This document shows, one piece after another, positions 1-64,000 of a stretch of DNA of 64,000 bases. Numbering within the stretch: the stretch's first letter is position 1; each line of letters opens with the position of its first letter. Location: NCBI GenBank assembly GCA_964610095.1, contig CAZSUT010000003.1:19278-83277 (forward strand). Direction: 5' to 3'. The notes under the pieces were generated by a model, which made no database searches, had not been told where the DNA came from, and was given only the letters and a program-made list of their open reading frames with translations. Both the position numbers and the translations under genes were made by a program. Origin of the DNA: an uncultured Nitrospirales bacterium. Lineage in GTDB: Bacteria > Nitrospirota > Nitrospiria > Nitrospirales > NS-4.

Positions 1-2
1 AG

Positions 3-458
3 GTCGCCGCCGCCTCAGTGCTGAACGACGTAGCGCTCAGCAAGGGAGCCTTGTCCCACATGGTCCAGTTGGAGATCTCCATCGATGGCCAATTCGTCAC
101 GGGATTGCGGGGCGACGGGCTCATCATCTCGACTCCGACCGGTTCGACGGCATATTCCATGGCTGCAGGCGGGCCGATCCTCAATCCCGCCGTCCACGCG
201 CTGATCCTCACCCCCATCAGTCCCCACACCCTCACCAACCGTCCGATTGTCATCCCCCAAGAGGCGCACGTCGAGGTGATGCTGGTTAGCAAAGACGAGG
301 GTGCCATGGTGACGTTCGACGGGCAGGCCGGCATCGCGCTCCAGCCCCGCGATCTGATCGAGGTCCGCGCATCGGAGAACAAGACGCGGCTGATCTGCTT
401 CGCGGACCGCACCTACTACGATATGTTGCGGAAAAAACTGAAGTGGGGGGAGAGCTAA
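3..458 (+). CDS. nadK: NAD(+) kinase, C-terminal part (5' end outside window)
   Basis: LNDV and DGLIISTPTGSTAYSMAAGGP signature motifs; reading frame is open to the window edge. Confidence 0.93.
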   Translation, partial: VAAASVLNDVALSKGALSHMVQLEISIDGQFVTGLRGDGLIISTPTGSTAYSMAAGGPILNPAVHALILTPISPHTLTNRPIVIPQEAHVEVMLVSKDEGAMVTFDGQAGIALQPRDLIEVRASENKTRLICFADRTYYDMLRKKLKWGES

Positions 459-1828
459 CGGGACGCTGACACCTTCGCCATGGACTTCTTCCGGCGAATG
501 ACCTCGAGCATCTCCTCGTTGGTGGGAAACTTGAACTCCTCGATATCGCGGCGCTGCCCTTCTTCCTGCTCCATCTCGCTCAACGCCAGCAGATCGTCGA
601 CCTGCACGACGTCCGGTTGACGGCTCTTCACCAAGGCCTCCAGCCGTTTCAGCTTGTGTGCGATCTCCTCCGCAGTGAGAGGCGCTTTGTCCGCCAGGTA
701 CCGCAGGATGACTTCGCTGCACCACTCCCCGTCCCGCTTGGCCACGCCGACCAGCCCTTCACTGGCCTTGCGGGCCCACCCGCAGAGAAAAACCCCCGGG
801 ATGATTGCGCCAGCGGCTTCGTCGTAGGCCTGGAACAGACTGTCGTCGGGATCGTTCTGCGTCCGGTTGGGGTTCGTGACAAAGACGCCATTCTTGTACG
901 GAAGCCCGACCGCCTCATCCACGCGGTCTCCGACGGCGAACACGACGCTGTCGCACGGGATCGTGTAGCAGGTCTTCAGCCCGACCGCCGTGGGATCCGC
1001 GCCTTTGAGCTCGAGCTTCGTATCTTCTACCTCCAGGCCGACGACCTGGTTCTGGCCGTCGGTGAGGACGCTCTTCGGGGAGGACAGGAAATGGAAGTGC
1101 ATGCGGGTGTGGCTCTCCGGCGGCTCGCACTTCGTGAACTCCGCCCGCATCTCAGCCAGGATCTTCTCGTGCGACTGCCCTACCGCTTCCAGGCGCGGAG
1201 CGATCCGCGCGATCTCCTTTTGGAGGGAGTTCTGATCGATATAGGCGCAGACGGCGCGAATCTCCTTGGGGTTGTACTTGCGCTCGGCCGGCCCGCGTCG
1301 GACGATCACGTGGACTTCCGCGACGCGGCGGCGGCGCGACAGCCAGTGCGCGATGTCCACCATCACGTCCCCGATGCCGATCACCGCCACGCGCTGCCCC
1401 GTCTCGAACGGGCGGGTGCTGAACCCTGGCAGCAGGTTATAGTGGTAGACGCTGTCTTTGGCGTGATAGACCCCTTTGGCGGTGTCCCCCTCCACACCGA
1501 TGGTTTTGGTGCCCTGGGCCCCGGTCGAGAAGACCAACGCACTGGGCCCCAACGCGCGCAGCTCTGACACGGTCAGATGGTGGCCGTTGCCGACCGTCAC
1601 GTTGCCGAAGTACCGGACATTTGGGCGCGTCAGGATTTCGCAGTAGCCCTTGCGCAAGCCGCCGCGCAACTTGTGCTTGTTGGGGAAAATGCCATACTCG
1701 GCGAGCCCGCCGAATTTGATGTCCCGGTTGAGCACCACCACCTCATGTCCCTGCTTGGACATGACGTTGGCGACGGACAGCCCGGCTGGTCCGGCACCGA
1801 CGACGATAATCAAATGTTTCGTGCTCAT
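455..1828 (-). CDS. FAD-dependent ferredoxin/flavodoxin--NADP+ reductase, adrenodoxin-reductase/FprA-like
   Basis: N-terminal GAGPAG FAD motif, GGLAEYG, NADPH-binding VIGIGDVMVDIA followed by RRGP; no Fe-S Cys cluster. Confidence 0.75.
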   Translation of the reverse strand: MSTKHLIIVVGAGPAGLSVANVMSKQGHEVVVLNRDIKFGGLAEYGIFPNKHKLRGGLRKGYCEILTRPNVRYFGNVTVGNGHHLTVSELRALGPSALVFSTGAQGTKTIGVEGDTAKGVYHAKDSVYHYNLLPGFSTRPFETGQRVAVIGIGDVMVDIAHWLSRRRRVAEVHVIVRRGPAERKYNPKEIRAVCAYIDQNSLQKEIARIAPRLEAVGQSHEKILAEMRAEFTKCEPPESHTRMHFHFLSSPKSVLTDGQNQVVGLEVEDTKLELKGADPTAVGLKTCYTIPCDSVVFAVGDRVDEAVGLPYKNGVFVTNPNRTQNDPDDSLFQAYDEAAGAIIPGVFLCGWARKASEGLVGVAKRDGEWCSEVILRYLADKAPLTAEEIAHKLKRLEALVKSRQPDVVQVDDLLALSEMEQEEGQRRDIEEFKFPTNEEMLEVIRRKKSMAKVSASR

Positions 1829-1880
1829 CCGAAAAGTCTTTGTGCCAGGGAGACCCTACCTAGGCAAAAAATAAGCGCCG

Positions 1881-1910
1881 AAGCTAGCATACCCAAAAAG
1901 GAATTGTCAA
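1881..1910 (-). promoter_or_regulatory. Putative sigma70 promoter of the reductase gene
   Basis: Minus strand TTGACA-N18-TAGCTT with TG extension. Confidence 0.5.
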
Positions 1911-1915
1911 AAAGG

Positions 1916-3427
<1,512 letters not shown>

Positions 3428-3483
3428 GCCTCCCCCTTTGGCAATGGGCTCACCCTTGTGGTACGGCTTTGTCCGGTGCGGGG

Positions 3484-3512
3484 ATTGTAATCCAGTCCGG
3501 GGAGCCGCTCAA
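3484..3512 (-). promoter_or_regulatory. Putative sigma70 promoter of fumC
   Basis: Minus strand TTGAGC-N17-TACAAT. Confidence 0.5.
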
Positions 3513-3548
3513 GCAACAAGCACGGGAGCAGCTGGGCCGCGAACGCGC

Positions 3549-4685
3549 TCAGTCGCGCTGGTCGAGCGGCAGGTACCGACGCCCGTGCTCCCCCTCGTAG
3601 ATCTGGTCAGGCCGGTAGATCTTGTTCTCCTTCAACTGCTCGAGCCAGTGGGCCAGCCAGCCTGCGACCCTGGCCATGGCAAAGATCGGGGTGAACGTGT
3701 CGCTGGGGATGCCAATCTGGTCATAGATGATGCCAGAGTAGAAATCCACGTTGGGGTACACCTTCTTGTGGGCCAGCAGCCCCAGGGCGACCCGTTCCAC
3801 CTCCTCGGCCAGTTCATAGAGTGGGAACTTCCCGTACTGGGCGAAGAGCTTCTGCGCGAGTTGCTGGAGGATCACGGCGCGCGGGTCCTTGACCTTGTAG
3901 ACCCGGTGGCCGAACCCCATGATCGGCTCCTTCCTGTCCAACTTCACCTGCAGGTACGGACGCACGCGCTCGACCGTGCCGATCTCGCGCAGCATGGCCA
4001 CAACCTCCTCATTGGCCCCGCCGTGCAGCGGCCCTTTCAGGGCACCAAGCGCCGAGGCGACGACGGTGTAGGGATCGGCGAGTGTCGAAGCCGTGACGAG
4101 CCCGCAGAATGTGGAGGCGTTCATCGTATGCTCGGCGTGGAGGATCAGACACACGTCGAGGATGTACGCGACGAGCCGGTCTGGCATCCGCTCGGTCAGC
4201 ATGTAAAGGAAATTCTCGCTGAAGCCCAACTCGTCTCGCGGCGGGACGTGGTCGTCGCCGTGGCGGATGCGCGCGAAGGCTGCCACGATGGTTGGAAGCT
4301 TCGCGATGAGCCGCACGGCCGACCAGTAGTTGTTCTCCTGATCGCGGACGTTCCGGCCAGGGTAGAACATCCCCAAGGCCGCCACGGCCGCCTGGAGCGC
4401 ATCCATGGGATGTCCGGTCTCAGGCAGGCACTTGATCAGATCGATGATCTTGAACTTGATCCGTCTGTGCCCTGCGATATCCGCGGTGAACCGTTCCAGT
4501 TCCAGACGGGTCGGCAAGCGGTTGAAGAGGAGGAGGTAGGCCGTCTCGAGAAAGGTGCTTTTCGCAGCGAGCTCTTCGATACGGATGCCGCGGTACTCCA
4601 GAACGCCAGCCTGGCCATCCACATCGCTGATCCTGGAGCGGGCGGCCGGCACGCCCGCCAATCCCGGCATGAAGTCATGCGGCAT
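3549..4685 (-). CDS. gltA: Citrate synthase (short type); start moved to ATG at 4685
   Basis: GPLHGGANE, GFGHRVYK and PNVDFY catalytic motifs; GGAGG RBS before MPHDF. Confidence 0.92.
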   Translation of the reverse strand: MPHDFMPGLAGVPAARSRISDVDGQAGVLEYRGIRIEELAAKSTFLETAYLLLFNRLPTRLELERFTADIAGHRRIKFKIIDLIKCLPETGHPMDALQAAVAALGMFYPGRNVRDQENNYWSAVRLIAKLPTIVAAFARIRHGDDHVPPRDELGFSENFLYMLTERMPDRLVAYILDVCLILHAEHTMNASTFCGLVTASTLADPYTVVASALGALKGPLHGGANEEVVAMLREIGTVERVRPYLQVKLDRKEPIMGFGHRVYKVKDPRAVILQQLAQKLFAQYGKFPLYELAEEVERVALGLLAHKKVYPNVDFYSGIIYDQIGIPSDTFTPIFAMARVAGWLAHWLEQLKENKIYRPDQIYEGEHGRRYLPLDQRD

Positions 4686-4725
4686 ATTGTGCCTCCACTT
4701 GATTAATAACAGCCCGCGCCTTGCC

Positions 4726-4754
4726 TTGCAAGAGGACTGGCGCTCGGCCATACT
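4726..4754 (+). promoter_or_regulatory. Putative sigma70 promoter, probably giving a leaderless cyclase mRNA
   Basis: TTGCAA-N17-CATACT, 7 nt before ATG 4762, no SD. Confidence 0.5.
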
Positions 4755-4761
4755 TGACGCG

Positions 4762-6903
4762 ATGCCGCTGCCCAAAACCTCCAAGAAGTGGCTCGCCGCC
4801 TCCAGCATCGGGCTGGCTGTGTTCATCGCCGCGATGGCGCTTCACGCTTCCGGCCTCCTCACCATCGCAGAGTTGAAGTCCCTGGACCACCGGTTCAATC
4901 AATACGCTGATCCGGCGAAGGCCGACAAGGGCCTCGTGTTGGTCGCTGTCGACGAGGCCAGTCTCGCCGCCTTCGGTCGCTGGCCCTGGCCTCGGGACCG
5001 CTTCGGCTATGTCGTGCACTATCTTCACGCAGCGGGGGCCAGGGCGATCGTCTTCGATATTTTGTTCCTCGAGCCCGACGACAACGACCAAGAATTCGAC
5101 GTGGTCTTCGCGGACGAAGTACGCGCCGCGGGAAACGTCTTCTTTCCGTTCCTGCTCCAGCACGATCCATCACCTGCGCTCTCCGGTCTGCTCCTGACCA
5201 AGGCGACGATTCCGTTGGTCTCGCAGCCGGAGCGACTGGCCAACTCCGCGAATCCATACCAAGGGATGAAGCTGCCCATTCCACCGCTGGCAGAAGCCGC
5301 CCGAGGATTGGGCCACATCACTCTGACGCCTGATCCGGACGGGACGATGCGCCGCCTGCCGCCGTTGGTCCCGACTGCGCAGGGTGCCGTTTCCCAATTG
5401 GCCACAGCGGTGACCAGGTACCTCCTGAGGGCGGAGCGCGCCGTGCAGGATGGCCGCACGCTCCGGCTGGGCCCGACGACCGTGCCCATCACGCGGGATG
5501 GCGACATCGTCCTCGACTGGCACGGCGCGCTGGAGCAGAAGACCTACCCGGCCTACTCCATCGGGGCGGTCCTGCGCTCCTACACCGAAATGCAGAAGGG
5601 TGAACGCCCCCTGCTCGATCATGCCCTCTTTAAGGACAAGATCGTGTTCGTGGGGACGACCGCCGCCGGCACCTATGACCTCCGAGTGACCCCGCTCTCT
5701 CCGTTCACGCCAGGCGTCTTGATCCAAATGACCGCGCTGGACAACCTGCTCCGCAGCCATACCATAGCCCCAGCCCCTCCCTGGGCCTTCATCCTGACCA
5801 CGCTGGTGCTCTGCGTTGGCACCGCGTGGGCCTTCGCGCTGGTCCAACGCCAAGCCCTCAAATTCCTGCTCATCGCTGGGCTGGCCGTCGCGTATTACGG
5901 GCTCGTCGTCCACGCCTTCACAGGCCACGGTGTCTGGATGGAGCTGGTCTTTCCCGAAGGGGCCCTGGCCTTGACCTACGCCGTCTCCGCCACCGTGGAG
6001 TACCTGACCGAAGGCCGACAACGCCGCGTGCTGCGAGCCGTCTTCGATAAATACATGGCCGCGGAAGTCGTGGATGAGATCATGCGCAACCCTGAGAGCA
6101 TCAAGCTCGGCGGCGAAAAAAAGGAACTGACCGTCTTCTTCTCGGACGTGGCCGGGTTCACCACGATCTCCGAGAAACTGGACCCAGAGGACCTCGTTTT
6201 CCTGCTCAACGAATATCTGTCCTCCATGACGGACATCATTCTTCGGCATCGGGGGAACGTGAACAAGTACCTGGGTGATGGCATCATGGCGATCTTCGGC
6301 GCGCCGCGCGGCGAGCCCACCCACGCCTCGCTGGCCTGTTTCGCGGCCCTGGAGAACCAGGCGGCGCTCGCCCGGCTGCGCGAGGAGTGGACAACGCGTG
6401 GCTATCCGGAGATCGTCGCGCGCATCGGGATCAACTCCGGACCGCTGGTCGTGGGGAACATGGGGTCCCAAGCGCGGATGGAGTATACTGTCATGGGCGA
6501 CAGCGTGAACCTGGCGTCCCGTCTGGAAGGAGCCAACAAGTTCTACGACACGTTGATCCTCCTGGGCCCGCGGACATACGAGCTGGCCCAACCCGATATC
6601 GAGGCGCGGGAAGTGGACATGCTGAGGGTAAAGGGCAAGCTGGAACCGGTGGTGGTGTACGAACTGCTGGCCCGGAAGGGGGAGTTGCCGGCGGAGAAGC
6701 AGCATGCGGTGGACGCGTACTTAGAAGGACTGGCTCTGTACAAGCAACGAGAATTCGCCATGGCAAAGGAACGCTTCGGAGCCGCGCTGGCGCTGGACCC
6801 GTCCGATGGGCCGTCCAAGGTTTACCTGCACCGGGTGCACGAGTACCAAGCGACCCCGCCCCCGCCCGACTGGGATGGCGTGTACGTGCTGAAGTCTAAA
6901 TAG
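4762..6903 (+). CDS. CHASE2-domain class III adenylate cyclase, membrane bound
   Basis: CHASE2 motifs (GRWPWPR, IVFDILF, KIVFVG, PGV), three TM helices, cyclase motifs FSDVAGFT, NKYLGDG, EYTVMGDSVNLASRLE. Confidence 0.9.
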   Translation: MPLPKTSKKWLAASSIGLAVFIAAMALHASGLLTIAELKSLDHRFNQYADPAKADKGLVLVAVDEASLAAFGRWPWPRDRFGYVVHYLHAAGARAIVFDILFLEPDDNDQEFDVVFADEVRAAGNVFFPFLLQHDPSPALSGLLLTKATIPLVSQPERLANSANPYQGMKLPIPPLAEAARGLGHITLTPDPDGTMRRLPPLVPTAQGAVSQLATAVTRYLLRAERAVQDGRTLRLGPTTVPITRDGDIVLDWHGALEQKTYPAYSIGAVLRSYTEMQKGERPLLDHALFKDKIVFVGTTAAGTYDLRVTPLSPFTPGVLIQMTALDNLLRSHTIAPAPPWAFILTTLVLCVGTAWAFALVQRQALKFLLIAGLAVAYYGLVVHAFTGHGVWMELVFPEGALALTYAVSATVEYLTEGRQRRVLRAVFDKYMAAEVVDEIMRNPESIKLGGEKKELTVFFSDVAGFTTISEKLDPEDLVFLLNEYLSSMTDIILRHRGNVNKYLGDGIMAIFGAPRGEPTHASLACFAALENQAALARLREEWTTRGYPEIVARIGINSGPLVVGNMGSQARMEYTVMGDSVNLASRLEGANKFYDTLILLGPRTYELAQPDIEAREVDMLRVKGKLEPVVVYELLARKGELPAEKQHAVDAYLEGLALYKQREFAMAKERFGAALALDPSDGPSKVYLHRVHEYQATPPPPDWDGVYVLKSK

Positions 6904-6909
6904 CCGACC

Positions 6910-7440
6910 GTGGAGGTTCCGTTGAAACGCCATCCACGACCTGCCATTCCGCTTGTCACCCTGCTGCTCTTGAGCCTGTATCTTCTGACCGGCCTCGCGC
7001 TGGCTGAAACCGTTTTCGTCCAGAGCAAGACCGCGAAGCTCCGCTCCGGGAAAACGTCGCTGGACAGCGTGGTGGCCGACCTGAAATTCGGGGAGCCGCT
7101 GGAGGTGCTCAGCAAGGAGAGCAATTGGCTGGAAGTCCAGACCGCGCGCGGGGCCAAGGGCTGGGTCTTCGCCGGCAAGACAACGTCCACAAAACCCGCC
7201 GGCAGCGAGGATGATGCGCTGGCTAAGCTCGGCAAGTCCTTCAGGAGGACCGAAGCCGGAGACGTGACGGCGTCAGCCGGTGCCCGCGGCCTGGACAAGG
7301 TCTCGGAAGGCTATGCCAATCGCGTGGGCATCACCCAGCAGCATCGGGACGCGATCGATCGCATGGCGGCGTACCAGATCAGCGACCAGGACGTCGAAGA
7401 CTTTCTGAAACAAGGTGGGCTCGGGGAATATGCGAAGTAG
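6910..7440 (+). CDS. Secreted bacterial SH3 (SH3b) domain protein
   Basis: Signal peptide; LRSGK..VVADLKFGEPLEVL..NWLEVQ..KGWV pattern; C-terminal TASAGARGL. Confidence 0.75.
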   Translation: MEVPLKRHPRPAIPLVTLLLLSLYLLTGLALAETVFVQSKTAKLRSGKTSLDSVVADLKFGEPLEVLSKESNWLEVQTARGAKGWVFAGKTTSTKPAGSEDDALAKLGKSFRRTEAGDVTASAGARGLDKVSEGYANRVGITQQHRDAIDRMAAYQISDQDVEDFLKQGGLGEYAK

Positions 7441-8305
7441 GGCTCGGCAGACGCTGACGCTCGCCCTTTCGCTGGTCATCTTCAGCACGTGGAGCGGCTG
7501 CGCCGAAGTTCAACAGATTGCGGAAGAGCACGCGCGCCGGTCCGGCGATGAGCGGCTGGCCAAGATTATCCATGGGAGCAGCACGCTCGTGAGCGGCCTG
7601 CTCCCCATTTCGTACGAAGAAGAGCAGTCCATCGGCGCCGCGATCGCTCTTCAAGTCGTCGCCCGTTACGGGGGTGTGTACAACCAGCCGGAGCTCACGC
7701 GCTACGTGAACTTGGTGGGCCGGACCGTGGCCCTCACCTGCGACCGGCCGGACATTCCCTATCACTTCGCCGTGCTCAACTCCGACTCGATCAACGCGTT
7801 CGCAGCGCCGGCCGGCTACGTTTTCGTGACCCGCGGCTTGCTCAAGCAGGTCCGCAACGAAGCCGAGCTGGCCGCGGTGCTGGGGCACGAGATCGCGCAC
7901 GTCTCCCAGAAGCACATCCTTGAGGTTATCCAGCGCAGCAAGCGCCTGGCCGGCGTTTCCGAGGCCGGGCTGGCCTACGCGCATCAGAACCCCGACGTGT
8001 TCAAGAACCTGATCGATGCGGCCGCCAAAAAGCTGCTCGACGAGGGGCTCGACCAGGAGAAAGAGCTCGAAGGCGACAGCCTCGGCGACGTGTTCGCCGC
8101 CCGCGTGGGATACGATCCCACTGCTTATGTCACGCTCTTAAACCGGCTGCGCGCGCTGAAGGGCGACGATAAGGCCTTCTTCAAGACCCACCCCAACTTC
8201 TCCAACCGCATCAACGCCGTCCAGGAGGTCATCCAGACGCACGGCTGGAAACCGACCGGCGTGCTCTTGGAGGATCGCTTCGGACGCGTCCGCGGGAAGA
8301 TCTAG
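7430..8305 (+). CDS. M48 family zinc metallopeptidase (BepA-like), probable lipoprotein
   Basis: INAFAAPAGYVFVTRGLL, HEIAH (HExxH), EKELEGD, FKTHP; WSGC lipobox-like; overlaps the SH3 stop. Confidence 0.85.
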   Translation: MRSRARQTLTLALSLVIFSTWSGCAEVQQIAEEHARRSGDERLAKIIHGSSTLVSGLLPISYEEEQSIGAAIALQVVARYGGVYNQPELTRYVNLVGRTVALTCDRPDIPYHFAVLNSDSINAFAAPAGYVFVTRGLLKQVRNEAELAAVLGHEIAHVSQKHILEVIQRSKRLAGVSEAGLAYAHQNPDVFKNLIDAAAKKLLDEGLDQEKELEGDSLGDVFAARVGYDPTAYVTLLNRLRALKGDDKAFFKTHPNFSNRINAVQEVIQTHGWKPTGVLLEDRFGRVRGKI

Positions 8306-8679
8306 AACTCCAGACAGGCGGGGCAGCGAGTAGGCTCTTTCTTGTCCTCGACTTCCTGCTGCGTCAAGGTGAACGCCGTGCGGCACAATTCGCACGTGCG
8401 GACTTCGAACACCGGCTTGCCATTGTCAAAGCGGGCCGGCAGGAGGAGGTCGGCTGGATCATACCCCAATGCCACACCATCCTCGAACTTCACGACCGCT
8501 AGCCGGACGTTGAACTTCTCCCATGTGGCCGTCTGTCCCTTCCGGGCCAAAGGATGGTCCGAGCTCACGTAGACCGGTTGCCCGTACTTCCGATGCCGGA
8601 GGTCCCGGAGGTTTCGAGCCTGAGGGGTCGACACCGAAAAATTGATCGCCTGGGCAAACGGCCCTTCTTCAGTGCCCAC
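8302..8679 (-). CDS. Hypothetical protein with C-terminal zinc ribbon (start uncertain: GTG 8679 or 8634)
   Basis: CELC...CPAC pair; the ORF-track TTG start at 8754 coincides with a TTGACC -35 box. Confidence 0.6.
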   Translation of the reverse strand: MGTEEGPFAQAINFSVSTPQARNLRDLRHRKYGQPVYVSSDHPLARKGQTATWEKFNVRLAVVKFEDGVALGYDPADLLLPARFDNGKPVFEVRTCELCRTAFTLTQQEVEDKKEPTRCPACLEF

Positions 8680-8750
8680 CCTGCTGCCCCTTCCGTTGAG
8701 GTTGCGAAATGAGTTCGTGCGGTATCTATACCACCCGCTTTCCGAGAGGG

Positions 8751-9761
8751 TCAAGCCGGCCAGGATGGGATTGCCACCGGCACCGGCCGTCCCTCGCGTG
8801 CGGCGCGGTAGCAGGCCTCAGCCATTGCCACTGCGCGCAGACCGTCCTCTCCGGACACCGGTACGGGGACTCCGGTTGAGAGGCTCTTGGCGAACGCCTC
8901 AAGGACTGTGATGACGGTCGGCCGATCCGGCACTGCCTCCGTTTCCGCGACCACGCGTCCCTCGATCCGGGTCAGCAGGCTCCGATCGACGTCCGCGATC
9001 AATTGACCGGCCCCGCCGACCGCCTCCACGCGGCAGACGCGCCCTCCCGACACCCGCGAGACTTCCACACAACAGGGGATCCCGTTGGACAAGCGGAACC
9101 GGGCCAGCGCGAGGTCCTCGACCCGACTGGTATGACGCTGCGCCAAGTCGGCGACCGCTTCCACCGCTTCGGCGCCCGTCAGAAAACGGATGAGATCCAA
9201 CAGGTGAACACCAATCTCCAGAAGAACACCCCCTCCCGCCTGGCTCGGATCGCCCAACCGGCGGTGCGGCGGCCGGTCTGCCCGCATCGTCAGGACAAGG
9301 TACTCCAGCGGGCCGACGTCCGCCAGACGATCCCGCAGGCGAGCCAGGACGGGCGTGAAGCGGAGCGTCTGGGCCGTCATGAGCATGACGCCGGCCTCGC
9401 GCGCAACCCGAACCATCTCCCGAGCGTCGGCGACCGTCAACGCCAGCGGCTTTTCGATCAGCAGCGGCTTGCCGGCCCGTACGGCCGCCAGGCAGATTTC
9501 CCGGTTCAACGCCGGGGGCGTCACGACCACCACCGCCTCCACCTCCTCGCGCGTCACCAGCTCGCCCCAGTCCGGCACGAAGAGCAGTCCATGCCGCTCG
9601 GCGAAGGCACGCCCAGCGCCCACATCCCGCCTGGAGACGGCCGCCAAGTGGCATCCCGAAATCCCCTCCAACAGGTGCCGCGCATACCGACTCCCGTGAC
9701 GGCCCAGCCCCACCAGTCCGATGCCGATGCTTCCCGACACCTTACCCGCTCGAGGTTTCAC
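8751..9761 (-). CDS. Gfo/Idh/MocA family NAD(P)-dependent oxidoreductase
   Basis: IGLVGLGRHG Rossmann motif, LLIEKP, GGGVLLEIGVHLLD. Confidence 0.88.
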   Translation of the reverse strand: MKPRAGKVSGSIGIGLVGLGRHGSRYARHLLEGISGCHLAAVSRRDVGAGRAFAERHGLLFVPDWGELVTREEVEAVVVVTPPALNREICLAAVRAGKPLLIEKPLALTVADAREMVRVAREAGVMLMTAQTLRFTPVLARLRDRLADVGPLEYLVLTMRADRPPHRRLGDPSQAGGGVLLEIGVHLLDLIRFLTGAEAVEAVADLAQRHTSRVEDLALARFRLSNGIPCCVEVSRVSGGRVCRVEAVGGAGQLIADVDRSLLTRIEGRVVAETEAVPDRPTVITVLEAFAKSLSTGVPVPVSGEDGLRAVAMAEACYRAAREGRPVPVAIPSWPA

Positions 9762-9832
9762 CGGTTGCTTGACAAGCTGTCTGCACCATTGCTACACCTA
9801 CCGAGAGTGCCGCCAGACGGGAGGCTCCATTC

Positions 9833-10183
9833 ATGGAGAAGATGACAGTCTATCAGAAGCCGAGCTGCTCAACCTGCCGCCAAGTTCTGGCCATCTTGCG
9901 CGAAGCCAAGGCCAAATTTGAGACCATCGACTATATTGCAACTCCCATGTCGGCGACGACCTTGCGCCGCTTGATCAAGAAGCTCGGCGTCTCCCCTCGC
10001 GACCTGTTGCGCACCAACGAAGAGCACTATAAGAAGCTGGAGTTGGGTAAGAAAGACGTGAGCGATGAGGAGTTGATCAGGCTGATGGTGGTCTATCCGG
10101 AATTGATCCAGCGCCCGATCATCGAAAAAGGGGAGCAGGCCGTCCTCGCCCGCCCTCCCGAGAACGTCAAAACGCTGCTGTAA
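9833..10183 (+). CDS. ArsC/Spx family thioredoxin-fold protein (arsenate reductase-like)
   Basis: YQKPSCSTCR (CxxC) and LIQRPII motifs; GGGAGG RBS. Confidence 0.85.
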   Translation: MEKMTVYQKPSCSTCRQVLAILREAKAKFETIDYIATPMSATTLRRLIKKLGVSPRDLLRTNEEHYKKLELGKKDVSDEELIRLMVVYPELIQRPIIEKGEQAVLARPPENVKTLL

Positions 10184-10200
10184 GCGTTCCCGCCTTGAAA

Positions 10201-10238
10201 AAAGAAGGGCCACCCGATATGCATCGGGCGGCCCTTTC
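10201..10238. terminator. Probable bidirectional intrinsic terminator between convergent arsC-like gene and HU
   Basis: AAGGGCC-acccgat..atcgggc-GGCCCTT hairpin with an upstream A-run. Confidence 0.7.
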
Positions 10239-10266
10239 CGGAAAGACTCCGTGAGTACTGCCGTCG

Positions 10267-10554
10267 TTATCTTTTCCCTAAGACAGCGTCCTTACAGGCC
10301 TTCGCGACCCGAAACTTCACCACTCGCTTGGCCGGGATCTTGATCGGTTCTCCGGTCTGGGGGTTACGACCCATCCTGGCCTTCCGGTTGACCAGCACCA
10401 GTTTGCCAATCCCGGGCAAGGTGAAGGTGTTCTTGGCCTCCTTATAGGCCACGGCGGCCAGCTCGTCCAGGAACTGGCCCGCCACCTTCTTGGTGATTCC
10501 AGCCTTGCCGGACAGGTGCTCGGTAACCTGAGACTTCGTCATCGCTTTTGCCAT
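10267..10554 (-). CDS. hup: HU family DNA-binding protein
   Basis: LPGIGKL, RKARMGRNPQTGEPIKIPAKRVVKF. Confidence 0.95.
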   Translation of the reverse strand: MAKAMTKSQVTEHLSGKAGITKKVAGQFLDELAAVAYKEAKNTFTLPGIGKLVLVNRKARMGRNPQTGEPIKIPAKRVVKFRVAKACKDAVLGKR

Positions 10555-10656
10555 ACCCGACTCCTTTCCACTGATGAACCGCCTCGCGGTTCGTCAACTT
10601 GTTGAACGCCTTCCCCGATCCCAACGGGATCTTCAGGGGTGAATGTCACAATCTGC

Positions 10657-11532
10657 CTATGCCTGATACCGGATACGCTCCGGCTGAATCCGATAGAGAT
10701 TCCATGCCAGCCCCGTCAACGAGAGCCCGAAGACGAACCACTTAGACGGGTCGAAATTGTACCAGCGGGGCCCGTTGCGGTAATCCCGCTGATACGCATG
10801 ATGGTAATTGTGATAACCCTCGCCGAACGTGACGAGCGACACCAGCCAATTGTCCCGGCTCGAGTCCGCCGACGTGTGAGACTGTTCGCCCCAGAGATGG
10901 CAGACGGAATTGATGCAGAAGGTCGAATTGAGGACCAGGAACATCCGGGCGACGCCGGCCAGCAGGAAGCACCCGAGCCCGCTCTTCCACCCACCGTACG
11001 CCGCCCCCACTGCGAACGGCAGCGTCAGTCCGGACAGCACGATAATGGCATAGTAGCGATGCTGCCACATCACGATGGGATCCTTACGAAACTGCACTTC
11101 GTATTTTTCGTGAAGGTCGAACGGAGCCTTGTAGAAGATCCATAGCACATGACTGTGCCAGAAGCCGAGCGTGGCGTTGTACGGGTCTTCCTCTCGATCA
11201 CACTTCGCATGGTGCCGGACATGGTCGGCTGCCCACTTGCAAGCCGAATTCTGCAACGCCCAGCCGCCCGCAATCAACAACGCCACCTTGACCCACGGCT
11301 TGCACTCGAAGCTCCGGTGGGCGATCAGCCGGTGGTACCCCACGGTAATCCCCAGCCCCGAGGCGAAATACAGGACGACCAGGAGCGCCCAGTCTATCCA
11401 GGTATAGCCGACGTAGTACCCGAACACCGGCACAGCGACCAACGCACCGGCCACGACCATCCCGAACAACGATAAGGAAAGATAATCATACGAGACGCGC
11501 GTGTCCTCACCGCTTCCTGCAACATGCTCCAC
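10657..11532 (-). CDS. Delta-9 acyl-lipid/acyl-CoA fatty acid desaturase
   Basis: His boxes HRLIAH, HVRHH, HNYHH; GITVGYHR and GEGYHN motifs. Confidence 0.92.
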   Translation of the reverse strand: MEHVAGSGEDTRVSYDYLSLSLFGMVVAGALVAVPVFGYYVGYTWIDWALLVVLYFASGLGITVGYHRLIAHRSFECKPWVKVALLIAGGWALQNSACKWAADHVRHHAKCDREEDPYNATLGFWHSHVLWIFYKAPFDLHEKYEVQFRKDPIVMWQHRYYAIIVLSGLTLPFAVGAAYGGWKSGLGCFLLAGVARMFLVLNSTFCINSVCHLWGEQSHTSADSSRDNWLVSLVTFGEGYHNYHHAYQRDYRNGPRWYNFDPSKWFVFGLSLTGLAWNLYRIQPERIRYQA

Positions 11533-11721
11533 GCCTAAGCCCTCACACGTTAATAAGATGAAACTCAGCTACGACGCTTTTCGATGTGTTGTGTGCTAGC
11601 AGTGCCTTCTTCTGAAGCCCTCTGGAGGCGGCCAAACGCGGGTGACTCTACAGAAAGACGGGACAGAAAGCAAGAGGAAAGATTGGTCAAAATGTGCCGG
11701 ACAAGGCTCTTGCAAGCTCCG

Positions 11722-11730
11722 TGCTATAAT
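11722..11730 (+). promoter_or_regulatory. Extended -10 promoter of the M28 peptidase gene
   Basis: TGcTATAAT, 8 nt before ATG 11739, no SD. Confidence 0.55.
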
Positions 11731-11738
11731 CCCGCGCC

Positions 11739-13166
11739 ATGCGCGCGCTGGGAGTCTTGTCGGTCATCATCCTGACCTGCATCACCTCACCGGGGAACTC
11801 GGCCGAACCCGACGAATTCGCCAAGCTGGCCGCCCACGTTTCCTCCGCTCAACTCACGCAAACCGTCCGGGAGCTCTCCAGTTTCGATGGGCGACAATCC
11901 GGGATGGCCGGCGGCCAAGCGACCGCGGCTTACATCGCACGTCGCTTACCTGAGGCCGCATTGCAACCGTTTCCGATCACAACGGTGCAAATCGACACGC
12001 GTATACGTGCGGCGATTCGGATCAACCGGCGCGTGGTGGCTCTCGAAAAGGGCCAGGACTTCCTCCCGGTCATAAACCTGGCCCCCACGGGGCAAATCTC
12101 TGCCCCGGTGGTTTTTGTCGGCTATGGAATCGCCGCTCCCGACCAGGGTCTCGACGAGTACCAGGGCCTCTCGTCAGCCGGTAAGGTTGTGTTTTTCCTC
12201 CGCGGACAGCCCAAGGGCTTTGTGGGCCGCGTGACCCACGCGGACAAGGTCCGGACCGCCCTCGCCAAGGGCGCTGTGGCCTACCTGACCGTCACCGGTC
12301 CGATCCTGAGCCCCTACGAGGAGCGCCGTGGAATGACGACCCGGCCGGTGGCCCTCTACGAAGGGCCGGCGCCTGCCGCCCTGCCCGGGCTGTGGATCAC
12401 GCCCGCCGCAGCGGATGTCATACTGCAATCCGTCGGCCGCTCCGTTCGGTCCTTTCAAGAAGAGATGGACCGGCAACTCGCCGCACGATCCGCGGACACA
12501 GGCACGGAGCTGCTCATGGAGATAGTTGCACGTGGGCACGACGCGACGGCCTCGAACATCTTCGCGCTGTGGCTGGGCTCCGATCCGGCGCTTCGCGAGG
12601 AGACCATCATTCTGGGCGCACATCACGACCACTTCGGGATCCAGGCCGGCCTGGTGTTCCCCGGTGCGGACGACAACGCGTCCGGCTCGGCCGTGCTGCT
12701 GGAGATCGCCCGCGTCCTCGCTACCACCGGCATGAGGCCCAAGCGCAGCCTCCTGTTCCTGTCTTTCGCCGGCGAAGAACAGGGCCTGCTGGGGTCACGG
12801 TTCTATGTGGCCCACCCGCTCCATCCCCTGAAAGCCGCCAAGGCGATGATCAATGTCGATCACGCGGGGGTCGGAAACGGCCACATCATGGTTGGACTCT
12901 CGAAACTCGAGAAATCCGCCGCACAGGCTGCGGCCGAGAAGGTCGCCGCAGGCGACAGGCTGGAGCCGTACGGCCTGTTTCCGGGCGGAGACCACGTGCC
13001 GTTCGCGGAAGCCGGCCTTCCCACCGCCGCGATCGTGACGGCGGGATCCCACCCGGACTTCCATCAGCCGACCGACACGCCCGAAAAGATCAAGCCTGAG
13101 CTCCTCGTTTTGATCACGCGCTACACCCTGGCTCTGGTGTGGGCCCTCGCCAACGATGAGCAGTGA
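11739..13166 (+). CDS. Secreted M28 family Zn-aminopeptidase with PA domain
   Basis: Signal peptide; GAHHDH, GADDNASG, GEEQGLLGS, DHVPF, FHQPTD; PA insert VVFVGYG. Confidence 0.88.
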   Translation: MRALGVLSVIILTCITSPGNSAEPDEFAKLAAHVSSAQLTQTVRELSSFDGRQSGMAGGQATAAYIARRLPEAALQPFPITTVQIDTRIRAAIRINRRVVALEKGQDFLPVINLAPTGQISAPVVFVGYGIAAPDQGLDEYQGLSSAGKVVFFLRGQPKGFVGRVTHADKVRTALAKGAVAYLTVTGPILSPYEERRGMTTRPVALYEGPAPAALPGLWITPAAADVILQSVGRSVRSFQEEMDRQLAARSADTGTELLMEIVARGHDATASNIFALWLGSDPALREETIILGAHHDHFGIQAGLVFPGADDNASGSAVLLEIARVLATTGMRPKRSLLFLSFAGEEQGLLGSRFYVAHPLHPLKAAKAMINVDHAGVGNGHIMVGLSKLEKSAAQAAAEKVAAGDRLEPYGLFPGGDHVPFAEAGLPTAAIVTAGSHPDFHQPTDTPEKIKPELLVLITRYTLALVWALANDEQ

Positions 13167-13178
13167 GATGCCCGGGAA

Positions 13179-13940
13179 TTACTTCAGCGGTAGCTTGACG
13201 CTGATCGCTCCGCCTAAATCCCCTTCCTTCGCCCCCTCTTTCTTATAACCCGAGATGTCCTTCTCGCCCTTGGGCTCCCCATGGCACGTGAGGCACCCCT
13301 TGCCGTAAAAGAGGGGCAGCATCACCCGGAGGATTTTGCCGCCATCCGCTGCCTCGCTGACAATTTTCTCGCCTTGGCGGGGGTACGCCGGATCGGCAAA
13401 CTTTTGCAGCACGCCTGCTTCGAACTCGTCGGCCTTGTTGGCGGGGTTCCGCAACAACCCGTCGTGCGTGGTCTGCTTGAGGTAAATTCCTGCCTTGGCG
13501 CTGAACTTGGAGGCCGCATGGGTGCCGAAGGTCGCCGGTATGAAGCCCTTAAAGCCGACCCCCTTTTTATTGATGATCGATTGATTCTCGGCGACGGTCT
13601 GTTTAGACGCTTCAACCAGTTGGGGCAACAGTTTCTTGGCCATCTCGGGCACGTTGGCGGACTTGAGGTTGGTCAGATCGACTCCGGACCGTTCCTTGAA
13701 CTTCTCGCCCAATTGCTTTTCGAACACCTCGGGCGTAAAGCCCTTGTCGCCCTTTTCGGCGTCGTTGATGAGCGCTTGGTTGGCCCCCACCGTGACCCGA
13801 CCCGAGTCCAAGAGAATCGCCAAGAGCCGGCCGGTTTCCGCGGCGTCCTGCTCCGGGCCCGCGAGTGCCACGCTCGGGGCCGATACGAGCCCGACAAGAA
13901 CCATGAAGAGGATGGTGACGGGCAATCTTCCTTTCATCAT
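13179..13940 (-). CDS. Secreted DUF3365/Tll0287-like c-type heme protein
   Basis: Signal peptide; RNPANKADEFE; C-terminal CLTCH followed by GDLGGAISV. Confidence 0.82.
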   Translation of the reverse strand: MMKGRLPVTILFMVLVGLVSAPSVALAGPEQDAAETGRLLAILLDSGRVTVGANQALINDAEKGDKGFTPEVFEKQLGEKFKERSGVDLTNLKSANVPEMAKKLLPQLVEASKQTVAENQSIINKKGVGFKGFIPATFGTHAASKFSAKAGIYLKQTTHDGLLRNPANKADEFEAGVLQKFADPAYPRQGEKIVSEAADGGKILRVMLPLFYGKGCLTCHGEPKGEKDISGYKKEGAKEGDLGGAISVKLPLK

Positions 13941-13984
13941 TGCTGGCCTCCTTCCGAAAAGATGCTAGACGAACATGGGTCAAA

Positions 13985-14059
13985 TGGAGCCGGCGAGTGG
14001 GGTCGAACCACCGACCTGCTGATTACGAATCAGCTGCTCTGCCACTGAGCTACGCCGGC
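13985..14059 (-). tRNA. tRNA-Thr(CGT)
   Basis: Cloverleaf GCCGGCG..GCTGA-TTCGTAA-TCAGC..GTTCGA..CGCCGGC-T-CCA. Confidence 0.97.
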
Positions 14060-14094
14060 TCGGGCGCCCACTCTAACAAGCCGTCTTGGAGAAT

Positions 14095-15984
14095 TCAACC
14101 CCGACGCCGCGACTTGCTGAAGGGGAAGGTACCGATCGGACCGTCCGGCTCCACCTCTGGGTTCACCGCCGGCACTTGCTGCCTTTTCAGCTCAGCCGCG
14201 CCCTTGGGTACCTGCTCCCGCAGATAGGCGATGATCTCTCCTACGTCCACCCAGCCGTTGTCGTCGGCATCGCCTTGGCCTCGAATGGCCTTCAGAAAGT
14301 GATAGGTGAACAGCCCGTGCTGTTCGGCGTCCCAGGAGAGGCTGGGCCCGTTCGTGAAGGACGACCCGATAATGACGGTGCGGGTCTTGCCACCAGTCTT
14401 CCGCGCGCTCCACGGGAGCTGTCGCGCGTCACCCTTGCCGCCACCCGCCGGAAACGAGAGGTCGGCAAAGACCAGGTTCAGCCGGGACGGCAAGCGCGCC
14501 AGGACTTCCTGCAGCCGGTTCAGCGAATAGCCCCGGCGCACGAGGTCGGGCCGGCCTTCGTAGGGAATCAGGATGATGTCGGTGCCCTCCGCATTCAGGA
14601 CGGCGTTGCCGACCAGATAGACGAAGACGATCCCTGACGCGTTGGCCTGGCTGGGCAGCCAGTCTTCGAAGGTGTCCTGAATATCGACCAGGAGCGCACG
14701 CTCGTCCGTCAAGACCCGCACGTTCTCGGACGGGAACCCCGCCAGTGCGGTCAAGTGCTTGGCGACGACCTCGGCATCGCGCCGGGCATGTTTCAGACGC
14801 GGGATGCTTTCCTCCCGATAGCCTCCGAGGCCGACCACCAGAGCATATGAGGTGCGACGTTCAAATCCCTGGACTCTGGCAGGAATCTGATCCACGTCAA
14901 TCGAGAGCATCTCGACAGGCTCGCGTGCGCCCGCGACGGACTTGATGGACGCCACGAACCGCTTGCGGGTTGGCGGCCCATTGCCTCCAGCTTCGGTGAC
15001 CTGCACCAACAGTTCCGCCTGCTGATCGGGGAAAGTGGCCGGTAGTTTCGTGGTGATCGTCGCTTTTTTTTTCTCGCCCGGTTGGATATCGCCGAGCAAC
15101 GTCGGATTGACGAATTCCTTCACCAGAGCCGGTGTGCCCGAGAGCTCGACCGCCACGCCGCGGGCGACGCCCGGACCGGCGTTGGCGACCTCCACGCGGA
15201 CGACGACCTTCTCACCGGCCTCCAGCACCTGATTGCGGTTCTCATCCTCCAGGGACGCCAAGAAGCTGAGGGTCGGTGCCTCTGCAGTCACTGTCGGCGG
15301 CGCACCCGTGCCCCCGCTCCCGCCAGGCCGGCCTGCGGCCATCATCTCCTTGCGAGTCCCCAAGCGAATGGCCCAGTCGCGAATCTTGACCGACTGGGTC
15401 AGGCTGTCCACCAACCGATCCGACAGTTTCTCCAATGCCTCCGTCACCGGCACCATCAACCCTTGAACCGTGCAGTTGGTGCCGTCGGTCGTCACGGTCC
15501 ACTTACCTTCGCCCTTGACCGGCTCGTTGAGCAGGGTCTTGCCCTCCGCATCGACCACCGTGACCCGTAAGCGCACCAATACCTTGAGCGGGTATTCCCC
15601 GACCTCGCGTCGAGGGATGGCCAGATTCATTTCCCCGGTCTCGAGCGCGGCGCTGAACACGGCGTCCGCGGGATCTTTCGGGCTTCCCTCGAAAGTCTTC
15701 TCAAAGACCCCAGTCGCATCCGCCTTCACTTGCTCAGCGAGCCGTTCCCCCAGAGGAATCGCCTGGGGTACCCCGCACGAATCCTTATAGAACACCTGCG
15801 CATGCTTGAGGGCCTCGGGGATCTCGAGGCGGACCGTCAAAGGGATGCTGGGGGTCTTCGCCTCGTCGGATTTGAACTCCAATCGCGGGAAGACGAGCTT
15901 CTGCCCACAGCCGAGCGCGGCCACGACCGTCGCCAGCACGACGAGGCGCAAGAAAGGACGCTGGGCTGAACAGAGAAGCAGCAT
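14095..15984 (-). CDS. Lipoprotein with Ig-like/CARDB domain and C-terminal caspase-like (C14) domain lacking the catalytic dyad
   Basis: ALGC lipobox; YALVVG..Y..L..ARRDA caspase fold; GHG replaced by GNA and DAC by DLS. Confidence 0.75.
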   Translation of the reverse strand: MLLLCSAQRPFLRLVVLATVVAALGCGQKLVFPRLEFKSDEAKTPSIPLTVRLEIPEALKHAQVFYKDSCGVPQAIPLGERLAEQVKADATGVFEKTFEGSPKDPADAVFSAALETGEMNLAIPRREVGEYPLKVLVRLRVTVVDAEGKTLLNEPVKGEGKWTVTTDGTNCTVQGLMVPVTEALEKLSDRLVDSLTQSVKIRDWAIRLGTRKEMMAAGRPGGSGGTGAPPTVTAEAPTLSFLASLEDENRNQVLEAGEKVVVRVEVANAGPGVARGVAVELSGTPALVKEFVNPTLLGDIQPGEKKKATITTKLPATFPDQQAELLVQVTEAGGNGPPTRKRFVASIKSVAGAREPVEMLSIDVDQIPARVQGFERRTSYALVVGLGGYREESIPRLKHARRDAEVVAKHLTALAGFPSENVRVLTDERALLVDIQDTFEDWLPSQANASGIVFVYLVGNAVLNAEGTDIILIPYEGRPDLVRRGYSLNRLQEVLARLPSRLNLVFADLSFPAGGGKGDARQLPWSARKTGGKTRTVIIGSSFTNGPSLSWDAEQHGLFTYHFLKAIRGQGDADDNGWVDVGEIIAYLREQVPKGAAELKRQQVPAVNPEVEPDGPIGTFPFSKSRRRG

Positions 15985-16093
15985 GTGCGCAGGTCTCCCG
16001 GAAACGATGGCGGGCGCCCGGCTGACTTGTGTCCCCGCTGCCTTATACAAGAAATGCGCGCCAATCGCAACGAAAACCCTCACGGCGGCCTCC

Positions 16094-16123
16094 TTGACAC
16101 CCCGGAACCTGATTCGCTACCGT
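16094..16123 (+). promoter_or_regulatory. Putative promoter of ubiA, probably leaderless
   Basis: TTGACA-N18-TACCGT, 6 nt before ATG 16130. Confidence 0.45.
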
Positions 16124-16129
16124 GCGCCC

Positions 16130-17008
16130 ATGGCCGCTCTTGGAGGACCGTCGCTCTCCTGGTCAGACTTGGCCGCCCTCATTCGCCTCCGAAATCAAAC
16201 CGGCTCCCTCCTGCTGCTCTTCCCCACTCTGTGGGCGCTGGTCCTCGCCGGTGATGGGCACCCGCCGCTTTTGCTGACCGCCATCTTCGTGGCAGGCGCG
16301 TTCGTCATGCGGAGCGCAGGGGTCACCGTCAACGATCTCTGGGACCGCGACCTGGACCGACGGGTCCAGCGCACTCGCGAGCGCCCCTTGGCGTCCGGCC
16401 GCATGCAGCCAAGAGCGGCCGTGGCCGTCTTTCTCGCGCTGATCGGGATCGCCACCGGCTTGGTCCTCCTGCTCAATCCCCTCACGATCGCCCTCGCACC
16501 AGTCGCGCTGCTCCTGGCCATCCTGTACCCGCTGGCCAAACGGATCTTGCCGCTCCCCCAGGCCATTCTGGGCATGGCGTTCGGGTGGGGCACGATCATG
16601 GCCTGGTCGGCCGTGCGCAACGAAATCGGCTGGCCAGCCGTCGGCATCTTCGTCGCCACCATCTTCTGGGCCATCGGTTACGACACGATCTACGCCCTGC
16701 AGGACCAAGAAGATGACCGGCGGGTCGGCGTGCATTCCGCCGCCCTTCTCTTCGGGCCATGGATATGGGTGGCGATTGGCAGCGCGCTGTCCGTGATGGT
16801 GGCGGTGTTAGTCCTGGTCGGCCTGGCGACGGGCCTCGCCTGGCCGTTCTACGTGACGCTCCTCCTGACGGCCGTGCTGTTCGCCTGGCAGGTGCGCCGG
16901 ATCAAACGCCCGGTTGCTCCCGCCCAGGCCTTCGCCTTGTTCAAGCAGCACATCTGGGCCGGCGCGCTCATTCTCGCGGGGTTCTGGAGCGGAGTGCTGC
17001 TGCGGTAA
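16130..17008 (+). CDS. ubiA: 4-hydroxybenzoate polyprenyltransferase
   Basis: NDLWDRDLD..RT..RPLASG and YDTIYALQDQEDD motifs; multiple TM helices. Confidence 0.9.
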   Translation: MAALGGPSLSWSDLAALIRLRNQTGSLLLLFPTLWALVLAGDGHPPLLLTAIFVAGAFVMRSAGVTVNDLWDRDLDRRVQRTRERPLASGRMQPRAAVAVFLALIGIATGLVLLLNPLTIALAPVALLLAILYPLAKRILPLPQAILGMAFGWGTIMAWSAVRNEIGWPAVGIFVATIFWAIGYDTIYALQDQEDDRRVGVHSAALLFGPWIWVAIGSALSVMVAVLVLVGLATGLAWPFYVTLLLTAVLFAWQVRRIKRPVAPAQAFALFKQHIWAGALILAGFWSGVLLR

Positions 17009-17016
17009 CCATACCT

Positions 17017-17075
17017 GTCATTCTGAGCAGAGCGAAGAATCTGCCCAAGGGATCCTTCACTTCGTTCAGGATGAC
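17017..17075. repeat. REP-like palindromic element between convergent genes
   Basis: GTCATTCTGA..GCGAAGAATC..GATCCTTC..CTTCGTTCAGGATGAC; terminal arms 9/10 complementary with nested inner arms. Confidence 0.7.
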
Positions 17076-17083
17076 GTTGTCGA

Positions 17084-17881
17084 TCAGGAAGAGGCCGGCA
17101 GCGGCTTGTCGGGCGGCGGGGCGTTCAGCGTCTTCAGGAAAAACATGATGGCCCTGGCGTCGTCATCGCTGACGCCCAGATTCGGCATCTTGGTTCGCGG
17201 CTTCATGACTTGCGGATATTTGATCCAGCGATACACCCAGGACGAGTTTAAGCGGAACCCGGCCCGCTCCAGGGGCGGGCCGACCTCTCCCCCGCTCTGT
17301 CCGATCTTGTGACAGGCGTTGCACCCGTACTTGTTGTAATAGAGTTGCTTACCCCGCGCCCCGAGCTTGGCCTCCTCGGAGGGGGACGCCGTCACCATGG
17401 GCTTGGGGACCGGCGCGAATTTCGGGCGTTCCTTCTTAAGCGAGGCCCAGTTTGCCTTCTGCAGCTTCATCCCATGGAGCGTGCGCACAAAGGCCACCAG
17501 GGACCAGAGCTCTTCCTCCGACAGCGTATTTTTGAACGTGGGCATGGTCGGAACGGCGAATTCGTCGTCACCAATCTTGTCGCCGACCTCCGGCGTCGTG
17601 TCCTTCATATCGCGCGAGATGGTCGCAAAGATCTCCTCATCCTTCAGGGTGCTCATCTCGTCCTTGTTGGACAGGTCCTTGGGCTTGGGATCGGGCATGA
17701 GCTTCCAGTTGAAGCCCTCGCCGGACCTGCCGTGCTCGCCGTGGCAATGGGAGCAGTAATAGGCGTAGAGAGCGCGCCCCTTGGCGACGTGCTCGTTCTC
17801 GAACAGGGCGCACCCGCCCAGCCCGACCAGCACCGCCACCGCCGCGACCGCGACCGCCCTCACGCTATGCCGCCTACTCAT
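17084..17881 (-). CDS. Di-heme c-type cytochrome lipoprotein
   Basis: LGGC lipobox; CSHCH and CNACH; ATG overlaps the upstream TGA. Confidence 0.88.
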   Translation of the reverse strand: MSRRHSVRAVAVAAVAVLVGLGGCALFENEHVAKGRALYAYYCSHCHGEHGRSGEGFNWKLMPDPKPKDLSNKDEMSTLKDEEIFATISRDMKDTTPEVGDKIGDDEFAVPTMPTFKNTLSEEELWSLVAFVRTLHGMKLQKANWASLKKERPKFAPVPKPMVTASPSEEAKLGARGKQLYYNKYGCNACHKIGQSGGEVGPPLERAGFRLNSSWVYRWIKYPQVMKPRTKMPNLGVSDDDARAIMFFLKTLNAPPPDKPLPASS

Positions 17882-18825
17882 GCCGGCTGCCCCTTCCTCA
17901 CCTTGCGGATGATGACGTACTCCACCCCTGCCGCCACCACCACCGCGATGAGCCCGTAGAGGTAAATCGAATAGTTGGTCGGCGGCTCCGCATTGAAGTA
18001 CCACCACGAGGTGACGGCTTTCTGCGAGCCCGACTCCTTCAGATCACCGCTTTCCAGCTTCTTGCCGTCCCAGACCGCAAACGCGATGTTCGGGAACGTG
18101 CCGAGCTGAAATTGGGCGTCGTTGGGATCGGTCGTGGTGAGCGCCCGGGTGAACACGACGCGCCACACGCCGGTGGCGTCCTGCTCGACCACTTTCGTCT
18201 CCTCGTCGAAGAGCGGTTCGCCTGTCTTGGGGTCCTTCGCCGGCTCTCCCTTGGCGTCCTTCTTGGGGATGAGCTTCCGTTCCTTGAATCGGACCTTGGT
18301 CTTCTCGTCCTTCCAAACTCCTTTCGCCTGGACATCCTGCTGGGCCTGCTTCTTCAGCGTGCCAAAGCCCTGGGCGTTCATGTCCGCGGCGCCGGGCGTA
18401 TCGTTTCGCCAGTACCAGATGTTGACCGGCCCGCCTTCGACCTGCGCCATCGGCTGGCCGTGGGCAAAATGGGCCTTCTTGTCGCCGACCATGAACTCCA
18501 GCGCGGCGGCATCGGCCGGATCCTGGGTCGGGTCGGCATATTCCAAGAGGAAGGCGATCTGCTTGGTGTTGTGCACGCCGCGCACCTTGATTGATTTGAC
18601 GGTGACCTGCAGAATGCGTTTCGGCCAATGGACTTGCGGCGACATCGGAAACTCGGTCGCCGGGATCGTATTCCAGCTCGGGGCCAGCGGATCCGTCGGC
18701 ACCGCGCCCTGGATCAGCTTCACCCGAACGACAACGGTCTCCTGCGCCAAGACAGGCGTCCCCCACAAAACAGCGACCGCCGCAGCCAGGACGGCCAGTC
18801 GCGCGTGTGTAGAAGGCATCCCCAC
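17878..18825 (-). CDS. Ethylbenzene dehydrogenase gamma-subunit-like heme-b protein (EB_dh/DOMON; NxrC-type candidate) with C-terminal TM anchor
   Basis: Signal peptide; D.AALEF, VNIWYW, GVWRVVFTRAL, IAFAVWDG, GSQK; C-terminal hydrophobic helix. Confidence 0.8.
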   Translation of the reverse strand: MGMPSTHARLAVLAAAVAVLWGTPVLAQETVVVRVKLIQGAVPTDPLAPSWNTIPATEFPMSPQVHWPKRILQVTVKSIKVRGVHNTKQIAFLLEYADPTQDPADAAALEFMVGDKKAHFAHGQPMAQVEGGPVNIWYWRNDTPGAADMNAQGFGTLKKQAQQDVQAKGVWKDEKTKVRFKERKLIPKKDAKGEPAKDPKTGEPLFDEETKVVEQDATGVWRVVFTRALTTTDPNDAQFQLGTFPNIAFAVWDGKKLESGDLKESGSQKAVTSWWYFNAEPPTNYSIYLYGLIAVVVAAGVEYVIIRKVRKGQPA

Positions 18826-18831
18826 TATCGC

Positions 18832-19554
18832 TTACTCCCACGTCCGGGGCTTCTGCCCGGAACCCGCATATTCCGCCATGATGATCTTCCAGATCCACTC
18901 GTCCGGCAGCTCCACTTCCCATCGGGGCATGGCTGACTTCCACGGGTGGCCTTCCACGTTCAGCCCCACCCCGCCTTTTTTGATGCGCCAGAACAGGTAG
19001 GACTCCTGCAGTTGAGCAATCGTGCCCGGATCAACAAAATTCGCCGGAGGGGGGTTGAACCCATCGGAGGCAGGCCCGTTGCCGTTGAACTTGGGGCCGT
19101 GGCACGGCGAGCAGAACGCAGCAAAGAGGCCCTTCCCCATCATGACGTTTTCCGGCGTGTTCGGCACCGGGTTCGCCAGGCCGACGAACTCGCCCGGCGG
19201 GGCTGGATGGATGGTCCGGTTCTCAGCGGGCGGCTGCGTGCTTGGCGCAAGGTCACTGTATGTCTCCCAGCCCACCAGGAGGGGGACGAGCACCAGCACC
19301 GCGAGGCGAGCAAATTGGGCCACTCCGTTCAAACCTTCCCCGCTCAGGAAACGAAAGATGGGCCCCAGCAACGCCTCCGTGGATTCGCCGCTGAGCGTCC
19401 CATACACGACGATGCCGACGGTGGTCAGGAACAGATAGAGCCATATGAGACTCATGGGCAAGGGCGCAGTGACTAACGGCGCGACGAACTTGAACACCAC
19501 GAACACCGCCACCAACAGAACAGCCCCCTTCATCGCCAATGAGGATCCTCTCAT
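18832..19554 (-). CDS. Membrane-anchored mono-heme cytochrome c
   Basis: Three N-terminal TM helices; CSPCH; YLFWRIKKG..AMP. Confidence 0.88.
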   Translation of the reverse strand: MRGSSLAMKGAVLLVAVFVVFKFVAPLVTAPLPMSLIWLYLFLTTVGIVVYGTLSGESTEALLGPIFRFLSGEGLNGVAQFARLAVLVLVPLLVGWETYSDLAPSTQPPAENRTIHPAPPGEFVGLANPVPNTPENVMMGKGLFAAFCSPCHGPKFNGNGPASDGFNPPPANFVDPGTIAQLQESYLFWRIKKGGVGLNVEGHPWKSAMPRWEVELPDEWIWKIIMAEYAGSGQKPRTWE

Positions 19555-20138
19555 AGTTCTCCCTTCCTCGCCGTGCTTGCTGGGCCTGAGGCTTCGATCT
19601 CGGACAGCTCGATCGTCACCTCCTCGCCGGACATGTTCTGCAAAAACGCGATGACCGCCAGGATCTCATTGTTACTCAAAGCGATCGGCTTCTTGTTGAT
19701 GTACGGCATCTTGGCCGGAAAGAATTTGGGCTGGCCGACGTGCTCGTAGTCCTTATAGATGTAGGCCTGCGGCTGGGTCAGGCTCTCGTAGAGGAAGTCG
19801 CGTGTCAGCTTGGCCCCAACGCCCTTCAGATCAGGACACCGACCCTCGCCGGTCCCAATCGTATGGCACAGGGCGCACTGGCCTTTGCCGAAAAAGATCT
19901 TCTGGCCGATCGAGGCCAGCTCTTTCTTGTCCTTGATGGACGTCACGTCGAACTTCTCCACAGCGGGTGGCAACGAGGCCATTTGAGGAATACTCAAGGC
20001 GACCAAGGTAAAGCCCCCTAACACGATGGATACAAAGGCAACCACACGGAGAAAGCGGGCTTGCACGAAGAGCAGGATGGCCCCCGCCAGGCCCACCACG
20101 CTCAGGCCGATAGTTTGCAGCAGTTGGACTTCGGTCAT
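19551..20138 (-). CDS. Membrane-anchored mono-heme cytochrome c
   Basis: Two TM helices; CALCH; ESLTQPQAY..KMP; GGAGG RBS. Confidence 0.88.
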   Translation of the reverse strand: MTEVQLLQTIGLSVVGLAGAILLFVQARFLRVVAFVSIVLGGFTLVALSIPQMASLPPAVEKFDVTSIKDKKELASIGQKIFFGKGQCALCHTIGTGEGRCPDLKGVGAKLTRDFLYESLTQPQAYIYKDYEHVGQPKFFPAKMPYINKKPIALSNNEILAVIAFLQNMSGEEVTIELSEIEASGPASTARKGEL

Positions 20139-20160
20139 GAGAAATCTGCCTCCACGTACT

Positions 20161-22041
20161 TTATCGGCGTCCGGCAGCCGGCACCGGAGCACCCGCAACA
20201 GCCGGCTTCACGGGTTCCTTCACGTGGGCCTTCCCAGGAGTGCCCTCCTTCTTCTCCCCGCCGAGGGAGGCAACCCAGAAGATAAACGCAACCATCAGAC
20301 AGAACAGAAAAGTATTCAGCGACATGAAGGCCGCTGCATATCCTAGCGCGGGTGAATAGGCGTATGGTGAGGTGTCTTGCATCACCCCGTATACGTGCCA
20401 GTGGACCCTTGAAGATGACCGCGCGTAGCCCATCAGGGTCATAAGCAGGATGACCATGACCGCGTTCAACACGAGGGCGTAGGCGGCCCGGGGAGGCATG
20501 ATGCCCCAAACCATTTCTGTCGTCGTCTTGGCGCTTTTCAGCACCAGCGCGGTCAATGGCGTGATGGTCAGCAGCACGAACAACACGACCAGCACCTGGG
20601 TCGTGGAGAAAAAGTTGATGCGGGTGATAGCCGGCACGAAATAGCCCCAGACGCCAAGCACAACGACGACGATGGTGGCTACCCCCAAGATGACCCCTTG
20701 ACCGATTTTGGCGGCCTTAGCCCAAGTGGCGGTCTCCTGCTTGCCGGCGCGCCAGTACATCACGAAGCTCATGAACGTGACCAGGATCATCACATTGACC
20801 ACGGTCATCTTCGCGGACATCACGCCGAAGACGCCCAACAAGGGATGATGGGTGCCGCCCATCTTCCGCGCCTCTTCGAGGCTCGCGACCAGGGAGTGCG
20901 GGGTCATCCAGACCCCGAGACACACGAGCAAGATCACGAGCATCGTCATGATCGGCTTCCGATACTTGGCTTCGGATCCGGGGATGCGATACATGATGCC
21001 CAGCCAGAAGTAATAGTTGGCTCCGAGGAACAGAATGCCGATCAAGATGGCCTGGAGGATGAACAGCCAGGAGAGGAAGCCGCCCATCAGCGTGATCCCC
21101 ATCTGCTGGTTGTACTGGTAGATCTCCCGCATCAGCCAATACCCGGCGAACGGCAACGGCAGCATTCCGAACACGCCGATGAAGTTCCCGACATATCCCA
21201 TCCAGTCGTAGTGGACACGTTCCGCCTGGTTCTGGGTCATGAGATATTTCAACCCGGCATAGGCGCCGCAGATGAAGCCCCCCAGCACGACGTTGGCGAT
21301 CAGGCGGTGGACGTTCACCGGCCACCACGTTGGGTTCCAAGTCGCGGCCCACGCCTTGGCCCACATGTTGCTTTCCGTGATGACAACGGGGCTGGCCTGG
21401 AAAGTCGCCCAGGAATTCGGCACGATCATGATGAAGAAAGCGAAGACGTTCAGCAGGAAGCCCAGAAACAAGTGGAGGCCCTTCTTGTCCCCCTGCATCG
21501 AGTCCCATCCGTACCAGTAGAGGTACAGCGTCGCTGTCTCCAGAAGAAACAAGACGCTGTACACGATGAAGGAAGGAAAGAACACGTCCGTGAGGTAGAC
21601 CATGAGCTTCGGATAGAGTCCAAGCAGCAGGAAGAGGAGAATGCCCCCAAACAGGGCCGTCGTCGCATAGGCCGAGGTGAGCAGCTTGGTAAATTCCTTG
21701 GCCAGCGTATCGTAACGCGGATCCCTGGTCCGTACACCCACGATTTCGCAGACCCAGGCGAAGATCGGTACGCCAAGCACGAACCCTGCCAGGAGGAGGT
21801 GCTGCTGTGCGATGATCCAGATCAGATTCCGGCTGCCCAGGATGCCGGGAAGGATGTCACGGTACTCCGTCGCCGTCCCCGCTGGCGCCTCCTGCGCCCA
21901 GGCCAGGCCAAGGGGGGCAGCCACCGTGAACAGCAAGAGGACCAGCGCCGCATACACCCACACGCGTGTCCCGGGAACGGTTGCGCCGGCCTGTCGTGCC
22001 TGTCTGTTGTACGAACGCCGATGGCGCTTATACGGTTCCAT
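20161..22041 (-). CDS. Cytochrome bd-like oxidase subunit I (CydA-like), copy A, with adjacent His-His
   Basis: AQQHLL (CydA His19-like), WWPVNVHR (His186-like), SW..Q.P, many TM helices; THHP loop. Confidence 0.82.
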   Translation of the reverse strand: MEPYKRHRRSYNRQARQAGATVPGTRVWVYAALVLLLFTVAAPLGLAWAQEAPAGTATEYRDILPGILGSRNLIWIIAQQHLLLAGFVLGVPIFAWVCEIVGVRTRDPRYDTLAKEFTKLLTSAYATTALFGGILLFLLLGLYPKLMVYLTDVFFPSFIVYSVLFLLETATLYLYWYGWDSMQGDKKGLHLFLGFLLNVFAFFIMIVPNSWATFQASPVVITESNMWAKAWAATWNPTWWPVNVHRLIANVVLGGFICGAYAGLKYLMTQNQAERVHYDWMGYVGNFIGVFGMLPLPFAGYWLMREIYQYNQQMGITLMGGFLSWLFILQAILIGILFLGANYYFWLGIMYRIPGSEAKYRKPIMTMLVILLVCLGVWMTPHSLVASLEEARKMGGTHHPLLGVFGVMSAKMTVVNVMILVTFMSFVMYWRAGKQETATWAKAAKIGQGVILGVATIVVVVLGVWGYFVPAITRINFFSTTQVLVVLFVLLTITPLTALVLKSAKTTTEMVWGIMPPRAAYALVLNAVMVILLMTLMGYARSSSRVHWHVYGVMQDTSPYAYSPALGYAAAFMSLNTFLFCLMVAFIFWVASLGGEKKEGTPGKAHVKEPVKPAVAGAPVPAAGRR

Positions 22042-22054
22042 GGCGAACTCTCCT

Positions 22055-22900
22055 TTATTTCCCTTTGCCCTTCTTCGTTTCCTTGCTCTTTTCCTTCTCA
22101 AGGGCCGCCAGCACGGCCTCGGCTTTCTCCAGGGTTGCCTCGGTCTTCTTGATGAGCTCTTCCGGCTTGACCGGCTTGGAGGCCTTCTCGGCCTGCGGGA
22201 GAGGATAATCCGGGTGGGGGGTCGGCGTCGTGACCGGCAGCAGGACCCAGAACACGATGGTGAGCGTTACGATGACCCCGGCGAATGAGACCAGCACCAA
22301 TGTCGGATCGGCCGGCACGCGCGCGTAATCCCACTGACGGACACGTTCTAGCAAGCTGGCTGAACTGGCCTGCCCCGAGGTAATGACGAACCGTTTCACC
22401 CGCCACCCGAAGAGTTGCAGCCAAAGCAGCACACACACCAGCAGGACAATCGCGGTGGGAATGGTCCACAGCAGCAACTCGAGCGTGATCTGCTCGGCGA
22501 TCGGAAGCGTCAGGTAGACGTTCTTGATGAGGGCGATCAATGCCGCTGCGATCTTTTGGCCGACGGCCACAGTGGTGCCTACCGCGTAATAGGCCCCGCC
22601 CAACACGGGCGCGCCCAGCACCGCCCCCTGCCACCACAAGCTCACCCCTACCGGCCCTTGGACTTCCATCCCCAGTCGCTCCAAAAAGACCGTCCGGGCC
22701 GTCAGCCCTACCGCCCAAATGTCAATCGGCACCGACACCACAAGCAGCGTGACGAGCCCCGCGCCTTCCCACGGATGCACCTGCCCCGCGAGCAGGAGAA
22801 GAGCGACGATCAGTTTGAACGGGAACCCTGTCCAGAAAGCCGACCAGGACACGGCCCAGGCCAGTTTAATGGAGGAGATGCTTTCAACGGGATGGGCCAT
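22055..22900 (-). CDS. Conserved hypothetical multi-pass membrane protein inside the respiratory cluster
   Basis: About six hydrophobic helices and a charged C-terminal tail; 13-14 nt gaps to both neighbours. Confidence 0.7.
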   Translation of the reverse strand: MAHPVESISSIKLAWAVSWSAFWTGFPFKLIVALLLLAGQVHPWEGAGLVTLLVVSVPIDIWAVGLTARTVFLERLGMEVQGPVGVSLWWQGAVLGAPVLGGAYYAVGTTVAVGQKIAAALIALIKNVYLTLPIAEQITLELLLWTIPTAIVLLVCVLLWLQLFGWRVKRFVITSGQASSASLLERVRQWDYARVPADPTLVLVSFAGVIVTLTIVFWVLLPVTTPTPHPDYPLPQAEKASKPVKPEELIKKTEATLEKAEAVLAALEKEKSKETKKGKGK

Positions 22901-22914
22901 GCCCTTAGCTCACT

Positions 22915-24000
22915 TCATTCCAAGAATTCACGGTTCAGGATCGCGGAAACGGTCAGGACCAGGATCCCGATCATGACTACAGTCCAGGACAGGAGTGCGA
23001 CCGGCCGCTTGAAAATATTGCGTTCCGGACTCCGGTCGATGAAGGGGAGCGCGGCCAGGAGCAACAAGAACGCGCCCGGAATGGCCACCCCAGCCACGAA
23101 CTGGCCGAGTTCGCCGGAAAAGACCTTCAACCGCAGCATCTGAAACAGAAAGAGGAAATACCATTCCGGCTCCGGATGGTAATCACCCGGATCCGGCGTC
23201 GCCTGCTCGAGCAATTGCACCGGTTCGATGAAGGCCAACGAGCAGATCGTGAGGAAGACGACGGCTATCGCCACGATGTCTTTCCAGACCTGGCGCGGGA
23301 AGAAGAAATCGGTCTTGGCCCTCAACTCCTCCGGTGTCCCGCGGAACGGACCGGCCGGTCCTGCCGAGCGGAAGAGAAAGAGATGGAGCCCTGCCAGCCC
23401 CATCAGGGCAGCCGGAAGAATCATGACATGGATGACGAAGAACCGGCTCAAGGTCATTTGTCCCGGCGTGGGCCCGCCTTTTAAGAACCGGGCAAGGAAA
23501 TCGCCCACGATGGGAGTCTTGTCCATGATCTCGACGCCGACTGTCGTGGCCCAGTAGGCCCGTTGATCCCAGGGCAGGAGATAGCCGGTAAAGCCGAAGG
23601 CCAAGACAATCACGAAGAGCACCAACCCGACCAGCCAGATCATTTCCCGAGGTTTCTTGTAGGCGCCCCACAGAAACACCTGGGACATGTGCGCAAAGAC
23701 CATGACGACCATGGCCGACGAGCCCCAGAAGTGATAGCTCAAGATGAACCACCCGTAGTCCACTTCGTGGATGATGTACTGGGTGGTGGCGTAGGCATGG
23801 TCGGCGCTGGGGATGTAATAGAACATCAAGAGCATGCCCGTGATCGCCTGCATGATGAAAATGAACAGCAGACACGAGCCGAAGACATAGGCCCAGCGCG
23901 AGCCGCCCTTGATCGGCTCGTTCATCATTTTCGCCTCGAGCGTCTTCAGATCGATCCGCTCGTCGACGAAGTCATACACCTTTTGGAGGATCCCGTTCAT
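22915..24000 (-). CDS. qcrB: Cytochrome b of the quinol:cytochrome c oxidoreductase
   Basis: Four heme His, GYLLPWDQRAYWA, PEWY motif (HPEPEWYFL); ATG abuts the Rieske stop. Confidence 0.93.
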   Translation of the reverse strand: MNGILQKVYDFVDERIDLKTLEAKMMNEPIKGGSRWAYVFGSCLLFIFIMQAITGMLLMFYYIPSADHAYATTQYIIHEVDYGWFILSYHFWGSSAMVVMVFAHMSQVFLWGAYKKPREMIWLVGLVLFVIVLAFGFTGYLLPWDQRAYWATTVGVEIMDKTPIVGDFLARFLKGGPTPGQMTLSRFFVIHVMILPAALMGLAGLHLFLFRSAGPAGPFRGTPEELRAKTDFFFPRQVWKDIVAIAVVFLTICSLAFIEPVQLLEQATPDPGDYHPEPEWYFLFLFQMLRLKVFSGELGQFVAGVAIPGAFLLLLAALPFIDRSPERNIFKRPVALLSWTVVMIGILVLTVSAILNREFLE

Positions 24001-24936
24001 CTAGGCAATGCGGATCTGCTCTTTCCGCCCCGCCTTGTATTCGACATCGATAACCTCGATGTCCCCGGACGCGGAGACCTTGATCGGGAGCACGTCCAAA
24101 GGACGCGGGGCAGGCCCGTCCAGAACCGTCCCAGCGGCATCGTAGATGCTAAGATGACACGGACACAGAAAGACCTGGCCGCGCGTTTTGTGCGACCGCC
24201 ACTTATAGCCGCATCCGAGGTGGGGACACTTGCCGGAGAAGACAACGTATGGGACAGTCTGCTTGTTGACCCAGATGACCTCTCCCTTTTCATCATAAAA
24301 AGGAATGTCGCCGTGCGGGTAGATCTTCTTCAGCGTCTCAGGAGTCGCCTTGATGACCCAATGGTTCTTGTCCTCTTCCCGTTGGAGTACCGAATCCTTG
24401 AAGGACTTCTTGAAGATGTACTGCACGCCGACGTCGTCCGTCCTGATCTTGCTGACGTTGCCGATCTTGATCCAGTGGTTGTCATACGGGGCATACATCG
24501 GCTTCATGATGAACCGGAGGACGGGCCAGACCAGGGGCAGGCCGATCAGGGCTCCGATGACGTTGATGAACCCGGCGAAGAAGGACCGCCGCGCGCAATT
24601 CTTCTCCAGCTCGGGGAACGGCACCAGCAACTCCCCAGGCTCCACGTGAATCCGGTTTTCGAGGTGCGGGATCTCGACCTCTTTCGAGGAGACATAATCC
24701 TGGCGCTTGAGCTCGGGGAAGCCTGAAAATTGCGCGGCGTTGCAGGTGAGCTCGACGGACTCGCCACGGATGGCGCCGATTGCACTGACCGGGACTTGCC
24801 GCTCGGTCCCGTTCGCGCGCACAACGATGTGGCTGACGTCCAGCGAGAGCGGATCGGCGATGACATGGACGATCTCGCCGACCTCCGCGTCCGCGCACCG
24901 GACCTTGGATTTGATCTTGGGTTGCAGACTGGCCAT
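24001..24936 (-). CDS. qcrA: Rieske 2Fe-2S protein with N-terminal PRC-barrel and internal Tat-like anchor
   Basis: CPHLGC and CPCHLSIY boxes, GPAPRPL; RRSFF plus TM at residue about 116; N-terminus V...D.EVGEIVHVI.DP....V.HIVV. Confidence 0.9.
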   Translation of the reverse strand: MASLQPKIKSKVRCADAEVGEIVHVIADPLSLDVSHIVVRANGTERQVPVSAIGAIRGESVELTCNAAQFSGFPELKRQDYVSSKEVEIPHLENRIHVEPGELLVPFPELEKNCARRSFFAGFINVIGALIGLPLVWPVLRFIMKPMYAPYDNHWIKIGNVSKIRTDDVGVQYIFKKSFKDSVLQREEDKNHWVIKATPETLKKIYPHGDIPFYDEKGEVIWVNKQTVPYVVFSGKCPHLGCGYKWRSHKTRGQVFLCPCHLSIYDAAGTVLDGPAPRPLDVLPIKVSASGDIEVIDVEYKAGRKEQIRIA

Positions 24937-24957
24937 GGCGTGGGATCCGGCGATCGC

Positions 24958-25764
24958 TTATTTCTTGATGGGTTTAGGTGTCTGGACCGACGCGTCCTTC
25001 AACGTCGACAGATACGCCACGAGCTCGTCGATCTCCTGGTCCGACATAAGCTCCTTGTACTTGTCGGGCATCAGTTTCTTGTTGTACTCCTTCTCGAACC
25101 CTTCCGCCATCCACGCCCGGGGGTTCAGGAGTTTTTCCTTCATCTCTTCGGGCTTCATCAGGCTGCCGATGTTGTCCAACACAGGACCCCGCTTCTTGAC
25201 CGACCCTTTGCCACCGATCTTGTGGCAGTTGTAACACTCTTGGAGGTCGTACTGCTCCTTGCCAAGCGCGACCAGGTTCCCGCCAACCGCAGCATGTGCG
25301 GTGCCAGCGGCCGGGCCGCCGCCCACTGAGGCTTCGATCTTCTTCGCCTCCGCGCCCCCTAACGTTTCCAGCCGTTTGAGGATGGCCTGGCTCTCGGTAT
25401 TGAGTTCTTCCGTACGTTTCATCAACTCATCAATTTTGCCTTTTTCAGTCGCCGCCAACTTAGGCTTGACAATCTTCTCGATCTTTCCTTTTTCGACCAT
25501 GGGGTCGTACTGCGGGAGCGCGCTGGCACCGGCGATATAGACCAGCGAGATCATCCCATAAAACCCCACCAGCCAGGCCACCGCCTTGAAGCCGCTGACG
25601 GGAGAGAGGGAAGGGGCGTCCAGCAAGATAAAGACGCCGGTCCCGAGGAAAGCATAGAGGACGAACATGACCTGAAACACCGGGGGGAAGTGGAAGAGAT
25701 ATCGGGCCGCGAGCCAAAGCACCACAGCCGCCACGATTCCCTGGATCCCTCTTTTGACAATCAC
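24958..25764 (-). CDS. Membrane-anchored mono-heme cytochrome c (start approximate)
   Basis: Three TM helices, coiled linker, CYNCH, GPVLDNIG, LMP. Confidence 0.85.
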   Translation of the reverse strand: MIVKRGIQGIVAAVVLWLAARYLFHFPPVFQVMFVLYAFLGTGVFILLDAPSLSPVSGFKAVAWLVGFYGMISLVYIAGASALPQYDPMVEKGKIEKIVKPKLAATEKGKIDELMKRTEELNTESQAILKRLETLGGAEAKKIEASVGGGPAAGTAHAAVGGNLVALGKEQYDLQECYNCHKIGGKGSVKKRGPVLDNIGSLMKPEEMKEKLLNPRAWMAEGFEKEYNKKLMPDKYKELMSDQEIDELVAYLSTLKDASVQTPKPIKK

Positions 25765-25802
25765 CTCGACAAAACTTCTTTGCGCGGCCACGGTGGGTTC
25801 CC

Positions 25803-27557
25803 CTACTCCGCGCCGGCCACGGCCGGGACTGCCTTCGATGTCTCGGCGTGAGCCTTCCCTTTTTCCGTTCGCAGCGTCAAGATAATCGCAAAGCTCACGA
25901 CGATGTAAAAGGTCAGCGTGACCCCCGTGAACACCCAACTGGAATAGGCCAGCGTGGGCGTAAAGGACTCAGGCGTGAAATCATATTGCAGGTTGAAGAC
26001 GTGGAAGTACTTCCGCGTCAGCTCGCGGACCGCGCCCATCAGCGTCATCGTCCAGATCGCGCTGAAGGCCAGGAAAACGAGGACGAACTGGGCAACAAAA
26101 TCGATCTTGCCCCAGACGATCCGCCCCTGACGCAAGGCACGATTGTAGAGGATGTAGTTCACGATGGTGACGAAGACCAACGTGAAGGCTGCCGCATTTT
26201 TGGCCGGCATCAGCGCCAGATCACCCCACGATATCGTCACAAAGCCCAGGCTGAGTTCCCCGTGAGGCAAGCTGAGCGAGCCGTCGTCGGGTGCCAGCGC
26301 CTGCGTCGCGACAAAGGCATGCGGCGTCATCCAGATGGCATTGCCGATGATTACCATCAGAAACGCCACCTTGACCATGGTCTGTGCTCCGACGGTCCAC
26401 TTGAGGAACCTGCCGGCAATCAGAAAGAGCGCGATCCAGCAAGCTGGCAGAATAAAGGCAAACTTGTCCGGGATCGGAAACCTGGTCCAGAGCAACATGA
26501 ACACCACGGGGATGCTCGCCATGAGGACCAGCGTGGTGGTCCTCATCCGGATCTGTTCCAATCCTTTGATCCGTTTCATACTCAGCCAGATGTAGTAGTT
26601 GCTGGCCAGGAAGATCAGCCCGACCATCGCCCCCTGCATCTCGAAAAACATGGAGAGCTGGTCCGCCATCATATAAGGACAAATGGACGCATCGTAGTCG
26701 CAAAGCTCGTAAGCCAGCAGGTAGCCGGCGAAAGGAAGGGCCAGCAGCGCTCCCACCCCGATCAGATTGCCCACAAACCCGAACCAATCGTAGAAGGCCC
26801 GTTCCTCGTCATTCTTGGCAGCCATATACATGTAGGCTCCGATCAGACCGGTGATGAACCCGCCGAAGACCACATTGCCGACCGTGCGGTGAATGTTCAG
26901 CGGCCACCAACTGTAGTTGTTCATCTTGTCCCACAGCGTTGCCGTGGTCTCGATGAACGTCTTGAGGTCCATGCCCCCCTCTGCAAACTTGGCCGGGGTG
27001 TTCATAAACGCCGTCGGGCCGTCGATCACGATGAGCGTGGCTAAGCCGATGATGTTCAGGAGCACTCCAAGCGCGATGTGCCGGAGCTTCTTGGGACCCT
27101 GCAAGGCGTCCCAGGTGTACCAGTAGAGATAGAGCACGATCGTCTCGAAGATAAAGAGCAGGGGATACATGACGGCGAAGACGGCGAAGAAGTGACCGAT
27201 CAGCCACGCCGTTAACTGCGGGTAGGTGGCCAGCAGCACAAAAATGAAGAGGCCGCCGGTCAGTGCCGTCATGCTGTAGAGGATTACGGTGACCTTGGTG
27301 ACCTCTTTGGCCAGCCGCTCGTACCGAGCATCCTGGTTTTTCCAGCCCAGAATCTCGCTGACCACCACGAAGATCGGCGCTCCCAGGATGAATGCCGCGA
27401 ACAGGATATGGAGCTGGGCTACTATCCAGACAGCCCCACGGTTTCCCATGTAGGGGAACTCGTGCGCCTTGGGCTCAGGCATCTGGGCGTAGGCAACAGC
27501 CGTTCCGACGAATACGAGCCCCGCTAAGATCAGAAGGCTGCGTTGCCAGGTCTTCAT
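25803..27557 (-). CDS. Cytochrome bd-like oxidase subunit I (CydA-like), copy B
   Basis: AQLHILFAA, WWPLNIHR, AFMNTP; clear paralog of 20161..22041. Confidence 0.82.
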   Translation of the reverse strand: MKTWQRSLLILAGLVFVGTAVAYAQMPEPKAHEFPYMGNRGAVWIVAQLHILFAAFILGAPIFVVVSEILGWKNQDARYERLAKEVTKVTVILYSMTALTGGLFIFVLLATYPQLTAWLIGHFFAVFAVMYPLLFIFETIVLYLYWYTWDALQGPKKLRHIALGVLLNIIGLATLIVIDGPTAFMNTPAKFAEGGMDLKTFIETTATLWDKMNNYSWWPLNIHRTVGNVVFGGFITGLIGAYMYMAAKNDEERAFYDWFGFVGNLIGVGALLALPFAGYLLAYELCDYDASICPYMMADQLSMFFEMQGAMVGLIFLASNYYIWLSMKRIKGLEQIRMRTTTLVLMASIPVVFMLLWTRFPIPDKFAFILPACWIALFLIAGRFLKWTVGAQTMVKVAFLMVIIGNAIWMTPHAFVATQALAPDDGSLSLPHGELSLGFVTISWGDLALMPAKNAAAFTLVFVTIVNYILYNRALRQGRIVWGKIDFVAQFVLVFLAFSAIWTMTLMGAVRELTRKYFHVFNLQYDFTPESFTPTLAYSSWVFTGVTLTFYIVVSFAIILTLRTEKGKAHAETSKAVPAVAGAE

Positions 27558-27597
27558 AACCCTCTCGCTTCCTTTTGTGCTGTTTAACTGCGCCCCT

Positions 27598-28191
27598 CTA
27601 TTTTCCGTCCTTTTTCGGGGCATTTTTGTTAGGCGTCGCCGCCGGAGCCTTGCCGTCACTGGCCGCTGGGGTCGCTCCGCCAGTTGCGGACGCGGCCGCT
27701 GGCGCTGGTTTCCCGAGTTCGGCCAGCGGGACCCACTCCTTCCTGGCCACATCGTAGCCCATCCCCTTGAGCCCGAAGGTCCGCTCGTAGGCCATGGCCT
27801 TCCACCGGTCCTCCTCAGGCAGCTTGGTCTTCCAGGACTTCATCTTGGTATTGGGCACCCCTTCCGAGATCCGCCAGAACCAGACACTGTCTGGGTAGAG
27901 CTTCATTCGCTCGGTCTTGCGGAAGTCCCTGGCGCCCGCCTTGACCGGCTTGCCGTCCTTGCCGTGGCAGGACGAGCAATTGACGTCGATGTTTTTGACC
28001 CCTTCGAAAATCTCTTTGCCCTCAGCGATGATCTTTTCATCAGCCCACCACCCGGCTGGCATGTGCTTGTCGGCATACTCCGGAGGAGCAGGCGGAGGGG
28101 GCTGAATTGGTCCTTCCTCTTCACCGCACCCCACAATGATGAGTCCAAAACTTCCAATGATCGTCAGGATTGCCAGGCTTGTGATCTTCAT
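27598..28191 (-). CDS. Mono-heme cytochrome c lipoprotein
   Basis: IIVGC lipobox, Pro-rich linker, CSSCH, WFWRISEGVPNTKM. Confidence 0.88.
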   Translation of the reverse strand: MKITSLAILTIIGSFGLIIVGCGEEEGPIQPPPPAPPEYADKHMPAGWWADEKIIAEGKEIFEGVKNIDVNCSSCHGKDGKPVKAGARDFRKTERMKLYPDSVWFWRISEGVPNTKMKSWKTKLPEEDRWKAMAYERTFGLKGMGYDVARKEWVPLAELGKPAPAAASATGGATPAASDGKAPAATPNKNAPKKDGK

Positions 28192-28303
28192 AGCTGCCCT
28201 CAAGCTCCTTTCCTCTCTGCAAATCTCTCGCATAAAAAAGACGCTTTTCTTCAGGGCGTTACGCCCCCGAAGTCAAGCGCCCGAGTCCACGTTCCTCTTC
28301 TGC

Positions 28304-28876
28304 TCAACGTTTCTTTCCGCGTCGTTTCGGAACCGCCTTGGCCTGCTGATGCCGGACCCAGGCGACCCCGGCACCGATCGCCGCTAAGGCCAGTATTCCT
28401 CCCAGCCCGTACAGCCAGTATGAGGACGCTTCTGTTGTCCCAGCCAATCCCCCGACTCCGGAATTCGGTGACCGTTCCGCTTCGGGGCCGAAGTTCACTT
28501 TCGCTTCTCGTTCGGTCCGCCGGTCGTTCGGATCAAACTCGGCCCGAATCTTTTTGACCTCGTCTACTCCGGATCGCTCGTCCTTGATCGAGACTTGGAT
28601 GGAATCCCCCACATTGTGGTTATGCAGGTGGAGGACCACCTTGTAAAATCCGCTTCCATCTGCGTAGGTGTTGACGGGATCAACGCTCTGGTCGCGCAGG
28701 TCCCGCGCCTGCACCCGAACGTCCTTGTCCGGCTTCCCATCCTTGTCCCGCACATACCCTGAGATGGTGAACCGGTGATCGGTCTCGTGGGTGGCCCAAG
28801 CTGGGTATGGAACGATGAGTCCAACCAGACCGAAAAAAACCGCCGCGCCACCCCACGACGGTCCCGTACTCAGCAC
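28304..28876 (-). CDS. Hypothetical exported protein with carboxypeptidase-regulatory-like beta-sandwich and C-terminal TM
   Basis: Signal peptide ending AWA; FTISGYVRDKDGKP..V..TYADGSGFY; C-terminal hydrophobic helix plus basic tail. Confidence 0.65.
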   Translation of the reverse strand: MLSTGPSWGGAAVFFGLVGLIVPYPAWATHETDHRFTISGYVRDKDGKPDKDVRVQARDLRDQSVDPVNTYADGSGFYKVVLHLHNHNVGDSIQVSIKDERSGVDEVKKIRAEFDPNDRRTEREAKVNFGPEAERSPNSGVGGLAGTTEASSYWLYGLGGILALAAIGAGVAWVRHQQAKAVPKRRGKKR

Positions 28877-28914
28877 CTTGAAAATAGTCCGTCCAACTCC
28901 GTTAAAGTCCGGCC

Positions 28915-28943
28915 TATCTAACACAGGTGTCCACCTTTGTCAA
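28915..28943 (-). promoter_or_regulatory. Putative sigma70 promoter heading the respiratory cluster
   Basis: Minus strand TTGACA-N17-TAGATA. Confidence 0.6.
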
Positions 28944-29003
28944 TAAAATCAGTCCGCCTCTACTCCTCCCCAAACGGGGCGGAACACAGGGCTAACCCGT
29001 AAG

Positions 29004-29810
29004 CTAAGAGTGTGCCTGCGAGGACGCGGCCAGCCCGAAAATGTCGGCATAGGCGGCGCCCAGCATGCTCCCGGAAACCGCCACCCCGACGGCCCCGCCC
29101 ACCAGCATTCCAGTCACCACCCCGATCACCATACCCAGGTTGACCGTGAGGCCCATGTCAGGGACTGCGAAGGGCAGTTCAGCCAGGCTCACCTCCGGGA
29201 AAACACCGGAAAGTCCATAGCCGATCGGTATTCCCAGAACCCCGGTTCCGATTATGCCGCTGATGCCGATCAGGAGGAGCATCACCAGCGTCAATCCAAA
29301 GACGCCCCACCAGTGCTTGTTCACGACCCGGCGGCTGCCTTCAAGAGCCTGCCAGACCCCCACTCGCCGATCCACGATCAGCAGGTAGGAAAAGGTATAG
29401 GCAACTAACAAGTAGATGCCGGGAAAGATCAAGAAAATGAACCCGATGACAATGAGAAGAAGACCGATGATGGTACACCAGGCCAATTGAGCCGTGGTTG
29501 TCCAGTCAGGAAAGAAATCGCCGAACGCCGCGTTCCCGCCCCTGGGATGCTTCCACGTGACAATGGCCAGGCCTGCCAGCATCACGACCTGGAGCACGAT
29601 GCTGATCACTTGCCCGACGACGGGCGCCAGCAGCGGAACAGCCTGGGAGGCGAACGTCAACGCCAGCGTGAACCCGAGAAACCCGACCGGATTGTCCGTA
29701 AAGGCGTCCCAGCCCTGCCGGAGGTATTCGAAGGTTTTGACGGTATAGCCGCGCGCGAGGATGTCTTCAATGTGGTGGGCGCCGGAAGCTGTGCTATCGT
29801 CGGCCATCAC
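29004..29810 (-). CDS. Hypothetical integral membrane protein
   Basis: About six TM helices; GIYLLVAYTFSYLLIVD..ALEGSRRVV..WW pattern common in uncharacterised membrane proteins. Confidence 0.65.
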   Translation of the reverse strand: MMADDSTASGAHHIEDILARGYTVKTFEYLRQGWDAFTDNPVGFLGFTLALTFASQAVPLLAPVVGQVISIVLQVVMLAGLAIVTWKHPRGGNAAFGDFFPDWTTTAQLAWCTIIGLLLIVIGFIFLIFPGIYLLVAYTFSYLLIVDRRVGVWQALEGSRRVVNKHWWGVFGLTLVMLLLIGISGIIGTGVLGIPIGYGLSGVFPEVSLAELPFAVPDMGLTVNLGMVIGVVTGMLVGGAVGVAVSGSMLGAAYADIFGLAASSQAHS

Positions 29811-29839
29811 CGCTGCAGGCCTCTCGGGGACGGAGTGGA

Positions 29840-30238
29840 TTACAAGTGGCCGCGGGCTTGGGCTTCCGCCGCGATGCGCGCGGCTTCCGCCTTGCGCTCC
29901 GATTCCTTCTTCTTGACCCAGGACTCCCAGGACTTCCCGGATGCGGTGTCTTCGCCGGTAAAAGCGATCGCCACGATGTTAGCGTAGGAAATCTTCATCT
30001 CGCCGGGCTGTCCCTTGGGAAAGAGCTGCAGGAACGGCGGTGAAGCCAACGCGTTGCGATTGAAAATATACCCCTTGATCTTTTGTCCGGATGTCAGTTC
30101 CAGCGTCACATCGCCGCGGTAGTCGAAGGCGAGCTCGACAGCTTCTCGCAGCTCCGCTTCGTTCGCCGGCCGGAAGATCCGACCTTCAACGGAAGGGGCA
30201 CTGGTGCTGTGGGGTTGAGCGTCAGGCACAATGCGCAA
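29840..30238 (-). CDS. Hypothetical protein, possibly Sm-like fold, directly downstream of hpnH
   Basis: DYRGDVTLELTSGQKIKGYIFN beta pattern; 4-nt gap to hpnH. Confidence 0.6.
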   Translation of the reverse strand: MRIVPDAQPHSTSAPSVEGRIFRPANEAELREAVELAFDYRGDVTLELTSGQKIKGYIFNRNALASPPFLQLFPKGQPGEMKISYANIVAIAFTGEDTASGKSWESWVKKKESERKAEAARIAAEAQARGHL

Positions 30239-30242
30239 ACAA

Positions 30243-31259
30243 CTAGCGGGCGGTCGGCATCAGCGTGGCCACAACGGTCCGGCCAAATCCTCGGATGGTG
30301 CTGAAGGTGTCATGCACGGCCGACGCTTCATAGCCGCAATGGACCATGCAGTCGGCGCACTTCTCGTTCCGGCCGGTCCCGTAGTTATCCCAGTTCGTGT
30401 CCTCGATGAGCTGCCTGAAGGTCGCGGTGTAGCCGTCTTGGAGGAGGTAACACGGCTTCTGCCAGCCGAATATGTTGTAGGTGGGATTGCCCCACGGCGT
30501 ACACTGGTAATCCACTTTACCCATGAGGAAGTCCAGAAAGAGCGGCGACTGGTTGAACCGCCAGTGCTTCTTGGGCTTGTGCAGAATGCGCGCGAACACC
30601 TCCCGAGTCCGCTGCCGTTTGAGGAAGTTCTTCTGATCGGGCGCTTTCTCGTAACTGTACCCCGGCGAGATCATCATCCCTTCGACGCCCAGCTCCATCA
30701 TTGCGTCGAAGAACTTCCTCACACGCTCGGGAGCGGCATCGTTAAACAGAGTCGTATTGGTCGTGACCCGGAACCCGCGCGCGAGGGCTGCCTTGATCGC
30801 CCGGACAGCCACGTCATAGACGCCGTCCCGGCAGACTGCCATGTCATGCTCCTCCTGGAGCCCATCCATGTGGATGCTGAACGTCAGATACTTGGACGGG
30901 GTGTAGTCGTCGAGCTTGCGCTCCATCAAAATGGCGTTTGTGCAGAGATAGACGTACTTCTTCCGCTCGACCAGCCCCTTCACGATAAGCGGCATTTCCG
31001 GGTGGATGAGCGGCTCCCCGCCGGGGACGCTCACGATCGGCGCGCCGCACTCGTCCGCGGCCGCCCAGCACTGCTCCGGCGTCAGGCGCTTGTCCAGGAC
31101 GTGATCGGGGTACTGGATCTTCCCGCAGCCGGCGCACGCGAGATTGCAGCGAAACAGGGGCTCTAGCATCAGCACTAGCGGGTACCGCTTGACCCCCTTG
31201 AGCTTCTGGGCCAGCACGTACGATGCGACGGTGAACATCTGGGAGACAGGAACGGCCAT
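30243..31259 (-). CDS. hpnH: Adenosyl-hopene transferase (radical SAM)
   Basis: LMLEPLFRCNLACAGCGK, CTPWGNPT, CADCMVHCGYE. Confidence 0.93.
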   Translation of the reverse strand: MAVPVSQMFTVASYVLAQKLKGVKRYPLVLMLEPLFRCNLACAGCGKIQYPDHVLDKRLTPEQCWAAADECGAPIVSVPGGEPLIHPEMPLIVKGLVERKKYVYLCTNAILMERKLDDYTPSKYLTFSIHMDGLQEEHDMAVCRDGVYDVAVRAIKAALARGFRVTTNTTLFNDAAPERVRKFFDAMMELGVEGMMISPGYSYEKAPDQKNFLKRQRTREVFARILHKPKKHWRFNQSPLFLDFLMGKVDYQCTPWGNPTYNIFGWQKPCYLLQDGYTATFRQLIEDTNWDNYGTGRNEKCADCMVHCGYEASAVHDTFSTIRGFGRTVVATLMPTAR

Positions 31260-31367
31260 CCTCGGTTCCTAGGTAACAGTTAGAGAAGGACTCTATCACC
31301 CCCGAAGCATCAGCGTCAATGCTTGCTTGTCGGAACACCCGCCGGGGTGTGATAGACTCTACCACCT

Positions 31368-31724
31368 ATGATCGATCCGGCCAAGATCGAAGCGGGCCAC
31401 GAGCTTGACAGACTGATCGCGGAAACCGTGATGGGGCTCAACCCGAGAGAGCCGATCCCGCCCTACTCCACCGACATTGCGGCCGCCTGGACGGTGGTCG
31501 AGAAGATGATCCATGAAGACGGGGTGTATTTCGGCGCGCCGCATTTCAAGCACAAACATCAGAACCTCGCCTCGCTCGGCTATCCCGAGGGCACCGAGTG
31601 CTGGTACTGCGTCATCAACACCAAGCTGTTGAACAAGGTCGTGCTCTGCGCCGACACCGCTCCTCTCGCCATCTGCCGCATCGCCCTCCTCTGGGCCCTC
31701 AACCACGGCCCGCTCGCGGCTTAG
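31368..31724 (+). CDS. BC1872-like / phage ABA-sandwich domain protein
   Basis: AGHELDRLIAE.VMG, PPYSTDIAAAW.VVEKM, ADTAPLAICR.AL. Confidence 0.65.
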   Translation: MIDPAKIEAGHELDRLIAETVMGLNPREPIPPYSTDIAAAWTVVEKMIHEDGVYFGAPHFKHKHQNLASLGYPEGTECWYCVINTKLLNKVVLCADTAPLAICRIALLWALNHGPLAA

Positions 31725-31741
31725 AGGGGTTGAATGAAAAG

Positions 31742-31785
31742 GGGGACAGGCAGCTTTTCTGAAGACAGAAAACCAGCGCGTCCCC
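31742..31785. repeat. Degenerate hairpin (terminator or REP/MITE remnant) between the ABA gene and tRNA-Cys
   Basis: GGGGAC..TTTTCTG-aaga-CAGAAAA..GTCCCC nested inverted arms. Confidence 0.4.
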
Positions 31786-31857
31786 AAACAAAGATCACTG
31801 GTAGTATTGAATCTCCGCCCCTATTTGATCGAAAGGGCCGGCTCCGCAAGCGAGGTT

Positions 31858-31933
31858 TGGAGGCGCCGGGCGGGATCGAACCGCCGCATCGCAGTTTTGC
31901 AGACTGCTCCCTTAGCCACTTGGGTACGGCGCC
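31858..31933 (-). tRNA. tRNA-Cys(GCA)
   Basis: GGCGCCG..GCAGT-CTGCAAA-ACTGC..GTTCGA..CGGCGCC-T-CCA. Confidence 0.97.
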
Positions 31934-31945
31934 TTGTGAATGCGG

Positions 31946-31975
31946 ATTATAACCGGATCTGGCGGTCCGGCTCAA
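31946..31975 (-). promoter_or_regulatory. Putative promoter of tRNA-Cys, overlapping the ispG stop
   Basis: TTGAGC-N18-TATAAT. Confidence 0.55.
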
Positions 31976-33153
31976 ACCTTGATGATGGGAATGTCTTTCT
32001 TCGCCGAAGCAGATTGAGCGGGAGCTGTTCCAGGTGAGGTTTCAGCCTGCCCGTCGTGGCCATTGTCCCCGTTGCCGGAGGACGCGGCCTCCCGTTCCTT
32101 GGCCATGATCTCGATCTCGGCCAGCAGCGTCTCCATCAACTCTTCCGACTTCACCTTCCGGACCAGCTTGCCTTCTTTGAACAGGATCCCGTGGCCTTCC
32201 CCGCCGGCGATGCCGATGTCGGCTTCCTTGCCCTCGCCGATCCCGTTGACGACGCAGCCAAGCACCGACACCGTCAGCGGTACGCGGACATGGCCGAGCC
32301 GCTTCTCGATCTCATTGGCCAGCTTGACGACGTCGATTTCCACACGGCCGCACGTCGGACAGGCGATGACGTTCACTCCGCGATGGCGCAGTTCGAGGGC
32401 TTTCAGGATTTCGAAGCCGACCTTAACCTCTTCCACCGGATCGGCCGCCAGCGAGACGCGGATCGTATCCCCGATCCCATCGGCCAGGAGCATCCCGATC
32501 CCGATCGCGGACTTGACGGACCCTGTTAGCAGCGTGCCCGCTTCCGTGACGCCCAGGTGCAAGGGGTAGTCGGACTGCAGGGCGAACAGGCGGTACGCGT
32601 CCACCATCAAATGCACGTCCGAGGCCTTGAGCGACACCTTCATGTTGGTGAACCCGATATCCTCCAGCGCGTGCACGGCGTTCAGGGCCGATTCCGCCAG
32701 CGCCTCGGCTGTGGGATAGCCGTACTTGGCCAGGAGTTCCCGCTCCAGCGAGCCGCCATTCACGCCGATCCGCAACGGGATGTTCCGCTCCCGCACGACC
32801 TTGACGACCTCTTCCACCTTCCACCAGGCGCCGATGTTGCCTGGGTTGATCCGCACGCAGTCCACCACCTCGGCCGCCTTTAGCGCCATGCGGTGATCGA
32901 AATGGATGTCGGCGATGATAGGAATCGTCGTCTGTTTCTTGATGGCCGGGAGCGCCTTGGCCGCCTCCGGTGTGTTGACCGTCACTCGCGCGATCTCGCA
33001 GCCGGCCAGCTCCAACTGGTGGATCTGCTCGACGGTGGCCTTCACGTCGGCGGTGTCGGGTGTCGTCATCGATTGGACCACGATCGGGGCCCCGCCCCCA
33101 ATGGGGACGTTCCCCACTCGGATCTGTCTCGTCTTGCGTCGCTTGATGAACAT
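31972..33153 (-). CDS. ispG: (E)-4-hydroxy-3-methylbut-2-enyl-diphosphate synthase
   Basis: VVQSMT, ADIHFD, RINPGNIG, RIGVNGGSL, CPTCGR and GCVVNG.GE. Confidence 0.95.
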   Translation of the reverse strand: MFIKRRKTRQIRVGNVPIGGGAPIVVQSMTTPDTADVKATVEQIHQLELAGCEIARVTVNTPEAAKALPAIKKQTTIPIIADIHFDHRMALKAAEVVDCVRINPGNIGAWWKVEEVVKVVRERNIPLRIGVNGGSLERELLAKYGYPTAEALAESALNAVHALEDIGFTNMKVSLKASDVHLMVDAYRLFALQSDYPLHLGVTEAGTLLTGSVKSAIGIGMLLADGIGDTIRVSLAADPVEEVKVGFEILKALELRHRGVNVIACPTCGRVEIDVVKLANEIEKRLGHVRVPLTVSVLGCVVNGIGEGKEADIGIAGGEGHGILFKEGKLVRKVKSEELMETLLAEIEIMAKEREAASSGNGDNGHDGQAETSPGTAPAQSASAKKDIPIIKV

Positions 33154-33155
33154 GC

Positions 33156-35051
33156 CTACCGACGCTCCACTCCCAGAATCGTCATCGTGTAGAGAGCTTT
33201 GGCTTCCTCATACATGCCGTCCGCCGTCAGCCCGCACTGCACGCGCAGGAGGTCTTGCGGCCCCTGCTCGATGTACTTGTCAGGCAGCCCCAGCACTTTG
33301 GTCGGCATGTGCACAATCCCCTGGTCCGACAGCGCCTCCAGCACCGCCGAACCGAATCCGCCCATGCGGCAGCCTTCTTCCACCGTCACCATGCACTTCG
33401 CCTGACGAGCCACCTGCGCGATCAATGCATGATCGAGCGGCTTGACGAACCGAGCGTTGACGACGGCGGCTGAGATCCCCTCGTCCGCCAGCCGCTCGGC
33501 CGCCTCCAGCGCCGGAAGGACCGTGATGCCAATGGCGACCAACGCCACATCATATCCCTCCCGCAGCAGTTCCGCCCGGCCGATCGGCAGCGCCTTGGGC
33601 TCGGCGTCCATGGGCACGCCCCACGCGCTCCCGCGGGAGTACCGCACGGAGGCCGGCCCTTCGTAGCTCAGGCACGTCTTCACCATGTGCTGCAGCTCGT
33701 TCTCGTCCTTGGGCGCCATCACCACCATGTTCGGCACATGTCGCAGGTAGGCGTAATCGAAGGCCCCGTGGTGAGTCGTCCCGTCCTCGGCTACCAACCC
33801 GCCTCGATCGATCAGGATCGTCACCGGCAAGTTCTGGGTCGCCACGTCGTGCACCACCTGATCGAAAGCGCGCTGAAGGAAGGTGGAATACATCGCCACG
33901 ACCGGCCGCGCGCCCTGCGTCGCCAAGCCAGCCGCGAAGGTCAGCGCGTGTTGCTCGGCGATGCCCACGTCGTGAAACCGGTCCGGGAACTCCTTTTGGA
34001 AGGCGGTCAACCCCGTCCCTTCGCACATGGCCGCCGTGATGGCGACAATGCGCCGGTCTTCGCGAGCCAGCCGGCACAGCGTCTTGATGGCCACCGCCGT
34101 ATAGGACGGCTTCGTGCTGGACTTGGCGGGCTGGCCCGTGTCTCGAATGAACGGCGAACAGGCGTGGAACCAGACCGGGTCCTTCATGGCCGGCTCATAC
34201 CCCCTGCCTTTCTTGGTGATCACGTGAAGCAGCGTCGGCCTTTTCAGTTTGAGCACGTTTTCGAGGGTCGACAGGAGATGCTCAAAGTTGTGTCCGTCGA
34301 TCGGCCCGACGTACCGGAAGCCCAGTTCCTCGAAGAGAACGCCGGGAAGCACCAGGCCCTTGGCCAATTCCTCGGCCCGGTGGGCGAGCCGTGTCAGTTG
34401 ATCGCCGACCCGCGGGATCGCCTTGAGCAGGTGCTTAGCTTCCTCCCGAATATGGGTAGCGAAGTCGCCGGTGAAGGTGCGATTTAAATAGGCCGAGAGC
34501 GACCCCACGTTCCTGGAGATGGACATCTGGTTGTCGTTGAGAATGACCAGCAGGTCCTTCTGCAGGCCGCCGACGTGCTGCATGGCTTCCAAGGTCATGC
34601 CGGAGGTCATCGCCCCGTCGCCCACGACGCAGACCACCTTGTGGTGCTGCCCCGCAAGGTCCCGCGCCACCGCCATGCCGATCGCCGCCGACACTCCGGT
34701 GCCGGCGTGCCCCGCGTTGAACGTGTCGTAGATGCTCTCCTCGCGCTTGCAGAAGCCGCTGAGCCCACCGTACTGCCGCAACGTGTGGAAGTGCTCGCGC
34801 CGACCCGTCAGCAGCTTATGCGCGTAGGCCTGATTGCTGGTGTCCCACACGATCTTGTCCTTGGGCGTGTCAAGCAGGTAGTGCAACGCCAACGTGAGCT
34901 CCACCACACCAAGGTTCGAGGCCAGATGTCCCCCGACAGCGGATGCCACCGAGATGATCTGCTCGCGGATCTCCTCGGCCAACACAGGCAGTTGCTCAAC
35001 CGACACCCGCTTCAAATCGGCCGGGCTGTCAATCGTCTTTAATATGGACAT
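33156..35051 (-). CDS. dxs: 1-deoxy-D-xylulose-5-phosphate synthase
   Basis: GGHLASNLGVVELT, GDGAMT..LNDNQMSIS, DVGIAEQHA, DRGGLV.EDG.THHG. Confidence 0.96.
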   Translation of the reverse strand: MSILKTIDSPADLKRVSVEQLPVLAEEIREQIISVASAVGGHLASNLGVVELTLALHYLLDTPKDKIVWDTSNQAYAHKLLTGRREHFHTLRQYGGLSGFCKREESIYDTFNAGHAGTGVSAAIGMAVARDLAGQHHKVVCVVGDGAMTSGMTLEAMQHVGGLQKDLLVILNDNQMSISRNVGSLSAYLNRTFTGDFATHIREEAKHLLKAIPRVGDQLTRLAHRAEELAKGLVLPGVLFEELGFRYVGPIDGHNFEHLLSTLENVLKLKRPTLLHVITKKGRGYEPAMKDPVWFHACSPFIRDTGQPAKSSTKPSYTAVAIKTLCRLAREDRRIVAITAAMCEGTGLTAFQKEFPDRFHDVGIAEQHALTFAAGLATQGARPVVAMYSTFLQRAFDQVVHDVATQNLPVTILIDRGGLVAEDGTTHHGAFDYAYLRHVPNMVVMAPKDENELQHMVKTCLSYEGPASVRYSRGSAWGVPMDAEPKALPIGRAELLREGYDVALVAIGITVLPALEAAERLADEGISAAVVNARFVKPLDHALIAQVARQAKCMVTVEEGCRMGGFGSAVLEALSDQGIVHMPTKVLGLPDKYIEQGPQDLLRVQCGLTADGMYEEAKALYTMTILGVERR

Positions 35052-35104
35052 CTCTTAAAAACCCTCCGAAAATCGAGCCATTTTCACACAGCAATGCCTG
35101 AGAG

Positions 35105-35740
35105 TCAAGGAACCCGCTCGCTGGAGCGCGGCCAAAACACCGAGATTCCGGCGTAGGCAAGGGTCGAATTCAGTCCGAGATTGCGGTGGCCGAAATCTGC
35201 ATTCGAGATGTGATGGAAACGAACGCCGATCGTCAGTGCTACCCTCTCCGTCGCGAAGTAGTGGAGGCCTGGACCGCTCTCCGTGACGAAGTTAAACTGT
35301 GTACTTTGCTCCGGAATACGCGGAGCCAGGTTTGTCCAAAGCATGCCCAGCCCGACATCCCAATAGGGCATCCACCGCCCGAACGAGAGGAAATTGTATT
35401 TAAACACGAGGGAGCCGCCGGCTGCTGAAGCTCCAAATGGCTTGAAATAGTGCGCGTATAACGGTTCAAAAAGGAGTTCCAAGTTCCCCGCGAAGAACCC
35501 TTTGCCTACCTCGGGGGTCAGCACCATTCCGATTCGTGGAAGGACATAGAGGGCGCTGCGGTTGCTCGAGACAGAAGTGAACGTGTCGTTCCCTTGGAGA
35601 TACCCTGTCACCAATCCAGCCTCGATCGTGCCAGCGCGCACGATCGTGTGGGCCTGTGGTGAATCCTCCGCTTGGGCATCAGGAGCGAAGGCCATCGCCG
35701 ATCCAACGAGCAGCACCCACGCCAGCAGCAGCCGTCTCAT
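35105..35740 (-). CDS. pagL: PagL-like lipid A 3-O-deacylase (outer-membrane beta-barrel)
   Basis: Signal peptide; FNF...G.G and RFHHISNA..N.GLNS (catalytic His-Ser region). Confidence 0.78.
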   Translation of the reverse strand: MRRLLLAWVLLVGSAMAFAPDAQAEDSPQAHTIVRAGTIEAGLVTGYLQGNDTFTSVSSNRSALYVLPRIGMVLTPEVGKGFFAGNLELLFEPLYAHYFKPFGASAAGGSLVFKYNFLSFGRWMPYWDVGLGMLWTNLAPRIPEQSTQFNFVTESGPGLHYFATERVALTIGVRFHHISNADFGHRNLGLNSTLAYAGISVFWPRSSERVP

Positions 35741-35770
35741 TTCTGCTCCTTTCGCTTTGCTTGGCCCGTG

Positions 35771-36979
35771 CTAGAAGGGAAAGTCCAGCCCCGCGAAGAC
35801 GGCTTGCCCCTCATTGCCCGTCGCAAAATCCACCCGGCCCACCACATTGGGACGTGAGATCGCCCGAAACCCGATCCCGGGGTTGGCTTCGTACTGGGAG
35901 AAGGCCCTGTATCGGAACGTGTTGGCCACCTTGCCAACATCGAGGAAAGGCGCCGTCTCCACTTCGGCTATGGTTCCGAAGATCCGCAAGTGAAACAATT
36001 GAATCCGCTCTTCAAAGTTGAAGACGAGGGAGTGATTGTCAACGAACCGGCCCACGCCGAAGGCGCGCAAGGTGTTCTGCCCCCCCAAACTGCTCCGCTC
36101 GAAGAAGGGAACTGCATCGCCGCCGACCGTGGCTTCCAGCCTGCCTCGAAAGACGAAGGTGTACTGCTTGGTGGCGTTCGGAAGCAGCACCCGGTATTCA
36201 ATACCATACCGACTGAATATCGTATTCGTACTGGCCGTGAGGGTCTGCGCCAGCTCCGCAAACATCGAAAAGTAGTGACCGATCGTGGGTGTTACCGTGT
36301 CGTCTCGTGTGTCGTTCAAGTACGCCAGCTTGTGGCCCCACACCGTCCCCCCGCCCGTCCCCTTGATCGCGGGAAACACCAACTGCGTGAAGGGGATGTC
36401 CGGCACCGCGCCCGGCTGGATCTCGACGTTCCGGAGCCGCTCTGTCCAGAGCACCCGCTCGTTCGGTCCGATGTAGAGCCCTGTCGTGATATGACCGAGC
36501 AACTCGCGGTCGGTGTAGTTGGTCTCCTGGGCCGGCGAGGTCTGGCTGCCGATGCCGAAGAACCGCGCCGTCGCGTTCTTGAAGAACCCGACATTCGTCT
36601 CCAGGCTGAAGCGGCCCCCCAGCAGGAAGAGATTCCGATAGCTGTAGAGGAATTTCCGCTCGGTCTTCTCTGTGTACGATGCAATGAGTTTGTATTCCTC
36701 GCCCCGAGTCGGATATTGATAGATATTCATCACCGCACGCGAGCCGACGAACTCGTTGTGGATGAACATCGGCGCGATGATCTGGGTGATGCGCTGCTCT
36801 TCGTCTGCGAAAATGTACGGGACGATCACCCCGACGTCCACGCCGTCGTTCTTCGACGTCGCGACGGCCGGAATCACAAAATAGGATCGCTCTTCGGCGG
36901 ATGCCGGAAATGGGGACAGCAGAGCCGGTGCCATGGCGCACAGCATCACGAGCCCGGCACGGCGAAGGCGACGTGCCAC
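35771..36979 (-). CDS. Omp85/BamA-TamA family outer-membrane barrel with no POTRA domains
   Basis: Signal peptide followed directly by amphipathic strands; LGGQNTLRAF (VRGF-like lid loop); PFLDVG; terminal GLDFPF. Confidence 0.78.
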   Translation of the reverse strand: MARRLRRAGLVMLCAMAPALLSPFPASAEERSYFVIPAVATSKNDGVDVGVIVPYIFADEEQRITQIIAPMFIHNEFVGSRAVMNIYQYPTRGEEYKLIASYTEKTERKFLYSYRNLFLLGGRFSLETNVGFFKNATARFFGIGSQTSPAQETNYTDRELLGHITTGLYIGPNERVLWTERLRNVEIQPGAVPDIPFTQLVFPAIKGTGGGTVWGHKLAYLNDTRDDTVTPTIGHYFSMFAELAQTLTASTNTIFSRYGIEYRVLLPNATKQYTFVFRGRLEATVGGDAVPFFERSSLGGQNTLRAFGVGRFVDNHSLVFNFEERIQLFHLRIFGTIAEVETAPFLDVGKVANTFRYRAFSQYEANPGIGFRAISRPNVVGRVDFATGNEGQAVFAGLDFPF

Positions 36980-36985
36980 CTGATC

Positions 36986-37636
36986 TCATCGGCTCCGGGC
37001 CGAATCGTCGCCGGCAGGGCCAGGGGCTTTGATGTGTTCCGCCTTCTCCCGAAGCTGCTTGGTCAGCGCGGTAAACGAATCCTTGCGGAGGATTCTTTTG
37101 AACTGTTCGCGATAGTTCTGGACGAGGCCGGTGCCCTCCACCACCACATCATAGACGCGCCAGTCCCCCGATGCCATCTCCATCTTATAGATGATGTCCA
37201 GCGCAGTTTTGCCGTTGTCGATCTTCGTATAGACTTCCGCGTACTCGCCATCGACGATCTCTTTGGGGTATTGGATCTTCTCCCCGGTGTAATTCTCGAT
37301 TTTTCCTAAATACGAGTTGGCCAGGAGGGTCTGGAAGGAGGCTGCAAAATCCTTTTGCTCCTCCGGCGTTCGTTTGTTCCACTCGGCTCCCAGGGCCCGC
37401 CGTGACATTTCGAGAAAATTGAACCTCTGGGCGATCGTCCGCTCAAGCAGCTTCCGTCGCTCTTCCTTCTTCTCGGGTTTCTTCCACGCCGGGTCCTCGA
37501 GAATACGAACCACCTCATCGACGGACTTCCTGACCGCATCTGTGGGAGACCCTGCCCATGCCGTCTCGCCGAGCATCCCTCCCCCGACCAAACCACCGAT
37601 CAGGAGAGCAACCCAGAAATCTTTACACCGTTGCAT
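36986..37636 (-). CDS. mlaC: MlaC/Ttg2D (HpnM-like) periplasmic lipid-binding protein
   Basis: FNF.EMSRRALG..W, WRVYDVVVEG..LV.NYR.QF. Confidence 0.88.
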   Translation of the reverse strand: MQRCKDFWVALLIGGLVGGGMLGETAWAGSPTDAVRKSVDEVVRILEDPAWKKPEKKEERRKLLERTIAQRFNFLEMSRRALGAEWNKRTPEEQKDFAASFQTLLANSYLGKIENYTGEKIQYPKEIVDGEYAEVYTKIDNGKTALDIIYKMEMASGDWRVYDVVVEGTGLVQNYREQFKRILRKDSFTALTKQLREKAEHIKAPGPAGDDSARSR

Positions 37637-37683
37637 GACGTCTCTCCTCTTGCACTGTCAGCATGGCAGAACGGACGACAGAC

Positions 37684-38130
37684 TCACTTGACGTTGCCAT
37701 GAATAAACTCTCCGATCAGCGATTCCAGATCCACACCCGATTCCGTGTCACGGATCTTGCTTCCCGGCGGCAGCTCTTTCTGCGACCCGCCGGGCGAGAT
37801 CGCCACGTACTTGTCGCCGATCAGCCCGCGTGTCTTGATCGACGCGATGGCATCGCCATAAATCTTCACGCCAGGATGGAGAGACAACACCACGAGCGCC
37901 CGGTCGTCCTTCAGCCCGATTCGCTTCACTTGGCCGACCTGCACCCCAGCGATCTCCACGGTCGCGCCCGTCTTGAGCCCCGCGACGGAATCGAATTCCG
38001 CTTGGACCTCAATCTGATTCCCACCCCCGATGACTTCGAGCTTGCCGAGCTTGACCGCCATGTACGTCAAGGCGGCGAGGCCGACCAGGACGAAGACCCC
38101 GACGATGAGTTCTAGTTTCGTGTCATGCAT
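37684..38130 (-). CDS. mlaD: MCE-domain protein MlaD
   Basis: VGVFVL TM, FDSVAGLK.GA.V.IAGV.VG.V, IKTRGLIGDKY. Confidence 0.92.
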   Translation of the reverse strand: MHDTKLELIVGVFVLVGLAALTYMAVKLGKLEVIGGGNQIEVQAEFDSVAGLKTGATVEIAGVQVGQVKRIGLKDDRALVVLSLHPGVKIYGDAIASIKTRGLIGDKYVAISPGGSQKELPPGSKIRDTESGVDLESLIGEFIHGNVK

Positions 38131-38150
38131 GGGTACCGGGCCTCCTGGAC

Positions 38151-38927
38151 TCACCCGGAGGTGACAACTTCGGGCCTAGGCCCGACATTAATGAACTCCC
38201 GCACGGCGGGATGCCGGGTCCGCTGGAACTCTTCCGCCAGCGCCATCTCGACGATCACCCCGTCCAACAGCATCGCGACGTAATCCGAGATACCGAAGAT
38301 TTCTGGGATCTCGTGGCTCACCATGACGGCCGTGAACCTGAACTTCCGCTGAGTCTCGACGATCAGTTCATGGATGGTTCGTGCCAGGAGGGGATCCAGG
38401 CCGGTGGTGGGCTCGTCAAACAGGATGATCTCCGGCCCCATGACGAGCGCGCGGGCCAACCCGGCCCGCTTGCGCATGCCGCCGCTGAGCTCCGCGGGGA
38501 ATTTGTGGCCCATGCCCGTGAGTCCGACCGCCTCCAGCATCTCAAGGACCTTCCGTTCGATCTCCGCTTCTTTCATTTTCGTCTTCTCGCGCAAAGGAAA
38601 GGCAACGTTTTCAAAAACGTTGAGCGAGTCGAACAGCGCCGCGCTCTGGAACAGCATCGCGAATTTCTTCCGCACTTCGTTGAGCTCGCGCGAGCACAGC
38701 CTGGTGATATCGATCTCGTCCACCAGCACCTGCCCGTGATCCGGCTTCAGCAGCCCGATCATGTGCTTGAGCAACACACTCTTGCCGCCGCCGCTCTTGC
38801 CGATCACCGTGGTGACCTTCCCTCGGGGAATCTCCAAGTTGACTCCTTGCAGGACAGGCTGTCCCCCGAGCGTCTTTTTCACCCCCACGAGGCGAATCAC
38901 CGGCTTAGATTCCTCCTTACTTTTCAT
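38151..38927 (-). CDS. mlaF: ABC transporter ATPase MlaF
   Basis: Walker A GKSGGGKS, FQSAALFDSL, LSGGMRKRAGLARAL, DEPTTGLDP. Confidence 0.92.
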   Translation of the reverse strand: MKSKEESKPVIRLVGVKKTLGGQPVLQGVNLEIPRGKVTTVIGKSGGGKSVLLKHMIGLLKPDHGQVLVDEIDITRLCSRELNEVRKKFAMLFQSAALFDSLNVFENVAFPLREKTKMKEAEIERKVLEMLEAVGLTGMGHKFPAELSGGMRKRAGLARALVMGPEIILFDEPTTGLDPLLARTIHELIVETQRKFRFTAVMVSHEIPEIFGISDYVAMLLDGVIVEMALAEEFQRTRHPAVREFINVGPRPEVVTSG

Positions 38928-38946
38928 CAGAGCGCCTGCGACGTTC

Positions 38947-39720
38947 TCACATTAAGACCGAGGTCACAAAATAGTCCCAGATGAGGATGAGCACGGAGGA
39001 CAGCACCACCGCCTCGGTCGTGGCGGTTCCCAATCCTTCGGCGCTCATCGTTGTATTGTACCCTTTATACGTACAGACCCAGGACACGATCACGCCGAAG
39101 CTGATGGCCTTGAGAAATCCGCCGTAGACGTCCTTCCACTCCACGCTGGATTCCATCGAGCTGGTATAGGCGCCCGAACTCACCCCCAAAAGTTCGACGC
39201 CGACCAGATAGCCGCCGTAAATGCCGATGAGGTCGAAGATCGAGCAGAGCATGGGCATGATGAGAACGCTGGCCAGCACTTTGGGCGCGATCAGGTACTG
39301 CATGGGGTTGACCGCCATCGTGTCCAACGCGTCGATCTGCTCGGTGATGCGCATGATGCCGATCTCCGCCGTCATGGCAGAGCCCGCCCGCCCCGTCACC
39401 ATCAGCGCCGACAGCACCGGCCCTAGTTCGCGAATGATGCTCAGGGCCACAGCCGAGCCCAGCCACCCTTCCGCGCCGAACTTCCGCAGCGAATAGTACC
39501 CCTGCAGCCCCAACACCATCCCGGTAAAGGCGCCCGTCAGCACGATCACGAAGAGGGATTTCACTCCGATGAAGTGGATCTGCTTCAGCACCTGCAGGAA
39601 CCGGAAGGGGGGCCGCACCATCCAGGCCACCGTGCTGATCAGGAAGACCATCATGCGGCCCATCTCGCCGACGAGCCCCAAGGCGTTCCGACCGAATCCG
39701 GCGACAGCAGCAGCGACCAT
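38947..39720 (-). CDS. mlaE: ABC transporter permease MlaE
   Basis: RELGPVL..GRAGSAMTAEIG.MRITEQIDAL. Confidence 0.93.
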   Translation of the reverse strand: MVAAAVAGFGRNALGLVGEMGRMMVFLISTVAWMVRPPFRFLQVLKQIHFIGVKSLFVIVLTGAFTGMVLGLQGYYSLRKFGAEGWLGSAVALSIIRELGPVLSALMVTGRAGSAMTAEIGIMRITEQIDALDTMAVNPMQYLIAPKVLASVLIMPMLCSIFDLIGIYGGYLVGVELLGVSSGAYTSSMESSVEWKDVYGGFLKAISFGVIVSWVCTYKGYNTTMSAEGLGTATTEAVVLSSVLILIWDYFVTSVLM

Positions 39721-40520
39721 CAGTGCGCTCCCATCGTCAAGGTCGCTTCCGCATCAGGAGGCGGAAGCTGCGACTCGAGAACGAGGACCAACGCGCAGAA
39801 GAACCTTCTCAGACTTTCCGAGGCCTGATCCGCATGGCGTTTCATCTCATAGAGTCCATAAAGAATGGACGGGTGCTGCACTACCTTGAGAAGACAGCGA
39901 AATGACCCGAACGGTGAGAACCACAGGTTGAAATCCATCGGCAGATCGTCTCCGACACGATCTGATATGGCGCGAACCACGAGAAACGGGATGCCGGCCG
40001 TGATGGCCACTTTGGCGATAACGGCACTCTCCATATCGACCGCAACGGCTCCGCTGACTCCTCCGAGCGCCCGCTTCTCACTAGCTCGCCAAAGCACGTT
40101 TTTCACGGTAACAACGGGTCCCTGAGTCCATCCTATCCCAGCATTACGGGCAGCCACCCTTGCGCTCCCGAGCAAATCAGGGTTCGCCTGAATCGCCGCA
40201 TGCGATTCTTCCGCAGTCCAATCAATGGCATTGGTGCCGAGGATAACTTCTCCCACAGCCGCAACCCCAAGAGCGCCCGCATACCCTGTCAAGATCAGCG
40301 CATCCGGCGCGAGTGCGAGCAAAGCCATCTCACTGGCCTTCCGCGCGCGTTCGGGACCAACACCAGCCTCAATCAGATGGAGTTCTAAACCACCAACCTG
40401 CCCGACTTGATGGGGGAACGATCCAAGGCGGTCACGTTGTCTCTGAGCGAACAGGCCGAACACATTCTCAACTGGCGCCAACTCGCGCGCGGAAGCGGCC
40501 AGGACGGCGAGGCGTCGCAT
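39720..40520 (-). CDS. hpnG: Hopanoid-associated nucleoside phosphorylase
   Basis: GVG..A, TGYAGAL, AVDMESA, VVRAISD; directly after shc. Confidence 0.75.
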   Translation of the reverse strand: MRRLAVLAASARELAPVENVFGLFAQRQRDRLGSFPHQVGQVGGLELHLIEAGVGPERARKASEMALLALAPDALILTGYAGALGVAAVGEVILGTNAIDWTAEESHAAIQANPDLLGSARVAARNAGIGWTQGPVVTVKNVLWRASEKRALGGVSGAVAVDMESAVIAKVAITAGIPFLVVRAISDRVGDDLPMDFNLWFSPFGSFRCLLKVVQHPSILYGLYEMKRHADQASESLRRFFCALVLVLESQLPPPDAEATLTMGAH

Positions 40521-40523
40521 CGG

Positions 40524-42692
40524 CTACGCCTCGAAGCGGAAACGGCCGTGCTGACGATTCTGCTCCAGGATCTCGTCCGCGCGGCTGTGCCCGCGCGCCT
40601 TGAGCGACCGGTACATGGACAAGGCCCAGAGGGGGAAGTACTGGCAGTAGCCGTGATAGCGCAGATAGAAGACGCGAGGAAACCCCGTGCCGGTGTGCTT
40701 GCGTTCAGGCCAGTATCCTTGCGCGTCCTGCTGCCGGAGCAGGTAGTTCACGCCGCGCAACACGCTGAGCGAGTCCACTTCGCCGGCGCAGAGGAGCGCG
40801 AGCAGCGCCCACGCGGACTGGGACGGCGTGCTTTCGCCCACCCCATGCGCGTCGGCCTCGGCGTATGAGAGACAGGACTCGCCCCACCCGCCGTCCGGAT
40901 TCTGTTTTGAGACGAGCCACGCCACCGCCCGGCGGACGTACTCGGCCTCCATGTCCTCGCCGATCGCGTTCAATCCGGCGAGCACGGACCAGGTCCCATA
41001 GACGTAATTGACGCCCCACCGCCCGTACCAGGACCCGTCGGCCTCCTGGTTCTTCCGCAGAAAGCGCAACGCCCGCACGGCCGCTGGGTGCTTCATGTCG
41101 AACCCCAGCGACCCTAGCATTTCCAGTTCGCGCCCCGCGAGGTCGGCCGTGCTGGGATCGAGCAGCGCCCGGTGGTCGGCGAAGGGAATCTGGTTCAAGA
41201 ACATTTTGTTGTTGTCCTTGTCATACGCACCCCAGCCGCCGTCGCTGCCCTGCATGGCTAGCGTCCAGCGCATCCCACGCCGCATGCCGTCACGCTGGGC
41301 GTCCCATTCCGGCATCTTGATCTTCGAGAGCGCCATCACCACCACGGCCGTATCGTCGTTGTCCGGATAGAACTCGTTCTCGAACTGGAACGACCATCCG
41401 CCCGGCTCGGCCTTCGGCGACGATACGATCCAGTCGCCGACCTTCCGGCACTGCCGGGAGAGGGTCCAGCGGGCGGCCTTCACCAGCGCCGGGTGATCTT
41501 GCGGAAGCCCGCTCTCGATCAGGGCGTTGATGGTCAAGGGGGTGTCCCAGACGGGAGAAAAGCAGGGTTGCAGGTGCATGGCGTCCCCTTCGTAAACCTC
41601 CAGCGCCTCGATCTCGTGCAAGGCCTTGCGCACCAGAAGATGATCCACCGCGTACCCCAGGCATCGCAACGCCACGACCGAGTTCGCCATCGCCGGATAG
41701 ATGGCTCCCAACCCGCCGTCACCCTCCATCCGCTCGATCATCCACTGCGCGGCGCGGGCGACGGCTTTCTTGCGGAGTCCCTGCGGGACGACCCGATCGT
41801 AGATTCTTAGGATGCCATCCAGCGTGATGAAAAAGTTGCGCCACGTGAACCGGCGGGGATCCTTGCGGAAGGGGGGCTCGCTTCGGAAGTCAACCCACTC
41901 GCGGGCTGGGTAGTACAGCTCGTCGATGCCCTGCTCTTTCGGAATCCGACAGACAGGCTTGTAGTGGAAGATGATCAGCAACGGGGTCAGCACCGTCCGG
42001 GACCAATAGGAGAGAGCGTACAGACTGAAGATGAACCGGGGCGGCAGCAGGACGATCTCCGCCGGCATCGACGGGATCCCGCGCCAGTCGTACTGATCGA
42101 AAAGCGCCAGCGCGATCTTGGTGAACACGTTCGCTCCAACGACGCCGCCTTTGCTCAGGATCATCGTGCGGGCCTTCTCCATGAAGGGCTCGGTGGCCGA
42201 CACGCCGCAGAGCTTCAACGCGAAGTAGGCTTTCACCGACGCGCTGATCTCGGGCGGCCCGCCATAGTAGATCGGCCACCCGCCTTCAGGCACCTGGGCG
42301 TCAATCAGGTAGCGAACGGCCTTTCGCTCTTTCTCCGGATCCGCGAAGTCCAGGAACCGGCACAGCATGAGGTACTCGGCAGTCAGCGTCGTGTCGGCTT
42401 CCAGTTCGTGGAGCCAGTACCCTGCCTCCGTCTGGCCCCGCAACAGCCACTGCTGGCTTCGCTTAATGGCCTCGTCAACGGCATCGCCTTTGTGAGCCAC
42501 GCCCTGGCCGGAAACCTGTCCCGGGTCGTGAGGCCGCTGGACGGCCTGAGCAGACAGAAAGAATTTGGGATTGCCGCCGACAAGCCGGAGGAGCCGCTTA
42601 GCCTTCTGCCGGGCCTGTTGCTGAACTCGCTCCGGCGCCACAGACAAAATTTTCTCGGACCAGTTGGTCAAGAAACCGAGCAACCGCTTCAT
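40524..42692 (-). CDS. shc: Squalene-hopene cyclase
   Basis: DNDDTA (DxDD), QW repeats (QNPDGGWG, QEADGSWYGRWG), TGFPRVFYLRY. Confidence 0.96.
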   Translation of the reverse strand: MKRLLGFLTNWSEKILSVAPERVQQQARQKAKRLLRLVGGNPKFFLSAQAVQRPHDPGQVSGQGVAHKGDAVDEAIKRSQQWLLRGQTEAGYWLHELEADTTLTAEYLMLCRFLDFADPEKERKAVRYLIDAQVPEGGWPIYYGGPPEISASVKAYFALKLCGVSATEPFMEKARTMILSKGGVVGANVFTKIALALFDQYDWRGIPSMPAEIVLLPPRFIFSLYALSYWSRTVLTPLLIIFHYKPVCRIPKEQGIDELYYPAREWVDFRSEPPFRKDPRRFTWRNFFITLDGILRIYDRVVPQGLRKKAVARAAQWMIERMEGDGGLGAIYPAMANSVVALRCLGYAVDHLLVRKALHEIEALEVYEGDAMHLQPCFSPVWDTPLTINALIESGLPQDHPALVKAARWTLSRQCRKVGDWIVSSPKAEPGGWSFQFENEFYPDNDDTAVVVMALSKIKMPEWDAQRDGMRRGMRWTLAMQGSDGGWGAYDKDNNKMFLNQIPFADHRALLDPSTADLAGRELEMLGSLGFDMKHPAAVRALRFLRKNQEADGSWYGRWGVNYVYGTWSVLAGLNAIGEDMEAEYVRRAVAWLVSKQNPDGGWGESCLSYAEADAHGVGESTPSQSAWALLALLCAGEVDSLSVLRGVNYLLRQQDAQGYWPERKHTGTGFPRVFYLRYHGYCQYFPLWALSMYRSLKARGHSRADEILEQNRQHGRFRFEA

Positions 42693-42924
42693 GATGTCCT
42701 TGGGTTGAGCGTGATTAGAATCGTCCGCCTAAAGGCTTCTGAGGAAGGCCAATGGCGGCGCATTGAGGGGCCAGTATATAGCAAACGGGCCACGGAGTGT
42801 CAAGCGCAAGTCCGACGGAACCGTCTTAAATTTCAGAGGCTTTCTGCCTTGGTGCACTGTCGCTTGCTCTTCCCTTGACAAGCTCGCTCCGGCGGGTGTT
42901 TTATCGTATCCGGTGGGAGACACA

Positions 42925-43572
42925 ATGGCCAAAGACTTCTATTCAACTCTCGGGGTCACACGCTCGGAAAGCCTGCGCGGCATTCGAGAGGCGTTTCGGA
43001 AATTAGCCAAGCGCTACCACCCGGATCATGCGGGCCAACAAGGCACGCCGAAGTTCCGGGAAATCCTGAATGCGTATGCGGTCCTGTCCGATCCAGAGAA
43101 GCGGAAGCGCTATAACGAAAGCCTCGCTCGGCGTTCCTCAGATTCAGAACCGATCATCGTCACCAGAAGATCATCGTCGAGAACCCGCCCTCCGCACTTC
43201 GGCCCGATTCCTCAGGAGCCCCTCTTCCGACACTTCTCGCCTGAATCGTTCTTCGGCCCCGGCTGGCAAGGACCGGCGTTCGACAGCCTCGACTTTGAAG
43301 TGTCGCTCTCCCCAGCCGATGCGGCAGAAGGCGCGACCGTCTGGCTGCGCCTGCCGATCCGCTATCTGTGTCCGGCGTGCAGCGGGACGGGGGAGCAGTG
43401 GCCCTTCCCCTGCGGCTTCTGCCAGCAGAACGGGGTGATACATCACGAACGCGAGTTTCGCGTCCAACTTCCACCCGGCCTTCCGTACCGCATGGTCGTC
43501 GAGATACCAGCCGGCAGGCTGGGCACCCACTACTGCGTGCGACTCTTCGTGTCGGTCAACGCTCCCGATTGA
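42925..43572 (+). CDS. Short J-domain (DnaJ-like) protein with partial zinc finger
   Basis: DFYSTLGV, RYHPD, CPACSGTG and CGFCQQNG; GGGAGA RBS. Confidence 0.82.
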   Translation: MAKDFYSTLGVTRSESLRGIREAFRKLAKRYHPDHAGQQGTPKFREILNAYAVLSDPEKRKRYNESLARRSSDSEPIIVTRRSSSRTRPPHFGPIPQEPLFRHFSPESFFGPGWQGPAFDSLDFEVSLSPADAAEGATVWLRLPIRYLCPACSGTGEQWPFPCGFCQQNGVIHHEREFRVQLPPGLPYRMVVEIPAGRLGTHYCVRLFVSVNAPD

Positions 43573-43592
43573 AAGGAAGAAGAGAGACGAAG

Positions 43593-44084
43593 TTAGATGT
43601 GACGCCCCGTGTAGAGGTTCACGATGGCTCGCTCAAGCCGTTCCATTTCCCTCTCTTGGATGCGGACAAACTCCACCCCAACCGACTTGTCCACAATGCG
43701 TCGAACCGCTGCAGCTTCAATCTCAAACAGCGGTTGACCGTCAGACTTATGGATCCTGAGACGCAGCAGCTCGCCGTGCGGGATCGGGGTGAGAGCCTCT
43801 ATCGTGCACCCCAGTCGAGACAGGTTGACCACGGTTCCTTCACCTGACACCTGATTGCCGGAGAAAGTCAGTTGGAACCGAACCGGAATCCGTACATACT
43901 CGCGACGGCCGTAGTAGCTGATGAAGCGGTCCCACCACCATTGAAAGGCGTGAAATCGGTGAGTACAGAGTTGGCAGCGAAAGGGATAGATGCAGAAGAT
44001 GCTCGAAAGAGCCTCGATCCAGCCCTGTCGTGGAGACTGTTGAACCAGGTTCTTTCTACACCTAGGACAATGCCGCAGCCCCAT
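43593..44084 (-). CDS. PilZ-domain (c-di-GMP receptor) protein with N-terminal zinc ribbon
   Basis: CPRC..CQLC; RREYVR (RxxxR) and NLSRLGC (D/NxSxxG). Confidence 0.82.
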   Translation of the reverse strand: MGLRHCPRCRKNLVQQSPRQGWIEALSSIFCIYPFRCQLCTHRFHAFQWWWDRFISYYGRREYVRIPVRFQLTFSGNQVSGEGTVVNLSRLGCTIEALTPIPHGELLRLRIHKSDGQPLFEIEAAAVRRIVDKSVGVEFVRIQEREMERLERAIVNLYTGRHI

Positions 44085-44202
44085 CGGTGATCCTCCATGA
44101 CCGTCGTGTGTTGGCCGTTCTCGAAGTCAGATCCAGAATAGCGCAGGCCGACAAGTTTGGAAAGATAGGATCGTTGTCCCGCATACGGCTGGAGCGCGAC
44201 GG

Positions 44203-47200
44203 CTAGTACGTCGGCGCAAGGAGCTTGTTGAGGCGGACGGAGATCATGGAAGAGACGCCGGGCTCTTCCATCGTGACCCCGTAGAGCGCGTCCGCCATTT
44301 CCATCGTCTGCTTGCAGTGCGTGATGACGATGAACTGGGTCCGCGCGGCCAGTTCGCGCAGCACCCGAGTGAATCGCAGGGTGTTCTCCTCGTCCAGTGG
44401 CGCGTCAATCTCATCGAGGACGCAGAACGGCGTGGGGCGGATCAGAAAGCTCGCGAAGATGAGCGCCATCGCGGTCAGCGCCCGCTCCCCACCCGACAGC
44501 ATCGCGATGTTCTTCAGCCGCTTGCCGGGAGGCTGAGCCACGATGTCCACGCCCGGCTCGTTCGTTTCCTCATCCTCCATCAGAATCAGCTCGGCCCGTC
44601 CACCTCCGAAGAACGTCTGGAACATCTCGTTGAACTTCCCCCGGAGGTTCTGGAATGTCTCCATGAATAAGTGTCTTGTGGTGCGGTTAATGCGGGCGAT
44701 GATGGATTTCAGCGAGGCGATGGACTGCGTCAGGTCTTGCTCCTGCGCCGTCAGGAAACGGAGGCGCTCCTCCATCTCGCGATGCTCATCGATGGCCATC
44801 ACGTTGACGGGCCCCAATTCGGATAGCCGTCGGCGCCGCTGTGTCAGAACGTCCTTGATCGTTTCAATCTTCTCCGCGTCGGGCTTGCCGACTTCGGCCA
44901 CAGCCCCCTCGAAACTGAGGGCATAGGTGCCCGTCAGCATCGCCTCGAAGCCTTCCAGCCGGGTCTGGGCCTCCACGCGGCGCAGGCGGATCGTCTCTTG
45001 CTGTTTGTGCAGTTCGCCCAGGGCATGCCGAAGCCGCGTCCACTCGGCTTCGAGCGCGCGGACCTGGGCGACGCGGCCCGTCTGCGATTCCTGAGCCCCC
45101 ACCAGCCGCTGTCGGACGTCCCGGATGGCCGCGTCGAGAGCGGGCACGCTCGCCTCGACCTGGCGACGCTCGTCCAGAGCGGCAGTCCCGGCGCCTTTTA
45201 GCTTGAGTCTCTCCGTCTCCAACTCAGAAAGCCGGCTGTCACGGAGCGCCGTGGCTGCATCGAGGCGCGCCTTCTCGTTCCGCGCCTGGTCGAGACGATC
45301 CTGCAGCCCGGCGACCTCCACGCGAAGATCGGCCGCAGCCGCCTGTCGCCTCTCGACCTCCGCCTGAGCGGCAGTGACCGCGTCCTGTTGCACCAGCAAG
45401 GACTGTTCGGTCTTGGCTCGTTCGCGATCCAGGCAGTGGAGGTCATCCGCGGCCGCCTGCTCGGCACCGGCCAAGGTAGCCAGTTCGGCCTCAGCCTCCT
45501 CCCGCTCGGATTGGAACAGTGCGATCGTCTGATTCCATCGGGCGACGTCCTGCTCGCCCCGCTGCTCATCCTTCCGTTCGCCGACCAACGCCATCTCCAC
45601 CGTGTGGATCTCCGCTTCCAGCGACTCCACCCGTTTCGCCTTCGTGATCATGACGGCCTGGAATGCGTCCCGTTTCGTCTGCGTGGCGTGCAGCTCCTGC
45701 TCCAGTTCTTTCATCCGCGCAGTCAGATCCCGGAGTTCGCGCTCGCGGCTCATGGCCCCTGCCACCACACCCGCCGGGCCTCCACTGACGATACCGTCAG
45801 GTGTGAGGACTTCGCCGCCCAGCGTCACCAGCAACGCCTGCCGGTCCTCCGTCATGGACTGCCACAGGCCAAGCGCCTGCTCCAGTGCCTCCACCACCAC
45901 CACGCCAGCCAGCAGATGGGCGACGAGATCCTCATGCCCCACGCGCGGGGTCACCAGATCCTGCGCCGGCCCCACAACACCGGCACCCTTCCAGCGCGCG
46001 GATGCACGTGCCCCCCAAACGCGCGGCCGCTTGGGCACGAACGTCCCGCCGGGCGCTCCCTGCGCCTTCAGCACCTGGAGCACTTTGACGGCCTCCGACG
46101 GTCCCTCGACGAGCCGGCCCAACAGGCGATGGCCCAGGACCGCCTCGATGGCACGCTCATAGACTTGAGGAACGGAGAGAACCTGGGCCACGGTGCCTTT
46201 CAGGTTGGCTGCAGCGCCGGACCCCCCTCCCACCGCATCGTGCGTCACCGCTTGCAGGACCTTCTGACGGGCGACCGCCCCTGCGTTTTCTTCCTGCAGA
46301 CGAGCCAGCCGTTGCTCAGCCTCGTCAAGCTGGCCCCGGACGCGCACGACTTCCTCCGCGAAACCCGCTCGGGCGCTTTGGGCCTTCGCCAGTTGCGCTT
46401 CAAGCTTTCGGCGCCGCTCGATACAGGCCGCGAGCACAGTCGCGGCCAATTCTAGCTTCGAAGCGGCCTGGAACCGCTCCTGTTCCACACGCTCGATCCG
46501 ACGACGGAGTTCCGCCGCGCGAGCCCGATCGCTGGCCAGCCGATTGTTCGAGTCGGTGGCGGCTATCGCCTGATCCATGACGGCCTTCCGCGCGGCATCG
46601 AGCGTGGCCTGGTTGCCGTGATGGCGCCGCACAGCTTCGGCCAGCACCGCCTCGGACTCCGTGGCCACACCGGTCCGGAGAGCGAGTTCCTTGGTCAACT
46701 GCGCGATGCGGGCGCTGAGTCGGGCGAGGTGATCGGTCGATTCCTGCTGTTCTTGCGTGAGTCGCTCGATATCGGCCTGCACACGGGCCCGCTGCTCGTC
46801 GAGCAGGGACGCGCGCTGGGCCAGCAACTCGAGCGTGGCGACGGCCTGCGCCAACTTCGCTTCCTCCTGAGCGACCTGCTCGCGCAGCCTGGTCAGCATC
46901 GCCTCCCCCTCCGTCATACCGAGTTGGTGAGTCTCCACCTCGTTCGCAAGGCGCGCGACCGCAGCGGCGTCGGCGCTTTCACGCAGGGCGAACTCGCTTA
47001 GGAGGCGGTCGGCTTCCTCGCGCTCGTGGAGCACCGCCCGGTAATCGTGGACAAGGACGGTGAGCTCGAGACGCCGGACATCCTGCCGGAGCGCCTGAAA
47101 CTGTTCGGCCGCCCTCGCCTGCCGTTCCAGGGCTGCCAGTTGGCGCCTGACCTCATTAATAATGTCGCGGACTCTCAACAGATTTTGGTTGGTGGCCTCC

Positions 47201-47787
47201 AGCTTCCGCAATGCCTCGGCCTTTTGTTTCTTGTAGCGGATGATCCCGGCTGTCTCTTCGATCAACTCGCGCCGCTCGACCGGCGACGCCTTCAGCACAC
47301 GATCAATCCGGCCCTGCTCGATGGCCGTATGCCCTTTGCTGCCAGCGCGCGTGTCGAGCAACAGGCTGCGGATGTCTTTCAAGCGGCAGGGCGCCTTATT
47401 GATGAAGTACTCGCTCGCGCCGTCGCGGAACAGCCGGCGCGTCACCATCACTTCTTGACATTCCCCGAGCGCAAATGGCAGTGGCGCGGCCTCGCCATCG
47501 CCGTTACCGTTGCCGTGTGATGTTCCATCAACATTGCCAAGGATGAGGGAGACTTCAGTCATGCCGAGAGGCTGGCGGGTCTCGGTCCCGTTGAAGATGA
47601 CGTCCTCCATCCGTTCGCTGCGCAGGGCCTTGGTACTCTGCTCGCCTAGGACCCAGAGAACCGCATCGAGGATGTTGCTCTTGCCAACCCCGTTGGGCCC
47701 GACGACGGCCGTGATCCCGGGCTGGAAGATCACCTGAGCCTCCACGAAGGACTTAAACCCTTGCATCTCCAACCGCATCAAATACAT
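44203..47787 (-). CDS. smc: Chromosome segregation protein SMC
   Basis: QGFKSF, GPNGVGKSN, coiled coils with hinge, LSGGE, LDEIDAPLD. Confidence 0.96.
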   Translation of the reverse strand: MYLMRLEMQGFKSFVEAQVIFQPGITAVVGPNGVGKSNILDAVLWVLGEQSTKALRSERMEDVIFNGTETRQPLGMTEVSLILGNVDGTSHGNGNGDGEAAPLPFALGECQEVMVTRRLFRDGASEYFINKAPCRLKDIRSLLLDTRAGSKGHTAIEQGRIDRVLKASPVERRELIEETAGIIRYKKQKAEALRKLEATNQNLLRVRDIINEVRRQLAALERQARAAEQFQALRQDVRRLELTVLVHDYRAVLHEREEADRLLSEFALRESADAAAVARLANEVETHQLGMTEGEAMLTRLREQVAQEEAKLAQAVATLELLAQRASLLDEQRARVQADIERLTQEQQESTDHLARLSARIAQLTKELALRTGVATESEAVLAEAVRRHHGNQATLDAARKAVMDQAIAATDSNNRLASDRARAAELRRRIERVEQERFQAASKLELAATVLAACIERRRKLEAQLAKAQSARAGFAEEVVRVRGQLDEAEQRLARLQEENAGAVARQKVLQAVTHDAVGGGSGAAANLKGTVAQVLSVPQVYERAIEAVLGHRLLGRLVEGPSEAVKVLQVLKAQGAPGGTFVPKRPRVWGARASARWKGAGVVGPAQDLVTPRVGHEDLVAHLLAGVVVVEALEQALGLWQSMTEDRQALLVTLGGEVLTPDGIVSGGPAGVVAGAMSRERELRDLTARMKELEQELHATQTKRDAFQAVMITKAKRVESLEAEIHTVEMALVGERKDEQRGEQDVARWNQTIALFQSEREEAEAELATLAGAEQAAADDLHCLDRERAKTEQSLLVQQDAVTAAQAEVERRQAAAADLRVEVAGLQDRLDQARNEKARLDAATALRDSRLSELETERLKLKGAGTAALDERRQVEASVPALDAAIRDVRQRLVGAQESQTGRVAQVRALEAEWTRLRHALGELHKQQETIRLRRVEAQTRLEGFEAMLTGTYALSFEGAVAEVGKPDAEKIETIKDVLTQRRRRLSELGPVNVMAIDEHREMEERLRFLTAQEQDLTQSIASLKSIIARINRTTRHLFMETFQNLRGKFNEMFQTFFGGGRAELILMEDEETNEPGVDIVAQPPGKRLKNIAMLSGGERALTAMALIFASFLIRPTPFCVLDEIDAPLDEENTLRFTRVLRELAARTQFIVITHCKQTMEMADALYGVTMEEPGVSSMISVRLNKLLAPTY

Positions 47788-47845
47788 GGGCTTCCTTCTT
47801 TACCTAGGGGCGCTATCCATAGCAGTCGCCCTTGGAGGAAAGCCT

Positions 47846-47861
47846 CTACCATATCTTGTAG
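47846..47861. promoter_or_regulatory. NrdR-box-like pseudo-palindrome upstream of smc
   Basis: CTACCATATCTTGTAG resembles the NrdR consensus acaCwAtATaTwGtgt and overlaps a possible TTGCAT-N17-TAGAGG promoter. Confidence 0.4.
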
Positions 47862-47952
47862 GGAAATGCAAATGAAAACACAGCCTAATGGGGCAGCGCA
47901 GTCACGATACCGGACTTGTTGCCGGGTAGCCAGTGTGTTAGGTACAACCGTG

Positions 47953-48918
47953 ATGGGCCGCCCCTTTCGACTCGCCTCGCTCGTGCTCGCCGGATTGCTG
48001 GGCGCCGGTCTGGCTGAGACACTGCCGGCTGAAGAGCGTGCCCAGCCATTTCACGAATGGCAGATTCTTGAAGTGAAGGCCGACCGACCGGTCAGTTTCA
48101 CGGATCTGCTCACCGACCTTGTGACCGCGGACGTGATCTACATTGGCGAGGAGCACAGCCATCGCTCGCATATTGAAGCCGCCCTGCGCATCCTGCAGGC
48201 GCTCGTCGACCGCAACCAGAAGCCGGCGCTGGGCCTGGAGATGTTCGGGTGGGATGGGCAGGCCGGTCTGGATCACTATTTGGCGGACCCGGACATGGCG
48301 CCCGATCTGTTTCTCCAAGAAGCTCACTGGAAGGAGAACTGGGGCGGCGCTTACAACGACTATGCGCCGCTTGTCGACTTCGCCCGCTCCCACCACCTGC
48401 CCGTGCTCGCCTTGAACCCGCCCAAGCCGCTCGTGCGCCGGGTGGCGAAGGAAGGCATCCTGCGCGCCTTGAAGGATCCCGAGATGCTGCGTTGGCAGAT
48501 GCGCGATGAAGTCCTTTCCGACGAACCCGCGTATCGCGAGATCATGGTGTCACAGCTCCGCGCCTGCCACAGCGGCCTCTCCGAAGAAGCCTACCAGCGC
48601 ATGTACGAGGCCGCCGTGTTTCGGGATGAAGGCATGGCGAAGACGATCTCCGACTATCTTAGCCGTCGTGCGCCCGGCGTTGGACCGGTGGTCAGTTACA
48701 CCGGCGGAGGGCATATTCAGTACCGGCTGCCGGTTCCCAACCGCGTCCTCCGAAGGCAGAACGGCTCTCTTCGACAACGCACCCTTTACCTCACGTCGTA
48801 TGAGCCCAAGCGACAGGATGAAATCCGCACGCTCCTGGACCAATCGATTGCGGATTACGTCTGGCTGACCCCAGTCAGCGCGCAGGGCGCCCCGCGGCGC
48901 TGCCTCTCACCGCCCTAG
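47953..48918 (+). CDS. ChaN family (heme-uptake-associated) secreted protein
   Basis: DVIYIGEEH..H, LGLEMF, Y.PLVDFAR, LALN.P, DEGMA, GGGH. Confidence 0.8.
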   Translation: MGRPFRLASLVLAGLLGAGLAETLPAEERAQPFHEWQILEVKADRPVSFTDLLTDLVTADVIYIGEEHSHRSHIEAALRILQALVDRNQKPALGLEMFGWDGQAGLDHYLADPDMAPDLFLQEAHWKENWGGAYNDYAPLVDFARSHHLPVLALNPPKPLVRRVAKEGILRALKDPEMLRWQMRDEVLSDEPAYREIMVSQLRACHSGLSEEAYQRMYEAAVFRDEGMAKTISDYLSRRAPGVGPVVSYTGGGHIQYRLPVPNRVLRRQNGSLRQRTLYLTSYEPKRQDEIRTLLDQSIADYVWLTPVSAQGAPRRCLSPP

Positions 48919-50408
48919 AACACGATCGTGTACTGGAGGCGCCCGCGGTTCTCGATCAAGGTAACATTGCCCCCAACGTCGGCGCTGCCCAGTCGAGTGG
49001 TGATCACGCCGTAGTCAAACTGCAATTTGTGCTCGTGCCCGCTGAAATACCAGTTCAGCCCACCAACGCCTGATGTAATCAGATCGTGCCCGAGCCGGGT
49101 GTCGGGGTCCATCACACTGTACCGCCCCACGACCTCGATCGTCCGTGGCACCACAAAATAGCCGGCTTGGACGTAGAACCCGCTCGCGTTGCCGATCTGC
49201 TTCGAGTGGTCATGCGTGTCGATGTTACGGAAGAACCCTTCAGCCTGCAGCGACAATCCTTTGTACTTGAAGACCGCGTCAATCCCGCCCGTCCCGATGT
49301 CCACGACGCCCTGGTTGAGCAGCCTGCCGTTCCCCAGCGATGCGATCGCCAGAGAGACCTGATTGTTGCTGCCGGCGAGTGTGGTATTGGTCTGAAGTCC
49401 GGCGTTGTAGCCGTAACTGGTCCCGATTGCCACCTGAGGGGTGTCAGAGTGAGCCAAGTCGCCTTCGAAATACCCAGGCTTCCCGAGGATGTCCCACGCC
49501 AACCGCCCGACGTACATCAGCTCATTGGCATTCGCTGGAGTGGTGAGATCAAGCCGCGTCAGATTGATGCCCACTCCGTTGAACATTCCAAAGGCATAAT
49601 TCACCGTGTATTTGTTGTAGTCGCTGAAAATCGTCACGCCTTGGTCGCGGCGATCAATCGCGTTCGGGACAAACGCCTCGGCCACAAAGTTGCGGTCCAC
49701 GAATTGGAGTAGCGCCGAAGACATAAACTCCTGCCGTCCGAAGTGCGTCCGGTACTGCCCGATTCGCAGGTTGGCCCACGGAAACTCCCTGAATGTCAGG
49801 TAGGCATCGTACAACTGCGTCGTCGAACGCCCAGGAGTATTCTGCGTCGTCGAATCTGCCGTGTCATTGCGGAACTGGACGAAATAGTTGATGTCCGGCG
49901 TAAAGGCAAAGCCTTCAAACACCAGCCGGGTGCGATGCACGCCAAAGACGTCCACGTCCTCACCATGCTTCAACGCTGAAATCATGCCCGTACTGGACAC
50001 GTTCGGATAGTTCTTCGGATCGCCGATGGCATTCCAGGCACCGTTGAAGTGACTGTCGGTCAAGCGGGGCTGCACCCGAATTCGAATCTTGAGCAGGAAC
50101 TTGTCCTTGAACTGGGTGTAGAGCCCCCGGTCGTAGCCGAACTTGATCCCCTTGCCGAGGTCAACAGTGTTGTCGCCGTCGGCATCCTTGGCAGGAGGAG
50201 TTGTCTTGGCCGGAGTTTCCGGCTCTGTCTTGGCAGGCAGCGCTTCCGCTGCGTGGCCGACTTCTTTGAGCGCCTGATCGTATTCCTCCTGGGTGATGAT
50301 ACCCTTCTTCAACAACAGATTCAGCGCCGGATCCGCCCCGGCTGTGGAGATTGCTCCCCCAAGAAGCCACGCAGCCACGACGAGTACGGAAATCAGCGAG
50401 TGTCTCAT
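48915..50408 (-). CDS. OprO/OprP-like anion-selective porin
   Basis: Signal peptide, LLLKKGIITQEEY N-domain, RTRL.FEG, LYDAY, IGQYRT.FG, DRRDQG, terminal QYTIVF. Confidence 0.8.
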   Translation of the reverse strand: MRHSLISVLVVAAWLLGGAISTAGADPALNLLLKKGIITQEEYDQALKEVGHAAEALPAKTEPETPAKTTPPAKDADGDNTVDLGKGIKFGYDRGLYTQFKDKFLLKIRIRVQPRLTDSHFNGAWNAIGDPKNYPNVSSTGMISALKHGEDVDVFGVHRTRLVFEGFAFTPDINYFVQFRNDTADSTTQNTPGRSTTQLYDAYLTFREFPWANLRIGQYRTHFGRQEFMSSALLQFVDRNFVAEAFVPNAIDRRDQGVTIFSDYNKYTVNYAFGMFNGVGINLTRLDLTTPANANELMYVGRLAWDILGKPGYFEGDLAHSDTPQVAIGTSYGYNAGLQTNTTLAGSNNQVSLAIASLGNGRLLNQGVVDIGTGGIDAVFKYKGLSLQAEGFFRNIDTHDHSKQIGNASGFYVQAGYFVVPRTIEVVGRYSVMDPDTRLGHDLITSGVGGLNWYFSGHEHKLQFDYGVITTRLGSADVGGNVTLIENRGRLQYTIVF

Positions 50409-50465
50409 GTTATTGTCTCCTTTTTTGACAAACTTAGTAAACTTAGACTCAAAAAAACACTTCTC

Positions 50466-51401
50466 TCAAGGACCGGGCACCCGCATCGTGCTGCGCTTCC
50501 CGCCCGCGAGTGTCGCGGGAGGCGCCACGCCCCCGTTATCGTCGCTCGGCAGGGCAGCCGGTCTCCGCGTCGTGAAAAAGACGTATAACAGATAGCTGTC
50601 CAGCACAATCGCCGACACCATTATGCTGTACGCCCACGGGCTTTCCATCAACCTCAAATCGATCAACACCCGCGAGAGACCGAATCCGACGACCCAGGCA
50701 TCAAAGCTCATGCAGATGCGGCGAAACGTCTCGGCGTCGAGTCGTCGAATGAGAAAGGCGCCAAGAGGAATCCCAACGATGACGCCAGGAATAATCATCA
50801 CGAAAATGCTCTGGCTTTCCGCAGCAAACAGGCCGAGGTGGTAATACACGAAGGCTGTCAGGCTCGACTCGGCCACGCGAATCAATCCGAGACCGGCCCG
50901 GAACTCTCGTTTGACCAGGCCTTGGTTGTTGAATAAAATCGCCAGAGGCGGGCCGGATACGGTGGTGACGGAATACAGGAAGCCGAGCCCAGCTCCGAAC
51001 GGGAGGCCAATGAGCCTTTCCGACTGGATCGGCCTCCGCACACCGGCTGCCTGGACCAGGATGAGTGGAAGAAGAACAGAATAGGTGACAAACTTGATCC
51101 AGCCCGGATGGAGCGAGGCGAGAAGGTAGCTGCCGACCGCAATGCCGGGCAACAGTCCGATGAGAATCGGATAGACCCGTTTCCATACAGCCGGAACGCT
51201 GGCCCGATTGATGAAAAGCACATACAGGTTGATGAAGACTTCGATCAGAACCAGGGCAGGGTTCAGGATGCGATTGGTATAGAAAACGAGCGCGACCGGC
51301 ACGGTGAGCGATGAAAATCCGTACCCCAGAGCCCCGTTCACGAAGGCTGCAAAGAACGTAATCCCCAAGAGCACGATCACGCTGATGTCGAATGAGGGCA
51401 T
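50466..51401 (-). CDS. TauE/SafE family sulfite/sulfur-compound transporter
   Basis: AAFVNGALGYGFS, LGFLYSVTTVSGPP, duplicated TM repeats. Confidence 0.85.
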   Translation of the reverse strand: MPSFDISVIVLLGITFFAAFVNGALGYGFSSLTVPVALVFYTNRILNPALVLIEVFINLYVLFINRASVPAVWKRVYPILIGLLPGIAVGSYLLASLHPGWIKFVTYSVLLPLILVQAAGVRRPIQSERLIGLPFGAGLGFLYSVTTVSGPPLAILFNNQGLVKREFRAGLGLIRVAESSLTAFVYYHLGLFAAESQSIFVMIIPGVIVGIPLGAFLIRRLDAETFRRICMSFDAWVVGFGLSRVLIDLRLMESPWAYSIMVSAIVLDSYLLYVFFTTRRPAALPSDDNGGVAPPATLAGGKRSTMRVPGP

Positions 51402-51404
51402 GGT

Positions 51405-51854
51405 TTATCTCCAACGTTGGCGAGAGCTACGAGCGACTGAAATGAAATCCTCCAGGCTGTAGTTGTCCAGAATACCGGCGATGGCGTTCCGCACCTCGCC
51501 CATCGCATCCTGCAGCGGACAGTAGGCCTTCTTCGCATACGGGCAGTCGCGGCATTTCTTGTAAGCCGTCTTGCTGACACAGCCGATCGGGGCCAACGGG
51601 CCGTCCAAGATGCGGATGACCTGCCCCAGCGTGACTTTCGCCGGCGGCTTGATCAGGGCATACCCCCCCTGCGCCCCGCGGATGCTGGCCAACAGCCCGG
51701 CGTGCTTGAGCGCCAACAGGATCTGCTCCAGGAACACGATCGGGATGTTCTGCCGCTCGGCGATCTGATGCCGCCGGACCGGGGTCCCACCATAGGCCTT
51801 GGTGAGCTCGATCAGAGCGCGCAGGGCATACTCACTTTTCTTCGAAAAGCGCAT
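51405..51854 (-). CDS. Rrf2 family transcriptional regulator with four Cys
   Basis: YALRALIEL, FLEQILLAL..AGLL.SIRGAQGGY; C-x8-C-x2-C-x7-C. Confidence 0.92.
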   Translation of the reverse strand: MRFSKKSEYALRALIELTKAYGGTPVRRHQIAERQNIPIVFLEQILLALKHAGLLASIRGAQGGYALIKPPAKVTLGQVIRILDGPLAPIGCVSKTAYKKCRDCPYAKKAYCPLQDAMGEVRNAIAGILDNYSLEDFISVARSSRQRWR

Positions 51855-51887
51855 GGATTTCTTTTAAAGTTTATAAAGTGAGTCGAT

Positions 51888-51916
51888 ATAGTACACATAT
51901 GGACGGTGCCCGTCAA
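51888..51916 (-). promoter_or_regulatory. Putative sigma70 promoter of the Rrf2-TauE-porin unit
   Basis: TTGACG-N17-TACTAT. Confidence 0.65.
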
Positions 51917-51945
51917 GAGATTTTTTACTGGGGCGTTCTCGGCAC

Positions 51946-51974
51946 GTGACATCACCTTCCGGCTTCGTTATAAT
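51946..51974 (+). promoter_or_regulatory. Putative sigma70 promoter of sixA
   Basis: GTGACA-N17-TATAAT. Confidence 0.6.
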
Positions 51975-52049
51975 GCCGCCCCCGTAGCTGAAGACACGGC
52001 CTCATTCGGACATTGATCGGCCTGGCGTCAGGCAGGCAAAAGGACACCC

Positions 52050-52553
52050 ATGGAACTGGTTTTCCTCAGGCACGGACTGGCCGCGGACAGAGAAGAGTGG
52101 AAGGGTACCGATGAGGACCGCCCGCTGACGACGGAGGGCGTGGACAGGACCAAAGAAGTGGTGCGGGGCCTCCGTACCCTCAAGGTCCGCCCCGACGTCA
52201 TCCTTTCGAGTCCCCTGCTGCGGGCACGGGAAACGGCCGAGATTGCCAAGAAGGGGCTCATCACCGACGCGAAAGTCGAATTGGCTGACGAGCTGACGTC
52301 CTCAGCGGCACCGGATCAGCTCATCGCCCGACTCGCCGACCTGGCGGAAAAACCCGTGGTCCTCTGTGTCGGCCATGAGCCTCACATCAGCACGACCATC
52401 TCGGCGATGGTCTCGGGCAAGACAGCCGCCTCCTTCGACGTGAAGAAGGCCGGGGTCTGCTGCATCCGGTTCACCGGCATCCCGAAAGCCGGAGCCGGCA
52501 CCATGTTGTGGCTCCTCCCGCCCAAGTTCCTGCGCCTCATCGCAGAGCGATAA
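52050..52553 (+). CDS. sixA: Phosphohistidine phosphatase SixA
   Basis: RHG, DEDRPLT..G, SSPLLRARETAE, VGHEP. Confidence 0.9.
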   Translation: MELVFLRHGLAADREEWKGTDEDRPLTTEGVDRTKEVVRGLRTLKVRPDVILSSPLLRARETAEIAKKGLITDAKVELADELTSSAAPDQLIARLADLAEKPVVLCVGHEPHISTTISAMVSGKTAASFDVKKAGVCCIRFTGIPKAGAGTMLWLLPPKFLRLIAER

Positions 52554-53370
52554 GGGAAGATTGCGGCGGTCCTAACTTGCGGACGGCTGCCCGCGCTCGC
52601 TGACGGTATCGCCGATACTCCTTCTTCACTTCGCTACGGCACGCCAGGTCCAACTTCTTGGCCAGCCGGCGAAACTGGTCCCTGTCGCAGTAATCGCCCA
52701 GGTTGCGCTGGAGCCGTTTGAGCGCGGCCACCGTTCTGGGATCCCCCCGGCCCGACTCGAGAGCGATCTCCTCCTGGTACCGGAGCGACTTGATCAGCAA
52801 ACGCAGCCGATGGAGTTCCTTGCACGTGGCCTCCGGCGACAAGCCGCGCAAGGCTGTATCCAGACGCGCGGCACGATCACGGCTGAGTGAAGCGAGGCGC
52901 TCCGCCAGAAAAGCGGATGGGCGGCGCAGCCGGGAGACCGACAAGCCGGCCAATCGCGTCCGGAGTATTTCCGGATGGCCGGCGCGAGCCACAGCCCACT
53001 CTTCATCCCGCACTGCTACGTCCACGCGGGACCGATCAGGGACGGACGCCTCCCGACGCCGGAGGTGCTGTTGAAAGACATACAGCGCCCGCAGGTCGCT
53101 CAGCCACGAGACACAGTCTGCCAGCCGAGCCGCGATCCGGGGCCGTTGCAGGAACTCTGCATAGGCCTGCAGTCGTCGCAGATGAGTCCGGAGGCGATGC
53201 ACCGTCTCGGGATGGAAGGGTGGCTTCCGGAGCGCCCGCGCGAACGCGAGCGCGCGGGCACGCACCTCCGTCACGCGCTTTTCGACGGCGTCGATCCCGA
53301 CACCAGGAACGTGGACGGCGCCGACGGCTCGCCGCAACGGCATCGAACGTGCACGGCTCGCAGTTTGCAT
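52537..53370 (-). CDS. CHAD domain (polyphosphate-binding) protein
   Basis: VHRLRTHLRRL, LHRLRLLIKSLRY..E, LQRNLGDYCD; very Arg-rich. Confidence 0.85.
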   Translation of the reverse strand: MQTASRARSMPLRRAVGAVHVPGVGIDAVEKRVTEVRARALAFARALRKPPFHPETVHRLRTHLRRLQAYAEFLQRPRIAARLADCVSWLSDLRALYVFQQHLRRREASVPDRSRVDVAVRDEEWAVARAGHPEILRTRLAGLSVSRLRRPSAFLAERLASLSRDRAARLDTALRGLSPEATCKELHRLRLLIKSLRYQEEIALESGRGDPRTVAALKRLQRNLGDYCDRDQFRRLAKKLDLACRSEVKKEYRRYRQRARAAVRKLGPPQSSLIALR

Positions 53371-53622
53371 GGCTCTCTGCCTGATAGTAGACTCCCCTCG
53401 CACGAGAGTATACCGCCCTTGACCGGTCAAGAGTCCTTCGATACGCTGGACGCTGATGCGGAAGCCTCGAAAGATCAAACCGGCCATTCGCCTCGCGGCC
53501 AAACCTGCCCGTCCGCACGGAGGCAAACACGGAGCCAAAGGGTACAACCGAAAGAAGGCGAAAGAGCGCTTCCTACAAGAAGAGCAGGAATAAGATAGGA
53601 CCAGAGTCCAGTCGAACAGCCG

Positions 53623-54615
53623 TCAGCGGAACGCCCGGAACATTAGCGTGGCACCATACGCCACCAGCCCCGCCCCGGGCAACGTGAATAGCCACGCGTA
53701 GACGATCCGCATCGTCACCCCCCACCGAACCGCCGAGAGCCGCTTGACGGCACCCACTCCCATAATGGAGGACGTGATGGTATGCGTGGTGCTCACGGGC
53801 ATGCCGAAATGTGCCGTCCCCAGCAGGATCAACGCCGCGCTGGTCTCAGCGGCGAATCCATGGACCGGCTCCATCTTGATGATGCGCATCCCCAACGTCT
53901 TGATGATGCGCCACCCGCCGGCCGCCGTACCCAGCCCCATCGCGATGGCGCACGAGAGGAGGACCCAGGTCGGCACCGCGACGTGGTCAAGGTGGCCGGC
54001 CGACACCAGCGCGAGTGTGATGATCCCCATCGCCTTCTGCGCGTCGTTTGCGCCGTGACTGAACGCCATCAAGCTGGACGAGATAAGCTGCAGCCGTCGA
54101 AACGCTCGGTTGGCCGATCCACGCGGAACCCGAAAGACTACCCAGTAGGTTGCGAGGATTACCAGATACCCCAGCACGAACCCCACAAGTGGCGAAAACA
54201 GCATCGCTTCCAGCACCTTCTGCAGCCCTGACAGCTTGACGGCTGCCATGCCGCTCTGTGCGAGAGCGCCGCCGATGATCCCGCCGATGAGGGCGTGAGA
54301 AGAACTCGTCGGGAGCCCCAGCGCCAACGTGAATAGATTCCACGCGATGGCACCGACCAAAGCAGCCGCGACGGTTGACTGCTGGATCAGCGACGGTTCG
54401 ACGATCCCTCCGCCGATCATCTTGGCCACGGCGGTGGACATGAAGGCGCCCGCAATATTCAAGATGGCGGCGAGCAGCACCGCTCGTCCCGGGGTCAGAA
54501 CATGGGTTGAGACAACGGTGGCGATCGCATTGGCGCTGTCGTGCCAGCCGTTCGAGAAATCGAACGCCAGGGCAAGGATCACGACGAGAACCAGAATAAG
54601 GGTGGGATCAATCAT
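53623..54615 (-). CDS. pit: Inorganic phosphate transporter (PiT family)
   Basis: NGWHDSANAIAT, GLPTSSSHALIGG, HGANDAQK, PVSTTH. Confidence 0.93.
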   Translation of the reverse strand: MIDPTLILVLVVILALAFDFSNGWHDSANAIATVVSTHVLTPGRAVLLAAILNIAGAFMSTAVAKMIGGGIVEPSLIQQSTVAAALVGAIAWNLFTLALGLPTSSSHALIGGIIGGALAQSGMAAVKLSGLQKVLEAMLFSPLVGFVLGYLVILATYWVVFRVPRGSANRAFRRLQLISSSLMAFSHGANDAQKAMGIITLALVSAGHLDHVAVPTWVLLSCAIAMGLGTAAGGWRIIKTLGMRIIKMEPVHGFAAETSAALILLGTAHFGMPVSTTHTITSSIMGVGAVKRLSAVRWGVTMRIVYAWLFTLPGAGLVAYGATLMFRAFR

Positions 54616-54670
54616 GGTCGGGCGGGAAGTCTAATTGAACAGTGGTGGGAATGGTGTGGGGCAGATCGTG

Positions 54671-55285
54671 TCAGGCATGCTTCAACAAAATGCGTTCGAG
54701 GATGTTGGCCACATCCTCACAGCGATCGGTGCCCTCCTCAAGGCTCTCATAGACCTCCTTCCACTTGATGACGACCATCGGGTCTTTCTCGCCCTCGAAC
54801 AAGCGGGCGATGGCGTCCCGCGTGATGCGATCAGCATCGTTCTCCAGGCTGTTGACCGTAACGAAACAGGCGTTCAAATCGGTCGTCTTACCCAACTGCG
54901 CGATGCCGCGGCCGAGTTCATCGCACGCCCGGTGAATGATGTCCGCCAGTTGGATCGCCTCGTGCGTCGGCTTCTCGACCTTGTAGATGGCCATCCGGTC
55001 GGTGACTGCTTCGACACAATCCAGCACGTCGTCGATCGCGCTGGCCAACCCATAAATGTCCTCCCGATCGATCGGCGTGATGAAAGTCTGGTTCAATTTC
55101 CTGATGATCGTATGGGTGATGGCGTCCCCGGCCGACTCGATTCGCTTGATCTCCCGGGCCTTGCGCTCGACATCCTCGTAGGACTCCATCATCTCTTTCA
55201 AGCGGCGGCTGCCGAGGACCATGTTCTGCGCCGCCTCATTGAACATCTCGAAAAAGGCGGGCTCGTGAGGGAAGAGGTTGAACAT
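54671..55285 (-). CDS. DUF47 phosphate transport regulator (Pit accessory)
   Basis: IKRIES.GD..H, TFITPIDREDI..L...IDD, LENDAD, DRCEDVAN; upstream of pit. Confidence 0.9.
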   Translation of the reverse strand: MFNLFPHEPAFFEMFNEAAQNMVLGSRRLKEMMESYEDVERKAREIKRIESAGDAITHTIIRKLNQTFITPIDREDIYGLASAIDDVLDCVEAVTDRMAIYKVEKPTHEAIQLADIIHRACDELGRGIAQLGKTTDLNACFVTVNSLENDADRITRDAIARLFEGEKDPMVVIKWKEVYESLEEGTDRCEDVANILERILLKHA

Positions 55286-55384
55286 ACAGGATGGCTCCGT
55301 TGACGGGTTGTGCCTTGCCGTTCTCAGGCGAGCGCCAGCATAGCGTTTCCACCGAAATAAATCAACGCTGCGTTCCCCTCATTC

Positions 55385-55900
55385 TTAAAGGGATTCTTTC
55401 AACGCATCACGCCAGGCTTGCACCATGGCGGGGTCCACATCTACCAGCACCACCGACTGAAGCGCTCGAGGCACAAACATCAGAATCTCCTTGATCATCA
55501 TCGCGGCTGCATCCGCATGCGCGACTCCACCCACACCGGTGCCCATCCCCGGGATAGCCACCGAGGCAAAGCCGCGTGCATCCGCCAGCGCGAGCGCCGC
55601 CTGCGTGGCGAGCGCCACGTTCTGAGGATCGATCCGCATGGCCGGCTCGGGCATCGTGGGCGCATGGATAATGGCCTGGTACTTGGTGCGCCCCCCCGAG
55701 GTCACCACTGCGCTGCCGACCGGAATCGGCGCCAGTCGCCGGGCTTCCTCATCCACCTCATTCCCAGCCGCGCGCTTGATGACACCTGCCACCCCACCGC
55801 CCATGATGCCAAGACTGTTGGCGGCGTTCACGATCGCCTGTACGTCCATATCCAGAATACTGCCGCGGACCACGCGAACCTGCATTCGTTGACCACCCAC
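55385..55900 (-). CDS. Macro domain (ADP-ribose-binding/processing) protein
   Basis: GSI, AIVNAAN..MGGGVAG.I, IIHAPTM, A.PGMGTGVGG. Confidence 0.9.
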   Translation of the reverse strand: MGGQRMQVRVVRGSILDMDVQAIVNAANSLGIMGGGVAGVIKRAAGNEVDEEARRLAPIPVGSAVVTSGGRTKYQAIIHAPTMPEPAMRIDPQNVALATQAALALADARGFASVAIPGMGTGVGGVAHADAAAMMIKEILMFVPRALQSVVLVDVDPAMVQAWRDALKESL

Positions 55901-55917
55901 CGTCAGAACGAACCCCT

Positions 55918-57240
55918 CTAGAGTCCACCGATCGCATACTGCAAGCGCGTTTCGGCGATCTTCGAGTTGTACTGCGTCTGTGCCAGCCGGGTCTCTGCTG
56001 CAGTGACCGCCACCTCGCTCTGCGTAACCTCCACGATGGAACTCAAGCCCAACTTGTACCGTTGGCTGGCGAGCGAGAGAGACTCCCGCGCGATCGTGAC
56101 CTCCTCCTGCACCACCTTGACTTGCTGGATGAGCGTCACCAAATCAAGAAAGCTGTCCTGGACCTGCAATCGTATGTTCTGCGACACGGTGCGATAGATC
56201 GCCTGGGCCTCCCGGTGCTGCGCGGTCGCTTCCGCGACTTGGTTTTGGATCAGAAAGCCTGTGAAGAGCGGCACCGAGACGACACCACCCACGCCCCACC
56301 AGCCGCCTTCTTGAAGGTTCGGGCGGTTGGAAATGTGCTCGGTATCCCCCGCACCACCGACCGCTTGGAGGGTGGGGTAGTTCGTGCTGACCGCAGCGTT
56401 AATCCGATGCTCGGCCGTCCGCACCCGTTCCTTAATGGCAAGGAGTTCAGGACGGCGGTCCTGAGCTTCCGCCATGAGACCTTCAAGGGCACGGGGAGGA
56501 TCGACCGTGATCGGCACATCCTCCAACGTGTAGGCAGAGGGCCCCTCCACCCCCATGGCATTGTTCAGATCCGCAAAAGCCGTCGCAAGATCGTTGCGCG
56601 CGCGGATTACCAGATACTCCGCATCGGACAACTGGACCTGCACTAAGCCCAAATCCAGCTTGGACTTGAGCTGGTTCCGGTACAGAGTCTCAACCTGCTG
56701 CTTAATGACTCCCCGCTCCCGCACGGTTTGCTCGGAGATCTCAACCAACCGCTTCTGCTTGAGGACATTCAGATAGGCAGCGACCGCACCGAGGATCACA
56801 TCCGCGCGGCGGGTCAGCGCCTCCTTCTCAAACCTGGCCTTCTCAGACCGCTGGGCCTTGAGGCGGTTCTCGGTCTGGCCGAAATCATACAGCAGTTGGC
56901 TCGCCGCCACACCTACGGTCGCATCGCTCTGATTGGGCTCAATCAACGTACCCGACGGACGGAAGAGCGCGTTGGCACGGAGCGACCCATTCGTTTGAAC
57001 TGCCATGCCCCCAACCTGCGGATAGTACGGTGCCTCAGCCTGCTTGGCCCGCGCGTGGGCCGCCTGCACGGCGAATTCGGCCGATTGGAGCGTAGGGTGC
57101 TTCTCCAACGCCGTCTGGATGGCTTGCCGAAGCGCCAGCCGAGGCGTTTCACTGGGCGGTGCAGCCAGCTGCCCCCACGCCGTTTCCACCAGAACCAACC
57201 CAATGATCATTCCGATCGCCCCGATCCCGTTATGCCGCAT
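55918..57240 (-). CDS. TolC family outer-membrane efflux protein
   Basis: Signal peptide; LYDFG, RRPEL, VSVPLFTG, RYKLGLSSIVEV. Confidence 0.9.
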   Translation of the reverse strand: MRHNGIGAIGMIIGLVLVETAWGQLAAPPSETPRLALRQAIQTALEKHPTLQSAEFAVQAAHARAKQAEAPYYPQVGGMAVQTNGSLRANALFRPSGTLIEPNQSDATVGVAASQLLYDFGQTENRLKAQRSEKARFEKEALTRRADVILGAVAAYLNVLKQKRLVEISEQTVRERGVIKQQVETLYRNQLKSKLDLGLVQVQLSDAEYLVIRARNDLATAFADLNNAMGVEGPSAYTLEDVPITVDPPRALEGLMAEAQDRRPELLAIKERVRTAEHRINAAVSTNYPTLQAVGGAGDTEHISNRPNLQEGGWWGVGGVVSVPLFTGFLIQNQVAEATAQHREAQAIYRTVSQNIRLQVQDSFLDLVTLIQQVKVVQEEVTIARESLSLASQRYKLGLSSIVEVTQSEVAVTAAETRLAQTQYNSKIAETRLQYAIGGL

Positions 57241-57299
57241 CCCTCTTCCTCCTTAGTAAGTGAGACAGGAACGACTGCGCGATAGGCACACTGACGAGT

Positions 57300-58484
57300 T
57301 TAGTACTGTTGACTGCTCGACTTCCCAGCGGGGAGATTGTAGGGAAACGCCTTGACCGTTATTCCATCGGAAAGACTGGCTTTGCCCACCACGACGACGT
57401 CTTCGGAGCCCGTGAGCCCTTCTGTGACTTCGACCCAGACGCCGTCATCAATATCGGTCTTGACCGGCACCCTTCGCGCAACCCCCTGCTCGACGACGAA
57501 CACAGCCTTGGTTGAATTGGACGAGACCAACGCGGCAGGGGGGATCACCAAGGCGTCCCGATGCTGACGGAGTGACAGCACCACTTCCACAAACATCCCG
57601 GACACCAAAGCCTCCCCTGGATTGGGGATATCGATCTCCACCAGCATGGTGCGGGTACTGGGATCAAGCGACATCGTGGAGCGGGTAACGGTCGTCTCGA
57701 TCTTTTTTTCCGCCGGTTCCTTGAGAACGATTGTGGCCGGCGTGCCCTTCTTCACGAAGGGCGCATCCTCCTGAGGAACATTGACATAGACTCGCAGCGT
57801 GGACACATCCATGATCGTGAAGAGAGGCACCGCCTGCGTCGCGGAAGACGTGGCAACTTGAATGAGCGCGCCGGGGTCGGCAAACCGGGCGGTCACCACC
57901 CCGTCGTATGGCGCGCGCACCTTCGTGTAATCCAACCACGTCTGTCTTTGCTCCAAGAGATGCTTTGCGGCCTTCGCCGACGCCTCGGCCACATCAACAT
58001 CCTGTTTGGCGATGACGTCGGGCGCCTCCTTCCGGACCTGCGCGAGCCGCTCGTAGGTCACCTTCTTAATGGTGTAGTCCGCCAGCGCCTGCTCGTACTG
58101 CTGCTCGATCTCCGGCGCGTCGATCACCGCCAGGACTTGTCCCTGCTTCACCTGGTCTCCTTTGTCGTAATTGATAGCCTTCAGATAGCCGGAGACCTTG
58201 GCATAAATCGTCGTCTGGTGAAGGGGCGAAACGGTTGCCGGCAAGCGGAGCGTGGCAGCCACGTCGCGCCGTGCTGGTTTGACAACCTGCACTTCCGGGA
58301 CGCTCCCGGACTCCTTGGCCGCCCCAAGAGTCTTGGCGGAGGATGGAGATGCTTTCGGATCGACGGGCTGTGTGCCCGATTCCAACACCCAGAAACCAGC
58401 ACCGAGCAGGAGCGCAACGCCGACACCGACCACCAATAACTTCATCCGTGGCCTTTTCGGCGCGAGAGGTTCCTCAGGCGGCAT
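57300..58484 (-). CDS. RND efflux periplasmic adaptor (MFP); alternative start 58499
   Basis: TM anchor; KVSGYL...KGDQVKQGQVLA.IDAPE, VRAPYDGVV, DPSTRTM. Confidence 0.9.
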   Translation of the reverse strand: MPPEEPLAPKRPRMKLLVVGVGVALLLGAGFWVLESGTQPVDPKASPSSAKTLGAAKESGSVPEVQVVKPARRDVAATLRLPATVSPLHQTTIYAKVSGYLKAINYDKGDQVKQGQVLAVIDAPEIEQQYEQALADYTIKKVTYERLAQVRKEAPDVIAKQDVDVAEASAKAAKHLLEQRQTWLDYTKVRAPYDGVVTARFADPGALIQVATSSATQAVPLFTIMDVSTLRVYVNVPQEDAPFVKKGTPATIVLKEPAEKKIETTVTRSTMSLDPSTRTMLVEIDIPNPGEALVSGMFVEVVLSLRQHRDALVIPPAALVSSNSTKAVFVVEQGVARRVPVKTDIDDGVWVEVTEGLTGSEDVVVVGKASLSDGITVKAFPYNLPAGKSSSQQY

Positions 58485-61400
58485 GGGACGCTCTTTCATT
58501 CGGCGCAAGGGCAGCCATGCTGTGCAGGATCGGGACCACGAGCAATGTCATCACGCACGAAACCGCGACCCCGCCGATCACGGCGCGGGCCAGAGGCATA
58601 TTGGCTTCCGCGCCCTCGCCGAATCCTATAGCCATGGGGAGCAGGCCCAAGCACGTCGCCAGCGCCGTCATCAGGACCGGCCGTAGCCGCAGGCGACCGG
58701 CCATGACGACGGCCTCCTGAGCTGGAATGCCGTCCTGCATGAGGGCGTTGGCGAAGTCCACCACCAAGATGCTGTTCGACACGACGATCCCAATCATCAT
58801 CAAGGTTCCGATCAGCGATTCCAGATTAACCGAGGTGCCCGTGAGCAGCAGCATCCAGACGACCCCGATGAACCCCAGCGGCACGGCCACGAGAATCACG
58901 AGCGGGTCGCGATATGAGCGGAACAGCCCCACCATGACCAGGTACACCAGCACCGCCGCAAGCGGCAGCGTCACGGTAAAACCTCGGATGGTCGCTCGCA
59001 TGCTGTCGAGTTCCCCTTTCATCACCATCGTCACGTCCTTGGGCAGCGTCACGCCGGCCAGCGCGTGCTCGACCCGCCGGGCCACGGTCCCAAGGTCATT
59101 GCCAGCCACACCGAACATCACATCCACAGCGCGCTGCAAGTCATAGTGATCTATCGTCTCTGGGCCAGTTTTCCGCTCCATCGTCACCACATCCTTGAGC
59201 AGGACCGGCAGCTTATTCCCATCGCCGGCATACAAGCCACTGGAAGGCAAGGTCGGCATGCCCGCGAATGGCGTGTTCTGGAGCGAGAAGGTCGAGCCGC
59301 CAAGCCGACCTGAGCCCACCACCGTGACCGGCAGATCGGTGATGCGAGCCCCAACCAGAGGAGTCAACAGGAAGTCTTCAAACCGCGTCAGGTTCTGCTC
59401 GGGATATTGCGCCACCACGAAATAGGCGTTGTTGGTCTTGGGGTCGATCCAATACCCTGGGTCGCCGCTGATGTTCGAACTCAACGCTGTGACCACATCC
59501 GACAACACCTGTTGCTCGGTCAAGCCCAGCAACCCCGCCTTCACATGGTCCACGTTCAGATGGATCTCCGGATACTCCATTCCCTGCCGGACCCGCACAT
59601 CGAGCGTCCCGGGGACGGACGCCACGACGTCGAGGATCTTCGTCGCCGCGTCATTCAGGTCGGCCAGCTTCGGTCCGCTGATCTTGATGTCCACGGGGGC
59701 TGGAAGCCCGGCGTTGATCACGTCGCCGACCACTCCGCCGGTCTGGAACGAGAACTTGAGTCCCGACACGTCACGGCGGAGATCGGCACGAATCCGGTCT
59801 ATGTACTCGTCGGTCCGTCCCGCGTGCCCTTTGACGAGGCTGACTAGGACGAACGCCTGGTGCGGGCCGGCGACTGGCGTGTACAAGACCATCCACCCTT
59901 GCGGCAACCCCACGTTCGACACGATCTGATCCAATTCGCCCTTGGGGATGTCCTTGCGGATGATCTCTTCGATGCTCCCTACGATGGCCTCGGTCTTTTC
60001 CAACCGCGTGCCTTCCGGCGCGGCCACATGCAGGATGAACTCACCGGCGTCCACCTTGGGAAAGAATTCCGCCGCCAACTGAGGAGCCAGCGCCATCGAC
60101 ACGACGAAGACCCCCGCGACAGCGGAGATGACGATCGCCTTGCGCCTCAATCCCCACCGCAAAAACGCCACATAGGCATTCGCCAGGATCTCAAACAGGC
60201 TGAACCGCCGCCCGCCCTCCTGCGCAAGCGCCCCTTCCCGATGATAGGCCGCGATGGCCACCGGCGCCACCGTGAGGGAGGTGATGTACGAGGCCCCCAT
60301 CGCGTATGCCACCGCCAAGGCCAGCGGGACGAACAGAAACCGGATCGTGCCGGTGAAGAACATGATCGGCAGATAGACGATCAGAATGCTGACCGTGATG
60401 ACCAGCAGCGGCAGCGCGACTTCAGAGGCCCCATCCGCCGCTGCTTCCCTGACCGACTTCCCCATCTCCAGATGCCGGTGGATGTTCTCCAACACGACGA
60501 TGGAGTTATCCACCAACGTGCCCACGGCCAGGGCCAGCCCGCCCAATGTCATGATGTTAATAGAATGGCCGGTGAAGTAGAGCAACACCAAGGCGGTGGT
60601 GATGGACAGCGGAATGGCCAGCGCGATGATGAGCATGGATCTGACACTGCCGAGGAACAGCAGGATCATTACGCAGGCCAGCCCCCCGCCCAGGAGCATC
60701 TCATGTTCGACGGTCGCCAGCGCCTGCCTAATGTACAGGGACTGGTCGAAGATCAGCTTGGCCTCCAGATCCGCCGGAATTCCTTTCAGCTTGGGCAAAG
60801 CTTCCCGGATGCCATCGAGCACGGCCAGGGTGTTGGCTCCCGCCTGCTTGAGGATCGGCACGTACACGGAGCGCCGTCCGTTCACCCGCACGACATTCAC
60901 CTGGACCGCCGTGGAGTCCGCCGCCGTGCCGACATCCTTGAGATAAACCGGGACCCCGTTGACGACTTTGATCGGGAAGTCATTCATCTCCTTGACCAGC
61001 GAGACGATGCTGTTGCTGTAGACGTTGTAGTCGAAGTCGCCGATCTTGACATTCCCTGCCGGCACCAGGAGGTTCTCGGCGTTGACCGCCTTGACGATCT
61101 CGTTCGTGCTGATCCCGCGCGCCAGCATCTTCTCGCGATTGAGAAAGACCGTGATCTGGCGCACTGAGCCGCCGAACGTGGGCGGGAGCGAGACGCCCTG
61201 GACCGTGCCTAACTGCGGACGGATCGAGAAATAGGCGATGTCGCGGACCTCCTTCTCGCTGAGGGTCGCGCTGCTCAAGGTCAGATTGGCGATCGGCAGA
61301 TTCTGCGCCCCGAACTTGATGATCGTCGGCGGAAACATCCCTTTCGGCATGAACCGCAGGGCGGAATAGGTCAGGCTGGTGATCTCGGCCAAGCCGGCGT

Positions 61401-61698
61401 CGACATTGTAGTTGGGATGGAAATAGATCTTGATCAGGCTGACGCCGGGGAGCGAGCGGGACTCGATGTGCTCAACGTAGCTGGCCTGAAGGAAAAGCTG
61501 CTCGAGCCGCAGGGTGATGGCCCCTTCCATCTCGGAAGGACCCATGCCTTTGTAGAAGGTGGCGACCGCCACCACCGGGATGTTGATCTCGGGGAAGATG
61601 TCCCGGACCATCTTCTGGTAGGACACCACCCCCAGGATCACGACGATCAGGCTGATCGCGACCACCGCATAGGGGTTCTTGAGCGAAGCGCGGACCAT
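58474..61698 (-). CDS. RND efflux inner-membrane permease (AcrB/AcrD/AcrF family)
   Basis: DIFPEI, INIMTLGGLALAVG.LVDNSIVVLEN, FFPKVDAG, RLRPVLMT, PLARAVIGG. Confidence 0.92.
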   Translation of the reverse strand: MVRASLKNPYAVVAISLIVVILGVVSYQKMVRDIFPEINIPVVAVATFYKGMGPSEMEGAITLRLEQLFLQASYVEHIESRSLPGVSLIKIYFHPNYNVDAGLAEITSLTYSALRFMPKGMFPPTIIKFGAQNLPIANLTLSSATLSEKEVRDIAYFSIRPQLGTVQGVSLPPTFGGSVRQITVFLNREKMLARGISTNEIVKAVNAENLLVPAGNVKIGDFDYNVYSNSIVSLVKEMNDFPIKVVNGVPVYLKDVGTAADSTAVQVNVVRVNGRRSVYVPILKQAGANTLAVLDGIREALPKLKGIPADLEAKLIFDQSLYIRQALATVEHEMLLGGGLACVMILLFLGSVRSMLIIALAIPLSITTALVLLYFTGHSINIMTLGGLALAVGTLVDNSIVVLENIHRHLEMGKSVREAAADGASEVALPLLVITVSILIVYLPIMFFTGTIRFLFVPLALAVAYAMGASYITSLTVAPVAIAAYHREGALAQEGGRRFSLFEILANAYVAFLRWGLRRKAIVISAVAGVFVVSMALAPQLAAEFFPKVDAGEFILHVAAPEGTRLEKTEAIVGSIEEIIRKDIPKGELDQIVSNVGLPQGWMVLYTPVAGPHQAFVLVSLVKGHAGRTDEYIDRIRADLRRDVSGLKFSFQTGGVVGDVINAGLPAPVDIKISGPKLADLNDAATKILDVVASVPGTLDVRVRQGMEYPEIHLNVDHVKAGLLGLTEQQVLSDVVTALSSNISGDPGYWIDPKTNNAYFVVAQYPEQNLTRFEDFLLTPLVGARITDLPVTVVGSGRLGGSTFSLQNTPFAGMPTLPSSGLYAGDGNKLPVLLKDVVTMERKTGPETIDHYDLQRAVDVMFGVAGNDLGTVARRVEHALAGVTLPKDVTMVMKGELDSMRATIRGFTVTLPLAAVLVYLVMVGLFRSYRDPLVILVAVPLGFIGVVWMLLLTGTSVNLESLIGTLMMIGIVVSNSILVVDFANALMQDGIPAQEAVVMAGRLRLRPVLMTALATCLGLLPMAIGFGEGAEANMPLARAVIGGVAVSCVMTLLVVPILHSMAALAPNERASHAA

Positions 61699-61777
61699 TT
61701 AGGAAGTAATTCTAAGAGAGCATCGCGTCAGGGTCAAGGAAAGAGGGGGATCGAGGTGTCGCACGGGAAGTTCAGGG

Positions 61778-61855
61778 TGGTGGTCCCAACGGGATTTGAA
61801 CCCGTGTTTATGCCTTGAGAGGGCACCGTCCTAGGCCAGGCTAGACGATGGGACC
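61778..61855 (-). tRNA. tRNA-Glu(CTC)
   Basis: GGTCCCA..GTGCC-CTCTCAA-GGCAT..GTTCAA..TGGGACC-A-CCA. Confidence 0.96.
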
Positions 61856-62019
61856 CCTGGTCGTGATGGAATTAACCTAAGCGGTTGAAAACAGCGGCAC
61901 CTTAACGGAAACATTGCCGGCTTGTCAACACACAACCATCCTTGCGCGGGTCAGCTGCCAACTGCTATAACGTGACTGATTACCGGTTATTCTCGGTCGC
62001 ATAGGAGACTGAACACAAC

Positions 62020-62442
62020 GTGGGCGGAATCAATCCATATATTGAAAAATCGGAAGTCGAACTCCCGAAGAAGGCGTACAAAATCACCTTCCGCCGCCCG
62101 GAGGGTCCGCCCATCGTTTTTGAGGTGGATCCGAGCAAGTTGCCCTATGGTCCGACAGGCCTCCCCGGCAGCATTCTGGACATCGCGCTCAATGGAGGAG
62201 CCGGCATTGATCTCGAGCATGCGTGCGGTGGAGTCTGTGCCTGCTCGACCTGTCACGTGAAAGTGGTCAAAGGGCTGGAGTCCTGCAATGAACCCACGGA
62301 TGACGAGCTCGATCAGCTTGATGAAGCGCCGGATATCGGATTAAATTCCCGCCTGGGTTGCCAATGCGTCCCGAACGGGAGCACGGACATCGAGATCGAG
62401 ATTCCCGCCTGGAATAAGAATCTCGTCAAGGAAGGACATTAA
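62020..62442 (+). CDS. fdx: 2Fe-2S ferredoxin (ISC/adrenodoxin type)
   Basis: HACGGVCACSTCHV..SRLGCQ; AGGAGA RBS. Confidence 0.92.
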   Translation: MGGINPYIEKSEVELPKKAYKITFRRPEGPPIVFEVDPSKLPYGPTGLPGSILDIALNGGAGIDLEHACGGVCACSTCHVKVVKGLESCNEPTDDELDQLDEAPDIGLNSRLGCQCVPNGSTDIEIEIPAWNKNLVKEGH

Positions 62443-62450
62443 CGCGCCTT

Positions 62451-63161
62451 TCAATCGTAGGTTTCGAACTTCGCCTCCTTCCGACCAAATCCCAGTTCCG
62501 ATAAGTATGTCTTGAGCGGCCTGATGAAGGCCTTCGTCCCGCAGACCATCGGCAAAAAGTCCTTCCGCCCCTGCCACAACGACGCGAGGATCTCGCTCTC
62601 CGACCGCCGTTCCTCTTCCGCCGGCCCGCTCCCATCCAAGACGGTCGGAAGATACCGGAAGGCTTTGTGGCGCGCCGCCATCTCTTGAAGCTCGTCGTGA
62701 TAGATCCGCTCCGTCTGTGTGGGTGAGCCGTAGATCAAAGTCGCTTGACACGACACAGGACCCTCGAACAATTCCCGAAGGATGCACCGAATCGGAACAA
62801 TGCCAGTGAATCGCGCCACCAAGACGAGGTCTACGGTCAACGGGCGAGGAACCGTGAAATTCCCGTAGGGCCCCGCCAAGATCAGTTCATCCCCTTCCTT
62901 GACTGACGAGAGATAGCCGCTCCCCAGCCCACCCGGAACCCGGTCGAACACCAGTACCAACTCTCCGGAAGAGGATTCCGGCTCGGCCATCGAGTAGGCC
63001 CGCGTCAACGGCGGGCGCTCCCCTACTGGGAGTTTGAGCGACACCCACTGGCCTGGTTTGAAGGAGATCTTCGACTCGAGAGGAATGAGGACCAGCTCAC
63101 GGACCGTCGGGGAGAGCGTTCGCGCCCGCGTCACCTTGGTCCGTTGTGTCGGTTCACCCAT
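62451..63161 (-). CDS. FAD/NAD(P)-binding oxidoreductase (FNR/flavin reductase family)
   Basis: FKPGQW, RAYSMA, GLGSGYL, GPYGNF, TGIVP, CG..F, ETYD terminus. Confidence 0.85.
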   Translation of the reverse strand: MGEPTQRTKVTRARTLSPTVRELVLIPLESKISFKPGQWVSLKLPVGERPPLTRAYSMAEPESSSGELVLVFDRVPGGLGSGYLSSVKEGDELILAGPYGNFTVPRPLTVDLVLVARFTGIVPIRCILRELFEGPVSCQATLIYGSPTQTERIYHDELQEMAARHKAFRYLPTVLDGSGPAEEERRSESEILASLWQGRKDFLPMVCGTKAFIRPLKTYLSELGFGRKEAKFETYD

Positions 63162-63187
63162 GTGGAGAGACAAGAGGAAAGGGGAAG

Positions 63188-63261
63188 TGGCTGGGGGACT
63201 AGGATTCGAACCTAGGTAGACAGATCCAGAGTCTGTCGTCCTACCACTAGACGATCCCCCA
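63188..63261 (-). tRNA. tRNA-Gln(CTG)
   Basis: TGGGGGA..ACAGA-CTCTGGA-TCTGT..GTTCGA..TCCCCCA-G-CCA. Confidence 0.97.
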
Positions 63262-63301
63262 ACCAGCAACGTGTGGTAGCGTCCCTGCAATTATCGGTGG
63301 C

Positions 63302-64000
63302 TCAGCGCATCAAGTCAATGGCCTTCTTCAGCCGCGACACCGTCCGCTGCCGCCCCAGCAGCATCATGACTTCAAAGATACCCGGGCTGGCAGTGCGGCC
63401 CGTGAGCGCCACTCGCACCGGCTGAGCCAGCTTGCTCATCGAGAGCCCTGTCTCAGCTATGACGGACTTGAACGCGCGTTCGAGCTCGTCATGCTCGAAC
63501 GAGGGAACCTGATCGAGCGCGGTGATCAGCTTGGTGAAGGCGGGTTTCAGCGCCGCGGTCAGGAATTTTGTCGCCGCATCGGGATCCACAGCAATCGAGT
63601 CTTGGCAATACGGCGCGGCCAGCTGCGCCATTTCCAGGAGAGTGCGCGAACGCTCGCGAAAAGCCTTCACCAGTCGTTCGAGCCATGTCTGGTCGGGCTG
63701 ACCATGGGCAGCCAACAAGCCTTGCCTCCGCAGAAACGGCACCAAGAGATCTGCCACCCGCTTCACGTCCGCATGTTTCAGGTAATGACTGTTCAACCAG
63801 AGCAGCTTTTCCGGGTCGAACGCCGCAGGGGCTTTGTTGATGTGATCCAGGGTGAACTTTTCGATCATCTCCGGTACGGCGAATACTTCCTGATCCCCAT
63901 AGGACCAGCCCAGTCTCACCAGATAGTTGACCAGTGCTTCCGGCAGGTACCCGGCCTCCTGGTACTCCAGCACCGAGGTGGCGCCATGTCGCTTGGACAG
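63302..64000 (-). CDS. gltX: Glutamate--tRNA ligase, C-terminal part (5' end outside window)
   Basis: LSKRHGA (KMSKS-like), GYLPEALVNYL.RLGWS, QPVRVALTG...SPG. Confidence 0.95.
   Translation of the reverse strand: MSKRHGATSVLEYQEAGYLPEALVNYLVRLGWSYGDQEVFAVPEMIEKFTLDHINKAPAAFDPEKLLWLNSHYLKHADVKRVADLLVPFLRRQGLLAAHGQPDQTWLERLVKAFRERSRTLLEMAQLAAPYCQDSIAVDPDAATKFLTAALKPAFTKLITALDQVPSFEHDELERAFKSVIAETGLSMSKLAQPVRVALTGRTASPGIFEVMMLLGRQRTVSRLKKAIDLMR

Follow-up and report, generated by a model that had tools for sequence, protein, structure and literature searches.

Layout and composition of the cluster

Twelve ORFs lie head to tail in one direction on the minus strand, between positions 17084 and 28876 of the window, by which we mean the whole 64-kb stretch of DNA that was analysed. 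Their coordinates rest on the most likely start codons.

G1, 28304-28876, minus strand: exported beta-sandwich protein with a C-terminal membrane anchor
G2, 27598-28191, minus strand: monohaem cytochrome c lipoprotein
G3, 25803-27557, minus strand: CydA-like protein 1, bd-like_1 or OR-N1 type
G4, 24958-25770, minus strand: monohaem cytochrome c that has a helical linker and is anchored by three transmembrane helices at the N terminus
G5, 24001-24936, minus strand: Rieske 2Fe-2S protein
G6, 22915-24000, minus strand: cytochrome b, with b6-like and subunit-IV-like parts fused
G7, 22055-22900, minus strand: polytopic membrane protein without a known family
G8, 20161-22041, minus strand: CydA-like protein 2, bd-like_2, OR-N2 or Nide0901-like
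G9, 19551-20138, minus strand: monohaem cytochrome c with two transmembrane helices
G10, 18832-19554, minus strand: monohaem cytochrome c with three transmembrane helices
G11, 17878-18825, minus strand: EB_dh-family haem-b protein, alt_NxrC_1 type
G12, 17084-17881, minus strand: dihaem cytochrome c lipoprotein

The gaps from G1 to G12 are, in order, 112, 40, 32, 21, 0, 14, 13, 22, -4, 6, and -4 nt (for the first, the G1 start was taken 3 nt further in than the final one, without effect on the value). At least 9 of the 11 are shorter than 45 nt, the two 4-nt overlaps included, and third-position GC is high in the twelve ORFs (0.66 to 0.83). Pfam cytochrome c domains are present in G2, G4, G9, G10, and G12, which together carry exactly six CxxCH motifs (one each in the first four and two in G12), all kept in orthologues. 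G2 and G12 have a lipobox, while G4, G9, and G10 are tethered by two or three N-terminal transmembrane helices; no soluble cytochrome c is encoded within the cluster. A profile search for Cytochrom_C1, Cyt_bd_oxida_II, and COX1 gave no match in the cluster or among the approximately 55 other proteins scanned in the window. The initial annotation had described twelve co-directional genes with short gaps, six haem-c sites on five membrane-tethered proteins, a cytochrome b, a Rieske protein, an EbdC-like subunit, and two CydA-like proteins, with no cytochrome c1, CydB, or haem-copper subunit I. The gene layout (minus strand, gaps of -4 to 112 nt), the motif count with lipoboxes and helices, the Pfam matches, and the profile search across the 64-kb window bear out this description.

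Conservation and transcription

Gene for gene, with order and orientation alike, the cluster corresponds to NITMOv2_0730-0741 of N. moscoviensis, whose locus tags and annotations agree with the cluster genes. About 80 Nitrospirales genomes, N. moscoviensis and an N. defluvii MAG among them, keep the order from G1 to G12 strictly, and the synteny reaches a more distant relative (locus L082). The link to Nitrospira drawn in the initial annotation thus stands: the window comes from a Nitrospirales organism, the best match being the soil MAG NS_8 (96%), with N. moscoviensis at 81% for G8. The window belongs to a soil and groundwater clade (NS_8, NS_12, Fractures_MAG_03) that has an extra gene between the upstream genes and the promoter.

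29004-29810: gene for a DUF975-like membrane protein

From sequence and gene order, we regard this as almost certainly the conserved Nitrospirales respiratory cluster, orthologous to NITMOv2_0730-0741 and the N. defluvii Nide0901 region. Its parts have published names: CIII_1, bd-like_1 (OR-N1), bd-like_2 (OR-N2, the Nide0901-like putative terminal oxidase), and alt_NxrC_1. Mundinger et al. (2019; PMC6606698) described the equivalent N. moscoviensis region together with the terminal-oxidase hypothesis, in agreement with the earlier claim that a similar Nitrospira cluster is a putative terminal oxidase, and proposed that complexes III and IV form a supercomplex in contact with nitrite oxidoreductase via alt_NxrC_1. 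The splitting of nitrite electrons between an oxidase and reverse flow via the bc complex goes back to Lucker et al. (2013; PMC3578206). We found no biochemical resolution of the cluster in the searchable literature, as had also been claimed. The cluster is already known, its function is still inferred, and the functional reading given in the initial annotation is partly supported but not novel; our additions are small, namely, a hairpin between G1 and G2, four invariant histidines in G1, and fusions of OR-N2 with the gene 9 cytochrome c.

Two features bear on transcription.

28915-28943, minus strand: promoter-like element, with TTGACA at 28943-28938 and TAGATA at 28920-28915
28234-28282, minus strand: GC-rich hairpin and T-run in the G1-G2 gap, found by folding

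The initial annotation had placed the twelve genes behind one TTGACA-N17-TAGATA promoter. The 17-nt spacer between the -35 and -10 hexamers ends in TGt (extended -10), and of 41 related loci, 40 have TTGACA-N14-TGn-TAnnnn ahead of G1, a pattern with only 52 occurrences in the 2.66 Mb of locus sequence. A generic promoter scan did not call the element, because TAGATA agrees with TATAAT at only 3 of 6 positions. A GTG at 28924 overlaps the -10 element, and the start of G1 is therefore more likely the GTG at 28876. The hairpin was found in 38 of the 54 loci that hold G2; its outer stem (GCGCTTT/AAAGCGT) is conserved and its inner stem variable, and it looks like an intrinsic terminator or attenuator. 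The RNA level in N. moscoviensis is kept across it (1815 RPKM for G1 and 2077 for G2). Expression in this organism is uniformly high across the ten cluster genes whose values were retrieved (690 to 2080 RPKM), and it rises 6-fold across the promoter-equivalent position, the gene just upstream of the cluster being at 292 RPKM. The element is a real candidate promoter, and the cluster is probably transcribed from this one conserved extended -10 promoter. Of the original claim, the presence of the element stands, with its conservation; that it drives all twelve genes is not proven, because of the conserved hairpin with its T-run. Synteny, uniform expression in N. moscoviensis, and fusions of G8 with G9 support a functional linkage of the cluster genes.

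Subunits and their predicted roles

G1 to G3 would form a first module, made up of an exported beta-sandwich protein rich in histidine, a cytochrome c lipoprotein, and a CydA-like protein of the OR-N1 type. G1, the orthologue of NITMOv2_0730, also heads the cluster in L082. It has only a weak Pfam match (CarboxypepD_reg, PF13620), a predicted prealbumin/CarboxypepD_reg-like beta-sandwich fold (AlphaFold2 pLDDT of 76, about 90 within the domain), and Foldseek matches to generic beta-sandwich folds. An alignment of 32 homologues revealed four invariant histidines (H29, H33, H82, and H84, in the motifs THETDH and HLHN), and G1 is a candidate metal-binding accessory protein. G2 (PF13442 and PF00034) has the haem motif CSSCH and the lipobox IVGC and is conserved in 47 orthologues. 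G3, by synteny the orthologue of NITMOv2_0732, matches Cyt_bd_oxida_I (PF01654) with its N-terminal part only (43.6 bits; cut-off, 26.2) and is 35 to 38% identical to G8. It lacks the quinol-binding loop and retains only H50, H160, H223, and H519 and the partly conserved H413.

The second module (G4 to G7) would be a Rieske/cytochrome b complex with the membrane-anchored monohaem protein G4 instead of c1 and with G7 as a small membrane subunit. The complex is intact: the Rieske motifs, the four haem-ligand histidines, and the PEWY motif are all present. G4 (PF00034, 48.3 bits) has a conserved CYNCH motif, its gene lies directly upstream of the Rieske gene, and it is the candidate c-subunit in place of c1. 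G5 matches PF00355 and PDB entries and has the motifs CPHLGC and CPCH. Its N-terminal cytoplasmic extension of about 115 residues is PRC barrel-like, with a weak DUF2171 match, and the N. moscoviensis orthologue is annotated as "modulated with PRC-barrel." G6 matches PF00033 (Cytochrome_B, 168 bits) and PF00032 (Cytochrom_B_C), as well as cytochromes b and b6 in the PDB (E about 1e-50); its haem ligands are H90/H104 and H191/H206 (H-x14-H in helix D), and PEWY is at residue 278. G7 had no match in Pfam and NCBIfam searches. It was found in 78 loci, with a conserved core of the last transmembrane helix and a charged helical tail, and L082 has a 99-residue version aligning to residues 194 to 267; G7 is a candidate small accessory subunit.

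The third module (G8 to G12) would comprise the OR-N2-type CydA-like protein, two membrane-anchored cytochromes c, an anchored EB_dh haem-b protein, and a dihaem lipoprotein. G8, the orthologue of NITMOv2_0737, matches Cyt_bd_oxida_I (PF01654) with 68.3 bits (cut-off, 26.2), and the match of both G8 and G3 spans only the first 240 or so of the 418 profile positions. Only CydA and CydB chains match G8 by sequence or fold (Foldseek), its AlphaFold2 model being poor (pLDDT of 57, below 50 in the C-terminal half). The predicted topology is a signal anchor plus 13 transmembrane helices with a cytoplasmic C terminus. Mapping against E. coli CydA showed that G8, with nine invariant histidines, keeps the equivalents of H19, H126, H186, and E107, and almost all of the OR-N family retains the H19 equivalent, a ligand of the O2-reactive haem. 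The position of E99 is an invariant Tyr, E445 is not conserved, and no equivalent of M393 was identifiable, which leaves even the haem complement uncertain. In place of the Q-loop are 12 residues and extra helices, and five extra histidines lie on the periplasmic side. Judged by the profile match, these residues, and the fold, G8 and G3 are members of the bd superfamily without being quinol oxidases, and G8 is a putative cytochrome-c-dependent O2 reductase. Our literature search found no enzymology or structure of any OR-N protein.

The donor to G8 is indicated by natural fusions. A cytochrome c like G9 (PF00034) is fused to the C terminus of the G8-like proteins P0242 (48% identity, E of 1e-46; present in two independent assemblies), P0244, and P0274, an arrangement that fits the topology, as one added transmembrane helix places the haem domain in the periplasm. 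These fusions argue for cytochrome c as the electron donor of OR-N2 proteins such as G8, and G9 is the probable electron-entry subunit. The start codon of G10 (PF13442 and PF00034; conserved CSPCH motif) overlaps the G9 stop by 4 nt. G11, the orthologue of NITMOv2_0740, has a signal peptide and a C-terminal membrane anchor. It matches EB_dh (PF09459, 80.6 bits; cut-off, 33.3), TIGR03477 (109.9 bits, under that model's cut-off), EbdC (2ivf_C), and Kuenenia NxrC (7b04_C), and conserves Met126 and Lys269. EB_dh haem-b proteins also accompany bd-like oxidases in manganese-oxidising Nitrospirota (PMC9040806) and in locus L085, so that G11 may serve the oxidase module as its electron-entry subunit and not be a part of nitrite oxidoreductase. 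The original designation "NxrC-type heme-b protein" is thus right about the EB_dh haem-b identity, but its label may mislead. G12 has two cytochrome c domains (CSHCH and CNACH) and the lipobox LGGC; its N. moscoviensis and N. defluvii orthologues likewise have two CxxCH motifs, and NITMOv2_0741 is annotated as "putative dihaem cytochrome c."

Proposed electron flow and comparison with known systems

We hypothesize that electrons from a periplasmic nitrite oxidoreductase enter via G11 and the tethered cytochromes c and reach G8, where O2 would be reduced at a haem site on the bd scaffold. The retained H19 and H186 ligands, the absent quinol site, and the five extra periplasmic-side histidines are consistent with such a role of G8. 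Part of the cytochrome c pool would feed the bc complex in reverse, driven by the proton-motive force, and the reversed complex would make the quinol from which reverse electron transport supplies NAD(P)+ and ferredoxin. A conserved Nitrospirales cluster and nitrite-driven O2 reduction by G8 with reverse bc flow are, taken jointly, the best explanation, which we hold with moderate confidence; the mechanism by itself, as predicted from the sequence, has in our view about an even chance. The canonical residues missing from G8, the separation of G3 and G8 by four genes, and the terminator-like hairpin conserved after G1 count against this explanation, as do the additional cbb3 or CydAB oxidases of other Nitrospirales.

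G3 and/or G8 could instead be quinone- or cytochrome b-interacting modules for reverse electron transport ("alternative complex III-like"), O2 being reduced by a cbb3 or CydAB enzyme encoded elsewhere. Such a role was raised for a related bd-like protein encoded in the NXR cluster (PMC3578206), and it would fit the lack of conservation of E99 and E445 and the absence of CydB. About half of the Nitrospirales genomes also hold cbb3 or CydAB oxidases (PMC12342949), and the organism of the window may have one outside the 64 kb. Moreover, in L085 and Manganitrophus TO_2 (PMC9040806), related OR-N2 proteins have a membrane cytochrome b and MrpD-like antiporter subunits as neighbours, which suggests ion-coupled uphill electron transfer. 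We nevertheless consider this reading unlikely: the quinol-binding residues are all missing, the H19-equivalent ligand is nearly always kept, the reverse route is already served by the cluster's own bona fide bc complex, and N. lenta, "Ca. N. nitrosa," and Nitrospira sp. Kam-Ns4a are aerobes without any other oxygen reductase (PMC12342949).

How the parts are assembled is a separate matter. The bc complex, the OR-N2 oxidase, and the OR-N1 complex may be independent and merely co-regulated, with laterally diffusing tethered cytochromes c and neither a stable supercomplex nor direct docking of nitrite oxidoreductase. Physical association does not follow from operon co-localisation alone, five cytochromes c with separate anchors are what a relay by diffusion would require, expression of alt_nxrC_1 is about 25-fold below that of the main nxrC_2 (PMC6606698), and EB_dh proteins are partners of bd-like oxidases in Nitrospirota that do not oxidise nitrite (PMC9040806). 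However, the strictly kept order of all twelve genes across deep lineages and the lack of a soluble cytochrome c in the cluster speak for closer association, and the G8-G9 fusions show the relay to be hard-wired at least in part, so that we lean against full independence. A somewhat improbable further arrangement is that G3 and G8 form one CydAA'-type heterodimer in which G3 replaces CydB, giving two complexes, not three. This heterodimer has been called likely (PMC12342949) and would supply the pseudo-symmetric partner that canonical CydA needs where CydB is absent; the two paralogues always co-occur in the cluster, and G3 has lost the G8-specific histidines, as in "b-type" partner subunits. 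Yet four bc genes separate them, the L085 OR-N2 fusion has no second CydA-like gene nearby, and Murali et al. (bioRxiv 2021.01.16.426971) list OR-N1/OR-N2 as a possible exception to co-assembly, OR-N2 often occurring without a second CydA-like gene.

Among known systems, the N. moscoviensis region shares the promoter motif and the hairpin after the first gene with the window, at protein identities of 36% (G1 and G7), 54% (G11), 68% (G3), and 81 to 83% (G8 and G6). This region and the N. defluvii Nide0901 region differ from the window by sequence divergence and the clade's extra DUF975-like gene. In the obligate actinobacterial CIII2CIV2 supercomplex (bcc-aa3), shown structurally, a bc-type complex and a haem-copper aa3 oxidase are linked by membrane-bound c-haems without soluble cytochrome c. 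The linkage in the window cluster would be alike, but its oxidase candidate is bd-like and the association is only inferred; bcc-aa3 structures such as 7rh5 and 6adq are among the matches of the G6 cytochrome b. Canonical CydAB(X) (E. coli bd-I, Geobacillus 5DOQ, and mycobacterial bd) has in common with G8 the N-terminal helical core, the H19, H126, H186, and E107 equivalents, and the N-out/C-in topology, and its GRQPW-like motif appears as SRVHW in the last periplasmic loop of G8. In contrast, G8 has no Q-loop or K252/E257 quinol site, a Tyr at E99, no conserved E445 or M393, 13 transmembrane helices plus the signal anchor instead of 9, and c-type cytochromes as neighbours instead of CydB or CydX.

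The OR-N family (Murali, Gennis, and Hemp; bioRxiv 2021.01.16.426971), which has no quinol site and is predicted to have 14 helices, is predominant in Nitrospirota and found in operons with alternative electron donors. By orthology and synteny, G8 fits its Nide0901-like OR-N2 type and G3 its OR-N1 type, with no known difference. G11 has the EB_dh fold of EbdC, and its conserved Met and Lys lie near the EbdC haem-b ligand positions; what sets it apart is its C-terminal membrane anchor, its score below the TIGR03477 cut-off, and its place with the oxidase module, not next to nxrAB. The Manganitrophus clusters TO_1 to TO_4 (PMC9040806) likewise combine a bd-like protein, a periplasmic EB_dh-type cytochrome b, and c-cytochromes, in some cases with complex III parts, and the role proposed for them is alike, the splitting of high-potential electrons between O2 and quinone. 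TO_2, which the L085 cluster resembles, has MrpD-like subunits that are absent from the window cluster. Manganitrophus oxidises Mn(II), not nitrite, and it is in the window cluster that the two bd-like genes flank the bc complex.

Conservation and published status of the cluster

The twelve genes, which we call G1 to G12 in their order of transcription, almost certainly represent a respiratory cluster that is conserved throughout the Nitrospirales. Scanning one genome per species with G8, a CydA-like protein, returned 322 relatives, and the best 80 of these 322 all belong to Nitrospirales or Nitrospirota, with identities of 96% in the soil MAG NS_8, 81% in Nitrospira moscoviensis and 74% in an N. 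defluvii MAG. Searches with all twelve proteins (tblastn and blastp) recovered the full set in unchanged order from practically all loci that were long enough. In N. moscoviensis, the genes correspond to NITMOv2_0730 to 0741.

Exactly this region of N. moscoviensis was described by Mundinger et al. 2019 (PMC6606698), who named its parts complex III copy 1, bd-like_1, bd-like_2, alt_nxrC_1 and several cytochromes c, reported that all of them are strongly transcribed in nitrite-grown cells, identified bd-like_2 as the Nide0901-like 'putative terminal oxidase' and proposed a complex III-IV supercomplex that touches the soluble nitrite oxidoreductase via alt_NxrC_1. Murali et al. (bioRxiv 2021.01.16.426971) assigned proteins of this kind to the OR-N family within the bd superfamily, in which OR-N1 and OR-N2 have 14 helices and lack the quinol site, and a comparative study from 2025 (PMC12342949) states that the NIDE0901-like OR-N2 with the OR-N1 CydA 'is likely to form' the terminal oxidase. 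The sharing of electrons from nitrite between an oxidase and reverse flow via the bc complex is an idea found in Lucker et al. 2013 (PMC3578206). The statement in the initial annotation that a similar cluster had been noted in Nitrospira as a putative terminal oxidase matches what two of these studies say (PMC6606698 and PMC12342949), and its view that the complex has not been resolved agrees with our search, in which no paper with a biochemical or structural resolution was found in the part of the journal literature covered. Its interpretation restates a published hypothesis, as it partly conceded. As both the cluster and the hypothesis are in print, the finding is already known.

The twelve ORFs are arranged head to tail on the minus strand, the first beginning at 28876 and the last ending at 17084, and their third-position GC is as high as expected of real genes at the window's GC content of 60%. 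With the most plausible starts, the gaps from G1 to G12 are 112, 40, 32, 21, 0, 14, 13, 22, -4, 6 and -4 nt. Pfam assigns cytochrome c domains to G2, G4, G9, G10 and G12, the N-terminal part only of cytochrome bd subunit I to G3 and G8, a Rieske domain to G5, cytochrome b with a fused subunit-IV-like C-terminal domain to G6, and an ethylbenzene-dehydrogenase gamma (EB_dh) domain to G11; G1 has only a weak CarboxypepD_reg match, and G7 matches no family. In NCBIfam, G3, G7 and G8 reach no model and the remaining matches of the cluster are all below the cut-off. The cluster has exactly six CxxCH motifs, distributed over five proteins, and every one is kept in the orthologues. Since G2 and G12 have lipoprotein signal sequences and G4, G9 and G10 two or three N-terminal transmembrane helices, 'five membrane-tethered cytochromes' is a fair wording. 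Domains of cytochrome c1, CydB or haem-copper subunit I were absent by Pfam from the cluster and from about 55 other proteins of the window, a protein scan of the 64 kb found no nxrAB, and an Rfam scan of 16000-30000 gave nothing credible. These data uphold the gene-level description with which we started, namely twelve co-directional genes with gaps mostly below 45 nt (which depend on the choice of start codons, the 112 nt after G1 being the largest), six haem-c sites on five tethered proteins, and no canonical c1, CydB or haem-copper subunit I in the proteins scanned. The dihaem form of G12 had at first seemed a specialty of the clade of the window, since BLAST reached only residues 1-141 in other Nitrospira. 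This was ruled out, as the orthologous ORFs of N. moscoviensis and N. defluvii likewise carry two CxxCH motifs and NITMOv2_0741 is annotated as dihaem.

The conserved synteny extends to a radical-SAM gene upstream and to two genes downstream. The upstream gene belongs to a block of hopanoid/isoprenoid and envelope genes:

29840-42692, minus: the whole block, which includes PagL-like and Omp85-like proteins (minus)
30243-31259, minus: radical-SAM DUF3463 protein, HpnH-like, with synteny to the respiratory cluster in almost all relatives
31972-33153, minus: IspG/GcpE
33156-35051, minus: Dxs
36986-39720, minus: MlaC, MlaD, MlaE and an ABC ATPase
39720-40520, minus: PNP_UDP_1 protein
40524-42692, minus: squalene-hopene cyclase

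A small Phage_ABA_S (phage ABA sandwich) protein (31368-31724, plus) lies alone on the opposite strand amid the hopanoid genes. The two downstream genes (14095-16735, minus), syntenic across Nitrospirales, encode a 190-residue ORF of no family with an unusually high first-position GC (0.85) and a 662-residue caspase-domain (Peptidase_C14) protein with an NPCBM_assoc domain. Less than 25 kb from the haem-rich cluster are genes for a ChaN/Tiki-type haem-binding protein (47761-48918, plus) and an Rrf2-family regulator (51405-51854, minus).

Promoter, leader hairpin and transcription

Two elements flank the first gene of the cluster:

28943-28938 (TTGACA) and 28920-28915 (TAGATA), minus: promoter-like element with a 17-nt spacer ending in TGt, identified from the sequence
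28282-28234, minus: GC-rich hairpin followed by a T-run between G1 and G2, identified by folding and locus comparison

The TTGACA-N17-TAGATA element that the initial annotation had placed ahead of the cluster is present, and it reads as an extended -10 promoter. Among the 41 loci with sufficient sequence, 40 have its pattern, TTGACA-N14-TGn-TAnnnn, upstream of G1 amid diverged flanks, and both strands of 2.66 Mb of locus sequence together contain it only 52 times. As a -10 hexamer, TAGATA is weak, and a generic promoter scan missed the site and reported fewer sites than in shuffled controls; the case for a promoter comes from the conservation across loci. Since the GTG codon at 28924 and the -10 element overlap, the more probable start of G1 is GTG 28876, which gives the 190-residue form also picked by several gene callers. 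Lineages without G1 have their own TTGAC-type motifs immediately upstream of G2. In the window, the promoter is separated from the conserved upstream genes by a gene for a DUF975/UPF0259-like membrane protein (29004-29810, minus), which otherwise occurs only in the closest relatives (loci L004 and L006) and is absent from N. moscoviensis and N. defluvii.

Published RNA-seq of N. moscoviensis gives 292 RPKM for the gene upstream of the promoter and the following values within the cluster.

Transcript levels of cluster genes in N. moscoviensis (published RNA-seq) for the ten genes with retrieved values
0730 (G1): 1815 RPKM
0731 (G2): 2077 RPKM
0732 (G3): 1166 RPKM
0733 (G4): 1264 RPKM
0734 (G5): 935 RPKM
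0735 (G6): 691 RPKM
0737 (G8): 816 RPKM
0739 (G10): 944 RPKM
0740 (G11): 725 RPKM
0741 (G12): 1044 RPKM

This pattern fits a single transcription unit. The hairpin between G1 and G2, which 38 of the 54 G2-bearing loci share, has an outer stem (GCGCTTT/AAAGCGT) that is conserved in sequence and an inner stem that varies and still pairs, and by its sequence it looks like an intrinsic terminator. However, RNA levels do not drop across the equivalent site in the published N. moscoviensis data, and we therefore do not claim that it terminates transcription and splits the operon. A role as a conditional attenuator or in RNA stability is possible.

The bc complex and G1

The catalytic motifs of the Rieske protein and cytochrome b are intact: G5 has CPHLGC at 237 and CPCH at 258, and G6 has the histidine pairs H90/H104 and H191/H206, PEWY at 278, and a helix D with b6-like H-x14-H spacing. 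A cytochrome c1 (PF02167) or cytochrome f subunit for this bc complex was not found. A candidate replacement for c1 is G4, a monohaem cytochrome c with a three-helix anchor encoded directly upstream of the Rieske gene. Two of the proteins of this module have further features:

24590-24936, minus: N-terminal cytoplasmic extension of G5, about 115 residues, with a weak DUF2171/PRC-barrel signal
22055-22900, minus: G7, whose core conserved at a distance is the last transmembrane helix and a charged helical tail

The N. moscoviensis orthologue of G5 is annotated as 'modulated with PRC-barrel', and the distant locus L082 has in the place of G7 a 99-residue protein (15578-15877) that matches only the conserved core.

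G1 (28304-28876, minus) is an exported protein with a C-terminal anchor and no curated family, and its domain is confidently predicted to be a prealbumin-like beta-sandwich (pLDDT of about 90). In the distant locus L082, too, G1 stands at the head of the same cluster, 40 nt from the next gene. Four of its histidines are invariant, two at the mature N-terminus (THETDH; A-T/M-H-E-x-D-H-R-F) and two in HLHN. We infer from these four histidines that G1 may handle a metal, possibly copper, as a candidate metallochaperone; a Foldseek search with G1 found only generic prealbumin/intradiol-dioxygenase-like beta-sandwiches and no known metallochaperone.

CydA-like proteins and the putative cytochrome c oxidase

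Nitrospira are the main nitrite oxidizers of soils, waters and wastewater plants. To our knowledge, most of them do not have a conventional haem-copper oxidase, and hence the identity of their O2-reducing enzyme is a real question, for which this cluster is the standing candidate. Both CydA-like proteins match PF01654 above its cut-off of 26.2 (68.3 bits for G8 and 43.6 bits for G3) over profile positions ~3-241 of 418 only, and the PDB matches to G8, by sequence and by fold (Foldseek), are CydA and (weakly) CydB chains only. The equivalents of E. coli His19/His186 (H81/H245 in G8 and H50/H223 in G3) are invariant in 81 and 57 orthologues, respectively, and kept in nearly all of 32 distant representatives. 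We mapped further residues with an OR-N profile against E. coli CydA and pairwise alignments against Geobacillus and mycobacterial CydA.

Residues of G8 and their counterparts in E. coli CydA
H81: H19
H190: H126
H245: H186
E168: E107
Y161 (invariant Tyr): position of E99
SRVHW motif: GRQPW motif of the last periplasmic loop

In the profile alignment, G8 shows nothing equivalent to the Q-loop and its K252/E257 quinol site, TM6 and TM7 being linked by about 12 residues, which agrees with earlier work (bioRxiv 2021.01.16.426971 and PMC3578206). In the C-terminal half, where the alignment is of low confidence, E445 aligns to a Ser inside 'SSSRVHWH', and an equivalent of M393 was not identifiable. 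A PF02322-type match that would indicate an adjacent cydB was absent from the cluster and the rest of the window. Judged by these alignments, G3 and G8 are members of the cytochrome bd superfamily without the quinol site. G8 shares with the OR-N family the missing quinol site, a signal anchor plus 13 helices versus about 14, cytochrome c and EB_dh neighbours, and its Nitrospirales origin; we assign G8 to OR-N2 and G3 to OR-N1 by orthology (NITMOv2_0737 and NITMOv2_0732) and the published family descriptions.

The AlphaFold2 model of G8 (from 47 sequences) has a mean pLDDT of 57, and of less than 50 in the C-terminal half, and it was therefore used only for secondary structure and the Foldseek check. 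Its helices and the positive-inside rule predict a periplasmic N-terminus, the signal anchor and 13 transmembrane helices, and a cytoplasmic C-terminus. This topology would place seven of the nine G8 histidines that are invariant among 81 orthologues on the periplasmic side (H81, H245, H382, H398, H399, H547 and H549), five of which (H382, H398, H399, H547 and H549) are additional to the bd ligands. G3 retains only the equivalents of H81, H190, H245 and H549 and a partly conserved equivalent of H382. Among 32 distant full-length representatives, H81, H190, H245, K411, H399 and H549 are broadly kept, and H398 and H547 mark the Nide0901-like group. The 'haem b and copper' ligands proposed by Lucker et al. 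2010, as cited in PMC6606698, presumably correspond to the invariant histidines. We regard a copper site on the bd scaffold as improbable. As for a haem-copper oxidase, no window protein scanned had a COX1 Pfam match, and Foldseek with the poor G8 model (pLDDT 57) found no significant match to subunit I of such enzymes.

What could donate electrons to G8? The best argument at the sequence level is a Rosetta-stone fusion. An exhaustive search of representative proteins brought up G8-like proteins with C-terminal extensions, namely P0242 (807 residues, 62% identity to G8), whose residues 640-799 are 48% identical to the cytochrome c G9 (E 1e-46), and two similar fusions of OR-N2 with a G9-like cytochrome c, P0244 and P0274. 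The P0242 gene is a natural fusion (locus L085, 8001-10424), and because P0242 is identically encoded in two independent assemblies, the fusion is not an assembly artefact. It starts at the second transmembrane helix of G9, and with the predicted cytoplasmic C-terminus of G8 this one helix would be exactly what is needed to place the haem-c domain in the periplasm. G9 is thus probably a G8 subunit with a c-type haem as the feeder.

G11 matches PF09459 with 80.6 bits (cut-off 33.3) and TIGR03477 with 109.9 (cut-off 169.85). With regard to the Met and Lys that we take to be the haem-b ligands of EbdC in the structure 2IVF, Met126 of G11 (GQPMAQ) is conserved, and the Lys aligned to EbdC K201 is not, with an invariant Lys269 6 residues downstream. 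The fusion gene in L085 lies with genes for two MrpD-like proteins, a cytochrome c-cytochrome c-EB_dh fusion, a dihaem cytochrome c and a cytochrome b, a context that resembles the TO_2 cluster of Manganitrophus, which belongs to the manganese-oxidizing Nitrospirota (PMC9040806). EB_dh haem-b proteins are regular partners of OR-N oxidases, including those of Mn(II)-oxidizing Nitrospirota, which points to G11 as the subunit through which electrons enter the oxidase module and not as a true nitrite oxidoreductase subunit. A molybdopterin or NxrB-type gene was absent from the 64-kb window, and in Nitrospira the candidate nxrC genes are known to lie apart from nxrAB (PMC6606698).

In the mechanism that we infer, G8, paired with G3, would reduce O2 with electrons from the c-haems and the haem-b protein, G1 would supply a metal, the modules would be physically associated, and the bc complex would operate in reverse. 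Its steps differ in likelihood. The chances are slightly better than even that G8, by its sequence a putative reductase, is the main O2 reductase. That the bc complex and the oxidase form a stable supercomplex, judged from genomic linkage and co-expression, we consider rather doubtful. Equally tentative is a reading in which G8, G9, G10 and G11 form a cytochrome-c-dependent O2 reductase on a bd scaffold. The five extra periplasmic histidines would then serve as an active or electron-entry site, possibly with copper delivered by G1, and a fixed link to the bc complex within a single particle would divide the nitrite electrons between O2 and a reduction of quinone driven by the pmf.

The G8-based reductase is already a hypothesis in the literature, and what our work adds is supporting detail only: the G8-G9 fusions, the G1 chaperone candidate and the mapping of ligands onto the topology. 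The window contributes a further orthologous copy, that of an uncultured soil lineage, in which the question is no more testable than through the cultured N. moscoviensis and N. defluvii genomes. Useful by-products are the conserved promoter and leader hairpin, the fusions that indicate the donor, and G1 and G7 as conserved uncharacterized subunits. An OR-N protein proven to be a cytochrome c oxidase would establish a new terminal oxidase class and account for the life of these bacteria within a very narrow redox span, and the G8-based reductase, if true, would be a fourth biochemical type of terminal oxidase. The canonical CydAB quinol oxidase has a Q-loop, E99, E445, M393 and cydB; G8 appears to do without these, whereas it keeps the equivalents of H19, H126, H186 and E107.

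Follow-up and report, generated by a model that had tools for sequence, protein, structure and literature searches.

A candidate hopanoid-trafficking module of Mla-type genes and a POTRA-less Omp85 barrel in a Nitrospirales hopanoid cluster

Main finding

The ten-gene run analysed here is best explained as a hopanoid supercluster in its Nitrospirales form, in which a lipid-trafficking module lies between enzymes of hopanoid synthesis (shc, an hpnG-like gene and, nearby, hpnH) and of precursor supply (dxs and ispG). We assign a probability of about 0.5 to the reading that this module moves hopanoids and that it ends at the outer membrane in a noNterm Omp85 barrel instead of MlaA or HpnS, an argument from guilt by association. 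Hopanoid genes that in two phyla are clustered with those for a lipid pump, a periplasmic carrier and an unusual barrel represent a testable candidate route to the outer membrane.

Gene content and organization of the cluster

All ten genes listed in the preliminary description were confirmed in the window (the whole 64-kb stretch of DNA analysed), on the minus strand and in the order shc, hpnG-like, mlaE, mlaF, mlaD, mlaC-like, POTRA-less Omp85, PagL-like, dxs and ispG. The run and its downstream flank comprise the following features:

40524-42692, minus: shc, squalene-hopene cyclase, first gene of the run (TIGR01507, 787 bits, cutoff 431; PF13243 and PF13249)
39720-40520, minus: hpnG-like nucleoside phosphorylase/nucleosidase, PNP_UDP_1 (PF01048, 80.6 bits; best NCBIfam match HpnG TIGR03468, 111 bits, below the cutoff of 187)
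38947-39720, minus: mlaE-type ABC permease (PF02405, 282.6 bits; TIGR00056, 263 bits, above the cutoff of 212)
38151-38927, minus: mlaF-type ABC ATPase (PF00005, 115.5 bits; best NCBIfam match MlaF PRK11831, 226 bits, below the cutoff of 441)
37684-38154, minus: mlaD, single MCE domain (TIGR04430, 144 bits, above the cutoff of 135; PF02470)
36986-37636, minus: mlaC-family periplasmic lipid carrier, HpnM-like, with a signal peptide (PF05494, 150.7 bits)
35771-36979, minus: Omp85-superfamily outer-membrane barrel, POTRA-less ("noNterm") (PF01103, 55 bits)
35105-35740, minus: PagL-family outer-membrane barrel (PF09411, 55.8 bits)
33156-35051, minus: dxs, first enzyme of the MEP pathway (TIGR00204, 844 bits)
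31972-33153, minus: ispG (gcpE), MEP pathway, last gene of the run (PRK00366, 503 bits; PF04551, 497 bits)
31858-31933, minus: tRNA-Cys, directly after ispG (ARAGORN; Rfam tRNA, 59.7 bits)
31368-31724, plus: ORF with a Phage_ABA_S domain (domain match)
30243-31259, minus: hpnH, adenosylhopene transferase (TIGR03470, 556 bits, cutoff 225)
29840-30238, minus: small conserved ORF directly after hpnH (homologues only)

The intergenic distances from shc to ispG are 3, -1, 19, -4, 47, 6, 30, 53 and 2 nt, so that the maximum of 53 nt given earlier holds and the minimum is -4 rather than -1 nt. Gaps of this size, and the operon-like packing, suggest co-transcription of the run. The MlaD translation begins with a hydrophobic N-terminus, consistent with a membrane anchor. 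While dxs and ispG are general genes of the MEP pathway, they are also familiar members of hopanoid clusters.

The protein-coding run ends at the tRNA-Cys gene. As previously proposed, hpnH lies just beyond, 0.7 kb past ispG, with the tRNA and the plus-strand ORF in between; it shares the neighbourhood of the run but is probably transcribed separately, and it follows ispG in many Nitrospirota loci. The small ORF next to it had no Pfam or NCBIfam match, is 42% identical (E=2e-30) to a 115-aa ORF after hpnH in Methylomirabilota and has homologues after hpnH in many Nitrospirota loci, which makes it, from sequence comparison, a candidate hopanoid-associated gene. Domain searches of every sizeable ORF in the window detected no HpnN/MMPL, MlaA or STAS/MlaB domain, in line with the reported absence of hpnN, mlaA and mlaB, and the sole RND pump is of the AcrB type (58474-61698).

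Conservation across Nitrospirota

Our census of Nitrospirota comprised 80 species-level loci, with fractions counting those that reach far enough; all surveys were anchored on omp85, and the counts thus cover omp85-bearing loci rather than all shc clusters. The core shc-hpnG-mlaEFD-mlaC-omp85-(x)-dxs-ispG was common to these loci: mlaC was directly upstream of omp85 in 71/71 (with gaps of 6-15 nt in the loci read), shc was upstream of omp85 in 54/54 and adjoined by hpnG in each of them, mlaEFD was kept in 56/60, and dxs was downstream of omp85 in 61 of 64. About 40 further metagenome loci showed the same gene order. The neighbourhood check suggested in the preliminary description therefore gave a positive answer for this phylum, since the Mla-type genes and Omp85 were embedded among hopanoid/isoprenoid genes at every locus examined, and recurrence in ~120 independent loci argues that the arrangement is more than chance. 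In five species (L035, L040, L046, L047 and L065) the sequence reads shc-hpnG-mlaC-omp85 with no room for mlaEFD, which indicates that the carrier-barrel pair, and not the ABC pump, stays tied to the hopanoid genes; mlaC-like and omp85 are the tightest pair in the cluster.

The slot after omp85 is variable. A predicted outer-membrane barrel occupied it in 44 of 72 Nitrospirota loci (DUF3187 in 36, PagL-like in 5 and DUF1207 in 3), whereas dxs followed directly in 12 loci and a TPR protein in 13. PagL can thus no longer be regarded as a core member in Nitrospirota, as it had been in the original ten-gene proposal, and homologues 62-65% identical occur in unrelated neighbourhoods; the PagL-like gene is a variable, lineage-specific occupant of this slot, although a PagL-like gene does recur in Methylomirabilota hopanoid clusters.

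Linkage in other contexts

In Methylomirabilota the order is hpnH-x-hpnG-omp85-hpnA-SQS-ADH-PagL-like-ispH, with a divergent shc-mlaE-mlaF-mlaD-OEP-mlaC, the OEP between mlaD and mlaC being TolC-like, and 11 longer metagenome loci of this clade have the same arrangement. Here omp85 lies between hpnG and a true HpnA (465 bits, cutoff 368), on the strand opposite mlaEFD. That the linkage persists while the genes are ordered differently favours a functional tie over accidental synteny, although possible shared ancestry of the two clusters (about 52% identity for shc and about 70% for hpnH) means that this is not a fully independent observation. A third context (locus L091) reads shc-hpnG-hpnA-...-HpnL-like-...-omp85, with no Mla genes near omp85 in the hopanoid cluster. 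More distant members of the Omp85 family have other neighbours: a TonB-dependent receptor gene in Casimicrobiaceae, kinase genes in a planctomycete and, in a further case, genes for a GT87 and a PMT glycosyltransferase on either side; we counted these non-hopanoid contexts against the hopanoid reading.

The barrel and the carrier

The Omp85 protein belongs to a family of ~400-aa proteins (118 representatives at E<1e-30). Its AF2 model (pLDDT 77) is entirely barrel after the signal peptide, its top Foldseek matches are BamA/TamA barrels (E ~1e-10), and the lid-lock motifs LR(G/A)F and FxDxG are conserved.

The best NCBIfam match of the MlaC-type protein was HpnM (TIGR03481, 78 bits, below the cutoff of 160) against 39 bits for MlaC (PRK15117), and in all these clusters the HpnM model scored two to three times higher than the MlaC model (78 vs 39, 108 vs 32, 108 vs 40 and 99 vs 37 bits). 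The closest solved structure is 2QGU. In some Nitrospirales (L003/L027, L022, L026, L029 and L031) a true HpnN (863 bits, cutoff 752) is encoded within the same cluster, directly beside the Mla-Omp85 block. In some Nitrospirales loci the genes adjoining the module include, besides HpnN, one for a TPR protein with weak similarity to BstC of sterol transport. Although the window itself carries no hpnN, its presence beside the block in relatives shows that Mla does not just stand in for HpnN, contrary to what had been suggested.

Weighing the alternatives

The mlaFEDC genes could instead constitute an ordinary phospholipid or lipid-asymmetry system without MlaB, as in many non-proteobacteria, with Omp85 replacing MlaA and the position beside shc and dxs reflecting a conserved "envelope lipid" neighbourhood rather than a hopanoid substrate. 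This explanation is possible but rather doubtful. MlaD exceeds the curated equivalog threshold for ordinary lipid-asymmetry MlaD, as does its Methylomirabilota counterpart (138 bits, cutoff 135), which counts against the hopanoid module, as does the score of the MlaC-type protein below the HpnM cutoff; MlaE likewise passes its family cutoff, the window showed neither a further Mla set nor MlaA or MlaB, and this may be the only, general-purpose Mla system that the cell has. Besides, with dxs and ispG being general genes and an SMC gene also syntenic, the region behaves like conserved core genome. A housekeeping role fits less well, however, with the five species that keep mlaC-omp85 beside shc-hpnG while mlaEFD is absent from the locus, with the placement of omp85 in Methylomirabilota and in the third context, and with carriers closer to the HpnM than to the MlaC model.

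It is unlikely that the noNterm Omp85 merely inserts or translocates a neighbouring outer-membrane protein (PagL-like, DUF3187 or DUF1207), as other Omp85/TpsB proteins do with their partners, taking no direct part in lipid transport while the Mla genes beside it act independently. All characterised Omp85 members handle proteins (PMC11358297), the lid-lock motifs are intact, and a barrel gene often comes next; yet the loci with dxs or a TPR protein in that slot, the invariant partnership with the upstream mlaC, and the Methylomirabilota omp85, flanked by hpnG and hpnA with no outer-membrane protein gene, point elsewhere. The unrelated SMC gene is syntenic in 40 Nitrospirota loci, so that conservation within the phylum could be plain inheritance; PilZ and DnaJ-like genes are also syntenic in close relatives, and gene-by-gene homology links the clusters of the two phyla. 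That the arrangement is a frozen accident of a single lineage, inherited vertically and transferred once to Methylomirabilota, with genes working independently, is nevertheless very improbable, because the linkage outlasts inversion and reshuffling between phyla and the loss of mlaEFD, the short gaps indicate co-transcription, and the core order is unchanged among surveyed Nitrospirota loci whose Omp85 and MlaC-like proteins are only ~40-45% identical.

Proposed hopanoid route

Under the hopanoid-trafficking reading, the MlaFED ABC/MCE complex would extract hopanoids made at the inner membrane, a step that HpnN may also, or instead, perform in lineages having it. The hopanoids would pass to the periplasmic HpnM-like carrier, which would deliver them, presumably by direct contact, to the POTRA-less Omp85, whose lateral seam could provide lipid access to the outer membrane. 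The gene after omp85 may encode a variable outer-membrane accessory, such as a PagL-like esterase, DUF3187, DUF1207 or a TPR BstC-like protein. The dedicated ABC/MCE route ending at an Omp85 barrel, as initially envisaged, is thus supported in part, by the embedding of its candidate genes among hopanoid genes in Nitrospirota and Methylomirabilota, while its PagL component and the replacement of HpnN were not upheld.

Comparison with known systems

The cluster resembles the E. coli Mla system (MlaFEDB, MlaC, MlaA-OmpF/C) in having an MlaE permease, an MlaF-type ATPase, a single-MCE MlaD and an MlaC-family carrier in one operon, with the same logic of pump, shuttle and outer-membrane acceptor. 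It differs in that the STAS protein MlaB and the lipoprotein MlaA were found neither in the cluster nor in the window, a POTRA-less Omp85 is encoded where the outer-membrane partner is expected, hopanoid and MEP genes surround the operon, and the presumed substrate is a hopanoid instead of a glycerophospholipid.

BstABC of Methylococcus (names as in NCBIfam) transports sterols, which are polycyclic triterpenoids, through the HpnN-related RND pump BstA and the outer-membrane-associated TPR protein BstC; to our knowledge, it has no MCE/ABC or Omp85 component. The likeness lies in the TPR protein and HpnN found right after omp85 in some Nitrospirales, where the similarity to BstC is weak (31.7 bits, cutoff 350); neither protein is encoded in the window.

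The PagL-like protein shares with the lipid A 3-O-deacylase PagL of P. aeruginosa (PDB 2ERV) the Pfam family, an 8-stranded barrel (AF2 model) and a His-x-Ser-Asn motif aligned to the catalytic His126/Ser128 (profile match, E=1.7e-6). It had no NCBIfam match, and its subfamily has invariant H176/S178/N179/N186/N190, with an invariant Asn at the position of Glu140. It occurs only sporadically in the cluster and is a putative esterase.

An MlaC-type family, HpnM, has long been associated with hopanoids, and in 2025 a route through HpnN, HpnM and HpnS was put forward for proteobacteria on the model of Mla (Lawrence et al., bioRxiv 2025/2026, PMC12324291). This qualifies the earlier view of an undescribed system; MlaD/MlaE, Omp85 and Nitrospirota go unmentioned in that preprint, its 2026 version included. 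Both routes have an MlaC-type carrier whose gene lies in hopanoid clusters and which would shuttle hopanoids to an outer-membrane acceptor, and the carrier in the window scores highest on the HpnM model. The inner-membrane engine proposed for proteobacteria is the RND protein HpnN, near window-type clusters only in some relatives, and the acceptor is the MlaA-like lipoprotein HpnS, whereas here they would be MlaFED and the Omp85 barrel.

The barrel shares with the noNterm class (Heinz and Lithgow, 2014; Leptospira LIC12252/12254/12258) its barrel-only architecture, short periplasmic N-terminus and lid-lock motifs. DUF5982, present in the Leptospira/Bacteroidota group, was not detected in it by domain search, and PF19412 appeared among the profile-search matches only in lower-scoring, more distant proteins; a hopanoid/Mla neighbourhood was not previously reported for this class. 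An Omp85-superfamily barrel also ends the envelope-spanning TamA-TamB system, now implicated in lipid transfer (PMC13119328, PMC11014939), which gives a precedent for such a barrel at the outer-membrane end of a lipid conduit. TamA barrels match the window protein by fold. TamA, however, carries three POTRA domains that dock TamB, whereas the window Omp85 has none, and where the partner of TamA is an AsmA-like bridge, that of the window barrel would be a soluble MlaC-type shuttle.

The ten-gene run and its surroundings

ORF positions and profile searches confirmed the ten-gene run, which comprises ten minus-strand ORFs at 31972-42692 with intergenic distances of 3, -1, 19, -4, 47, 6, 30, 53 and 2 nt. 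The gaps of -1 to 53 nt given in the preliminary description hold for the maximum, whereas the smallest is -4. A tRNA-Cys gene directly follows ispG, and the run is preceded upstream by a divergent DnaJ-domain gene, a PilZ gene and smc. The permease MlaE exceeds the threshold of a general model and falls below that of the narrower NF033619 (288 bits, cutoff 315), while an N-terminal hydrophobic helix is visible in the translation of MlaD.

Table. Genes of the run in order, and hpnH, with their profile scores
shc, minus strand: squalene-hopene cyclase; TIGR01507, 787 bits, above cutoff
hpnG-like, minus strand: PNP_UDP_1 nucleosidase; top model HpnG, 111 bits, below cutoff 187; position conserved
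mlaE, minus strand: MlaE permease; PF02405, 282.6 bits; TIGR00056, 263 bits, above cutoff 212
mlaF, minus strand: MlaF-like ATPase with ABC_tran domain; top NCBIfam match MlaF, 226 bits, below cutoff 441
mlaD, minus strand: MlaD with one MCE domain; TIGR04430, 144.1 bits, above cutoff 135; PF02470
mlaC, minus strand: MlaC-family protein with signal peptide; PF05494, 150.7 bits
omp85, minus strand: Omp85-family protein; PF01103, 55 bits
pagL, minus strand: PagL-family protein; PF09411, 55.8 bits, cutoff 23
dxs, minus strand: Dxs; 844 bits
ispG, minus strand: IspG; 503 bits
hpnH, minus strand: 0.7 kb beyond ispG; TIGR03470, 556 bits, above cutoff

The absence of hpnN, mlaA and mlaB from the window also stood, as neither HpnN/MMPL, MlaA nor STAS domains were detected in essentially all sizeable ORFs scanned. 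No scanned ORF of the window carries the STAS domain of MlaB, and the gaps of at most 53 nt leave no room for mlaB within the run. MlaA/VacJ (PF04333) gave no match in the window, nor was any called gene in the related loci read reported as such, and the sole RND pump of the window is of the AcrB type. Only one Mla set was present in the window and in each related locus of 21 kb.

Table. Other features of the window
4555-6903, plus strand: CHASE2-sensor adenylate/guanylate cyclase, overlapping a long opposite-strand ORF that has no family match
14095-16083, minus strand: 662-aa protein with a C-terminal caspase (Peptidase_C14) domain
17084-27752, minus strand: respiratory block with several c-type cytochromes, cytochrome b (22915-24000) and a Rieske protein (24001-24936)
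20161-22101 and 25803-27752, minus strand: two paralogous proteins within the respiratory block, distant kin of cytochrome bd subunit I
29840-30238, minus strand: 132-aa ORF, 4 nt downstream of hpnH, without Pfam or NCBIfam match
31368-31724, plus strand: Phage_ABA_S ORF (38.8 bits) in the interval from tRNA-Cys to hpnH; all neighbouring genes run the other way
35080-35108, minus strand: sigma-70-like site (TTGACT, 17 nt, GAAAAT, preceded by TG) in the 53-nt pagL-dxs gap
48915-55285: phosphate-related group of a porin O/P with an N-terminal SHOCT motif, a TauE-like exporter, an Rrf2 regulator, a CHAD-domain protein, a PHO4 phosphate transporter and a PhoU-like DUF47 protein

Because of the sigma-70-like site in the pagL-dxs gap, dxs and ispG may have a promoter of their own. 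In shuffled controls such sites are about as numerous as in this region; the promoter and terminator scan as a whole likewise gave counts close to the controls, and an Rfam scan found tRNAs alone. A 142-aa minus-strand ORF at the Phage_ABA_S site is probably spurious. The 132-aa ORF is 42% identical (E=2e-30) to a 115-aa ORF that follows hpnH in Methylomirabilota and has homologues after hpnH in many Nitrospirota loci, and is a candidate for an undescribed hopanoid-associated gene paired with hpnH. The respiratory block looks like the bd-like oxidase arrangement of the Nitrospira type, and such oxidases and cytochromes are typical of the Nitrospira group.

Conservation of the gene cluster in two phyla

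By name, the homologues of both the Omp85 and the PagL-like protein belong to Nitrospirota, Nitrospirales or Nitrospira, and the same block was found in two loci whose Omp85 is about 45% identical to that of the window. Ca. Nitrospira bockiana has the order smc, shc, hpnG-like, mlaE, mlaF, mlaD, mlaC, omp85, dxs, ispG. When one genome per species was scanned with a 10-sequence Omp85 alignment, at least 80 loci were returned, with Nitrospirota only among the matches listed. A tblastn census of the listed loci, anchored on omp85 like all our surveys and counting only contigs that reach far enough, confirmed that the gene order is kept in Nitrospirota: mlaC lies immediately upstream of omp85 in 71/71 of the loci listed, shc and the hpnG-like gene are present in 54/54, mlaEFD in 56/60 and dxs in 61/64. 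The same order recurred in about 40 further metagenome loci. Five species loci (L035, L040, L046, L047 and L065) have the reduced arrangement shc-hpnG-mlaC-omp85, in which just 171-612 bp separate hpnG from mlaC and therefore leave no space for mlaEFD. What remains beside the hopanoid genes is the pair of carrier and barrel, mlaC-omp85.

Contexts outside Nitrospirota were examined by a profile protein search, single-locus look-ups and one metagenome scan. In an all-against-library search, the Omp85 family emerged as proteins of about 400 residues whose match covers the whole mature Omp85, with 118 representatives below an E of 1e-30 and 336 below 1e-10. In Methylomirabilota, where the Omp85 is 36-39% identical to that of the window, one strand carries PF04240, hpnH, the 115-aa ORF, hpnG-like, omp85, hpnA, a squalene/phytoene synthase, dehydrogenases, a PagL-like gene and ispH, and the divergent strand carries shc, mlaE, mlaF, mlaD, a TolC-like OEP gene and usually mlaC. 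The gene after omp85 encodes a true HpnA (465 bits, cutoff 368), and a metagenome scan anchored on this clade added 11 loci of at least 4 kb, all with this same hopanoid context. The clusters of the two phyla are homologous and therefore not fully independent. The OEP gene lies between mlaD and mlaC in three Methylomirabilota loci (L087 1513-3015, L089 1578-3002 and L090 1271-2719), a TolC-like protein being an uncommon companion for an MCE/ABC system.

A third hopanoid context, locus L091, holds shc, hpnG-like, hpnA and an HpnL-like gene, with omp85 (32% identical) 9 kb downstream on the same strand and an HpnA 58% identical to that of Methylomirabilota. More distant relatives of the Omp85 occur next to a TonB-dependent receptor gene in Casimicrobiaceae (29% identical), among kinases in a planctomycete (32%) and between GT87 and PMT glycosyltransferases (32%), so the hopanoid link marks the part of the family nearest to the window Omp85 and not the whole family.

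The barrel and the MlaC-type carrier

The AF2 model of the Omp85 protein (pLDDT 77, pTM 0.75) extends as strands from residue 29 to the C-terminus and matches the BamA and TamA barrels in Foldseek with E of about 5e-11 to 1e-9 and TM up to 0.66, which makes the predicted fold a 16-stranded Omp85-type barrel. No POTRA was found by Pfam or in the AF2 model, where the strands start right after the signal peptide; this absence places the protein in the noNterm class of barrels lacking POTRA. The BamA equivalog TIGR03303 scored only 34.7 bits against a cutoff of 297. The lid-lock motifs of Omp85 proteins are (V/L/M)RG(F/Y/W) on loop 6 and FxDxG on strand 13 (PMC11358297). The corresponding residues in the window are L303-R304-A305-F306, the family consensus being LRGFG, and F344-L-D346-V-G348, which fits FxDxG. 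R304, F344, D346 and G348 are invariant among 25 aligned Nitrospirota homologues, and R304 and G348 remain so in a 63-sequence family alignment.

The MlaC-type protein, encoded three genes downstream of shc-hpnG, scored 78 bits against HpnM (TIGR03481) and 39 bits against the E. coli-type equivalog PRK15117, whose cutoff is 195. HpnM was also the best-scoring NCBIfam model for the carriers of the Nitrospirota loci L001 (108 bits, MlaC 32) and L003 (108, 40) and of the Methylomirabilota locus L087 (98.7, 37), and, since none of the four reached the HpnM cutoff of 160.1, these scores indicate a leaning to HpnM and not membership. Solved MlaC-family relatives of the window carrier were found at E values of 1.6e-16 to 1e-7, the closest being 2QGU, an MlaC-family protein of uncertain subtype, with E. 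coli MlaC more distant; the solved structures thus favour neither HpnM nor MlaC.

A variable slot after omp85

The slot directly after omp85 is occupied in 72 Nitrospirota loci by a DUF3187/Phenol_MetA_deg-like outer-membrane protein (36), a TPR protein (13), dxs (12), a PagL-like gene (5) or DUF1207 (3), with no assignment in 3. The DUF3187 occupant (L012, L013, L047, L074 and 32 other loci) has about 340 aa and a signal peptide, and matches the Phenol_MetA_deg outer-membrane family more weakly. Two loci (L007, L008) are without a PagL-like gene although their Omp85 is 88% identical to that of the window, and PagL-like homologues with 62-65% identity adjoin unrelated genes. PagL, which the preliminary description places within the run, was thus discarded as a core member; given the variability of the slot, it is a lineage-specific occupant.

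The PagL-like protein itself is modelled by AF2 as an 8-stranded barrel, with PDB 2ERV among the top Foldseek matches (target-normalised TM 0.64-0.68). In the alignment, the invariant residues H176-x-S178-N179 fall on the HYSN motif of Pseudomonas aeruginosa PagL, and the position of PagL Glu140 is an invariant Asn190. The catalytic triad of PagL is His-Ser-Glu, in the residue numbering of 2ERV. The protein is a putative, probably active serine esterase.

Coexistence with HpnN

In a Nitrospirales relative (L003, the same locus as L027) omp85 is followed by a TPR protein, a second shc, HpnN, a B12-radical-SAM enzyme and dxs. With 863 bits this HpnN lies above the curated cutoff of 752. HpnN homologues and a similar arrangement were also found in L022, L026, L029 and L031. 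Some Nitrospirales thus have both HpnN and the Mla-Omp85 module in a single cluster, so the absence of hpnN from the window cannot be read as replacement, and the view that Mla is a substitute for HpnN was given up as a general statement.

In the same locus, the span 11184-19452 holds the TPR protein, which weakly matches the sterol-transport protein BstC (31.7 bits), the true HpnN and the B12-binding radical-SAM enzyme, which fits no HpnR or HpnJ model; the second squalene-hopene cyclase is a paralogue 43% identical to that of the window.

Interpretation and significance

The identities of the genes, their close packing, the architecture of the Omp85 and a linkage kept through rearrangement in two phyla were observed directly. 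The run may be a hopanoid trafficking module whose outer-membrane end is a noNterm Omp85 in place of MlaA or of HpnS, the MlaA-like acceptor proposed for proteobacteria; this is the best-supported reading, to which we give a probability of about one half. As regards substrate, direction, protein contacts and co-transcription, all of which we infer, MlaFED, or HpnN where present, would act at the inner membrane, the HpnM-like carrier would cross the periplasm, and the noNterm barrel would serve as acceptor at the outer membrane instead of MlaA/HpnS, alongside a variable outer-membrane accessory. What the preliminary description proposed, a dedicated ABC/MCE route co-regulated with precursor supply and lipid A remodelling, thus keeps its conserved Mla-Omp85/hopanoid linkage and loses PagL as a core part and Mla as the replacement of HpnN.

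The main rival, somewhat unlikely in our judgement, is that the run is the cell's general Mla system with the Omp85 in place of MlaA: its MlaD passes an ordinary equivalog threshold, while the carrier leans to HpnM and the carrier-barrel pair stays with the hopanoid genes where mlaEFD has no space. Even with phospholipid as the substrate, a Mla system outside proteobacteria that has an Omp85 instead of MlaA would be new in its architecture. That the Omp85 serves the neighbouring outer-membrane protein genes is improbable; such genes do occupy the slot after it in many loci, and the occupant varies from one locus to another. Least probable is that the linkage is merely inherited synteny, a reading to which the homology of the two clusters belongs, and the linkage is kept through rearrangement in both phyla.

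Within the hopanoid trafficking reading, it is possible, if doubtful, that the noNterm Omp85 receives hopanoids from the HpnM-like carrier at the outer membrane and is the site where they are inserted. The noNterm class would thereby gain its first function, and with it a first role in lipid handling, and a second hopanoid export route, powered by ABC/MCE, would stand beside HpnN. The PagL-like esterase, DUF3187, DUF1207 and the BstC-like TPR protein would then be lineage-specific outer-membrane accessories, one of which might couple hopanoids to lipid A or remodel lipid A. The path of hopanoids to the outer membrane is only partly understood, and the cluster provides named candidates for every step, suggests that an ABC/MCE engine can join the hopanoid route, and gives a concrete functional hypothesis, as a first lead, for the POTRA-less Omp85 class. 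The two phyla concerned are environmentally important, as nitrite oxidisers and nitrite-dependent methane oxidisers.

Comparison with known systems

That MEP genes occur within hopanoid clusters is well known. The TIGRFAM HpnM has long covered the MlaC-type proteins of such clusters, and a 2025 preprint, updated in 2026, takes Mla as the model for a proteobacterial hopanoid route that it proposes to consist of HpnN, HpnM and the MlaA-like HpnS, with HpnN as the sole characterised hopanoid transporter and conjectural periplasmic and outer-membrane steps (PMC12324291). Neither version mentions MlaD, MlaE or Omp85 or discusses Nitrospirota gene clusters, and in targeted full-text literature searches an MlaFED-Omp85 module of hopanoid clusters was nowhere described. 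The system is not wholly undescribed, since the tie of HpnM to hopanoids is known and an Mla-modelled route has been proposed. For an Omp85 barrel at the outer-membrane end of a lipid conduit, TamA-TamB is a precedent (PMC13119328, PMC11014939). The function of the noNterm class is called poorly understood (PMC11358297), and its Leptospira/Bacteroidota group carries DUF5982, unlike the Omp85 of the window. Compared with these systems, the novel element is a POTRA-less Omp85 in what would be a hopanoid-associated, Mla-like route.
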